Below are positions 1-64,000 of a stretch of DNA of 64,000 bases, in pieces. The notes beneath the pieces are model-generated. The model did no database searches and was not told the origin of the DNA. It saw nothing but the letters and a program-made list of their open reading frames with translations. Positions within the stretch are counted from its first letter, which is position 1. Every line of letters begins with the position of its first letter. A program made the translations under genes and the position numbers. The stretch covers positions 7,130,001-7,194,000 of the forward strand of contig NC_081332.1 of NCBI RefSeq assembly GCF_022539665.2, given 5' to 3'. Origin of the DNA: Daphnia carinata (Eukaryota).

Positions 1-1073
1 TCAGTTTCAATATCTACATTCAAACAGCATCAAATATACGTGTATTCAATGTGAATATAGTGTGATACAGTGAGTTTCAATATCTACATTCAAACAGCAT
101 CAAATATACGTGTATTCAATGTGAATATAGTGTTATAGAATCAGTTTCAATATCTACATTCAAACAGCATCAAATATACGTGTATTCAATGTGAATATAG
201 TGTTATAGAATCAGTTTCAATATCTACATTCAAACAGCATCAAATATACGTGTATTCAATGTGAATATAGTGTTATACAGTGAGTTTCAATATCTACATT
301 CAAACAGCATCAAATATACGTGTATTCAATGTGAATATAGTGTTATAGAATCAGTTTCAATATCTACATTCAAACAGCATCAAATATACGTGTATTCAAT
401 GTGAATATAGTGTTATAGAATCAGTTTCAATATCTACATTCAAACAGCATCAAATATACGTGTATTCAATGTGAATATAGTGTTATAGAATCAGTTTCAA
501 TATCTACATTCAAACAGCATCAAATATACGTGTATTCAATGTGAATATAGTGTTATAGAATCAGTTTCAATATCTACATTCAAACAGCATCAAATATACG
601 TGTATTCAATGTGAATATAGTGTTATAGAATCAGTTTCAATATCTACATTCAAACAGCATCCATACGTGTATACGTGTATTCAATGTGAATATAGTGTTA
701 TAGAATCAGTTTCAATATCTACATTCAAACAGCATCAAATATACGTGTATTCAATGTGAATATAGTGTGTATATCAAATATACGTGTATTCAATGTGAAT
801 ATAGTGTTATAGAATCAGTTTCAATATCTACATTCAAACAGCATCAAATATACGTGTATTCAATGTGAATATAGTGTTATACAGTGAGTTTCAATATCTA
901 CATTCAAACAGCATCAAATATACCTGTATTCAATATCAAATATACATGTATTCAATGTGAATATAGTGTTATAGAATCAGTTTCAATATCTACATTCAAA
1001 CAGCATCAAATTATACGTGTATTCAATGTGAATATAGTGTTATAGAATCAGTTTCAATAGCTACATTCAAACA
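1..1073 (+). repeat. 70-bp tandem satellite, highly homogeneous block
   Basis: Monomer tcagtttcaatatctacattcaaacagcatcaaatatacgtgtattcaatgtgaatatagtgttatagaa recurs at 1, 71, 141, 211, 281, 351, 421 and onward. Minor variant tgtgatacagtgagtttc. Confidence 0.98.
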
Positions 1074-1440
1074 GAGTTCAAGATTATTCAGTTAGCTAGA
1101 GGCTTCTGTGTTATCACAGGCTTCTGTGTTGTCACAGGCATCTTCATTGAATACAGGTAATTCTAACACTAAATAATATCTGCACTAACATTCAATTATA
1201 ATATATAAATATATGAAAATACCTTGGAAAAAAAAGTTGCAGGGAATGTCAAACAACGTGGTTTTATTTCAGCAGACGACAGAATAGAGAGTGAACAATA
1301 TATCAAAAGAGAAGCCTGACACCATGGAATGACAGATAGGTCCCTCTAACATGATTCTTGTATGTGTTCTAACTCTAACGAAGGAGTGTTAATCAACGCC
1401 ATCTATTTGTCAATTGTTTATGTTTGGTGAAACTCCAACA
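1074..1440 (-). repeat. Copia-1 3' LTR (terminal 4 nt lost); PPT at 1441-1450
   Basis: Minus strand reads tgagagggag|TGTTGGAG. 1074-1319 matches 5814-6059. Confidence 0.9.
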
Positions 1441-1684
1441 CTCCCTCTCAAATATAAAATGACGGATGGAAATGGAGTTCAGTATCTGGAATGTTTTGTT
1501 GTTCCCTTTTTTTTTTGCTTGAATGAATGTTAAACAATGTTTGCACGAACGCGCTCTCTCAAACATAAGGGGACATAAGGAACACATCACAATGGCGATC
1601 TATAATGATCACGATAATTTCTGCAAAGAAAAGTAGGAGAGAAAAAAAGAAGAAATGGGAAAAAAAAAAGAAAAAAAGAGAGAG

Positions 1685-4600
1685 TTATTTTAACGGAACT
1701 TCTGCTACACCAATGGCGCTTCGTAAGTCAGAGAACCGAGGGTTGGGCAGTGGTTTGGTGAATGGATCAGCTAGTTGACTGACAGTCGGAGTGAATGCCA
1801 CGTCAATTTCTTTTGCCTCTTGGTATTGACGGATGAAGTAATAGCGCACATCGATGTGTTTGGTTCTCTGATGAAATTTTGGATTCTTGATATGCTCGAT
1901 TGCGGATTGATTGTCGCACTTAAGAGAAAGGGGTTGGTTCCATTCAGGTGCTAGGTCACGTAACAATCGACGAATCCAGATTGATTCTTTCGTGGCTTCA
2001 CAAGCAGCGATGAACTCTGCTTCTGTGGTAGATAACGCAATACACAGTTGACGACGGCTGCTCCAAGCAACCGGCCCACCGTTAAAAATGAAAACATAAC
2101 CTGATGTTGATTGGTGAGTTTCAATATTCCCGGCGTAATCTGCGTCTGTGTACCCAATAGGACCAGGCGGATCGGTGGAACAGAAGACTCCCAACTGCTT
2201 CTTTGAATGGTGCCTGTACTGCCACCTTTCCATCTTGGCTCTTTTGTAGTCGTGAACCCGGATCAGCAGGTAGGCTCTTTGGACAGCAATCGCTCATGTG
2301 GAACCGCCGCAGAATCTTTTTAATGTAGTCAGGTTGGAACAGGTAAAGTGTCTGGTTTGGGCGGTCACGTGTGATGGATAAGCCTACAAAGTGGTTTGCA
2401 ATAGATGAACGCATATCAAAATGCTTTCCTAGATATTCAATTATTTGAGAAATTGCACTGCTGCTGCTGCTGCAAATCAGCCCGTCATCTACCCAAATGA
2501 TCACTATCACTAATTCATTTGGTTGTCGGCGGAAGTAGAGGCATGGATCAGCGTCACTTGGACGTAAGCCGAATTTTTTAAAGAAGGTATCAAAGTGGCA
2601 ATTCCACACACGAGACGCTTGCTTTAGGCCATAGAGGCACTTGTGTAGACGGCAAACGAAATTTTCTTGGTTTGGAATAGCAAAACCTTCCGGCTGCTCC
2701 AGGTAAATCTCTTCATTTAATTCTCCATACAGGAACGCAGTTTTGATGTCTAGTTGTTTCATTTCTAGATTCTGAGCAGCGACAAACGAGAAAACTATCC
2801 GTAGTGTGTCGTATTTGGCAACTGGTGCGTATGTCTCTCCATAATCGATGCCCCAGCGCTGGGAGAAACCTTTTGCCACTAATCTCGCCTTAAAACGAGG
2901 GGATTCACGATGAACACCAGGCTTGACTTTGAAAACCCATCTGCTCTTTATAGGTGATCTACCGGCTGGTAACTTTACCAGCGTCCAAGTTTTGTTATGC
3001 ATTAGAGAGTCGTACTCTTCCTTAATTGCCAGTTTCCAAAGATGGGCGTCAACAGATTTCATGGCATCTGAATAGCTGGTTGGTTCATAGGGCTCTTCTT
3101 CTGTCTGGTGAAAAACTGACTGTAGTGATTCCTCCCACTGACGTTTTGGTTCTCGTTGACGGAGGGGGTATGGAGAGTTGCGTACTCGTTCGGTAACCTG
3201 TGGGACCAGGTGATTCTGTTTTTCTGATAATGGAGGAATTGTTTCTGATTGATCTGGTAGAAGAGATTTAGAGTTATGTCGATCGTTGAGTCTCTTGTAA
3301 TGGATGGTTCTTTTGGCAGTTCATTTGTCACTGTCAGATCTTCTTGTGCGATGGAATTTGGCTCCTCGATGTTGCGTTAATGGTGTATTCTAGGAATTGG
3401 GATGAGTGAATCAGACAACGAAGCTAACGGATTAACAGTATCCGGAAAAGTGACATCATAAGTGTTAGAGACTTGTTCGTCAAAAATGACGTCTCGACTA
3501 ATATTGATTTTCCTCGTGACAGCATCCCAAAACCGGTAGGCTTTTTGTGTGGAACTGAAGCCAACAAAATAACACTTTTTGCTTTTTGAGTCAAGCTTTC
3601 TTCTTTCAGTCTTAGGTATATGGATTAACGCAACGGATCCAAAGATGCGCAAGTTCGAGATGTTGGGCTTTACACCATACCAGCTCTGATAAGGTGTTGT
3701 TGGGGATGCTTTATTGGCGACACGATTCAACGTGTAAACAGTGCAGTCGATGGCTTCTGCCCAGAGCTCCAGAGGAAGATGTTTAGCGTGGAGAAGGCAG
3801 CGGCCACCTTCAACAATTGTTCGGTTGGCTCTTTCGGACACACCATTTTGTTCTGGCGTGTATGGTGCTGATGTCTCGTGGCGGATTCCTTTTGCAGACA
3901 GCCAGGCTTGGAAGGAACTATCCATGAATTCGCCACCATTATCTGATCTTAATGTGTGTATGATTTGTCCGGTCTCGGTGCGAGCTAAGTTGACATAGCT
4001 TTTGAAACAGTCAGCTACTTCAGATTTTTGCTTAAGAAAGGAGACAACACGCCAGCCACTGTAGTCATCTGTAAATAGAACAAAGAATTTCGAGCCGCCA
4101 GGTCTTACATGCATCGGACCGCAAACGTCTGAATGTATAAGTTGGCAAACTTGTGTGGCTCGAGTCCGACCTGTAGGGAAAGGATCCCGTTGCATTTTTC
4201 CTGATACACATCCCAAACATGGCTCTGTTGGTGGATTGTCGTTAGCCGGCAGGATGAGACCATCTACCAGCTGTTGAGAGACCATTTTGGATATTGTTTT
4301 ATAGCTGATATGAGCTAATCGTTGATGCCAGATAGCAACAGATGGAGGTCCCGGTGAGGAAAAGCAGGCTACTTCATCTTTCGGGTTGATAGTGATAGCT
4401 AGATGGTAGAGAGTTCTGCCCACGCGTTCTCCAACCAGCACGACGACATCGTCTTTGCAGAAACTCACATTCGATTCGACGAAAAGTACAGAAAGCCCCA
4501 CATCTGTTACTGCAGCTATTGATAAGAGGTTTGTTCCAAGATCAGGCACGTATAGAACCATCTCAACAGTGACAATGCGTTGGGCTCCACTGACTGTTGC

Positions 4601-5771
4601 CGTGAACTCTACGTCGCCATGACCAAATACTGAGAGGCGAGTGTGGCCGATGCCATTTACGATCCATGAACCTGGTTTAACTGGGGTGAAGGTTTTGAAA
4701 AAGGATCGCTGATCTGACATGTGCTGAGTGGCACCTGAATCTGCGAACCAATCCTTTGAGCTGCGAGCTGTGTAGCAGGTAGAGTGGGATAAATAGCCGT
4801 GATCTTCACTTTCTACAGTTTGAACTTGCATGCAGGTGTGGATAAAACAAGTCTGCTCGTTGCTCCTCTTTCGTTTCTAATTCTAGAACGACAAACGTCT
4901 TGCGTGTGATTAGGCTTGGAGCAGTAAGTGCATCGGGTATAAGGATGATGCCGGGGTGAGCCCTCTTGTCTTGGTACTCTTCCACGTCGCCCTCGTAAAG
5001 TACTTAGGCGGCCGCGAAACGGGCGTGGTGAAAAGTTTTGGGCAAAGAAGGCAGTATCAAGAGTGTCTTGTTGTCCTCTGCTCCATCTTCTTGCCATGGT
5101 CTCTTCCTTTAGGAGACGAAAGTCAACAAAGCTATAGTCTTGTCAGCGGCTGGCACGCTATCCCAGGCAGTAATGAAGCTACGAAAACTTGGCGGTAGCG
5201 TGCAAATTATCTTGGTCATAATTTGTACATTGGTGACTGGTGCACCAACATCAGATAGTTGCGTTGCCATTGTCTCAATCTCAGTGATATGCGACATAAT
5301 GTCATGATCAGGCTGGAATTGATACTCAAAAAACTTTTGTTGTAAAATGTGTTGGTTTTCAACTGCATTGCGTAGGTGTTGTGACCCACATATCATGTGT
5401 GCCCTGACAGGCGAACACACATATCATGTGCAGTAGTGCAGTTAACAAGAGATCTTTGCTGTTGGGTTTCGATTGTAGCCACTAAGTAGTTGCGAGCAAG
5501 TATGTCTCTTCTGAGCCACTCAGCAATAACATCACCGTTAACAATATTCTCTTCAACAACAACCTTAAATTGCAGAAAGTGAGATTGAATCTGTTGGCAC
5601 TTGCAAAGTATTGCATCTAAATACCTCAACAGGACAGGCTTCTTCCCCGTTAACAATTTTGACAAGATTGTGTTGTTCGAGCAACAGCCAACAACCAAAT
5701 TTCCACAAAGAGAAATTCTGTCCATTAAATTTGGCTATGTGGCTTACTTCTCGTAGCGTAGAACTGGCCAT
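1685..5771 (-). pseudogene. Copia-1 gag-pol, fragmented
   Basis: ORFs 5771-5565, 5725-5393, 5420-5109, 5097-4813 (CCHC knuckle CTYCSKPNHTQDVC), 4831-3377, 3062-2121 and 2233-1685. Frameshifts present. An RT/RNaseH-junction deletion near 2185 is apparent relative to Copia-2. Confidence 0.93.
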
Positions 5772-5795
5772 CTTGATTCAGAAAGGGTACGTGAG

Positions 5796-5809
5796 CTGGG
5801 CCCATAACC
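5796..5809 (-). promoter_or_regulatory. Primer-binding site, half-tRNAiMet (Drosophila copia/Hemivirus) type
   Basis: Minus strand ...CTCAACA|GGTTATGGGCCCAG, the copia-type PBS complementary to the internal anticodon-stem region of tRNAiMet. Confidence 0.88.
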
Positions 5810-6059
5810 TGTTGAGTTCAAGAGTATTCAGTTAGCTAGAGGATTCTGTGTTATCACAGGCTTCTGTGTTGTCACAGGCTTCTGCATTGAATACAGGTAA
5901 TTCTAACACTAAATAATATCTGCACAAACATTCAATTATAATATATAAATATATGAAAATACCTTGGAAAGAAAAGTTGCAGGGAATGGCAAACAACGTG
6001 GGTTTAATTCAGCAGACGACAGAATAGAGAGTGAACAATATATCAAAAGAGAAGCCTGA
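5810..6059 (-). repeat. Copia-1 5' LTR, U3 end truncated by satellite
   Basis: Match to the 3' LTR stops at gaagcctga (6059), where the satellite resumes. About 120 bp of LTR is missing. Confidence 0.9.
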
Positions 6060-9000
6060 TTCAATGTGAATATAGTGTTATAGAATCAGTTTCAATAGCT
6101 ACATTCAAACAGCATCAAATATACGTGTATTCAATGTGGATATATTGTTATAGAATCAGTTTCAATATCTACATTCAAACAGTATCAAATATACGTGTAT
6201 GTATTCAATGTGAATATAGTGTTATAGAATCAGTTTTAATAGCTACATTCAAACAGCATCAAATATACGTGTATTCAATATGAATATAGTGTTATAGAAT
6301 CAGTTTCAATATCTACATTCAAACAGCATCAAATATACGTGTATTCAATGTGTATGTAGTGTTTTAGAATCAGTTTCAATACCTACATTCAAACAGCATC
6401 AAATATACGTGTATTCAATATGAATATAGTGTTCTAGAATCAGTTTAATGATCTATATTCAAAAAGTATCAAATTTACGTGAATTCAATGTGAATATAGT
6501 GTTATAGAATCAGTTTCATGATCTACATTCAAACAGCATCAAATATACGTGTATTCAAGGTGAATGTAGTGTTTTAGAATCAGTTTCAATATCTACATTC
6601 AAACAGCATCAAATATACGTGTATTCAATGTGAATATAGTGTGATACATTGAATTTCAATATCTACATTCAAACAGCATCCAATATACGTGTATTCAATA
6701 TGAATATAGTGTTCTAGAATCAGTTTAATGGTCTACATTCAAAAAGTATCAAATTTATGTGTATTCAATGTGAATCTAGTGTTATAGAATCAGTTTCATG
6801 ATCTACATTCAAACAGCATCAAATATACGTGTATTCAATGTGAATATAGTGTTATAGAATCAGTTTCATGATCTACATTCAAACAGTATCAAATATACGT
6901 GTATTCAATGTGAATATAATGTGATACAGTGAGTTTCAATATCTACATTCAAACAGCATCAAATATGCGTGTATTCAATGTGAATGTAGTGTTATAGAAT
7001 CAGTTTCAATATCTTCATTCAAACAGCATCAAATATACGTGTATTCAATGGGAATTTAGTGTAATAGAATCAGTTTCAATAGCTACATTCAAACAGCATC
7101 AAATATACGTGTATTCAATGTGAATATAATGTTATAGAATCAGTTTCAATAGCTACATTCAAACAGCATCAAATATACGTGTATTCAATGTGAATATAGA
7201 GTTATAGATCAGTTTGAATATCTTCATTCAAACAGTATCAAATGTACTTGTATTCAATGTGAATATAGTATGATACAGTGAGTTTCAATATCTACATTCA
7301 AATAGCATCAAATATACGTGTAGTCAATGTGGATATAGTGTTCTACAATCAGTTTCGTAATCTCCATTGAAACAGTATCAGATTTACGTGTATTCAATGT
7401 GAATATAGTGTTATAAAATCAGTTTCATGATCTACATTCAAACAGCATCAAATATACGTGTATTTAATGTGAATATAGTGTGATACAGTGAGTTTCAATA
7501 TCTACATTCAAACAGAATCAAATATACGTGTATTCAATGTGAATATAGTGTTATAGAATCAGTTCCATGATCTACATTCAAACAGTATCAAAAATCCGCG
7601 TATTAAATGTGAATAAAGTGTGATACATTGATTTTCCATATCTACATTCAAACAGCATCAAATATACGTGTATTCAATATGAATATAGTGTTCTAGAATC
7701 CGTTTAATGATCTACATTCAAAAAGTATCAAATTTCCGTGTATTCAATGTGAATATAGTGTTATAGAATCAGTTTCATGATCTACATTCAAACAGCATCA
7801 AATATACGTGTATTTAATGTGAATATAGTGTGATACAGTGAATTTCAATATCTACATTCAAACAGCATCAAATATACGTGTATTCAATGTGAATATAGTG
7901 TTATAAAATCAGTTTCATGATCTACATTCAAACAGTATCAAATGTACGTGTATTCAATGAGAATATAGTGTTCTACAATCAGTTTCGTAATCTCCATTGA
8001 AACAGTATCAAATTTACGTGTATTCAATGTGAATATAGTGTTATAGAATCAGTTCCATGATCTACATTCAAACAGCATCAAATATACGTATATTCAATGT
8101 GAATATAGTGTTATAAAATCAGTTTCAATATCTACATTCAAACAGCATCAAATATACGTGTATTCAATGTAAATATAGTGTTATACAATGAGTTTCAATA
8201 TCTACATTCAAACAGCATCAAATATACGTGTATTCAATGTGAATATAGTGTGATACAGTGAGTTTTAATATCTACATTCAAACAGCATCAAATATACGTG
8301 TATTCAATGTGAATATAGTGTGATAAAGTGAGTTTCAATATCTACATTCAAACAACATCAAATATACGTGTATTCAATATGAATATAGTGTTCTAGAATC
8401 AGTTTAATGATCTACATTCAAACAGTATCAAATTTAAGTGTATTCAATGTGAATATAGTGTTATAGAATCAGTTTCATGATCTACATTCAAACAGCATCA
8501 AATATACGTGTATTTAATGTGAATATAGTGTGATACAGTGAGTGTCAATATCTACATTCAAACAGAATCAAATATACGTGTATTCAATGTGAATATAGTG
8601 TTCTAGAATCAGTTCCATGATCTACATTCAAACAGTATCAAAAATACGTGTATTAAATGTGAATATAGTGTGATACATTGAGTTTCAATATAAACATTCA
8701 AACAGCTTCAAATATACGTGTAGTCAATGTGAATATAGTGTGATACAGTGATTTTCCATTTCTACATTCAAACAGCATCAAATATACGTGTATTCAATAT
8801 GAATATAGTGTTCTAGAATCAGTTTCAATATCTACATTCAAACAGCATCAAATATACGTGTATTTAATGTGAATATAGTGTCATAGAATCAGTTTCAATA
8901 GCTACATTCAAACAGCATCAAATATACGTGTATTCAATGTGAATATAGTGTGATACAGTGATTTTCAATATCTACATTCAAACAGCACCAAATATACGTG

Positions 9001-9862
9001 TTTTCCTATGAATATAGTATTCTAGAATCAGTTTCATGATCTACATTCAAACAGTATCAAATTACGTGTATTCAATGTGAATATAGTGTTATAGAATCAG
9101 TTTCATGATCTACATTCAAACAGTATCAAATATACGTGTATTCAATGTGAATATAGTATGATACAGTGAGTTTCAATATCTACATTTAAATAGCATCGAA
9201 TATACATGTATTCAATGTGAATATAGCGTTATAGAATCAGTTTCATGATCTAAATTCAAATAGTATCAAATAGACCTGTATTCAATGTGAATATAGTGTG
9301 ATACAGTGAGTTTAAATATATACATTCAAATAGCATCAAATATACGTGTATTCAATGTTAATATAGTGTGATACAGTGAGTTTCAATATCTACATTCAAA
9401 CAGCATCATATATACGTGTATTCAATGTGAATATAGTGTGATACAGTGAGTTTCAATATCTGCATTCAAACAGCATCAAATATACGTGTATTCAATGTAA
9501 ATATAGTGTTATGGAATCAGTTTCATGATCTACATTCAAACAGTATCAAATATACGTTTATTCAATGTGAATATATTGTGATACAAGGAGTTCAAAAATC
9601 TCTACAGTGAAACAGCATATAAATATACGTGATTTCATTATGAATATAGTGTGATACAGTGAGTTTCAATATCTATATTCAAACAGCATCAAATATACGT
9701 GTATTCAATGTGAATATATTGTTATGGAATCAGTTTCATGATCTACATTCAAACAGTATCAGATAAACGTGTATCCAATGTGAATATACTGTGATACAGT
9801 GAGTTTCAATATCTACAGTCAAATAGCATATAAATATATGTTTTATTTCAATATGAATATAG
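6060..9862 (+). repeat. 70-bp satellite, more diverged, mixed A/B monomers
   Basis: Same monomer with more substitutions. Frequent alternation of gttatagaatcagtttcatgatc and gtgatacagtgagtttcaatatc types. Confidence 0.97.
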
Positions 9863-9899
9863 TTCAAACTCCATCAAATAAACTTAACTTCAATAATAT

Positions 9900-10707
9900 A
9901 GTAAGATTACGTGATTTATTGCTTTTGTTGCTACTACCCTCCTCCGCCTCTCCCCACTGACTGTTTCGTCTCTTGTTTCGTTTTTTTTATTACCCTTTGG
10001 ACGCATAATGGGGGGGGGGGGTCAATGACAGGACATAAATCATACGTGTTGACCTTGCTTATATTGTAACATTCTGGTTCTGTTTCACGCATGACCTACA
10101 CGCAAACTTTAGCGTTCAAACACATATAAATATACAAATATACGTGTATTCAATTCAAACAGTGAATATATTGTTATGGAATCAGCACAAGTTGGCGTCA
10201 CCAAGTTTTATTTCAATATGAATATAGTGGTATAAAACCACGCCGGAGATGTGTTTTTAGAGCCAGTCCTTACTTTCCTCATCACACAGTCGTGCAGTAG
10301 AGTCTTAAGTTTTACCTTGTGTAACCCCGAACTGCTGAGTGAAATACACTGTAACAAGTACCAGCAGTCGTTTTTTCTACTTCGCCTCTGCAAGCTACCA
10401 GCCGAGACGACGACCCAGACCGGCACCGCCCCCATACTTCGACATCACGCCACCACACCTTCAACTCTCTCCAGCGCCATGACTTCCACGTAAGTACCCC
10501 CAACCCCTTATCCTTCTTAACTTTCCTTGCTAGTGATCTTTTCATATCCGGGCAGCCGACGTGACTGGCTGCCGGATCCCAACAACTATAACTATGCACC
10601 ACCCATCAATTGACCAGAATATTAGATTAAGCAACTAACCTGACGGTCGGCAGTTTTGACTGTACTATTTGTGTGCGTTAATCTCCGGTCGCGTTAGACG
10701 TGACTCA
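9900..10707 (+). mobile_element. Probable 3' remnant of an env-bearing Gypsy element (env tail, PPT, LTR 10026-10707)
   Basis: 9917 onward reads YCFCCYYPPPPLP, like the env tail WRCCCKPPRPPPP near 38050. Then ggacgca, a G-run PPT (10010-10021), and a TGA...TCA-bounded segment with a TATA box and GTAAGT. Confidence 0.5.
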
Positions 10708-10714
10708 ATTATTG

Positions 10715-11712
10715 CAATAGTGTGATACAGTGAGTTTCAATATCTATAATAAGACAGCATCAAAAATACGTGTATTCAATGGGAATATAGTGTTATAGAA
10801 TCAGTTTCATGATCTACATTCAAACAGTATCAAATATACGTGAATTCAATGTGAATATAGTGTTGTACAGTGTGTTTCAATATCTAAAATCAAACAGTAT
10901 CAAATATACGTGTATTCAATGTGAATATACTCTGATACAGTGAGTTACAATATGTACAGCCAAACAGCAGGTAAATTACGTGATTTCAATGTGAATATAG
11001 TGTGATACAGTGAGTTTCAATATCTACATTAAAACAGCATCAAATATACGTGTATTCAATTTGAATATAGTTTGATACAATGGGTTTCAATATCTACAAT
11101 CAAACAGCATCAAATATACGTGTATTCAATGTGAATATAGTGTTATACAATCAGTTTCAATATCTACATTCAAACAGCATAAAATATACGTGTATTAAAT
11201 GTGAATATAGTGTTATAGAATCAGTTTCATGATCTACATTCAAACAGTATCAAATATTCGTGTATTCAATGTGAATATAGTGTGATACAGTGAATTTCAA
11301 TATCTACATTCAAACAGCATCAGATATACGTGTATTCAATGTGAATATAGTGTGATACAGTGAGTTTTAATATCTACATTAAAACAGCATCAAATATACG
11401 TGTATTCAATGTGAATATAGTGTGATACAGTGAGTTTCAATATCTACATTCAAACAGCATCAGATATACGTGTATTCAATGTGAATATAAAGTGATACCG
11501 TGAGTTTTAATATCTACATTAAAAAGCCTGAAATATACGTGTATTCAATGTGAATATATTGTTATAGAATCAGTTTCATGATCTACAATCAAACAGCATC
11601 AAATATACGTGTTTTCAATGTGAATATAGTGTGATACAGTGAGTTTCAATATCTAAATTCAAACAGCATCAAATATACGTGTATTCAATGTGAATATAGT
11701 GTGATACAGTGC
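10715..11712 (+). repeat. 70-bp satellite
   Basis: Same monomer, forward orientation. Confidence 0.97.
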
Positions 11713-12293
11713 GTTGACCGCAAATGATCTGATGACGTCGTGATCTACAAGTCACTAATACTTAGTTTTTTTGTAGAACTTACTGCTAAGGCTCTAAGTC
11801 CTCGTTCACGAAATAGGTACACCCGGTTTTTCCCCATAAGCGTAATGCTAAGAATAGGTTTTTTAAAATTTTATATAAAATACTTAGAGTTGAGCTAAAA
11901 AAATCTTTTTTCCCAAAAGATATAGCATTTCTTACTTAATATAGATGTAATGTTATTTTTTCGAAAATAATTTTTCTCAATACTCCTCCCTATCCCTGGA
12001 AGTTAACTCCCCTCTAAGTTTTGGAACGGAAAGTGTACTGCACACTTGGTCACCAGAGGCGCTGCAATGCAGCTTTTTGCCGTTAATGTTTGAAATTGGG
12101 GGGGGGGGGGGATTACGTTGACTCATAAAAACTATTCTTTTCAAATTCTCCTTGAGTTTCTTATGCATGTTTCTCCCTTTTTCCAGATTCTCCAACATTT
12201 TTTGCGCAGCTTTAAGTTCCTTGTTTGAGATGCCTGATTCTTCTTCTTAAACCGCAAAGCTATCTAAGCACTTTCCATATAATCTGCAATGAG
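11713..12293 (-). mobile_element. Distal fragment of the interrupted DNA element that hosts the LTR nest
   Basis: Joins 27005-27190 across the ATGAG TSD. The reconstituted minus strand shows an intron acceptor (ctcattgcag). Confidence 0.55.
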
Positions 12294-12464
12294 TGTCACC
12301 TACGGTGCTGCCCTCGCGGGCAGGGCTGTAGTGGGCACGGGCCCGCAGGTGTGGTGACCCTTTGTTTGTTCTCTTTTGCCCCCTTTTTTTGTGGGAAGGG
12401 GTAGTCGTTGTTACCCGGATCCTTGGATGTTTGAAGGGGTAGTCGTTGTTTCCCCGATCCTTGG

Positions 12465-15400
12465 ATGTTTGGAGGATCGGCGCCATTTGCGTATAAAACT
12501 CCCTTTAACGGCGACCCGCGTGACTGGCTACTCTTTTCCTCGCGCTTCCAGGCTCTCGTCCATGACGTCATCCCGAACGACGCCCAGCGCTTAGCCATTC
12601 TAACCGAGTCGGTAGGCCCTAATGTTCTGCGCCGCATCTCCCCGCTTTTGAGAGCGCCTCGAGGCTACCCGGCTGTTCTTTCCTACCTGAAGAAACACTA
12701 CGGTTCCAGTGAGCAGATTGCGCGCTGCCAAATTCGCGATCTGTTGAGCCTCCTTATCGTCAAACCAGGTGATCGTCAGGCGCTGGAGCTGTTTTCCGAT
12801 CAGCTACACGGAGCAGTCGTCGTATTGGAGCAAGGAGGACTGGAGCACGACTTGAAGAGTGCTGCCAACTTAGACCAGGTGGTTCAAAAGCTGCCGCCTC
12901 TTTTTCGCCATCGCTGGGCCCGCTATGTGCGAAAACGTTTGCCAAGAGTTGTAGATCTTGGCGATCTCGATCGGTTTCTGGAGGAGGTTGTTGAAGAGGA
13001 GAGGATTGCCTTTGCGTCTGTCGAGCTAACGCCCAGGATCGAGCTCCGCGGAAAGCATGTCACTTTCGACAATCCAAACCTCACAAGACAACCTTCATTC
13101 AAATCCTCAGCCGCCAAGTCACCGCCCGTCCGTCCACCTCCGACCGTTTTGTCTACTCAGGCCATGAGAGAGGCGGACATCGAGTGCCCGAGCTGCGGTG
13201 AGGCTCATCGCTTAAACAGCTGTGTGGAATTTCGACGGAAGTCGCCATCGAGCGTTGTTGGCGAAGGAAAAAGGAAAAAGTATGTTTCAACTGCCTCGGA
13301 GGAAAACATCGAAGTGCCGACCGTCCTTCGAAGCCGGCATGTGAAACGTCCGGATGCCGTGCTTGCCATCATTCGTTGCTGCATGGTGCGGAAAGAGTTT
13401 TCCCCGAGAGGAGTGGACACCGCCGTTTTCCACCTCCGAATGAAGATTCGAGCGACGTTCCAGGTCCACAGACTTTCGCCATTGCCCCCCGTTCAGCATA
13501 AAACGTTCTTTTGACCGTTGTTCCAGTTCGTCTTCGTACTGGTGATAGAACCCTCGACGTCTTCGGTCTACTGGACACCGGTAGCCAAGCTACTTTGTTG
13601 CGTGAGGACGCGGCTCAAGCACTCGGCCTAACGGGCCGGCCGCGCAAAATTCGTTTTGGGACTTTCTACGGGAAAGATCCATTAGTCGACACTCATTTAG
13701 TGGATTTTACAGTCTCATCGCTGGATGGAGAAGATCCTAACGTTGGGCGCCGCCGGATGAAAAACTCTCCCACCTCGCTCGAGTATCTTCGCGGCCTTCA
13801 TTTTCCCGTTCGGGATGCCACAGAAGTCCAAGTTCTGATTGGCATGGACGTCCAGGATGCTCACCTGAATTTCGAAGTCCGCCGCCCGCCAGCAGGAGTT
13901 CAAGGACCTAATGCGGTTCGCACACCGTTCGGTTGGTGCATCGTGGGGAGAACCTTTTCGGCGCCCGCTGTGGAAGCAGCGAGCGTGAATTTCGTCAAGT
14001 TGGAGTCGATCGAGTGGCTGGAAGAGTCCGTGGAGAGGTTCTGGAGAACCCGTTCGTTGCCCGTCCGTGAGGCCCTCAAAACCTTCATGTCTGAGCTCGA
14101 CCGTGCGCCATTGACCAACTTGAATCGAATATTCGCCACACTGGAGTACGCTACGAGGTTGGTTTGCCCGTTTACCCCAACTGCCCTAAGCTGCCGGACA
14201 ACAAGGATTTTGCCCGCCGGAAGTTTTTCGCCCTGGAGAGGAGACTGCAGTCGAATGACGATCTTCGCAAAGCAGTTTCCGAACAAATGCAAGAAGTCTT
14301 CCGCAACGGCCACGCTACAGAAGTTATTTCCACCGATCCTGATTCCAAGATCTGGTACCTCCCGTTACACCCGGTTCAGCACCCCAGCAAGCCCAACAAG
14401 GTTCGACTCGTTGATGACACCGCTGCCCGCTTTAAGGGAATGGCCATTAACGATATCCTGCTGAAAGTGCCGGATCTTACGAACCAACTGCTCGCTGTGC
14501 TGCTTCGCTTTCGTGAAAGAAGGATTGCTGCTACTGCTGACGTTGCCAGAATGTTTTACTAGGTTCTGGTGCGAGAATGCGACAGGCCGATGTTTCGCTT
14601 CTTATGGAGGGAACCTGGAACCGAAAACCCCATCCAGGAGTTCCAAAGGACGGTGCACATTTTCGTCGCCTTGTCTTCGCCAACGACTTGTAGCTTCGCC
14701 CTGCAACGTCTCGAGAAGGATGCCCCGCTCCACCTGCAGGAAGTCGCGAGCCGGATACGCTCCGACTTCTACGTGGATAATTTATTATCATCGTTCGACG
14801 AAGTGGACTACGGAGCGTCTGTTTGCCAAAAACTCGTGGAGTTGCTTAGCCTAGGTGGCTTCAAACTTGTCCAATTCCTCAGGTCATCACGTCGGTTGCT
14901 GGACCGCTTGCCCGCCCCTTCTCGTCTTATGCCGGAGCTCAATTTGGATTTCGACGACTTGCCAACCGAACGGACGCTGGGTTATCTGTGGAACAGCGAG
15001 CGGGAAAAGGCCCAGTCGAAACGCTCCATTCTGGCTGCCATCGCGAGCATCTACGATACGCTTGGTCTGCTCGCGACGGTAGTCTTGGTGGCGAAGGCTA
15101 TTCTTCAGGACGTCTGGCGGCTGAAAACCGGTTGGGTTGAAGTGTTGCCCGCTGACATCTTGAATCGATGGGGACGTTTCGTGGAACATCTACCGACGGT
15201 CGAGTCCGTGAACATCCCGCGAAGCCTCATAACCCGACTACAGTCCGCTTACTCGTCGTTTCAGCTGCACGCCTTTTCGGACGAATCGAAGGACGGATTC
15301 GGAGTGGTCGTCTATCTTCGATCCGAGTCGCCTGACCAGATCGAAGTCGCGTTCGCGATGGCGAAGGTGAGAGTTGCTCCGATCCACCAAATTTCTATCC

Positions 15401-17031
15401 CGAAGATGGAGCTCTAAGGCGCGCTGTTAGCGGTCCGTCTGGTGAATTATTTGTTGAAGGAAATGACGCTGCCCATCTCTTCCGTGTTTTTCTGGGTGGA
15501 TGCGATGACCGTTCTTCGTTGGATCCACGCCAATCATCGCCGCTACAACGTCTTCGTTGCAAAATTTCGGAAATCCTCGATTCGACTACCCCGCAGCAGT
15601 GGCGCCATGTTCCAGGCATCTTAAACCCGGCGGATGAATGTAGCCGTGGCCTTTGTCCGTCCGACCTCGACCCCAATCATCGTTGGTACCGCGGACCAGA
15701 GTTTCTCGCTATGCCACCCGAACATTGGCCCGCCCAGATGCCGGATAATGCATTCTACGACGACGATGAAGAATCCATCGCATGCTTAGTTGTCATCGAT
15801 TCTAGCGGAACGCTAGATTATTTTTCCGCCCGTATCGAAAACCTTCACCATCTTGTGCGCATTGTCGCCTGGATTTGGAGATTTATCACCAACACGCGTG
15901 TCCTCGTAAATCGAAGACGGATCGAGCGAGAGGTAAATCCAGACGGCAGCCGTGCAGACCCGCCATCCGAACCGATCGAGGATCTGAAAACAGGCCGGCA
16001 GCAGAGTGCGGACGAGCTAAAGTCTGCCCGCCTTCTTCTGATCCGCGTTTCGCAACGCGCTTCTTTTTCCGACTACTTACACCGGCTGCAGAAGAGGGAA
16101 ACAATCCGTCCTGAATCCCGGCTACTGAAGCTGTCCGTCTACCTCGACAGTGCCGGAATCATTCGTGTCGGTGGCCGCCTTGAGAACGCCCCGATCAACA
16201 CCGAAGCCCGACATCCGGCGGTTCTTCGACCCGAAGCATCCGGTAACTAAGTTGTTTATTAGATGGGCACATCTTTCCGTCGACTCCTTTCTCATGGCGT
16301 TCACCCGCTTCGTTAGCCGACGAGGTGCACCCGCTGACGTTTTCAGCGACAACGGCACCAATTTGACGGCTGGAGAACGCGAGCTGCGTGAAGCAGTGAC
16401 CCTCCTAAACCACGCCAAAATCGTCGATCAGCTCGCGCGAAAGGAGATCCGCTGGCATTTTTCCCCGCCTTCTGCCCCGCATTTTGGAGGTGTATGGGAG
16501 CGACTGGTGCGCTCATGCAAAGACGCCCTCCGTGCAATCCTCGGTCAGCAAACGGTAAAGGAGGAGACCTTCGCTACCGCCGTCATTGAAGTTGAGGCAC
16601 TGCTGAATAATCGCCCGCTAACCTACCTGGGAGCAGATCCCCAGGAGTTCGAGCCTTTAACCCCGAACCATTTTTTGTTGGGCCGCCCCAATCTCCATCT
16701 ACCCGCTGAAGTCATCGACCCGGAAATAAATTGTTTTCGTCGCCGATGGTACCATGCGCAACAGCTTGTAGACCAGGTGTGGAGGCGCTGGCTGCGAGAG
16801 TATCTCCCAACTCTTACCACCCGCAACAAATGGACGAAGACGCCAAAAAACCTTGGTCCTTATGGTCGACCCGAAGTCGACGCGTGGCCATTGGCCAATT
16901 TGTCGGGTCGAGAAAGTGTTGCCCGGGCCCGACGGTGTAGTGCGCGCAGCAGAAGTCATTACGAAGTCCGGCAAAACCTACATTCGCCCGGTCACGATGC
17001 TGTGCGCGTCGAAGCCTTCAATGCTGCTTGA
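12465..17031 (+). pseudogene. BEL-1 gag-PR-RT-RNaseH-INT, frameshifted; integrase N-terminal part deleted
   Basis: FNGDPRDW (DUF1759-type gag), LLDTGSQ, FYVDN, LHAFSD, NPADECSRG, SDNGTNL, PSAPHFGGVWERLV. HPVTKLFIRWAH is joined directly to LSVDSF. Confidence 0.93.
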
Positions 17032-17055
17032 GATTTGCCGCAGCAGGGCCGGCTG

Positions 17056-17428
17056 TGTTACCGAGTTGCTATGGCAACTCGGATCGGGCTTCGCGCGTCT
17101 ACCATTTACCCTTCCCGTTCCCGAGTTGCCATGGCAACCAAGATCGGGCTTCGCGCGCCAACCATTTACCCTTCCCTTAGTTTAATTAGCGGCCTATTGT
17201 TTCGCAATGCTTATGTCTTTTGTTTTTTGATACACGCTAAGATTAATGACGTGTAAGGACGTTCAATTCCCTTTCGACCGTGCTACCTTTCGTGACGCCA
17301 TTTTTTGCTCGCGTTGTCTCATTTTTTGTCCTAAGTTTAATACAGTTTTTTTTGTGGGTTACTAGTTCGCCATTCGTTTTCGTTTTCGTTATTCGGTTAT
17401 ACGCTGCAGACTTGTTTAGTTTGCAACA
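17056..17428 (+). repeat. BEL-1 3' LTR with two 60-bp tandem units
   Basis: gggccggctg|TGTTACC...GCAACA. Units at about 17057-17116 and 17117-17176. Confidence 0.88.
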
Positions 17429-17695
17429 GTCGTAATTCAGAAACCGTCCAGTATTGTATAAGTAGTCAACCCAAACAAGTTGTCTTTGTCTCGTCCCATT
17501 TTTTTCACATCGTTTGTTTCAGTTTTGTTTCCGTTTTTTTTTTCAAACCAAGTGTCTTTGTCCCAAGAAAAATAGCGTTCTTTTTTTATCATCTCTCATC
17601 TCCATTTTCACTCATCCTCATCAGTCATCACTCATCCCTCATTCTTTCTCTGTTACGACTCTACGTGCATCAGCCTAAAATAACGTTTCTACGTC

Positions 17696-20600
17696 ATGAG
17701 AGAAGCCGTACCCAAAGCCGAAAATATGGAAATTGGCCACATTTGGGAACACGGCCCCAACCCGAAGGTAGACGAATCGAAACCTGAACGGCAGAAGAGT
17801 GAACGGCCATTACTTCCCGAAAACGATCTCAAGAAGAAACGTGGGAAGAGAAAGGCGGCCCACACGAAGTTAACGACACAACTCAGAAAGGCAGTGGAAG
17901 ACCACAAGATGGGAGCCATCAGATTGAAGAAGCTGCAAGTAACAGCATGGCGTGACGAATTAATTCGTATGTATGACGAAGTCAAAGCAATTCACAACCA
18001 GTATACAGAAAGTATATCCGGCCTGACTGAGCAACAACGTCAAGCATGTGACAAGTGGGGAGTAGATTTCGAAACGGATCACGTCGAAATTATCAAATTC
18101 GTGAGCCGATACGCTACGTCCTCGAATAAATCGGTCAGCTCGATTGGGACATCAGCCTCGGACATCACATGCAGTACCACGTTATACGAAAAAAGGCGTA
18201 CCAACGTTAAACCAGCCAGCCTTCTCCAAAAATCAACCCAAGGGGAGTTGGAGAGTGAAGCACAGATGCTGAAGCTGGCATTGAAGTTGGAAACGGGAAG
18301 GGCTCAGATGGATACAAATACAACTTCCATCACAGAAACACTCAATAAGGCGTTAAGGAACATGAGTGAGCAGTTGAGTAAACTCATTGATAGCTCAAGA
18401 GTCAGGTCCAAAGATATCGCGGCCTACAACACGTTAGTCCGGGAAGCACATCACACGTTGGACGGTTTGGATCATAAAATTCACGTAGTTAAGGTGGAAT
18501 TAAGCGCTAAAATCGAAGACCTTCGAACGGAAGTAGACGTGATGAAAGTTAAACCCCGAATGATTCAAGATCAACGACTTCCTGAGCCATTGCCAGCCTT
18601 GCAAACACGTCAAGACGTTCCTAACCTGTCAACCATACGCACGATGGAGGATTCTGTCCGTCATCGTGGAAGATTGGTCGCCGCCGATGCATCTCTACGA
18701 GACCCGCGGCGAGGTGCGACGGCCACGATAACGTCCAGATGTGACCCTACGGATCACGACGAAGATGAGCACTCTGAACGTTCACACACCCACAGTCAAG
18801 TTAATCGTCCTCACAGCAGCTGCTGCAGTCGCCTACAACCTCAAAACTTCAAGATCCAGCCGTTTGATGGCAACCCGAAGAATTACGCGCGATTCAAGGC
18901 CAAATTCCAGGCCTTGTATGGAGAGTACGAAGATTCTCCGGTACTTCTTTTTATGTTAGAGGAGTTGCTAGCCGAAGTATGAATTGAAATCGGCGAATGT
19001 TTGACCGATGGAACAATGTACTCTGTGGTGTGGGAACGTTTGGACGCGGTCTACGGCCAAACTGAGATCATGGACCAGACATACCTCGACGACCTTCTAC
19101 AAGTCCCGCCATTGAAGAGCTTAGATGCTGCCAGCCTCAAGACTTTCGCAAATCGTCTTCATGGTAAGTAGCCACGCTCTCCAAGTCGAAGTATGCCCAT
19201 GAGCTACACAGCCGTACCACCATGATGGCCCTGGAAGCAAAATTAACGCCTTACCTCAAAGGTAAGTGGAACGAAAAACGAAAAAAGGCAGGAGTAGAAC
19301 TGAATATTCTAGACTTAGACGACTGGGTAACGTTAAAATCCATGAGCAAGCAACATGGAAAAATGTATTCGAGTCCTTACCCACGTCGACGTCCAAAGGT
19401 GTAAAGTTCGACGAAAGGAAACACATCAGGAGACCCAGCTTTCCACACACGTCGACCATTGGACACGTATCGACGATGGAAGGTTCGAAAGTAGCGGCGT
19501 CAACATCTTCGGCAACCATGCCTCCAAGGAACCGATCAACATCGGGGAATATACAAGCCGAGAAGACGGATCGGTGGATATGGTTTGTATGTAACGGCAG
19601 GAGCCACCATCTCTCAACCTACACCGTCTTCATGTCTCTCACGCCCACGAAAAGGGCTGAGAAAGTATTCAAGTCCGGAAGATGTCTGTTATTTCTTACG
19701 GGAAAACACGAACGCAAGGAGTGTCCCAGGGACATCGGCTGTACTATTGCTGGGTGTACTGGAACCCGACACCACACCTTGCTTCACGGATCCTAATTCA
19801 TCCCATTGAGGAGGCTGGATGATCAACCTGCCCCATCAGCGCCACCTTCGACAGCATTCCTTCGGACCTTGACCCATTTGGAAACAGTAAAACGACGTGT
19901 ACGTTTCAAGATCGTACCGGTTCGTGTTGGAGCTGGCAAAACGTGGGTCGATACTTTCGGTTTCCTGGATACCAGTAGCGACACCACGCTGAACCGGAGC
20001 GACTTACAAAGAAGTTGGGACTCGTTGGGCCATCTAAGAGCATCAACGTTGTCTCGTATGACGGAGCCACGTCTAACGTTACGGCTTCCGTAGTAAACTT
20101 CGCCTTAACATCTCGTGATGGTCAAAGCCAGTTTGAAGTCAAACACGCTTAAGCCGTCGACAATATGAAGGTGACGCCGAATTCACCGATCGACCCTCGA
20201 CAGTTGGAGTCATGGACGCACCTACGTGGTATTGCCGTACCGACCGTTCAAGAAGAGGACGTGACCGTGCTGATAGGAATCGACGTCGAAGGGGCCCATG
20301 ATCATGTAGCTTCCATCAAGCCGCCGGCTGGAACGAATGGGATCATCTCCTTCAAGACGCCATTTGGTTGGTGTTTGGGTGGACAAACGGGCCCGCCACA
20401 AGGCGGACGCCCGTTCATCGCTCATCTGGCCACCAAGGAACGTCTCGAAGACCTGAACGAGCTGGTGAAGAAGTTTTGGCAACTTGAGGCCAACGAAGTA
20501 GACATAGAACCACCCGTTCTATCCGAGGATGATGTACGTGGCAAACGCATCCTCGAATCGTCAGTAAAACGTATAGGTAACCAGTATCAAGTCGGCTTAA

Positions 20601-22955
20601 TGTGGAAAGCCAAAGGACGTAAAGTCCCAAACAATCGGGCAACTGCATTGAAGAGGCTCTACGCCCTCGAACGACGTTTTCATTGAGACGCGGAATTCGC
20701 CCAAAGGTACGATGCAGTGATCAAGGAGTACATCGGTTTGAAACATGCCCGACTCCTCACGACTCAAGAAGCTCGGACGGACACTAAAAGGACGTGGTAT
20801 CTACAACACCACGGGTTCGTGAGCCCATGAAGCTCATCGACCAAAGTTCGCGTTGTATTCGATGGAGCTGCTGAGTTCGGTGGCACATCGATTAATCAAA
20901 ACCTGCTTCGGGGACCTAACCTACTCGTTCGCCTGCTTGGTGTGCTCATCCGCTTCCGCCGCAACCTCTTACCAGTCGGAGCGGATATTGAGAAAATGTT
21001 CCACCAAGTGAAAGTCCACGAAGAAGACCAGGCAGCCTTCAAATTTCTCTACCGGACACCTGGCAGTATTTCAGCTCCGTTAACGTATCAGATAACGGTT
21101 CACGTATTTGGATCCATATCCTCCCCGAAGAGCTACATCTTCCCTCAACAGAACGGCCGATGACCACCACAGCCAGTTTCCAGACGTAGCTGATAGCGTT
21201 CGACGGAATTTCTACGTCGACAATTATCTCGACTCCTTCGACTCCGAAGACGAGGTCATCAAGCGGTCCCTCCAAGTGAAGTCCCTGCTTCAGCTAGGTG
21301 GATTCAACTTGACCAAATGGACGTCGTCGTCGATAATGGTGATCGCAGATTTACGAGAATTCGGCCTCGCGTCACCAACACTGGAACTGGACTTGGAGAA
21401 ACTCCCCGTTGAAAGAACCCTTGGAGTAATGTGGGACAGCGAGCTAGATATGCTGACGTTCAAGAATCGGAAGCCGCCGAACAACGTGACCCTCACGAAG
21501 CGAGTCTTCCTAAGCATCATCTCTAGCGTCTATGATCCGCTGGGACTGGTTGCCCCAGTTATTTTCGTGATGAAGTCTTTACTCCAAGACATCTGTACCA
21601 ACGAGGAGCGGATCGGTTGGGACGACGTCGTACCGGAAACATCGAGTCAACGTTTCCATTGCTGGTACGACCATCTGGAAAAATTCGAGTCGCTGTCACT
21701 GCCGGGATGCTTCCATTCCAAACTAGGACGTTGGACTCAACAGCCCCTCCACGTCTTCACGGATGCAAGCTCCAAAGGGTACGGAGCAGTAGCCTACTTC
21801 CGCACTGTATTCGAAGACCAGTCCGCCAACGTGTCATTCGTAATGTCTAAACCGCACGTCACGCCGGTGAAAGGTCTCACGATTCCACGTTAGAGCTACA
21901 AGCGGCAGTAGAAGGTCTCAAAATCGCCCTCACGATTTGCCGTGAGCTGGAGATCGATTTGCGGCAAGTAACCTTCCACACAGACTCACAACCGGTGCTG
22001 CGGTGGATCCATTCAAAGACATGCCGATTTGAAGTCTTAGTCAACAACCGCATCGGAAAGATACTCCGAAACACAGGACGTCGACCATTGCGTCACGTTG
22101 CTGGAGACTTAAACCCAGTGGATCTCTGCAGAAGGGGTATCGACCCAAAGGACGTCAACGAATTGGTCTACTTCCATCGAAAACCTTCGTTCCTGAACGT
22201 CGACCCCTCAGAGTGGTACACTTGGGAAGAGATTACGGAGCCGGAAGAACGAGATGTAAATGTAATTCGTGTCTTGGCAGTCAAAACGGAAGATGATAAT
22301 CATGTCATCGACCGATGCGTCGCACGTTTTTCCAGCTTGGTGAAACTTCAACGAGTGCTGGCCTGGAGTAAAAGATTTGCCAACAACGCCAGAGCAAAAC
22401 TACGTGGAGAAAAACCCATGGTCGGAGAGCTAACGGTAGAAGAAATGGTAACGTCACTGACAAAATGCATCGTACGTGCACAGGAATTGGCCTTTGCTGA
22501 AGAATTTTACGCCCTTCGCAAGAATCTGGAATTGCCAGTCAGATCAAGACCTTCAAGCCTTTCTTGGATGAAGTCGGACAGATGCGAATTGGCGGACGTA
22601 TACTTCAAGCGACGATCGATTATGCAGCTAAGCACCCCATACTTCTACCAGCATCTCAACCTTTAACAAAAAGGATAACTTGGGATGACCACGTTCGATA
22701 CATGCACGTCAAGACCGAAAGATTGTTGACAGACCTACGTTCACGCTATTGGATACTCTCTGGACGTAAAGTGGTAAAATCCGTACTCAACAATTGCTGG
22801 CCTTGCAAGCGCACGTCGGCAAAGCCTAGCCCGTCATTGATGGCTTCCCTTCCAGCTCATCGACTAACGCCTCATCTGCCCGCGTTTACGTACACAGGGG
22901 TCGATTACTTTGGACCATTGACTGTACGAGTTGGTGGACGGGGACGGAGACATGA
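17696..22955 (+). pseudogene. BEL-2 gag-pol, degenerate, integrase truncated
   Basis: PFDGNPKNY, zinc knuckles, FLDTSSD, ADIEKMFHQV, FYVDN, VFTDAS, TGVDYFGP. Breaks off after GRRHE. Confidence 0.92.
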
Positions 22956-25146
22956 AAATCGAACAAATGAAACCATTCATTGACATGACTAGTGTTGCGC
23001 AGTGTACAAAAATTCAGATGGCGACCGAAGAATCGCAGGAAAACAAAAATGGGGAGCCGGAAAATGAAGCATCTGCAAATTCTCCAGAACAAGAAAAATC
23101 AGAAGAAGCAGATGCAAGGCCCTCAAATGAGAATGAAACGCCGCCAGAAACGGCAGAAACAGACATTGAAGATCCAATTCTACCGCCAACAAGACAAGAA
23201 AACGTACAAGTAGCAAGAGCAGAAAACGCAGGCGTACGAAGATCTGCTTGCATAGCGGGAAGGAGAACAGTAATGTTAACCTTACCTCTGTTGCTACTGC
23301 TTTCCGTATTTTCAGGACCACCGACCTCAAAAGAAATACTCGCCAATCAAGGCGTAATCTTCAAATCAGAAGGAGAGATAGCCTTTTCAGACTCTGAGTG
23401 GGTAGTCGTCACCGACTTCACATTCAATCCTTTAGAGACCGTCATTAAAACTCTACAGGATGTAGTAGGAAGAAAGGTCAATACCCTGAACTTCCGATAC
23501 GAAGGCCCAAACGAAGGATTTAAAAAACGAATTAAAGAAGAGGTCGAGGAACGAGCACGAGCAGAATTGAAAAACCTGAAAAAGAGTCAGGAAAGACTTA
23601 GAGAACTAAAACAAGCAGTAAATGTAGGCAGTACCCGTACGAAAAGAGGCCTAATCGACGGAGGAGGAAAAGTTCTCAATTGGCTCTTTGGAGTGTCCAC
23701 TGAAGAAGATTTAGAACACATAAACAATCGTGTGGAGAAGTTATCAACAGAGACCACTAACATTGTTCACGCAATGGAAGTCCACGCTTCATTAATCAAC
23801 GCGACGCTTTGGGAGACAAAAGCAACATCAAACGCCGTCGAAGAACTACAAAACGCATTTGAAAAATTGGAACGTGAAGCATGGAAAACAGATCACAAAA
23901 TAGATGGAATTACCCAAGAAGTGGAAAATCACGAAATAGCCAGAGCAGCCATTGAAAACACCTTTCGTGAAATCAAGTCAGCCTTAGCTTGGCTGGATGA
24001 AGCAATTGAAGATTTTGCCATCGGCCTAGCAACAATGGCAATGGAACGTTTACCGGCAATGCGTTTCCCAAGAAATAAAGGCAATTTTGCCTTCTGGATG
24101 GTCATTGAGCCCCTCAATTCAAACAGGAGACACCTGGCAAGTTTATAAAGATGCAAACGTAGCAGTGGCAGCAATAGAAGACAATCTAAGAATTTTCATT
24201 CACTTACCTGTGTTCGAATTCCCATTTGGATTCACACTGTGCGAAGTGATAAGTTTACCAAGACCAACTAAAAATGCCACCCAAGGGGCAAGGGGCACAA
24301 TTCCATCCGTTACCAGCATTCTTGGCAGTGGGAAACGATAGACAAGCGTTTGTCGAATTGTCAACACACGAAGTGCATCGCTGCATGATGTCAACAACAT
24401 CAATTTGCCCTAACAGTAGAGCAATAAATAAAAGACACAGAGAACCAAGCTTCGCAATGGCACTGTTTTTAAAAGATGAAAAAAGAAGCCGCTTACAATG
24501 CACTACAAAACTATCTCCGTGTAACGGCCAGCAAACTGTATACCTGGAACACCGAAGATGGGGTTACTCCACTGCACAAGAAATGACAATAAAAATAACT
24601 TGTCCGAGCAGCAGAGGAAAAACAAACACAGAGATCAAACCTGAACCTTTCGATGTGTTTGAAGTGCCAGCAACATGTACGACGTACACAGAAGACTGGA
24701 TTTTTCAAGCAAGCTTCAAAAAGAACGTAAAACATACGTAAAACAACGTCACACTACCGCCGCTGTTCGAATTGGAAAATACTGACCTCATTCCACAAGA
24801 CTATGAAACGCGGGATATGGATACGCAAGAGCCCGAAAAAAGAAAATGGAAAAATAGGCCTCAAGCAATCAGCAAGGCCACAACACAAAGCCGCGTTACC
24901 CTTATGGGGGAACATTTACGGAAAATAGAAGAAGAAAAAGAAAGAAAGAACGCCGAACGAACTACCAACGTCCGGTATCCCTTCGAAATTATCGCTGCTA
25001 TAGCCACACTGTTTCTCAGCTTGGCAATAGCACTATTCCTCAGCAGACGACAAAACAAAATCGTTCTGTCAAATCTGACTGAACGAGTAAATGAACTCGA
25101 AAGTCAACTAAAAAGACACGAAGAGGAAGTTGAAGAGCAGCTGTAA
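22955..25146 (+). pseudogene. env: env, class I fusion protein of baculovirus-F/errantivirus type, contiguous with integrase tail
   Basis: Signal-like MLTLPLLLLLSVFSG, furin site RTKR (23636-23647), fusion peptide GLIDGGGKVLNWLFG, heptad-rich helices, Cys-rich segment, TM IIAAIATLFLSLAIALFL. Frameshifts near 24070-24290 and a stop at 24741. Confidence 0.85.
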
Positions 25147-25468
25147 AACGTTCTTCATACGTCATCAATTTTTTTTCCTCTTTTTGATTTTTAAACTAAA
25201 TTTTCCTATTTCATTCGAAGTTTCTCTATAATATAGGTATAGGAAAATTGAAACAAAGAAAAATGTTTCTTTTAATATAGAATTAGAAATTCTACTGTTA
25301 GAAATGTTCTTTTTGAAAACCTTTTCTCAAAAACGTATGTTTAGACTAAATGTTTAAAATGTTCCAAATGTTTTCAGACGACAGTTCTCAGACTGCTATT
25401 CGTCCCGATTGCAAAAATTTTTGAAAAAATTTTTGCAATCGGGACGAATAGCACTCTGAGATGGGGGA

Positions 25469-25861
25469 TGTAACGCACAGCACACGTAGGGTTATGCAAC
25501 CTATAGAACTTATCTCGTGGTTAACTCTCGAGAGTTAGATAAACTAGTGATTATTAAATGTTACAGGAAAGTTATCACCCAATTACTTAAATCCCCAGAA
25601 CAGGAGAAAACGCCCAACGATGGTATAAAAGAAGGCCACTCGGCTGGATCGGGGTTCCTTCCGTCTTAGTTATTCTTATGTGTTAAAGTTGTAAAAACCT
25701 TATTTCCCTTACTCTTAGCTATTCTGTAGTCAATTATCTTTGATTTCTAAATGGCTCTGACGTCGATCGTCCGTTACAATATGCTAGCAGACAACATTCA
25801 GTCAACCTAACTTCGTCATAGTGAACGTGCTCCCTGCGAACCCTACGTGCAACGTCAAACA
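25469..25861 (+). repeat. Gypsy-F 3' LTR (right end approximate)
   Basis: TG start after PPT, TATA box ggtataaaa near 25622, subterminal inverted pair cacgtagggtt/aaccctacgtg, CA end at 25861. An alternative end is cgttaca at 25778. Confidence 0.62.
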
Positions 25862-26009
25862 TGGCTGAAAATCCATTACCATCCGCAGCATCAGTGAAAG
25901 AAAACTTTAAGTAAGTCGGGATAGGGGGGAGGAGTGTGCGACCAACCTCAAAGAAACGGTGGACAACTTGTTGAGTGCCAAAAAAGGAAATCGTGGATAA
26001 AGTGTACCC

Positions 26010-26510
26010 TTGCCAGCGGGCCTCCTAGACATCGACAAGGAAATAGCAAAATATTCTGAAGATCTAGTCAACGTACACGTTCACTTCCGAGCCGAGCGAG
26101 AGACCTTGATGAGCAAATACATCGGGTCTCTTTTACGCAAAGTTCGGGAGATGGAACCTGGTGCTCCGCCACCCACGCCAGTCGTCACTCTCAGTCGTCC
26201 ATCGTTCGTCGCCCCGCTACATACGCCTAACATCCCGTGTTTTCTAAAATCACACGTGTCGGGACCGAATCCCTGCAAAAGGATGATCACGGAGTATGAG
26301 GATTTTATGCTCCTCACGAACCAGGATAGGCTAGAACTTCTCTTCGCCCAGCGACGGTGTTTTGGGTGTTTTGTCCCAACCGCCGTCGCTGGGCACACCA
26401 AGATTGCTGATTGTACCCATCCCAGACGTTGCACGTTGTGCAAAACACAAGATCACCATTAGATCTTGTGTGCACCGAAAAAGGCGTACAACAATCTTCC
26501 CACTCATTGA
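26010..26510 (+). CDS. BEL-2 extra 3' ORF with Gag-like Cys/His zinc knuckles
   Basis: LTNQDRLELLFAQRRCFGC...GH...C...CTLC...HH resembles the BEL Gag C-terminal knuckles. In-frame TAG at 26460-26462. Confidence 0.6.
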
Positions 26511-26639
26511 GGATGGCCCTTCATTACAAGTGTTTCGTTGCCGAGTGAAGACTTCACGTTTTGTTCCTTTGTTGTTTGTAATACGTTGGAAGTTATCTTT
26601 TTCTTTGTTTTATGCACCTGTTGTCACGGTGGGTCCCGC

Positions 26640-26999
26640 TGTCACCTACGGTACTGCCCTCGCGGGCAGGGCTGTAGGGGGCACGGGCCCGCAAGTGTAG
26701 TGACCCCTTGTTTGTTCTCTTTTGCCCCCTTTTTTGTGGGAAGGGGTAGTCGTAATTCAGTAACCGTCCAGTATTGTATAAGTAGTCAACCTAAACAAGT
26801 TGTCTTTGTCTTGTCCCATTTTTCCACATCGCTTGTCTCAGTTTTGTTTCCGTTTTTCTCAAATCAAGTGTCTTTGTCCCAAGAAACATAGCGTTCTTTT
26901 TTTTATCATCTCTCATGTCCATTTTCACTCACCCTCTTCAGTTATCACTCATCCCTCATTCTTTCTCTGTTACGACTCTTTTGCACGGAGTCGGTAACA
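26640..26999 (+). repeat. BEL-2 3' LTR
   Basis: gggtcccgc|TGTCACC...GGTAACA, followed by TSD ATGAG. Confidence 0.93.
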
Positions 27000-27190
27000 A
27001 TGAGATTGAAAGGAAAAGATCAAATTGTATGATATTACACCAAAATAAAATTAATCGATTATGTGGTAAAGTAGGTTTGAAATGTTGTTGGATATTGATG
27101 ACTGCAATAATTGGATTGTCAACACTTACCACTACTGGAATGTCTTCACGATTCAAAAGATAAGAAAAGCAGGCATTGTGATATAATAAG

Positions 27191-27917
27191 TGTAACGAAT
27201 CGTCTAGCGAAGCCCCTTCTTACCTTCTTTCTCAATAGACTAGAACCTCATACCTGTAGCCCCTTGTTACTCAGAGCCTTCATTTACTAACCTAGTTGTA
27301 AACTCCCTTAAGAATATAAAAATAATGAAGACATGTCTGGGCACGCTGGCTAAAAATAGATTTATTTCGGTTGGTCCGAGATTGCCCGAAATGGCCTAAA
27401 ACCGCCCGACCGATTTCAAGCTATCGTCCAAATTCGTTCGATACCGCCCGAATTTGCCCGCCTATACCTCTTCATTGCGCCCAAAATCGCCCGATATCGC
27501 CGCCTATCCGTTAACACTGTCCCGTAGACTCACACGGTCGATGGCTAACATATAAGAAGCCATCGACAACTCACAGTAGTTAGTCGATCCTGGAAACACT
27601 ATCTCGTGTAGACCTTCAGCGCCCTTCCGAGCCGCTACCTCATCCTCTCCAGCTGAAGCGTAAGTCTTCTCTTAATAATATTCGCTACTTGTCTTAGCTA
27701 TCCATTGGTCGTGTAAGCCAAGTAACATACGCCACTGGAGGCCCTTGCCTTCGATCTGTTCAATCTATTGACTACTTGTAATCTCTTAATACACGTTATT
27801 CTATCGTACACGTATTGTCTTACGCTTATTTGTACACGACATTGTGAGTAGCAGCGCCGCGTTTAGTTGTATTTTCAGTATTGGAGGCAACATGACAACG
27901 TCGTGTCCTCCTCTACA
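27191..27917 (+). repeat. Gypsy-A 5' LTR
   Basis: TGTAACG...CTCTACA. TATA box near 27551. GTAAGT at 27660. Confidence 0.96.
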
Positions 27918-27919
27918 TC

Positions 27920-27932
27920 TGGTGGCAGCGGT
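27920..27932 (+). promoter_or_regulatory. PBS complementary to the tRNA-Leu 3' end
   Basis: TGGTGGCAGCGGT two nt after the LTR, the reverse complement of ...ACCGCTGCCACCA. The same PBS core is at 42677. Confidence 0.85.
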
Positions 27933-29916
27933 TTTTGAACTCACTTACAATGTCGTTGTATACAGGTGCTAAGCCTAAGACAAAACGTACCTTTTTAAAA
28001 AAAACTAGCAAATCTGATGACACTTCTACAGAAATTTTTGATAACCCCAATTCCACAAACGAATTAACTCAGTCTGTCACTTATATGACCTTCGACCCCT
28101 TACCCTTTCGGAAAAGATCTACCCGTTCTACACTCAATTACGCACCATTGAACCAAGTAGATAACCCAGAGGCTATTTTACGATCCAAGCGGATACGCGT
28201 TCAGGACACCGATAGCACAAACCTGTCTCTCTCAGTAGAAAAGATTGCTAACTTTTCACCAAAAAAATCGCCGACGAAACAGTCTGATTTATCAATAAGT
28301 CGTGAAATTCTACACGGAGAGTACATGGAGATAGAGACCATAGCTACCGAATTAAGCCCTATTCTCCCGGCAACACAGACCGCCCTTATTCCTGAATCAC
28401 TTAGCATAAGCGAACCCCCCAAAATCTGTCTAGTAATTGGCGAAGAAGACCAAACACAACTCAACGTCCCGACAAATAATTCGGTTTTAGAAGAAATCGA
28501 ACCGGTCAATAAGATCAGCATAGAAAATAACGAAACCATCATATCCCATCACGATTTGGTAGACAATCACACCACAGAAAAAAACGAACGAAACTATTAG
28601 TGAAAACCTAACAAAAAACACAATATCCGACACTCCACACCCTTCCCCTACAGCTTCCGATTCATTCTTTGAGTTAGTCGATCGCCTCTCAGGTCACCTC
28701 CACATTGCACCACCAAATACCGACACCAACACCCCACCGACAAATATTCCATCACACACGCTCAACTCAACCATAGAAGTCATTAACAACCCCATACCTT
28801 TTGTACCTTACGTCGGTATCGACGACATCCTTGCGGCTCTAAGCCAACACAGCAACGCTATTGGCGGAGACAAAGAGAGCAACGATATCATAGAATTCCC
28901 CCTAAAAACCGAACCAACGCATGGAAAAGTGGATAATCACCACAAGAATCGTGACGTTACACAACCAATACGCCCATACACTTCGGCAGGAATTACTACG
29001 TATACGGCCGGCATACCCGCAAGCCAGTGTAATAATCACCTATATAACAACGACACTAGAGGAAAAACCATCTGAACAACAAATTCACTCCCTGCGACAG
29101 GCCATTTTGCGTGCACATCTAGAGATTTGCGACCAACACTCCCACTTTCCACTTCCACCTCACTTTTTCGACCTATTACACAAACTAGTCGAACTCGTAG
29201 GGAAGACGAAAATTACGGAAGTCCAACAAACCGCAAAACAGGCAGTGAACGATCTGACAGTCCTTTTGTGTGCATTTGTGACGGCTGCCTTAACCGAAAC
29301 CAAGTCTGTCCTGCACTTCATCAAAACAACGGATCATTCGTGCAAACAGCACAAGCATTCACAGAAGTGCTCCAGAAGCAAGCACAGCCCAAGCGCACGA
29401 CACACCAGGGAATTCACTTTCTTATACGGCCAATCAAAAACCTTGCAACGATTCTAAACACAAAGTAGCAGATAGCAATTACGCTATTCTGTACCAGAAT
29501 CAGCCAACTGATCAAACCACTGCTAGACCTCAGCCGCGTTACAGTTCTCTCGCCGTCATTGAAGGCCAAAGTTCAGCTTCTCGGAACCCAAATACAAACC
29601 AACAAGTTTATTACCCTCCACAAGAAATACAAAACCCTTACACACTCGGGATTGATACTAATCGAGCTCAGCCTCTAGTCCAAATCGACACACATACGTC
29701 GTATCCGACAGGAACGGACTTCAAGACAACCGAAGGAAATACAAAAACCTGAGGGCTCCACGGCGATCGCTCAACCCCCCCAATCGATCGAACACAAAGA
29801 GCATTCATTCAAGGGAAAAGAGACCTATAATTTCAATACCGAGAACAATCAAGAAATGGTTACACCGAAATACCCACCGAAAAACCGAACAACGAAAAGG
29901 CAGAGAAGCTATTACC

Positions 29917-31092
29917 ATGCTGAATCAACTCCAAAATTTTTCGGGGAGTACCGCCGTCCGCTTCGATCGTTGGATTAAACTTTTCGACAACGTCGTTGAC
30001 ATGTCCAACTGGGACAATTCCGAAATAATTAGCATGCTGTCAACTAAAATGTCAGGCGAAGCTTATGACTTATTACAAAATATCTTGGAATCCAGCGATA
30101 CTTACGAGTACGAAGACATAAAAAAACTCTTCCAAGAAAATTACCACGGTTCCGAAGACATCGATTTCTACCAAATCCAGTTCGACGAAATACAACGAAA
30201 ACCGAAAGAGAATATTTTAAATTACGCCTACAGACTGAAAACTCTCTATAAACGCGCTTATCCCTCCAATTACCAAGAAACGCCCGAAGAACAAACAACG
30301 CAACTAAGATTACTTAGGCAAAAATTCCTGCAAGGACTTGAAGCGGAACTACAAAACATCGTAAGACACAAAATGGTGTCCAGTTTTGAAGAGCTGGTGT
30401 CCATCACACAGAAATACGCAAAGCGCGTCCAGTCGGATATAATAGAAAAAGACAAACGGATATTTGTTAATGCAGTGACAAATACCCCAAATGATACAGC
30501 AATATTAAACGCAATCGAAAAACAAAGTGACCATATCAACTCAATCGCCTCTTGCCTGAAAATAGCCACCACGGAACCTACTCGACAAGAAACAAACATA
30601 TCGCCTGAATTGGACAACAAAATCGACCGCCTAACGGATGTCATTACGAATCTAGGCAACCTCATGCGCACGAACTTCCGACAAGAGAATGGAAACCATT
30701 ACCCAATAAGAAACAACCCCAATTATCCCCCTAAACAGGTCAACTTCTCAGACCCCGCCCCAAGTAACACTTTCACTTGCCAAGGCCAAATGAATGGGTT
30801 CCGTCAGCCTTTCACAAATACTTTCGGTAAACACAACGAAAACACCCCAGGTCAACAACCCTTCCAGCAAAACAGGTCGGCGCAAAACGCCGCAGGGTGT
30901 TCCAACTGCGGACTCACAAACCATAGCATTGAATCTTGCTTCCGATTCCTGAGGCAACAGACAACACCGGGAACGCCACCTACCTGTTATTTTTGCCAAC
31001 AGTTGGGGCATATAGCGAAATTTTGCCCCAATAAGAAAAACTTAATAAGGTCCAATGAAATTAAGGATGCTACGAATCAGGAAAACGAATAA
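29917..31092 (+). CDS. gag: Gypsy-A gag core (capsid plus two CCHC knuckles)
   Basis: FSGSTAVRFDRWIKLFD, ENILNYAYRL, CSNCGLTNHSIESC, CYFCQQLGHIAKFC. Confidence 0.9.
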   Translation: MLNQLQNFSGSTAVRFDRWIKLFDNVVDMSNWDNSEIISMLSTKMSGEAYDLLQNILESSDTYEYEDIKKLFQENYHGSEDIDFYQIQFDEIQRKPKENILNYAYRLKTLYKRAYPSNYQETPEEQTTQLRLLRQKFLQGLEAELQNIVRHKMVSSFEELVSITQKYAKRVQSDIIEKDKRIFVNAVTNTPNDTAILNAIEKQSDHINSIASCLKIATTEPTRQETNISPELDNKIDRLTDVITNLGNLMRTNFRQENGNHYPIRNNPNYPPKQVNFSDPAPSNTFTCQGQMNGFRQPFTNTFGKHNENTPGQQPFQQNRSAQNAAGCSNCGLTNHSIESCFRFLRQQTTPGTPPTCYFCQQLGHIAKFCPNKKNLIRSNEIKDATNQENE

Positions 31093-34000
31093 GGGCCGGC
31101 CTTAGAATAGGGTCGCCAGAGAATAGGTCAGTAAGCCCCGAACCATTATCATCAGTCGCAAAAATTACAGCATTCAGTAAATCAGCAGCCCCACGACTTT
31201 CCGTAAAGATTCACAATACTCCGTTTAAAGCATTATTCGATACTGGCGCGGCCAGGAGCCAATTACATATAGATATTTTTAATCAAATAACGTCGGAACA
31301 TCAACTAAGTTGCTCTGAGTCTGACGTAGAATTATACGATGTGCACAATAGGAAACTGTTCACATTAGGGATAGTCTCCCTACCTGTTGTTTACGGCGCC
31401 AATATACTAGACCAAGAATTTATTGTCACCAATGGTATTTCCGAAGCATGTATATTGGGTTTGGACGCCGCAGACAAACACGAGTTTATTTTTGATGGCC
31501 GTTCTAAAACAATATTCCTCGTCCGTGACAGACCAGAAAGTAAACTAGAAGTAAAACAAGAGGGTTTATTACCGAAGGGCCAAGAGCCAATAGTTAAAAG
31601 TACCATGACTTTAGTTAAAAGGGTCTTAATTGCACTCAGATCTTCTCAAGTCGTGAAAGCCACATTTCAGGAGACTGGTAATATTATGGACACCAGTCCT
31701 CTCTTTTTATTTTCCCAGAGTATGGATTCACCTGAAGGAATATTTATAGTCGATTTCGTAAATGCTAGGAACAGAAACGGAAGATATCAGATCGTTGTGG
31801 AAAATAAATCCAATAGGGCACATACTCTGCCGAGGGATAGTCCCCTAGGAGAGGTAGAACTTTCTTGTCAGCAATACTGCAATCTGCTATTGCAGATCGA
31901 ACTAGAAGAATCATCTAAAGAAAAAACTGCCTTTATCGTAGAAAATAACCTATACGAATTTGTTAGAATGCCTTTTGGATAATGTAATGCGCCGGTTACC
32001 TTCCAGCGATTAGTGAACCATATATTAAGATATGTTGCAGGTCAGAAAGCCCTAGTTTATTTAGATGACTTAATTATTTTTTCCGACTCCTTCGAAAGCC
32101 ATCTGAGCGACATTCGGGAAGTCTTCTCTTTAATTAAAAACGCAGGATTAAAATTAAAACTAAAGAAATGTCAATTCTTGAAACAAGCAGTAAATTATCT
32201 GGTGCATATCATTTCCACCGACGGTATCGGCCCGGGCCCAGACAAAATAGACAAAATAGCTAATTATAAAGTTCCAACGTCAGCCGAAGAAGTACGATCC
32301 TTTTCAGGATTAGCTGGGTATTATCGACGCTTTATCGAAAATTTCGGAGCTATTGCCCAACCATTAACCGCAAAAACCCATAAAAATGCATTAAACAGAT
32401 CCTTCGTCTGGTCGGATGACGATCAAAAGGCTTTCGAAAAACTGCGTACATTTTTAATCACTCCCCACTATTAGCATACCCTAACTTCGACCTCGAATTT
32501 TTATTGTTCACCGATGCCTGCGATTACGGAATCGGCTCTGTTCTTTCACAGATACAACACGGTGTAGAAAAACCCATAGCATACGCGAGTCGACAACTAA
32601 AACCGGCTGAACAAAAATACGCTACAGTAGAAAAAGAGGCATTAGCAGTTGTATTCTCTATTAAGCATTTCCGACACTACTTGCTAGATAAACCATTTAC
32701 GGTGATTAGCGATCACCGCCCTCTTCAATGGTTGGAAGAACAGAAAGACAACAACGGCAGATTAGGCCGTTGGGCTATTTTATTAGCCGGTACCAACTAC
32801 AACATTAAGTATCGGCCAGGACGCGTACACCAAAACGCCGATTGCCTGTCACGCCTTCGTGTCGCTCATATTCATATGGATAACGCAGAAATAGATATAG
32901 TAGCTAGCCAAACTACAGACCCATTATGTCAAGCAATAAGGAAATATCTAGACGACGGAGTCCTCTCCGACGAGGACGAAAAGAATATGCCAATCTGGGC
33001 AAAAGAAATTAGTTTCTACCAAGTTACAAATAGTGTACTTTACAGAATAGAAACATCAACGGCAAAAAGCCGGAGAAATATTCTGAACCCCCAGGTTATC
33101 CTGCCCCTTACGTTACGACGGGCAGTATTAAAACAAATGCACGACGAACCTATTTCAGGCCACCTCGCTTTCCTTAGAACCTATCTAAAAGTCAAAAATA
33201 ATTACTACTGGCCCACAATGAGAAAAGACATAAAAGAATATTGCTCTGCTTGCGAAATGTGTATTGCAAACACTAATTCTACACTGAGAGCCTTCCTTTT
33301 CCCCCACGAATTAGCTAAATTTCCATTCCAGATTATAGGAATAGACTTTTTGGGTCCGATCCAACCAATATCCCCTAATGGAAATAACTGTATTTGCGTA
33401 ATCACCGATTACTTCACGAAGTACGTCATCGCCGTTGCCCTACCCGACCAAACTGCCCGCACCACGGCCGAATGCGTGTATAAAAATGTTGTATTGACCC
33501 ACGGGGCCCCACTAGCTATCGTCTCTGATAGAGGACCGAATTTTACCTCCGGTCTATTTAAATACTTTTGTAAACAACTTAACATCGAACAAAGATTCAC
33601 TACGGCATATAACCCAGCAAGCAATGGGGAAACGGAAAGATTTAACCGAACCCTCACCACGATGCTAAGAAAAGAACTCGTAGATGGGCAACATCATAAT
33701 TGGGAAGATGTATTGGGAGAAATCTGTTTCGCATACCGCGCCTCCGTTCACTCCTCCACCAACGAGTCACCTTACTATATGATGCACAGCCGTGACTGTA
33801 ACATGCCTATAAACACAATTCTGGGAGCAACTTCTGAAGCCATACCCTCATCATGTGGTTACGTCGATACACTGCTCGAAAGACTACGATATAGCTTTCA
33901 CCGGACACGGGAAGAAAATGAAAGAGCCAGGGAACGCCAAAAGGAACAATACAACAAAAGGGCCAAAATATTTAATTACAGACCGGGAGATCGAGTCTTA

Positions 34001-34555
34001 TTAGATGTCCGGGTGGTGCAAAAAGGAGACAACAGGAAATTTACATCGAAATTTCGAGGCCCTTATCGCGTCGTCAAAGTGTACTCAAATCGCCCAGTGG
34101 ACATAGCAGACAATTCATATAACTGCCAACTAGTGCACAGTAATCGACTTAAACCGTTGTACGAGACAATGTTATGGACAGACGAACCCATGCCAGATAT
34201 CGAGCCTGCGGTCGAACCAAACGACCAATTTCGGAAACACATCGCTACTCAAACTTGTGTAGAGGAACAATTGGATAGTGAAAACAACTCCGACCAGGCT
34301 ATAGTGGAACGAAGTGATGTTACAAACACTATCGAACTAGAAAATAATGCGTCACAAAGTGAGGCTACATTAGTACCGCCGAATTCAACTGCGCCAAACC
34401 TAGATGATGTGATTCTCGAACACATGTGCAACACGTCCATTGCAACCCCGAATGGCAATTCCCACGGTTGCGTGCCAGGTCAACAATCAAACCAAGGACG
34501 CGTCTTATCTCGGAAATCTAAACAAAAAAAAAAAAAAAAAAAAAAAAAACAATAG
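31080..34555 (+). pseudogene. pol: Gypsy-A pol (PR, RT with N-terminal deletion, RNaseH, INT)
   Basis: ALFDTGA, YLDD, FTDACDYGIG, HHCC domain, IDFLGP, SDRGPNF, GPY. The N-terminal RT segment seen in Gypsy-B (46337-46705) is absent near 31880. Stop at 31982 and frameshift near 32470. Confidence 0.93.
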
Positions 34556-34799
34556 CGTAGAATAGGGCAGGCAATATAAAAACATTTACCCTTAAAACAA
34601 ATCAATAAACTAATAAAAAAAAAAAAAAAAAAGGGGGAGTGCGCAAGGAAGGACCATCGCGACTGTTTACAATCAGGTCAACACGCCCTAGCAAGTTCAT
34701 AAGCTCCCTGCTACGTTACAAGGGACGACAAGGAGTATTTAAGCAACTGCAAAACGACAACCAAACATCCACTTCACCTTCAACATCACCAGCAAGAAC

Positions 34800-35111
34800 A
34801 TGTCTGACAAATGGGAACCGCTCTCCGACGAGGATTGGAGCCTCATTGAGAATGTCTGGGCAAACGGAAGCCCCTGGAACAGCACCATTGACTTGGACGC
34901 TTCCTACGACACGGACGAAACGGCTAAGCTTCCAGACGACCGCTCCCCGTCCGAGAAGATAGGCCAGGGCCTCTCGGATGAAGATTTAGACGCCTACTTC
35001 TCGAACCCCGGCAGCCTGAACCATCTGGTCGAGAACGAGGCAGGGAACACTGACTGGGGGAAAATTTCTCGCCCTAGACCGCTATGTGGCCCGTCTGAAG
35101 AACGGCACTAG
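34800..35111 (+). CDS. Small acidic accessory ORF between pol and env
   Basis: 103-aa D/E/W-rich ORF with ATG in an A(-3) context, flanked by poly-A tracts. Coding status is inferred only. Confidence 0.4.
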   Translation: MSDKWEPLSDEDWSLIENVWANGSPWNSTIDLDASYDTDETAKLPDDRSPSEKIGQGLSDEDLDAYFSNPGSLNHLVENEAGNTDWGKISRPRPLCGPSEERH

Positions 35112-36423
35112 CACAAGGAAATGGACGCCGTTCGGCCTCCCTACCATGGAATGGCAACCCTACGGCTTCATCACGAAAGCGAAAAAAGCGACCGACGACA
35201 ACAAACTACGGTCAACCGGCCAAGGTTGGCTGCCCACCAAAATGGAGACAATTTTACTGATGTTTTGTGCAATCCTCTTTATTTTTGTATTGTTTTTCTT
35301 TAAGTAATAACAAATAAAAAAAAAAAAAAAAAAAAGAACCCTTAAACTTCTTTTCTACCCTTGGATTTATCATATATAAAAAAAAAGTAGTAACAATAAA
35401 GAAAGAAATGATTCAAAAAAACAAACAAACAAACAAACAAAGTAAAAAAAAAATAAACGAAAAAAAAAAATAATAACTAAACAACAAAAATAAATATATA
35501 ATAAACAAAACAAAATAACATAAAACAGTGCATATACGAACTCCTCCTACTTCATATGTATTCCTTTTTTTTCATGTGCCGAACATACGCCGCATGACGT
35601 ATGACGCGCCACCTATAGTTTCCTCGCCACACGCCATCTTCCAAAAACAGCATTGCCATGTCTCCCCAACCATTTTCTCGCATCCCTTTACTTTCAAAAA
35701 AAAAAAAAAAAAAAAAGAAGGGCAGCATTGCCATATCTGCCTGACCATTTCCGCGTACCCACCCTATTTTCCACAAACAGCATTGCCATGTCTCAACAAA
35801 CGGTTCCTCGCCCAATATATTCCCTCAGCAGCATTGCCATGTCTCTTCAAGCCTATTGTGATCCTCCTTTCCTTCTGATTTACAACGTTGCCGTTCCCTG
35901 GTTTTCCAATCCTAGTTTACGCCATTATTGGCCATTACTTAGCTACCTTTATTACCCTATTAGCGATCTTCAACAAAAAAAAAATTTTTCTTTTTTTTTT
36001 TAAGTGCAAGATACATAGAAATAAATTTTAATTCAAGCAAATATTACCAAAATACAACAACAACAAAAAAGTTTAAGGCCCAGTCGTCGGATACGGGTTT
36101 GTGGGGTTTGAACCCACGTCCAGCCTGCAGCATTTGCATGGCAGGCCACTGCGATGGTAAACGGCGACACTAAATGGCAGACCAATGCGGCAAACTACGA
36201 CTATGATAAGATTATGTTTAGTATTCGCAAAATCCCACAACTACAATTTATTCTACATACTATTAATAATATTTTGTCCCCGTACGTTCCTCCTTATCAT
36301 TCCCATACGAATATGTTAACCCCTTGATAATTATATTCCAAACAAACAAAAAAAAATGGAAAAGAAAAAGTACTGCCAGAAATATGGTAGTTAAACAAAA
36401 ATGTTTTTATGATTTCCCAGATC

Positions 36424-38133
36424 ATGCTGATCCCTATCGCGTTGACCCTCCTGCTCTCATCATCAAGAGCATTTCAAACCACAACATGCAACTGTAATAA
36501 CCCGACTGGAGTTGGACTTCTTCAGTTCTCCGACGGTCTTTGCGAGCCTGCCACACGCGTCTCACACACTAAAGTGGACTACCGAGTAATGACCGACAAA
36601 AAAGCAGCCTTTAACTTCCCAGGATATATCTGCGGCAGATGGAAATCAATCAAACACATCACGATCAATTTCGTGGGACAAGTCATAATCGTCCCGGAAC
36701 GCATCGTCATGGAAACAACAGCCGTAGAGTGCGATATCATGAGGCAGTCAAAAAGATTCAACGAGGGCCCAATGACCATATCAGAAAGCAAATGGGTATT
36801 CAACCAAGAGCCAGACGACGTAGGATATTGGCTAAGGACCACTACCGTGGTCACCATCAACTGCATGTTGGAGGAAGTTGTCCTCTCCCGCATCGATGAA
36901 GGGGACATAATCAATACTCCCTTAGGAAGAGCCAACGTGACGCATGGTTCCTTATCTCACAATCACCTCACCTTATTCTGGATCGACACATATGGAAAAG
37001 CAACCGACATCTCCCTCAGACAATTAGAAAAGGGTGTGGGATACTGTTACGAATCTTCAACAAACGGAACTTGGATTCTCCAAGATGACTCCAAACAACT
37101 AGACTTCCATGTACGACTGATGTCACGTTGTCAGTCTGTGAAGTGCGACAAAAAGATAGAAAGTTGGGCCGTAGTTGGAGACAACCATTTATTCGTCACC
37201 ACATACCCGTTGGGCCCAACTGCAGTCACCATGCCTTCAATCATCAAAAACACTACAACTAACATGAGCGACTCCCTAGACATCAACATCCGGCAAAACG
37301 CTAGAATCCAATATCTAGAAGATGCTGCCATCCGCCACGAAATCGAACTCGTCCGAATCGTCCAGAGCTTACAATGTGACCAGCGACGCACCTAACACGC
37401 ACAAACTGTATCAACTGCTCAATCTAATGGATGGTTGGCAGCCACACAACTGGGCCTCCGTCAGTGCGTGAAACTGATCGCTACCGGAAACATCGTCTCA
37501 GCCATCCAGTGTACTCCTACGACGGTCAATTTCACAACAGACACCACCATTTGTGGACCACAACCACGGTTCGGGAATTCTACCATCGGCCGATCCGGGT
37601 GGGAACTCACAGAGTTCACGTCATGCTACTGGGCTGGTGGAATCGTTAACTTTAACGATAAACCATATGCCTACCGCAATAACACGTGGCAACTGGCCGA
37701 ATCATCCGTCGTCGTACCGCAGCCTGATCTAGCCGACGCTTTCCGTTACCAAGATGTCGATTTCTTTGAGTACTAGCATCAAACCAACCCCGCATATACA
37801 GACACTCTGGTTAGCCCAATGGATGTGATGGCCGACATTACAGCAGCCATGAACGAACATTCGGGGACTGGACCAAATCTAAACACAGGAGCTTCCGCAA
37901 TCGTCATCTCAGCAGCCGAAAAAGCCGCTCTCGGCACCTTTACCAATTGGTTCGAGAATGTTAAAGTCTACTCGTTTATCATTTTACTTATCGCCGCCTT
38001 CCTTCTACTCGCTCGCGGCTGCTATGCCCTCGGATTTTGTGGGTTAATATGGAGATGTTGTTGTAAACCCCCACGCCCCCCCCCCCCTACAGCAGTTTAC
38101 CGACCGCAGAACAACCGCCCGAGAGAGCCCTAA
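36424..38133 (+). pseudogene. env: env-like type I membrane glycoprotein, class III fusogen-like; 570 codons, two in-frame stops
   Basis: ORFs 36409, 37435 and 37819 share one frame. Signal peptide MLIPIALTLLLSSSRA, many Cys and NxS/T sequons, TM SFIILLIAAFLLL, Cys/Pro tail. Confidence 0.85.
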
Positions 38134-38178
38134 ACTTCTTTTGGATTGTGGGACGCAATCTGGTATGACGGGGAGCGA

Positions 38179-38919
38179 TGTAACGAATCGTCTAGCGAAG
38201 CCCCTTCTTACCTTCTTTCTCAATAGACTAGAACCTCATACCTGTAGCCCCTTGTTACTCAGAGCCTTCATTTACTAACCTAGTTGTAAACTCACTTAAG
38301 AATATAAAAATAATGAAGACATGTCTGGGCACGCTGGCTAAAAATAGATTTATTTCGGTTGGTCCGAGATTGCCCGAAATGGCCTAAAACCGCCCGACCG
38401 ATTTCTAGCTATCGTCCAAATTCGTTCGATACCGCTCGAATTTGCCCGCCTATACCTCTTCATTGCGCCCAAAATCGCCCGATATCGCCCGATATCGCCG
38501 CCTATCCGTTAACACTGTCCCGTAGGACTCTCACGGTCGATGGCTAACATATAAGAAGCCATCGACAACTCACAGTAGTTAGTCGATCCTGGAAGAACTA
38601 TCTCGTGTAGACCTTCAGCGCCCTTCCGAGCCGCTACTCCATCCTTTCCAGCTGAAGCGTAAGTCTTCTCTTAATAATATTCGCTACTTGTCTTAGCTAT
38701 CCATTGGTCGTGTAAGCCAAGTAACTTGATACGCCACTGGAGGCCCTTGCCTTCGATCTGTTCAATCTATTGACTGCTTGTGGTCTCTTAATACACGTTA
38801 TTCTATCGTACACGTATTGTCTTACGCTTATTTGTACACGACATTGTGAGTAGCAGCGCCGCGTTTAGTTGTATTTTCAGTATTGGAGGCAACATGACAA
38901 CGTCGTGTCCTCCTCTACA
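38179..38919 (+). repeat. Gypsy-A 3' LTR
   Basis: Copy of 27191-27917 with a few substitutions and small indels plus a 10-bp duplication (cccgatatcg). Confidence 0.96.
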
Positions 38920-38923
38920 TAAG

Positions 38924-39728
38924 TAAGTAATATGTAAGAATTAAATATTAACACTAATTTTGTTTACTGTCGTTTTCCGTGAAGCCCTTTTAACCGCTTT
39001 GCGTAAAGATGTAGAAAAGCAGCCAAATGATTTCATACTACTGGATAAGCAATCAACAATTAAGGTCTACAGTTTAATTACACCGTTACAGCAAATTACC
39101 TTTTCATCTATTTTCATTGCACATTTTTTTCTTATTAACTTTTCTTCCACACTTAATAGTTTCTTTCTTCCCATTTAAATAAAATAACGTAAATAAAGAC
39201 ACAATTCACAAGGTATGCACCATACAAATCAAAGTACAAAAAAGTAATAATACGTCTGCTAATGTAATAAAGCGAAAGCGCCCCAAGCCCCCGGGAACGC
39301 CCATGGTATAAGGACATCAGTCGGGAGGGAGGGTGATACTAGGACTGGAAACGCCAGTAAAAAAATGTAAAGGGGTAAAACCAAACACTGTGTAAAAAGA
39401 AATATAAGTTTTATAGATGAGCTGTATAAAACAATAGATAGACCATGTAATCGTGCAAAAAAATTACAAATATGAATTCAAACAAAAATTTATGATGGAA
39501 CGATTAGATGAGCAATTGATAACGTTGTTTGCAGTGCGGAAAACTACATAAGCCGTTCTTCTTATCTAACACCGGACACTTAGGCTATTTATGAAGGAGA
39601 AATAGGACCAATACCAAGGAGAAATACGATCCTTATGATGGAGATATAGGACCCTTCAAAAAATGTTTGAATATTGGGTCCTAAATCTCCGGGTCCTATT
39701 TCTCCAGGTCCTATTTCTCCGGCAATCC
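38924..39728 (-). mobile_element. Terminus of a Mutator-like DNA element (host of the nest) with an intron-containing gene fragment
   Basis: Minus-strand end ggattgccggagaaataggacc with repeated ggagaaataggacc motifs (39595-39720). Minus exon MGRKKLLSVEEKLIRKKCAMKIDEK followed by GT. Confidence 0.5.
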
Positions 39729-41943
39729 TCTATAACACTATATTCACATTGAATACACGTATATTTGATACTGTTTGAATGTAGATATTTGCACGATTCT
39801 ATAAAACTATATTCACGTTTAATACACGAATATTTGATGCTGTTTGAATGTAGATATTGAAACTCACTGTATCACACTATATTCACATTGAATACACGTA
39901 TATTTGATACTGTTTGAATTTAGATCATCAAACTGATTCTATAACACTATATTCTTATTAAATACACGTTTATTTGATGGTGTTTAAATGTAGATTTTGA
40001 AACTGATTCTACAACACTATATTAACGTTTAATACACGTATATTTGATGCTATTTGAATTTAGATCATGAAACTGATTCTATAACACTATATTCACATTG
40101 AATACACGTATATTTGATGCTGTTTGAATGTAGATATTGAAACTCACTGTATCACATTATAGTCACATTGAATACACGTATATTTGATGCTGTTTGAATG
40201 TAAATACTGAAACTCAATGTATCACACTACATTCACATCAAATGAATATGAAACTTTTTCCATAACACTATATTCACGGTTAATACACGTATATTTGATA
40301 CTGTTTGAATGTAGACCATGAAAATGATTCTATAACACTATATTCACATTTAATAGACGTATATTTGGTGCTGTTTGAAGGTATATATTGAAAATCACTG
40401 GATCACACTATATTCACATTGAATAGACGTACGTATATTTGATGCTGTTTGAATGTAGATCATGAAACTGATTCTATAACACTATATTCACTATAAATAC
40501 ACGAATATTTGATGGTGTTTGAATGTAGATATTGAAACTCACTGTGTCACACTATATTCACATTGAATAAGCGTATATTTTATGCTGTTTGAATGTAGAT
40601 ATTGAGACTGATTCTATAATACTATATTCATGTTTAATACACGTATATTTGAGGCTGTTGGAATGAAGATCATTAAACTGATTCTATAACACTATATACA
40701 TATTGAATATACGTATATTTCATGCTTTTTGAATATAGATCATGAAACTGATTCTATAACACTATATTCACATTGAATACACGTATATTTGATGCTGTTT
40801 GAATGTAGATATTGAAACTGATTCTATAACACTATATTCACATTGAATACACGTATATTTGATGCTGTTTGAATGTAGATATCGAAACTGATTCTATAAC
40901 ACTATATTCACATTGAATATACGTATATTTGATGATGTTTGAATGTAAATTTTGAAACTGATTCTATAACACTATATTCACATTGAATACACGTATATTT
41001 GATACTGTTTGAATATAGATATTGAAACTGATTCTATAACACTATATTCACGTTTAATACACGTATATTTGATCCTGTTTGAATGTAGATCATGAAACTG
41101 ATTCTATAACACTAAATACACATTGAATACAGGTATATTTGATGCGCCTTGAATGTAGATTATTAACTCACCGTATCGCACTATAGCCACATTCAATACA
41201 CGTATATTTGAAACTGTTTGAATGTAGATTATAAGACTGATTCTATAACACTATATTCACATTGCATACACGTAATTTGATGCTGTCTCAATGTAGATAT
41301 TAAAACTCACTGTATCACGCTATATTCACATTAAATACAAGTATATTTGCTACTCTTTGAATGTAGATCATGAAACACAGTCTATCAAACTATATATACA
41401 TTGAATACACGTATATTTGATGCTGTTTGAATGTAGATCATAAAACTCACCGTATCGCACTATAATCACATTGAATACACGTGTATTTGATGCCGTTTAA
41501 TGTCGATCAGGAATCTGATTCTATAACACTATATTTACATTGAATACACGTATATTTGATGTTGTTTGAATGTAGATATTGAAACTCACTGTATCACACT
41601 ATATTCACATTAAATACAAGTATATTTGCAACTCTTTGAATGGAGATCATGAAACTGATTCTATAAAACTATATACACATTGAATACACGTATATTTGAT
41701 GCTGTTTGAATGTATATATTGAAACTCACTGTATCAAACTATATTCACATTGAATACACGTATATTTGATACTGTTTGAATGCAGATCATGAAACTGATT
41801 CTATAACACTATATTCACATTGAGTACACGTATATTTGATACTGTTTTAATGTAGGATTTGAATTCATTGTGTCACACTATATTCACATTAAATACACGT
41901 ATATTTAAAACTATTTGAATGTAGCTCATGAAACTCATTCTAT
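39729..41943 (-). repeat. 70-bp satellite, reverse orientation, diverged
   Basis: ctataacactatattcacattgaatacacgtatatttgatgctgtttgaatgtagat is the reverse complement of the monomer. Confidence 0.97.
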
Positions 41944-44900
41944 TGTAATGAATCTGAATAAAATACTTACTTTTCTCGCTTTGCTTCAGTAGTACATGGA
42001 AGTCTGGAGATGGAAATTGCAACATCATGTACGCGGCACGGTTGACCTAGATGAACACCTGCAAGCTGATTCATGCAGACGTCATCAATATCGCGCCATA
42101 TTGAACACGTCTTTTAATTGTTTACCGCGGACAGCCTACAAGCTCCTTCCAATCACGCCACTTTTGCAATATGTAAAGTTCCGTGGATAACCCAGCATCT
42201 GAGGAGAAACCCCCAAGATCAGACTAGAACTTACAGTTGATTCCAGTAGTCGCCTAAAGGCATTTCGCTCGCTTTATTAGTAGTACTGTGCCTTACTTGA
42301 TGTTTTATGAACCAAGTCAGTTCAGTCGAACTCGTCTACATTTAGAATTATCTCCGACATTCAATTGCCTAGTCTTACCGATTTGAACTCTTGTTTGTGT
42401 AACGTTCGTATGAAAGCTGAGTTATCACGTTCGCTCCGTGTCGTTTTTCTTCTCGTTCTCTATACGTGTGATCACGGTAAGACCCAATTATCTTTGTCTC
42501 TTTAACTTGTTTCCCGAATGTTTCTTCTTCTTTGTTCTTTTCTCTTTTCAATTCTTATGTCTTAGCTTGAAATAATACATACATTATTGTGGGTAAAACG
42601 CCTCTGAGTTTAGTATATTTTTATTGTCTTAATTTCGTGAAGTCAGTCTTCCCCCATGGGAAGATGCTTTACATTATGGTGGCAGCGGCTTCTCGAACTC
42701 GACCACAATGATGAATGATGTTATTTCTGGCGGCCATAAGATTCCTCGAACTACTGTAAGCACCCCACTTGTTTCCCCAACGCCAGTGGTACAAATTGAC
42801 AACGAAACAGTTGCTAAGTTGATTGATTTTGACAAAGTATCAACTCGTGCTTTGTCCACGTCAGATAAGTTTCAGGGCTGTAAAACGTCAGAGGTAGAAA
42901 CCGAAGCCATTAAGAAATCCGCTTCTCCCGTTTTGAAACCTAAAGTGCAGACAGACAATACCCAGTTAAATAAATTAAGATCGAATCCTGCTTACGAAGA
43001 AGTGGCTCCATTTGTTAAGACCGCCACTAGGAAAATTTGGACCCGTGGTAAAGCTACTGCAGCAACTACTCAACGCCCACCATCTGTTTATGCTAGAATA
43101 GCTTCTCGTTTTTCTCCAGCAAAATACCCCGCGAAAAGCCCATCAAAAGCTCATTTTCTCTCGAGCACTCTTTTAAGCTTTTTCCAAAACAAGAGCCCAG
43201 TGAATGGACGATCACCTCAACTTGAGTCTCCATCACCTATACCAAGAAATCCAGAGCAACCCATCCAGGGTGTTCCCGACACCGTCGAGTGCAATACCAT
43301 CTCTGATACTAGCAATCAAGTGCCCCAAGGAGAGGGAGCTGGATTTCCAATCGCGCGATCCGAAACTCTGGGACCAATTGATCCGGCTATTAAACGATTT
43401 CGGGCTGAGGTGCCGACCCCAGGACAAACCGCAATTGCAGACGGACGTAGAAACACCGACGATATTCCTGAAATACTTAAGTGCGATTCAGGAAGTGAGG
43501 GCCAGTGGGCAGATCAAGAGGACAACGCGGAAGGCAAATCAACAAGCGTCGGAGCAGACGACGTCCTTTGCTACGTATGCGAGACAGTTTACGACGTTTC
43601 TGCTAGTACAGACGTACAGCGTAGCCGAAATGCAGACACAGTACCACCGAAGGAAAAGGACCTCCTCGGTTTTGTTCCCAGAGAGACGCCACTCAACAGC
43701 GAGGAGGAAGGACGATACAAGTTTCTCATCCTCGAAATATTAGAATTTTCGACCCGTTTGGAGGAAACTTTGTTGGACTTCCAGCTGGTACTTCTCACGA
43801 GCATACTAAACCTAGTCTCGTTCCTAAGAAAGCTACAATCCATAACCAGCCTGGAACCACTGCTACCGGAACTGATATCGCTCGAAATCAGATTGACCCA
43901 CTTCCGGAGAGTAACAAGGCCGTGCAACAAACAGCTATTGATCATCATCAAAGAAGTCCTCACCCAGACTACCAAACAATTGAGACAGTTGCTATCATCC
44001 ATTCGTGAAAACCAGGAAGAACTGCTGACGACTCTAGCTCGTCAGACATCTCCGCAGCCAAAAAACAAGCGCCAAACACGACCAATACGATTCCGAAACC
44101 GCCGATACAATTAACCGATAACAATATTGGCGCATCACAACCAATTTCGAACCGCATTCCAGTCACCGCGCAAACTCACCATCGCAGAGCTCCGATTTCC
44201 CCTGTAACCTTTTTGACCAACAACATGGCTTACGCTTACTCTCCTACCAGAGCAGCCACTGTGAATGATTTAATTTACAAAACAACCAGCATACCTTTTT
44301 ACGTTTGCAATTACTCCCTGCTTTTTCCGAGAGGCCCAATTTCTCGTTTTGATTCTTGGCTAGAATCGTTTGAGAGCATGGTTGATGGGGCACGATGGTC
44401 TGAAGGTAAAATTATTCAGATGCTACGTGCAAAATTTACGGATAAAACTTTTTCAGTCACACAAACCATACTCAAAAAACATCCATACGACTATAATTCC
44501 ATTAAAGAAGCTTTACTCGATCACATCCATGGGGATGAAAATGTTTATGTCTACATTAAGAAAACCAATAAAGCCAAACGTAAACCTGGAGAAAAGATTG
44601 TAGATTAAGCTCATCGTTTACAGTAAGTTTTCAAACGGGCATATCCTGGGGGTTATATGAAAAGGTCTTTTGCAGTCATTCTCATGCAGAAATTTATTGA
44701 GGGATTAGATTCGAAATAACAAGCTAAAGTCCGATATAAGGAATTTAAAGATTTTAGCGAACTCCTAGCAGCAATACGAGTTTATCCCGTTCGATTGGAA
44801 GCTTTAGAAACGGACCGCGAAAAGCATGAATTTGTTAGGGCAATTGACGATTCGTTTTGCACGAAAGACCCCAAGCTCAAAGAACTGAAGCAAATGCTAC

Positions 44901-47900
44901 TTGATGAGAAAGAAATTGTAAGCAATGCCGTTGCCAATATTCGCCATAGCCATAAGCAAGACGATAATCCAAAGTCAGAGAAAGATGAGATTATGGATGT
45001 TCTTCACGAACTCACTCAGGCTGTAAAACAACTACAACAGGACAAGAAAGATTATTCACCTACTCCACCAGGCACTCCCTATAGGAAACAAGTTTCATTC
45101 CAAGCAAATAACGTCAATCAAGATAGAAACTGAAGGCCTCCCCAGTATCGCCCGAATAATAGCTCTAATTCTTACGGATACCAACCTGCTCGATTTCTAA
45201 ATAGACCTGCGCCAGTTCCGTCTTCTTTCTGGAGGCCACCTAAAAATAATAATAATAATAGATCAGATCAACAGGTTGTAAATTGCAATTTTTGTGGTTA
45301 CCGCGGACACACTCAGTCCAATTGTCGTCAATCTCAGCGTCACAGTCTTGAACAGGCACAGCCTCCCATCTGCTATTCTTGTCGCGAGATTGGTCATCAA
45401 TCTAATAATTGTCCGAAATTCAGAAACTTTCAAAGACCTAACATTCCAGGTCGCCCTCAACGTCAGGGAAACCAATAGATATCAACTGTAGCTTCGGGTC
45501 AGTTGATAACGAGCCTCAATTTAAATCCCGACAAGTGGCAAAATTAACCACTATAACGAGTGAATCGACCCCAAGAATTCCATTAAAAATTTTTCAGATT
45601 CCGTTACAGGCATTATTTGATACAGGCGCGTCTAAAAGTTTTATTCATGAGAGATTATTTAACAAGTTACCCCAGAGAGGTCAGGCGATCTGCAGTCAGC
45701 TTGATTTCGATTTATATGATGTATGGGAGAAAAAGCTACATACTTTGGGAAGAGTTATTTTGCCCGTTCGATACGAAGAGTCAGTTTTTAAACAAGAATT
45801 TATTGTTACTAGTGGTGTTTCTGAAGACTGTATCCTTGGATGGGATGCAATCCAGAAGCACGGATTTCGGCTTGACGGAGAAGCCAGGAGCATTTATTTA
45901 GCAAGGGATGAGGTAGGAGGTACCGGGAGGAGGTACCGTACATGGCAGTTGCTACGGTAAAAAAGACGACGTTATTTCGTCAGACGTCGACAGTAATTGC
46001 AGCGCAGATGAAAGTTTCATTTCCGTATGTCCCCCCTAATACAGCATTTATATTTACCCCAGCAGACGATTTGCCAGCAGGCATTTAAATTGAAGAATTT
46101 ATTGGAAATGTACCGGGAGATGGAGCTTATAAAATTATGGTCGGAAATCATTTACTACATCAAAATCAAAATTCCTAGAAACACTACATTAGGCATAATT
46201 GAAATAATTGATAACGCTAAAATTTCTCTAACAAAATTGGAAGATAATCCTAAAGCAGAAGCTCAGCCATTTTATTTCAGAAGTCGACTCTGAAATTCAA
46301 GTATCGGTCTCAAAATTATTAGATAACTTCCACGACTTGTTCGCATCCAAAGATTCGGAAATAGGAAACACAAACCTTATTAAACACACGATTGATACAG
46401 AAGGACGAGGCCCCATTGAACAACGCCCATACAGAGTAACAAATAACCAAAGGAAATTATTAGACGATAAAATACAAGAAATGCTTGATGCAGATGTAAT
46501 TCAATATTCGCATTCTCCATGGGCTTCACCCGTGGTTTTAGTAGAAAAGAAGTGTGGAAAAGTAAGATTTTGCGTTGATTATAGGAAATTAAATAGTATA
46601 ACGAAAAAAGATTCATTCCCCATGCCTAGAATAGACGAAACATTGGACAAATTATATGGGACGAAATTTGTCACAACTCTCGATTTAGCTTCAGGCTATT
46701 GGTAGATTTAAATAGATTATCCAGCTATCGAAAAAACAGCGTTTGTGGTAGAGAACAATTTCTACGAATTTACATGTATTGCATTTGGCTTGTGCAATGC
46801 ACCTGCCATGTGCCAACGACTAATGAATTATGTACTGCAAGACGTTTTAGGAAGTAGAGCATTAGTTTATTTGGATGATGTTATAACCTTTTCAGACACT
46901 TTTGAAGATCATTTACGTGATATTCGGGAAATTTTTAATTTATTACGAAATGCTAATCTAAAATTAAAGCTCAAGAAAGGCCAGTTCATTAAACACAATT
47001 GTAATATCGACCGATGGTATTAAGCCTGATCCGAGCAAAATTGATAAAATAGTCAATTATGAAACACCTGTTTCAGTAGATGAAGTCAGGTTATTTCTTG
47101 GATTAGCTGGATATTACAGAAGATTTATTAAAGATTTCTGATCAATTGCTAAATCTTAGCTCGATTAACTCATAAAGATCTTAGCGGAAAACCTTTTAAT
47201 TGGGGAGCCGAGGAACAATTTCTTTTGAGAAATTGCGCAATTCTCTATTAACACCACAAGTTCTTACTTACCCCAATTTCAATGAGAAATTTATCCTTTT
47301 CACCGATGCATGCGATTATGGCATTGAAGCAGTCTTATCCCAAATTCAAAATGGCCACGAGCATCCTATTGCATACTCCAGTAGACAGTTAACAAAAGCA
47401 GAAACAAAGTACAGCACGACAGAAAAAGAAGCTCTAGCGGTTATTGGTGCAATCAAACATTTCAGGCATTACTTGTTGGATAAACCTTTTGAGATCATAA
47501 GTGATCATCAATCCCTTGCAGTGGCTTAAACATCAGAAAGATAATAATGGAAGATTAGGACGACTGAATTACTTTACCGGTACGTGCCACCATCTACCGA
47601 TAGCAAAAGAAACGTAACTAACCATTAGTTAGTCTTGCCTAAATCGTTACGCCAGTTAGTGCTCAAGGAACTGCATGACGCACCGATGGGTGGACATTTA
47701 GCCTTTTACAAAACTTATATGAAAGTCAAGAATCATTATTATTGGCCAAATATGAGAAAAGACATCAAAGAGTATTGTCAAGCTTGTGAGGTATGAATTG
47801 CCAACACTTCGTCAACTTATAGAGCATTATTGCACTCTCATGAAATTACAAAGGCACCTTTACAAGTTATCGGAAGGGACTTTTTAGGTCCTATTACTCC

Positions 47901-48997
47901 AGTTTCACCCAATGGAAACAGTTATATTTTAGTTATTACAAATTATTTTAGCCGAGTGGTGGAAACTGTTGTATATAACTGATGTGTATATAAAACAACT
48001 GGACATGGTATGCCTAAAGCTATTCTTTCTGATCGTGGAACCAATTTCACGTCGAAATTATTTCGTTATTTTTGTAAGAAATTAAAAATCGATCAAAGAC
48101 TAACAACTGCTATAATCCAGCTAGTAACGGAGAAAAAGAAAGGTGTAATCGAACATTGACAACTATGTTGAGAAAAGAATTAAAAGATGGTGAACATGCG
48201 AATTGGGAAGATATGCTGGATGATGTTTTATTTGCTTATCGTAATTCTGTCCATTATTCTACATTGGACACCAAATATTACTTATTGCACGGTAGAGATC
48301 CTAATATACCCATTAATGAATTCCTTGACGCTTCCACAAAAACATTTATCTCCGCATCAGATTATGTAGGTAACTTAACAGAACGCTTGCGTTATAGTTT
48401 CCAACGCGTCCGTGAGGAGAGTGAAAAAACAAGAAAACGTCAGAGGGAACAATATAATAAACGAGCAAATGAAAAACAATATTTAGTAGGAGATTGAGTA
48501 TTTTTAGACACTAGAGTATTTAAAGAGGGCGATAGTAGGAAATTTACTTCCAAATATAAAGGCCCTTATAGAGTTGTAAAAGTATATTCAAACAATACCG
48601 TTGATATTGCCGATAATTCATATATTTGCCAACGTACACACCTTAACCGGTTAAAGCCCCTGTTTGAAACAATTCATAGGAAAAACGAACCTTGTCCCCC
48701 TATCGAGACGCCATCGAAGTTCGAGAATCGATTCAGTATATCGATTTCGACCCAAACGATGGAAATTGCGGAAAATATGGAAGGGAACACGAGTGAATCG
48801 AAAAGTGTGGGATTAGAAACGATGGAAGCTGAAAACGTGGAAAAGGAAAAGAGGCAACCAGAAAGAGTGGATGTGGAAAATGCGGAATTTGAAACAGTGG
48901 AATCGGAACCGGTGGATATGTAAATGGACGCCGATCAAAACGATAAACAACATTTATGCTTTGAAAACGAAACTGGAGAGACATATGATTCAGACGG
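41944..48997 (+). mobile_element. Gypsy element (Gypsy-B), relative of Gypsy-A, 3'-truncated and degenerate
   Basis: 5' LTR TGTAATG...TTTACA (41944-42673), tRNA-Leu PBS 42677-42688, upstream ORF 42708-44114, gag about 44213-45478, pol 45466 to about 48900 (ALFDTGA, FCVDYRKLN, YLDD, FTDACDYGI, GPY). Many stops. Confidence 0.93.
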
Positions 48998-50441
48998 CAG
49001 GGTTGGATTACCGCGTTAAAAAAATACCGCGATAGTACCGCGATAATGCGGTATTACCGCTACCGTTACCACGGTATTTTTTCTAATGGTTACCGCTACC
49101 GTTACCGCTAGTAAAAAATAACAAAAATCGGTAACGGTACTTTTACGCCATCTAACGATGCGACTATTAATTTTTTCCTGTTTTTAGCAGACTGCATTTC
49201 AAGTAAATATTTCAAAATGTTTTTTATCCCTATTTCCAAAGTTGTTCACAGGATTTGAGGGATTTCGATCAATCAAATACGTCTAAATTTCGGACAAATG
49301 CTACTATGGTACCCTTAACAAGTTGCATTCTCACTTTTGCAGGTTTATCTAGGCTAGTACTAGGAATGTTTTATGGCTCCTATTGCAGCAGTATTTAAAA
49401 TTTTAAAGTATTGCAACCATCCATAGAATATTGTAAAAAATGTTGCTATTATTTGTGTGTACTTCAAGTTATTAAAGAGAGATAGAGGTTATGATAGTCT
49501 AGTTTATTTTAGCTTTACGTTTAATGAATTTTTTTCTATTCAAAATTGGTTATTTTAAATTTTCTACTAATGACAATTATATATCCGAAATTGATTCAAG
49601 TATGGATATTGTCTCTGAACCATCCCTTGACATATCCATCAACATTGGTGAGGCGAAAACTAGTTCTACACGATCAAAAACAAAAGGGAAAAGGTGAGAA
49701 AATGAAACATGAAACAAGCTTTAAACCCACCAAATTAATTCACATTATAAATCGAAGTTCAGTTTTAGATGGCAAAAAACGTATCATTCTCTATCCTGAA
49801 ACGCTTATCAAATAAGTTGGACCAGGCAAGAGAAAGGGAACTTCGTATGATGAATGCCTTATTGGACAGTGCAAAGTAAAGCCAAAGGCACTATCAGCAG
49901 TAGACAATTTAAGAGGCAACAGCACAAAACACCTAATTAACTCAATTAAACATAACAAAGAAAATTTTGAAAATTTCAATTTTCTATGCAAAGAAACTGA
50001 CATTACCAAGTGAAACGAATTTCAAAGTGAAACGAAGTAGTTCTTTCCTGAAAACACAAGGAACTTCAGCAACATTAAAAGAAACTCAAACAAAACTAGC
50101 GTAAAGTGGCAACCTATGAATTTTAGATCTTAATTACATTACGAGACCGAAATTTAGATTTTTTTTGTGCATGCTATACACTCGTCTTGGAGTCAAAACA
50201 AAACGATACTGTGAGAAGTGCGATAAGTGTTTCCTTCGAAAGAAAAAGATAAGGCTCAAAGGAAACCTGAATGAAGCAAAATGGCTCTGCAATATTGCTG
50301 ACTGGTTTTAAGGGCCAACAGTTCTTTATCATAAAATCACATCAATACTGAAGTGGTGTTCATGAAGTTTGATCGTATTATGCAAAAAAAAATTTTTACC
50401 GCTACCGTTACCGTGCTTTACTTGGAAAAAATTACCGCAAG
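48998..50441 (+). mobile_element. hAT-like DNA transposon remnant
   Basis: CAGGGTTG start, clustered taccgc/taccgt subterminal motifs at 49008-49140 and 50397-50440, degenerate BED-finger-like segment near 49850-49960, and ADW near 50297. Confidence 0.6.
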
Positions 50442-52199
50442 ATTAAGAAGATTGGGGAGGAGCTGTTAACACCCTAAAGCTCATTTTGGACCTGGATCCC
50501 GCAAAACGGGAGGTCGGAGAAAAAGGCCCAGACGAAAAAGGCCCACGAAAAAGGCCCAGACGAAAAAGGCCCACGAAAAAGGCCCATACGAAAAAGGCCC
50601 ATTCAAAAAAGGCCCACTTTTTTCCCAATTTTAAAAGTAGGCCTTTTTCTCCAGTCAATTTCCATGTTCCTAAACACTTTATACTTGTTTCCAAAATGTA
50701 ATTCCAACCTCCTATTCCATGGAATTTGGAATGTACAAAGTTTGCTGAAGGCGTTACTTTCTATAAGGTTTGCCGAGATGAAACAATGTTAGCGTATGTA
50801 CGCTAGTTAATCTTTGATTATTTATTCGGTAGCAATCTGATTTCGGATTATGTTAATATTTATATATTGCTAATATACCGTTAAATAAAGTACATTTTTC
50901 ACAATTTTTGCTTATTTAACTACTATCGCTTCTTTAAATATAATATAGGAAATATATGTTTTTCGCACTTAGCCTTGTTTTGTCCACCCTCTTTGATCAT
51001 TCTTCATACCCCAGTTAGTTAGTTTATTATTATTAACATTTGATAAATAATGTTTATAGGAATAATATTACAAACTGAAACTATCGTCTGAGGCAAGGAC
51101 AAAAAAAAATATTAGAATTCAATATTGATTCTCACACCATTTATTTCCTTATCACATTTTCAATTCTTTTCACAATTACAAAGAGTCAAATAAATATATT
51201 AAAATCATAACCTACTGCTATAGCTATGCGGTTACTGCTAACTGTTATCTAGGCTTGGAGCGCTTTTCACCAAAGCAATAAATAGTTCGAGCAAAACTGG
51301 AATATGCAATTTGCGCAGGAACGTCTATGAGTCAAACTTAAATAGTTAATGCAGGGCTTTTGTTAAAGAGCAATCTTTTGTGAAAGAATAACTTCACCTT
51401 TAGTCCGAGAGAACCATCTACGTCTCTGGTAATAACTCGCGTTTTCCCAGCTATTATAAATGAATTTTTGCGTTTTGAGTCTTGTTTTCCCCCTTATGCA
51501 CATTTTCAAGCAGCTATTGTTTACCTAATTATACATTATATACTACAGTGAAATAAAAGGAAGCTTTGCATTTGCCGTCAACAAAGCTACTAACAATTAC
51601 AAATCAATTTTTATTATTTTGTACCATGAAGGACTTCTTTTAATGAGTCTGTTATTAGTGAAAACACTAAACCTTTTAAAATGAATCTGATTTTTTTTCT
51701 TCAAATTTTCCACGATCATAGAAGACATGCCAGTGTATTTTAATAAAAAACTATCACGACATGTCCTGCACATGAAAGAACACGAGTTTACCTCATCCAT
51801 GAGTCAGTATCAGTATTTCATACGATAAATTTTGCTTGTTTTGATTTGGTTTAATCACTTTATGTTCTTTCTTTTCAGTGTTCTTTTTCATAATGTAGGC
51901 TTTTCTCTTTTTCTGTTGTTATTCCTTTCTCTTTTCCTTTTCTTCGATGCGTTCAGCCCAATTTTTTTTTACTTTCTGATTTGATTTCATCTCGTTTCTT
52001 AATTTATTTGTCAAGCAATTCCACACAGACTTTTACCTATTGCAATACAGAAAGGTTAAAAGTTTTGAGACCTTACAAATGTGTTTGTAAAATTGAAAGT
52101 TTACCTGAAAACCTTCAGCTATTTGCAAAGCACCATTTCATGCCTGTTTCTCTTCATGCTTCTTGCATTCTGAACTTCAGCTTGGCCTACCAAGATTCT

Positions 52200-54300
52200 C
52201 ACTATTGGTTTAAGCTTTTCTTCTTCATTTTAATCGTTGCCACTGATGGATCTAAAGTGGTCTTTTTCAGAATGGATGAGGGATTAAATAGTTCTCCAAA
52301 ATCAAATTTCATGAAAACTAGGCAGCCTTCACTGTTGAAAATTGGTGTTGGCAGTGTAATTGCTAATCTTCTTTCAGGAATTTCTGCTTTGACAAACTCT
52401 GAAAGACCAGAGGTTGATGACACGGATGCTGCCTGGGTGGCTCATACACGTTTGGCAATTCAGGACCTTTTCTTCTTATTTTTCCTTTTTAAATTCTTCT
52501 TCATTTCGTCTAATTTCTGTTTAGTTTGGTTTGTGTTTTCTTATCAGATAAATCCAGCATTTTCCCTGAAAATCAATGGAATAAACTGTCCAGTTTTCCT
52601 TAAATGTAAAGATTAACACATACCTGTGAAGTGTGAGAGCTTAACTGTTGGACGTTCTTGCAGTTCTTCAGGATTGGGAGCATGGTTCCTGATGTTTTTT
52701 CAGAAACAGCTGGCATATCCACATCATTGCTATCAGGATCTGTATGAAGCTGTTCAGCAACATGATCAATAGCAGTCATCCATTCTTCCCTAGAATCCAA
52801 CAACAAAGTTATGCTCACAATTTTTGTTATTTCATGCAGAAGAAAACCACAACATATGAATATTTTAAAAATTAGGTTTTGACGATGATTTTAAGATTTT
52901 AAGGTTTTGGAGATATTCTAAGATGTATTGGTTAGTAAAATGTTATACCATTTTCATAATTTGGTATCCTTCCACAGTAAAATTGTTGAGTGGTTAAGCA
53001 AGTCCTATGTTTGGCTTTGGTTTATGCTTGGATCCTAGTAGTAATCAATAATCCCGTATAACAAAATATCTTTGACACCAATTTTTTATGTGTTCTTTTG
53101 TCAACCCTATTGCTATGTCAGCCTGAAATGGCAGCAAGATACGAAATGGCTATTGCCATGTCAGGTAGACATGGCAAAATCGCATACCACGGCTATTGCC
53201 ATGTCAAATGAAATAACATACACTTGATGTATTTGGTATATATTTAGATATGTATGTCTATATATATTGCAATTACAACAATAGTAATATAATTTCTTAA
53301 CTCTCCATGAAGAGTTATAAAATAAAATGGTTATTTTGTGTGCATCTGTACATGTATGTTTTATTTGCCATAGTTTCTCTAAATTTTTTTTATGTAATGT
53401 ATTGTTTACCCAGTTCTTAATACTAAAGAAAAATAAGCTAGATTGGGAATGAGATACAATTTCACCAATTTTTAACGATGTCACAACGACGTTTATGATG
53501 TGTCAATAATACAGTAGACGCTTTAGTCGCACGGAAAGTGTTTATGCTTAACATATAGCTATAACAGTTTTCTTTGTACAAATTTACAAAACAGTGTCAC
53601 AGTGTAAGCAAGGCACGATCCCAGAGGAGTGAAGGAAATTCATCGGTAACAAAAATTTATTTAAAGCCACCGCGGCAACCTTTTCTAATCATTACAAACA
53701 ACATTAAACAAAAAATATTAACTGTTAACAAGCTTTCAGGAACTTTTGAACATTCGGCAGTAAACTGTTTAAACATTTACTTGATCCCAGTGGCAGAAAA
53801 GAAAATTCACCAGTAACGGATGAATTTCTGCAAATACAGAATGTTTTAAATGTAAATAGAAGTATTATTGTATCATTTATTATTATTTCAAAATATAGAT
53901 ATATATGTATATAACATACCTTTGACATTAGGGATATGCAATTTCATTAGACATGGCAATAGCTGTGGTGGGCGAATTTGCCATGTCGCCCCTGACGTAG
54001 TAGAACCCATTGTCATTGGCCAAGAACCAATGGGGGAGGAGCAACCATATCCCCGTATACAGGCCTGACATGTCAATAGCCATATCGTATCTTACTGCCA
54101 TGTCAGTCTGACATGGCAATAGATTTTTCGGTGTTCTCCTAGAAAACAAAATAAACATTGAATGAATGAGAATGCATAATATATTCCACATCAACAATTT
54201 AAGTGCAAGCTGCACGTAAGTCTCTGTAGAAGAGCTTACTCAATTTACCTCTTTAAAGCAGCCAGCCGTCCTTTATGGTAAAAGGAGCTTTTGGTAGAAT
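52200..54300 (-). pseudogene. Partial Akt copy (PH-domain exons) joined to unrelated exons
   Basis: Minus-strand exons read ...DGWLL, GEHIKNW(C)QRYF and REEWMTAIDHVAEQLHTDPDSNDVDM. Non-Akt sequence with GT/AG boundaries follows. Confidence 0.75.
53097..54133. mobile_element. Non-autonomous TIR element (MITE) inserted in the left Akt copy
   Basis: TIRs ctattgctatgtcagcctgaaatggcagcaagatacg (from 53107) and cgtatcttactgccatgtcagtctgacatggcaatag (to 54122). It splits the GEHIKNW exon. Flanking duplication ttct (or gtgttct). Confidence 0.8.
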
Positions 54301-54989
54301 CTATTGCACCGAAACATTTTGTTGTAATAACGGCCTTTTCCCTTCTTTCGCCGAATTCTTTCGGTACTAGCTTCGATGCTAGCAGACAATAACAGCAAAG
54401 CTATCAATGGTATTCGCATACTACACCGATAGATGGAAACCATGAACAATAACAAAGTAACTAAATTTTGTTGAATTTGTATTATAAGACTTAAAATTTT
54501 TTTTAAATTTCAATTGACAATCTTAAGAGTTTATTTTACTACGTTTGTTTTTTGTACTACCCTTCATACGATTTTTTGGATACTTACTCTGCTTTTACTG
54601 CCCTCAAGTGCAGGCGTCCTGAACCTAAATTTAGCTTGAAAATGTCGACGAACCTAGCCTATTGTTATTTTCTTTAGAGAACGACATTAAGATTGTCGAT
54701 TGAAATTTCAAAACAAAATTTATGCTTGTATTACAAATTCGACAATTTTTTTTTTTTTTATTGTTCATGGTTTTCATCTCGGTGTAGCGTGCGAATCCCA
54801 ATGATAGCTTTGCTGTGCTGCTATTGTCTGCTAGAATCACTAAAAATGGCGCCCAAGTTTCGTTTCATTAATCCCAATAATCATTTACGCTTTTCTAATG
54901 TCAAGATTGCGGTTTTCACTTGTCCAGTTGCTGTGATCCTATTACAGTTAATCTTGCATAGGCTTTTTACTTCTGTTTTTGGTATTGAA

Positions 54990-57010
54990 ATAAGGGCTGA
55001 GTCTGTGGCACTAGTAAACAACTCCTTCTACCATAAAGGAAGGCTGGCTGCTTTAAAGAGGTAAGTTGAGAAACCTGCTACAGAAACTTACGCACAGCAT
55101 TCTTCTCTAATTGTTGATGTGGAATGTATTTTGCAGGCTTATTCACATTCATTTTTTTTTGTTTTCTAGGAGAACATAAAAATTGGTGTCAAAGATATTT
55201 TGTTCTACTAGATGATGGATTATTACTAGGATTCAAGCATAAACCAAAGCCAAACATAGGACTTGCTGAACTACTCAACAATTTTACTGTGGAAGTATGT
55301 CAAATTATGAAAGTGGTAAAACATTTTACTAACCAATACTTTATAGAACATCTTTACTTTGTTTTTGGATGATAGCAAAGGACCGTCCAAAACCATTCAC
55401 CTTTCTGATTCGAGGTCTTCAATGGATGACTGTAATTGAAAGGTCTTTTGATATTGGCTCTGAAAGAGGAAGGTATGTGAAGGACCAAAGCCTAATTTTA
55501 AAAATATTCATAAATAGTGGCCACCTTATGCATGAATAAACCAAAATTGTGAGCGTAACTTTGTTGTTGGATTCTAGGGAAGAATGGATGGCTGCTATTG
55601 AGCATGTTGCTGACCGGCTTCATACAGACCTGATAGCAATGATGTGGATATTCTCGCTGATTTCGAAGAAAGCGATATAGAGGGCTCATCATCGTTGTTA
55701 TTTCTATCTAAAAAATTTGGTTTCTTTGCCAATGGATGCAGAGAATGATGAATTGCAAATGAAATTTCTCGTAACCGGAACGTCAAATAGACCTCATCAT
55801 TCAGGGAAGAAGGAAGTGGTACGTAGTCGAAGAGATACAAATATGTGGTTTATTAATAGTGAAGATGGTTTAACCATTTTTAACTATTTCTTATTACAAT
55901 GTTGTTCCTTTTTTACCCCAATATTTGTTTGAAACAGACTTTAGAAAACTTTGAGTTCATCAAAATGTTGGACAAAGGTATGTTTGGAAAGGTGATTCTT
56001 TGCCGAGAAAAGGCACTGGCTACTTGTTCGCCATCAAAATCTTAAAAAGGAAGTCATTGTTGCATTAGAAGAAGTTGCCCACATTCTTACGGAAAACCGC
56101 ATGCCACCACCAACCATCCTTTTTCTTTTATTGTAAAACAGTTTTCATTAAATAATATTGCACCATTTCTCATTCATATTTTTAAAACTTTGAAACAGGC
56201 ATTAAAATATTCCGTTCAAACAGCTGAATGGTTGTGTTTTGTAATGAAATATGTTAACGGCGGTGAAATGTTTTTTCATCTTTCACGTGAACGAAATTTT
56301 TCTGAAGACAAAACGCGGTTTTACGAAGCGGAAATTGTTTCAGCGCTAGGTTATTTACACGATCAAAGCATTATCTGTAGGGACCTTAAGGAAACAAACT
56401 GATGGATAAATTGTTTTGTTTCTTGGGGTTTTACCTACGAAACGATTTTTTGTTACCAGCTGGAAAATTTGTTACTCGACAAAGATGGACACATAGAGGT
56501 TGCTGACTTTGGACTTTGTAAAGAGGATACCACGTACGGACGGACTGCCAAAACATTTGCTGAACCCCCGAGTACCTTGCCCCCGAAGTGCTTGAAGAAA
56601 ACGACAACGGGAGGACAGTAGATTGGTAGGGCTTGCGTGTTGTCATGTATGAGCTCATTTGCGGTCACCTTCCGTTTTACGACCGGGATCACGACATTCT
56701 CTTTGACCGAAGTTAGTACTATTCTTTTGAAAGAAGTTAGATTCCCTCGAACGCTATTGCAGGAAGCAAAAGATCTTCTTGGCGGGCTTTTAGCTAAGGA
56801 TCCACATAAGAGATTAGGAGGTGGCCCGGATGATTCTCAAGAAAACATTCTACATCCATTTTTCATACCGATATCTTGGACAGATCTAGTTCAAGGGAAG
56901 GTACGTGGGCGTGCAGGTTGTATTGAATGTTTTGATTTTACCCTGTCTGCTGCACGCAGATTCCACCACCGTTCAAGCCGCAAGTGGTGAGTGAAAGGCA
57001 CCCGATAATT
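54990..57010 (+). pseudogene. Akt: RAC serine/threonine kinase Akt/PKB, intron-containing pseudogene lacking the C-terminal hydrophobic motif
   Basis: About 8 exons: KEGWL, GEHKNWCQRYFVL, DRPKPFTFLIRGLQWMTVIERSF, REEWMAAI, TLENFEFIKML...[69 protein letters not shown]. Frameshifts, a stop in the activation loop and a mutated donor at 56391. Confidence 0.92.
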
Positions 57011-58409
57011 CTGTATCTATGGTTATGATCAATGAGAGAAATAAACTATTTGTAAAATTGATAAAACTCTTACAAATGTTTGCGTAATCCATTTTTAATT
57101 ACTTAATACTTCAATTGAAGGTTTTAGGAACTTATTCCTAAGTGTGAAATAAATGCATGCTGAAATTCAAAGATCAAATCAAGATTGATTAATAGTAATC
57201 TTTTTCTTTTGTCCGTGCTTCAGACGATAGTTAGTGTAAGATTGTAATATTTTTCCTATAAACATATTCATCAAATGTTAGTAATAATGAACTAGACTTC
57301 ACGATAACAAATCTCGTTCCTAGCACCCACCAAAAGCCCCACGGAACTCATTCAATTTTCGTCCCTACCATGTAGGCCTAGTTCTTTCCATTGTCCACAA
57401 AAGGCACTACCGATAAGAGTAGTGCCTTATTTATTTTGCTTTTTCGGCGTCAGTAGGGATAGGGCTAAAAGCATACCACACAACGAACCATTGTTTTTTA
57501 TCTATGGCATAAGTATCGCAAAAGAGAAGTTACAAGGGAGACTGAGTGAGGTGGGGGGGAGAGAATGAGCAAGAGGGTGGACAGAACAAGGCGAAGTGCG
57601 GAAAACATAGATTTCTTATATTATATTTTAAGACGCGATAGTTGTTCAATAAACAAAAAATGTAAAAAATGAACTTTATATAACGAGTTATTAGCATTAG
57701 ATAAATACTAACATATTCGGAAATCTCATTACTACCGAATCAATAATCAATAATTAAATAGCGCACATACGCTAACATTGTTTGATCTCTGCAAACCTTA
57801 GAGGAGGTGACAGTTTCAGCAACCTTCGTACATTCCAACTTCCACGGAATAGGAGGTGGGAAATATATTTTGGAAACAAATATCAAGTTTTTAGAACTTG
57901 GAAATTGAGCGGAGAAAAAGGCACTACACTTCGTCGTTCTTCTTTCACTTTTTCTTCTTTCCCTATCAACAATTGATAAACAGTAGTAAAACTAACTGTA
58001 AAAGAAATGGGGGAAAAACGAACCGTGCGTCCTTGGTAGAACGCTATCCGACCCTACCCAGCAATAAACAATTCCCCTCATGACAACGTCACAGAAAACT
58101 GACACCTGTGGAAACAATCGAGTGACACCTCAAGAGACTTAGTGTTGAACTCGAACTTCTAACGAAAAAAAAATAAGGAAGTTAAAAACTACAAGTGGAA
58201 GGCTTGCCTATATAAGTCAATGTGTTTCGTACGTCGATCCTCATCCATTCACAGCTCATCAACGCTGCAGACCACCAGCACTACAGTGGAACTGCCCGGG
58301 AAATCACTAGGAAAAGTAAGAAGTCAACAACCCAAGATGGCCGACGACGAGTCCCGCCGACCATGGCTGCCCTCTTCTAAGCGTGAAGGAATAGGAAGAA
58401 GGAATAGCA

Positions 58410-61400
58410 AAGCATAACGAGCAACACCTCGAAGATGACGCGTATTTATCTTTTTCGTGCTTCACCGAAAGAAGCGTTAAAGACTGGTTTGCAGATTCAG
58501 GATGCACACAACATATGACTGACCAACGCTCCATTTTCTGCACTTTCACTCCAATCTCGTCTGACACATGGACTGTCAATGGGATTGGATCTTCCCGTTT
58601 ATTCGTACGTGGATATGGAAACATTGAGTTTATCGTAACAACAGGTGGCACACACGAGTAATTGAAACTGCCAAAGTTCTCTATGTACCATGTCTAGGTA
58701 CCAATCTTATTTCCATCGCTACAGTAAGTGACGTTGGCTTGTCAGTGCACTTTATTGAAACCAAGGTGACATTTGAGAAAAATTTGGCTGTCATTGTGAT
58801 AGGTGAACGAATTGGAAAAAGTCTCTATCATCTCTCAATAGTTCCAAAGCTGTCAGATGACAAACCCTTGAAGGATTCAGCATGTTTGGCAGCCTCATCA
58901 GCAAACACAATCGCTGTATGGCATCAAAGGTTGGCGCATGTAAGCTACAAGACTATTTTAAATATGGCAACAAAACAACTAGTCGACGGTCTTCATCTCC
59001 CGAAAAACACTAACCTTCGAACTCAACCGTGCATTGGATGCATTTCAGGAAAAATGCAACGTTCCCCATTTCCAGTTGGACGGAGCAGAGCAAAGGAAGT
59101 TGGACAACTGGTCCATTCGAACGTATGTGGCCCCATGCACGTATCTACGCCGGGGGGAGCAAAGTTCTTTGTGCTCTTCACTGATGATTACAGCGGATGG
59201 CGAGCGGTCTACTTCTTAAAACAAAAATCCGAGGTGGCTGAATCTTTTAAGAGTTTTGTGAGCGTTCTCCGCAGTGAAACAGGAGACTTAGTACACACGC
59301 TGAGAGTGGATAACGGTGGCGAATTAATGAGCCATTCCTTCAAAACTTGGCTATCGGACAGAGCCATCAGGTTGGAATCCTCTGCACCCTATTCGCCGGA
59401 GCAAAATGGTGTCTCGGAAAGAGCCAACCGGACGATCATGGAAGGTGGGCGCTCGTTAATTCACGCTAAACACTTACCAATGGAACTATGGGAAGAAGCC
59501 ATCGCCTGTGCTGTTTATGTCCTCAATCGTGTCAGCAACAGTACAACCTCAACAACACCCTACCAAGCTTGGCATGGGGAAAAACCTAACATTTCTCATC
59601 AACGGATCTTTGGATCGCCCGCATTTATACACATCCAAAAGCAGAAAGACGCAAATTAGAATCAAAAAGCTTCCAGTGCTTTTTTGTTGGCTACTCACCC
59701 AAAAGGCATATCGATTTTGGGATCCAGTCGGTAGAGAAAAAAATATAAGTCGGGATGTTATTTTTGATGAAAGCTGTAACACTTATCTCATTTCCTTCAC
59801 CAAATAGATACTAACAGTTTTGATGAGCTTTTTCCAAAGCCGATCAACTTTACAACACCAGCCGAAGACAAAATCAACCCTGTTAACATGATTCCCCAGA
59901 TTGCAGTGGAAACGGAAAACCAATCGGAATCATCTTCTTCTACTCCAGAACTCTCAGATAGTCCATCGGTTGCTCCAAAACACACTCCAGTCCAAGCGGA
60001 AGCCGAGTTCGACTCTACCACTTCAAGCACAGAAACACTTCACCCTGAGACCAACATATACATGGATGTATCCTCATCCACACGCTGCTCACCATATCCT
60101 TTACGAGTGCGTGAACCAAAACGTCAATGGAAATCTCTGCAGTCAACTGTCAGCCAATATAAAGAAATCTACGAGCCGACTACTTATGCTGATGCGATGG
60201 AATGTGCTGATGCACACGAGTGGAAGGTGGCTATCCAAGATGAGTATAACTCGCTGATACTCAACAAGACATGGTATCTCACTCCACTCCCACAAAATCG
60301 GACAGCAATCAAATCACGCTGGGTGTTTAAAGTGAAACAGGGTACGGTAAATTCCCCTCCACGTTACAAAGCAAGATTAGTTACCAAGGGGTTCTCACAA
60401 CGACCCGGGGTTGACTATGAAGAAACATTCTCACCAGTTGTGAAACATGATGCACTTCGAATAATCTTATCTCTTGTCGCCACTCTTCGACTTAGATATG
60501 TCGCAGCTCGATATCAAGACGGCTTTTCTCTATGGAGCATTGGATGAAGAAATTTATCTCCAACAATTTGAGGGATATGTCTCCCCATTTATGGAAAACC
60601 ATGATTGCCGACTACAGAAATGCCTATACGGTCTTAGGCAAGCCTCAAGAGTATGGAATAGCCATTTTGATACATTTTTAAAGAAATTTGGTTTACAATC
60701 AAGCAATGCAGACCCATGCCTCTACTTTCGCCGCAACAGTAGTGAAATCCTTTTTGTTGTCATCTGGGTTGACGATGGCCTCATCATTAGCAACAATCGA
60801 AATCTGGTAACTGAAATAATTGATTATCTAAGAAGGATTTTTGAGATACGATGTACCCCTGTTAACTATTTCGTCGGTATCTTCATCAATCGAAGACGAA
60901 AAGAACATTATTCATCTCACAACCTGATTACATTTTAAAAATTCTCAATCGCTTTCACATGACAGACTGCCATCCCAAAAGTATTCCAGCACAACCGGGA
61001 TGCCGCTTGACTCAAAATACTGGAGAGAAGTCTTTAATCAACGTACCATACCCGGAAGCGGTCGGAAGTCTGATTTACCTGGCGATAGTGTCTCGCCCAG
61101 ACATCTCATTCGCTGTTGCCCAAGTGGCACCATTTTCAGAAAAGCCACAACAACATCACTGGGCAGCAGTTCGGAAAATATTTGCATATCTCAAAGGTAC
61201 ACAGGAACATGGAATCCACTTCGGTCCAACAAACGAACGCTTTGCCTTCACCTTGCTCTCTCTCGATATCGTCTGCTACTATATAAGTCACGTTTTTCCT
61301 CTCAGTGCTTTAGCATAAATGTCTTTGGTGGTAACGCCTATATTCAACTCTTTTTCTTTCGCCGCTTATATGTGTGGTAAGTGCAATTTGTTCTCCATGC

Positions 61401-61494
61401 TATATACAAATGCTGTGAATACGAACTAACTAAATGTTCATAGACCTGTATACCAATACAGAAGCCTCGTACATATATCATTGTATATTCAACA
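58410..61494 (+). mobile_element. Copia element (Copia-2), relative of Copia-1; gag and RNaseH missing, partial 3' LTR about 61243-61494
   Basis: WFADSGCTQHM, WHQRLAH, INT, RT (WVDD, SRPDISFAV). LTR-like tail with TATA, gtctgct and cagaagcc motifs shared with the Copia-1 LTR, ending TTCAACA. Confidence 0.9.
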
Positions 61495-62258
61495 TACTTC
61501 ATGATCTTTGAATGTATATATTGAAACTCACTGAATCAAACTATATTCACCTTGAATACACGTATATTTGATACTGTTTGAATGCAGATCATGAAACTGA
61601 TTATATAACACTATATTCACATTGAATACACGTATACTTGATGCTGTTTGAAAATAGATATTGAATCTGATTCTTAACACAATATTCACATTGAATACAC
61701 GCATATTTGATACTGTTTGAATGTAGGTATTGAAACTCACTGTACCATACTATATTCACATTGAATACACGTCTATTTAACACTGTTTGAATGTAGATCA
61801 CGAAACTGATTCTATAACTCTATATTCACATTGAATACACGTATATTTGATGCTGTTTGGATGTAGATTTGACACTGATTCTATAACACTATATTCATGT
61901 TTAATACAGGTATATTTGATGCTGTTTGAATGTAGATCATAAAACTCCCCGTATCACACTATATTCACGTTGAATACGCGTATTTCTTATTCTGTTTAAA
62001 TATAGAGATTGAAACTCACTGTATCACACTATATTCAAGTTGAATACACGTATATTTAATTCTGTTTGGATGTAGATATTAAAACTCACTGTATAACACT
62101 ATATTCATATTGAATACACGTATATTTGATGCTGTTTGAATGTAGATATTGAAACTCACTGTTTCATACTATATTCACATTGAATACACGTATATTTGAT
62201 ACTGTTTGAATGTAGATCATGAAACTGATTCTATAAAAATATATTCACATTGAATACA
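61495..62258 (-). repeat. 70-bp satellite, reverse orientation
   Basis: Same monomer, reverse complement. Confidence 0.95.
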
Positions 62259-63735
62259 TTTTGCCTTTACGCACGGATGTGATATGTAGAGAGAGAGCAA
62301 AAAAAGTGAAAAGACGTTTTGTGTGATGAGAGACGATTGTATTGTTGAGTGCGTCGCCACACGCACTCTTCAAGACATTGACAAAAAAAGATCACAAATT
62401 AGATTCGGAGACTTTACGTTGGTGTGACACACGTGCTGTCGTAACAGGTGAGCGATTGATCGCGGTCGTAGGTAGATGCGTCCTTCGTTACCGATTTCCC
62501 TAACGCCTCTCCAGACGCTGCCAGGTTGGAAATTTCGGGGTCTGCGAAATTGGCCGTCTTTGCTGCCACGAGGTTGCCAACAGCGCCGGCCCTGCGATTT
62601 ACTTGGTTGGTGGCATCTTCTCTGATACGAACATACTCGGTTAAGAGTAACTCGTGAACTGGACGATGGCGTTCGGTCCCGTTGGTTTGAAAGCGGGCAG
62701 AGCGGACCATCCCATCCTTACCGGCGAATTCTTGAATGATTCAACCGGTTGGCCAAACACCGCGGGGGGGTTGATGGGTTTATGAGAACGGCGATATCAA
62801 CGACTTCGAGGTTCGGTTTTTTTTGGTGCCGTTTTTCGCGTTCGGTTACACTGGGCACTATCTCCCTCATCCACTGTTGCTAAAATTTGTCTCTGAGGGC
62901 CTGTGAAATGCGCCACCTTTCCTTGGCAGTTAAATCCATTTCGTTGAAGACGTCAGGTGGGGTGTTTGGGTTCGCGCGACCTAGGAGAAGATGGTTGGGT
63001 GTAAGGCTCTCTGGGTCTGAAGGATCGTCGCTAACCGTGGTGAGTTTTCAACTGTTGTGGAAATTTTCGATGTGCGTTAAAGCGGTGATGAGAATCTCGT
63101 CGGTGAGCCGTTGCTTGCCTAAAACGGATCGCAACGCGATCTTTGCAGAGCGAACCATGCGTTCCCAAGCGCCACCAAAATGAGGAGAGGCTGGCGGATT
63201 GAAATACCATTTGGTTGGTTGGCGGCCTAGATGGTTAAGGATGGCATGTTGGTTTAGGCTTTGAAGGCATTCTGCTTGCTCCCGTTCGACGCCGACGAAG
63301 CTGGTTCCGTTGTCGCTATGGAATGACGCGGTAACGCCACGACGGTTTTGGAAACGATCCAATGCTGAAATGAAAGAACTGGTATCTAATGAATATGCCA
63401 TCTCCAGATGGACGCAGTGGGTCGTCAGGCAGGTGAAGAGACAGCCCGAGCGTTTTACAACTCGACGAAAGATGGTGACGTCGAATGGGCCGAAATAATC
63501 CACGCTGGTGTGGGTGAATGCTGGGTAATTGATTTTTAGACGGAAAATAGGTAGATCGGCAATTTTTGGCTTCAGACCTTTGGCACCCTTTCTCTTGCAA
63601 GGATGGCATGTTCGGAGTACCCGTTGCGCGGTGAGCCTGCCCTTTGGAATGCAATATTGGCCTCTAGCTTCGTGATGTAGCTGTTCAGTGGACAAGTGGG
63701 CTCCATCGCGGTGCATTTGTGAGAGAATTAACTCC
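62259..63735 (-). mobile_element. BEL/Pao integrase fragment (BEL-3) flanked by satellite
   Basis: HHCC domain, TSVDYFGPF, SDNGTSF, PPASPHFGGAWERMV, LTPNHLLLGR, RPV. Confidence 0.9.
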
Positions 63736-63975
63736 CACACTATATTCACATTCAATACACATATATTTGATACTGTTTTAATGTAGATATTGAATTTCAC
63801 TATTTCACACTATATTCACATTGAATACAAATCTATTTAAAACTGTTGAAATGTAGATAACGAAACTGATTCTATAACACTATACTTATATTGAATACAC
63901 ATACATTTGATGCTGTTTGAATGTCGATCATTAAACCGATTGTATCACACTATATTCACATTGAATACACGTATA
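63736..63975 (-). repeat. 70-bp satellite, reverse orientation
   Basis: Same monomer, diverged. Confidence 0.92.
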
Positions 63976-64000
63976 CAGTACCTGCCGAAAGTTTCCGGAC
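63976..64000 (+). mobile_element. Possible start of a Tc1/mariner TIR at the window edge
   Basis: TA|CAGTACCTGCCGAAAGTTTCCGGAC: a TA target followed by a CAGT...AAAGTTT Tc1-like terminus. Only 25 nt are visible. Confidence 0.45.

Follow-up and report, generated by a model that had tools for sequence, protein, structure and literature searches.

The window, which is the whole stretch of 64,000 nt analyzed here, contains a Ty3/gypsy provirus with gag, pol and env at positions 27191-38919 (11.7 kb), all on the forward strand. The provirus is flanked by a TAAG target-site duplication (TSD; 27187-27190 on the left and 38920-38923 on the right) and bounded by LTRs with TG...CA ends, which span 727 bp at the 5′ end (27191-27917) and 741 bp at the 3′ end (38179-38919). 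The LTR pair is 1.7% apart, with 715 of 727 aligned bases identical and a K2P distance of 0.0167. The primer-binding site (PBS), TGGTGGCAGCGG, lies just 3′ of the 5′ LTR (27920-27931), and the same motif is present in five loci. A weak polypurine tract (PPT) precedes the 3′ LTR at 38167-38178. The LTR ends, TSD, PBS, weak PPT and the protease-RT-RNase H-integrase order of pol are the hallmarks of a Ty3/gypsy LTR retrotransposon.

The gag gene (29662-31092) encodes a capsid-like domain and a zinc knuckle (Pfam Retrotrans_gag, Ty3_capsid and zf-CCHC). It is preceded by low-complexity coding pieces in several frames (27950-29661), which probably represent an N-terminal gag extension broken by frameshifts; the related loci L013 and L014 carry a single long ORF at this place. 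The broken pol gene (31065-34555) contains a YLDD motif, a gypsy-type RNase H and an H2C2 integrase (PF17917, PF17919, PF17921 and PF00665), with approximately 100 residues from the end of RNase H to the HHCC histidine. A BEL/Pao host element was rejected because the Pfam domains in pol are of the gypsy type and no BEL/Pao families were matched. The integrase frame ends at 34555, leaving a pol-env gap of 1.87 kb before env starts at 36424. This spacer harbors a small acidic ORF of 103 codons (34800-35111). The spacer is A-rich, and a 38-bp repeat that starts CAGCATTGCCAT recurs there as four imperfect copies (35648-35866).

The env frame (36424-38133) comprises 570 codons including the final stop, i.e., 569 residue positions, and is interrupted within by two stops, one at codon 324 (37393) and the other at codon 451 (37774). 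One ectodomain cysteine is absent from the window env but is kept in all 22 other rows of the family alignment with a residue in that column. The pol gene is interrupted by a stop at 31980 and shifted in frame near 32470; from protease to YxDD it measures 273 codons compared with 414-422 in four of four relatives, so that approximately 145 codons are missing from RT. The pol genes of the relatives L013, L014, L017 and L019 are free of stops. The window copy is defective, given the stops in env and the deletion, stop and frameshift in pol, and, being dead, itself contributes nothing functional.

The sequence-only reading of this DNA had placed the 570-codon frame between pol and the PPT of a TSD-flanked Gypsy, and its coordinates agree with the LTRs and the TAAG on both sides. 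It had also described a signal peptide, N-glycosylation sequons, a C-terminal transmembrane (TM) segment and a CCC/Pro tail, and no furin-plus-GL fusion peptide. Consistent with this, env contains seven sequons, one hydrophobic stretch at approximately 509-542 that corresponds to the TM, a CCC/Pro tail and a signal peptide at approximately 1-16, the latter being judged by inspection of sequence and alignment and not by a dedicated predictor. No RxxR site occurs in the window env, and Rx[KR]R is found in 2 of 25 aligned members. The env ORF follows pol with its ectodomain between a signal peptide and a TM, which is one of the features of HSV/gB-type errantiviruses. An F-type envelope (baculovirus-like, class I) was rejected, as neither a furin site nor a fusion peptide was found and the predicted fold is class III.

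We modelled env with AlphaFold, using X at the stop codons and the 25-row alignment (pLDDT 73, pTM 0.39). In this model, a long beta hairpin region spans 49-156 and is accompanied by a PH-like sheet, a helix (283-322), a beta crown and a TM helix; confidence is good for domains I-IV and low for domain V and for residues 430-507. The predicted layout therein is a fusion domain (approximately 60-150) within a PH domain (approximately 44-268), followed by the central helix (283-322), the crown (approximately 340-425) and the TM (approximately 509-542). Two putative fusion loops are located at approximately 82-86 and 127-138, the second of which contains an invariant tryptophan. In the Foldseek search against PDB, the matches listed were all herpesvirus gB, with a best E-value of 5.8e-17 and 116 matches at E ≤0.001. 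In BFVD, an unnamed protein ranked first, followed by xinmo-, chu- and qin-related glycoproteins (E 1e-23 to 1e-20; 2e-21 and 4e-21 for the xinmo- and chu-related G), and rhabdo-like G and gB were intermixed lower down. All 13 chains with Z ≥5 in VIA-align are class III fusogens or pieces of them, among which are gB (Z 9.2), Chandipura G (Z 9.0), HCMV gB, thogotovirus GP, rabies G and GP64. The whole-chain TM-scores are 0.2-0.3 with rmsd above 20 Å, because the domain hinges differ.

When residues 44-268 were folded separately (pLDDT 84.5), the fusion domain superposed on Chandipura G (4d6w) with Z 8.7 and rmsd 3.3 Å over 120 residues, the flanking parts superposed on the HCMV gB PH domain with Z 7.2 and rmsd 3.4 Å over 81 residues, and BFVD again returned rhabdo-like and chu-like G. 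The sequence comparisons point to the same protein class at much greater distance. PF24664 (Monjiviricetes_fusion) was matched in 10 of 25 members and PF00974 (Rhabdo_glycop_FD) in 7 of 25, the window env itself scoring 21 bits against a curated cut-off of 27. The best ESM Atlas matches are glycoproteins of negative-strand RNA viruses, although the recognition value is low and we take them as a lead only. A sequence-only PDB search with env gave no matches, and the env profile against PDB sequences matched only VAMP2, through a TM helix. The assignment of env as a class III fusogen is solid at the level of the predicted structure. It bears out the earlier proposal of such a fold, for which gB and Chandipura G are the best solved matches, and in particular that of a VSV G-like two-loop fusion domain. 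The likeness of the later region to gB and chuvirus G, proposed from a helix-cysteine pattern, also fits the modelled helix and crown, and the motifs quoted at that time are conserved columns of the family alignment.

Compared with the solved structures, env resembles herpesvirus gB (HSV-1 2gum, HCMV 5cxf) in the PH-inserted fusion domain, the long central helix and the beta crown, with 366 residues aligned at 12% identity. However, env is shorter, and the gH/gL partners are not encoded in the element. The likeness to rhabdovirus G and chuvirus/xinmovirus G lies in the superposable two-loop fusion domain and in weak Pfam matches to both families; identities are 10-18%, and the match to vesiculovirus G is confined to the N-terminal half. 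The gag-pol-env layout is that of Drosophila gypsy and ZAM, whose F-type env is a class I, baculovirus-F-like protein with the furin site and fusion peptide that the window env lacks.

Homologues of env numbered 37 by protein search and 43 by profile, and those with a species name are all from Daphnia magna (up to 81% identity), D. pulex or D. sinensis, which points to Daphnia or a near relative as the likely host. A metagenome scan yielded 27 loci, nine of which carry pol upstream on the same strand as env (L003, L006, L013, L014, L016, L017, L019, L020 and L024); L015 resembles a permuted form of L014, and the remaining contigs have no pol match. The earlier proposal hinged on the presence of the ORF in other family copies, and these homologues and pol-linked loci provide it. 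The env frame was read in 18 of the 27 loci, the nine omitted being mostly partial matches, and no internal stop was found in 14 of the 18, two of which are cut by the contig end. dN/dS ranged from 0.031 to 0.082 in the four env pairs (of 11) with unsaturated dS, and the seven saturated pairs showed pN of 0.14-0.33 versus pS of 0.76-0.81. These results show that env is a stable gene of the element family under purifying selection. A chance ORF was rejected as a reading of the env frame.

In a rapid env tree with 30 rows, the window env groups next to two D. magna proteins and falls in a clade of 25 rows; the sister of this clade consists of five rows (L013, L014, L018, L019 and P0032) at approximately 30% identity. 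For the eight elements with enough pol for this comparison, the topology of the env tree is identical to that of the RNase H-integrase tree, with four of five inner branches starred in each. This agreement shows joint inheritance and not co-adaptation, since kin share history. A scan of viral contigs for env relatives gave 27 pattern matches but no true relative.

How env is expressed may be read from its upstream region. A candidate splice acceptor, a T-rich tract followed by CAG, is located 3 nt before the env ATG (36405-36420), and 10 of 13 elements have a YAG within 8 nt of the env ATG, where 1.0 would be expected, the elements being related and not independent. In the sister clade (L014, L015, L017, L018, L019 and L020), no in-frame ATG is present before the env signal peptide, which suggests that the start codon would be supplied by a spliced upstream exon. 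Because of these two features, env is probably expressed from a spliced RNA. The 5′ LTR carries a TATAA sequence and a putative GTAAGT donor-like site near 27660, and no such donor was found at a consistent place in the other LTRs. In Drosophila gypsy, env is translated from a spliced RNA.

A 7-bp hairpin with a GGA loop is located at 38144-38160, 18 nt 5′ of the 3′ LTR, and was found in 11 sequences (the window, L001, L003, L005, L006, L008, L009, L010, L013, L014 and L017). In the hairpin alignment, 98.7% of the cells pair, three of the seven pairs change on both sides, and the covariation score was reached by none of 500 shuffles. The hairpin is maintained by compensatory changes, and its position beside the weak PPT makes it possibly a signal for plus-strand priming. 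It was not found in L007, L016, L018 and L019 with a looser pattern, and Rfam gave nothing above the gathering scores within the element.

The acidic spacer ORF shares a 36-residue patch with the ORF at the same place in L003 (1830-2396), which is the nearest pol relative (E 1e-5, 0 of 2,000 shuffles), and this match ranks best among all six-frame locus translations. As it concerns one pair, we regard a shared spacer gene as a lead. Pfam gave no match to the ORF, database searches returned no homologue at E up to 1, tblastx of the window spacer against 11 other spacers gave nothing, and the spacer ORFs of L006 and L017 do not match it. Neither a hairpin nor a spacer ORF is described for such elements in the literature searched, which did not extend to most subscription journals or Repbase.

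Gypsy elements with envelopes of this type have been published. Chary and Hayashi (eLife 2026, PMC13524379) reported HSV/gB-type class III env on gypsy elements across animals, and, according to the available part of that article, such metazoan elements occur about as often as elements bearing an F-type env and their origin is argued to be ancient. The catalogue includes 15 HSV-type elements of Branchiopoda, from Daphnia and Ceriodaphnia, with the cysteine pattern C2c and a median identity of 27%. The notion that this is the first gypsy element with a class III env was therefore rejected. For the same reason, the independent env acquisition envisaged in the sequence-only reading is not supported. 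Nor is its possibly undescribed ERV-like lineage needed; two elements with the same PBS and, by eye, a homologous fusion domain are already catalogued. Among other sources, within the parts available, the 2010 survey of D. pulex LTR elements makes no mention of an envelope (PMC2996953), a review traces the Drosophila env to baculoviruses (PMC3383448), and no clear gypsy capture of chuvirus G is given by Dezordi 2023 (PMC10084718). Capture of chuvirus G is reported for the Anakin BEL/Pao elements (Dezordi et al. 2020, PMC7642597; PMC10084718), which resemble the window element in carrying a chuvirus-like class III glycoprotein but differ in pol, BEL/Pao versus Ty3/gypsy.

As far as the published sequences were available, the window element and the Branchiopoda C2c group are both cladoceran gag-pol-env gypsy elements with a class III env that has a signal peptide and a TM. 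Two catalogued elements, Dpul_errantivirus_3 and Cdub_errantivirus_6, have the same 12-nt Leu-type PBS as the window, and by eye their domain I-II shares the fusion-domain cysteines, the tryptophans and WLRT with the window env. Four fusion-domain cysteine columns are common to the window and the PMC13524379 sequences by eye, whereas the domain II cysteines differ: the window subfamily lacks the domain II CxxC of several published sequences and has its own cysteine pair near 236-241. Both published elements appear by eye to be closest to the sister clade (P0032, P0036 and L019), to which the window subfamily is approximately 30% identical, and none of the 15 published elements resembles the 25-row clade of the window by eye. 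The 1.9-kb spacer with a small ORF also sets the window subfamily apart from the nearest published elements, and a gap of about this size recurs in L003 and L006. The filter of that study for non-insects permitted a 1 kb pol-env gap, with manual extension in arthropods, so the 1.87-kb gap may be why the subfamily was missed. The catalogue judges intactness, not descent, by full-length RT and integrase in continuous ORFs, and these are not present in the window copy. The string 'splic' is absent from the main text of the article.

Taken together, we consider it highly probable (about 85%) that the locus is a defective Ty3/gypsy copy whose env is a predicted class III protein, likely of the branchiopod HSV/gB errantivirus group (PMC13524379), the link to the published elements being a comparison by eye and not a computed alignment or tree. 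The window element would at most represent a subfamily missing from a catalogue of a known kind. Its marks are the 1.9-kb spacer with the acidic ORF, the likely splice acceptor before env and the covarying hairpin, and it seems to be uncatalogued.

Class III proteins act as trimers that fuse membranes through two loops without cleavage. In working members of the family, env would likely be translated from the spliced RNA and placed in the membrane via its signal peptide and C-terminal helix, and env trimers may then be displayed on Gag particles. The two hydrophobic loops would insert into the target membrane and the protein would refold, with fusion expected to occur without furin cleavage. 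Particles may pass between cells in this way, and the most likely route is from soma to germ line, as in Drosophila gypsy; movement between cells is reported for Drosophila errantiviruses in the available part of PMC13524379.

The affinity of env to viral glycoproteins could also be explained by a capture from a chu-, xinmo- or rhabdo-like negative-strand RNA virus, separate from the gB-type errantiviruses. The best predicted-structure and language-model matches are indeed Monjiviricetes glycoproteins and not herpes gB, the species-named homologues are all from Daphnia, and by eye none of the 15 available published sequences falls in the 25-row clade. However, the viral matches are at 10-18% identity as opposed to approximately 30% for the sister clade (L013, L014, L018, L019 and P0032), which shares the PBS and pol ancestry and by eye resembles Cdub_6 and Dpul_3. 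Owing to these ties, a separate capture would have to take in elements already described, and we consider it improbable. We give still less credence to env being a passenger or a host-serving gene, e.g., one that blocks the entry of related viruses, instead of conferring infectivity on particles. PMC13524379, in the part available, itself gives the infectivity and entry mechanism of such env as unknown, and many annotated Daphnia homologues are partial; nevertheless, env is constant in its place behind pol, its tree tracks that of pol, and the strong purifying selection that it shows across many separate families of elements fits a gene used by the element.

The preferred reading, a defective member of the known branchiopod group, could also be extended, and such an extension is rather doubtful at present. 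The window element would then belong to a four-gene cladoceran errantivirus branch that was missed by the 2026 survey. Besides gag and pol, this branch would encode an acidic accessory protein and a class III env that is spliced, uncleaved and able to fuse membranes alone without gH/gL, and a conserved RNA hairpin would direct plus-strand priming; the env would lie nearer to chu-, xinmo- and rhabdovirus G than to herpes gB. If this were true, Daphnia would offer a laboratory system for studying infectious class III retroelements, as well as the flow of genes between retroelements and negative-strand RNA viruses. Using separate data, the analysis confirms that gypsy elements of water fleas carry class III envelopes as old, conserved genes, and adds a large env subfamily (25 of 30 tree rows) seemingly outside the 15 published branchiopod elements, as far as these were available. 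Daphnia is also an easy animal for examining the expression and particles of gB-type retroelements.

The window contains several other repeats. A second, broken gypsy element at 42633-48700 has pol DNA approximately 63% identical to that of the provirus and a full-length protease-to-RT distance but no env match, and no second env was found in the window by the env profile. Two nested or adjacent elements at 12300-26980 have ORFs that are BEL/Pao-like by eye; short repeats lie at 12294/26640 and 17428/26748, and more ORFs at 22922-26459. Two further elements (1074-6059 and 58628-61377) carry Copia-like ORFs by eye, the former having 246-bp end repeats and sitting inside a satellite array. AT-rich 70-bp satellite arrays in both orientations occupy 1-1074, 6059-11715, 39729-41943, 61507-62258 and 63736-63975, and the region looks like repeat-rich heterochromatin. 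Nested inverted repeats at 50637-57927 (50637-51003 with 57562-57927; 52695-53263 with 53893-55671; and 54132-55176) are possibly foldback or MITE elements.
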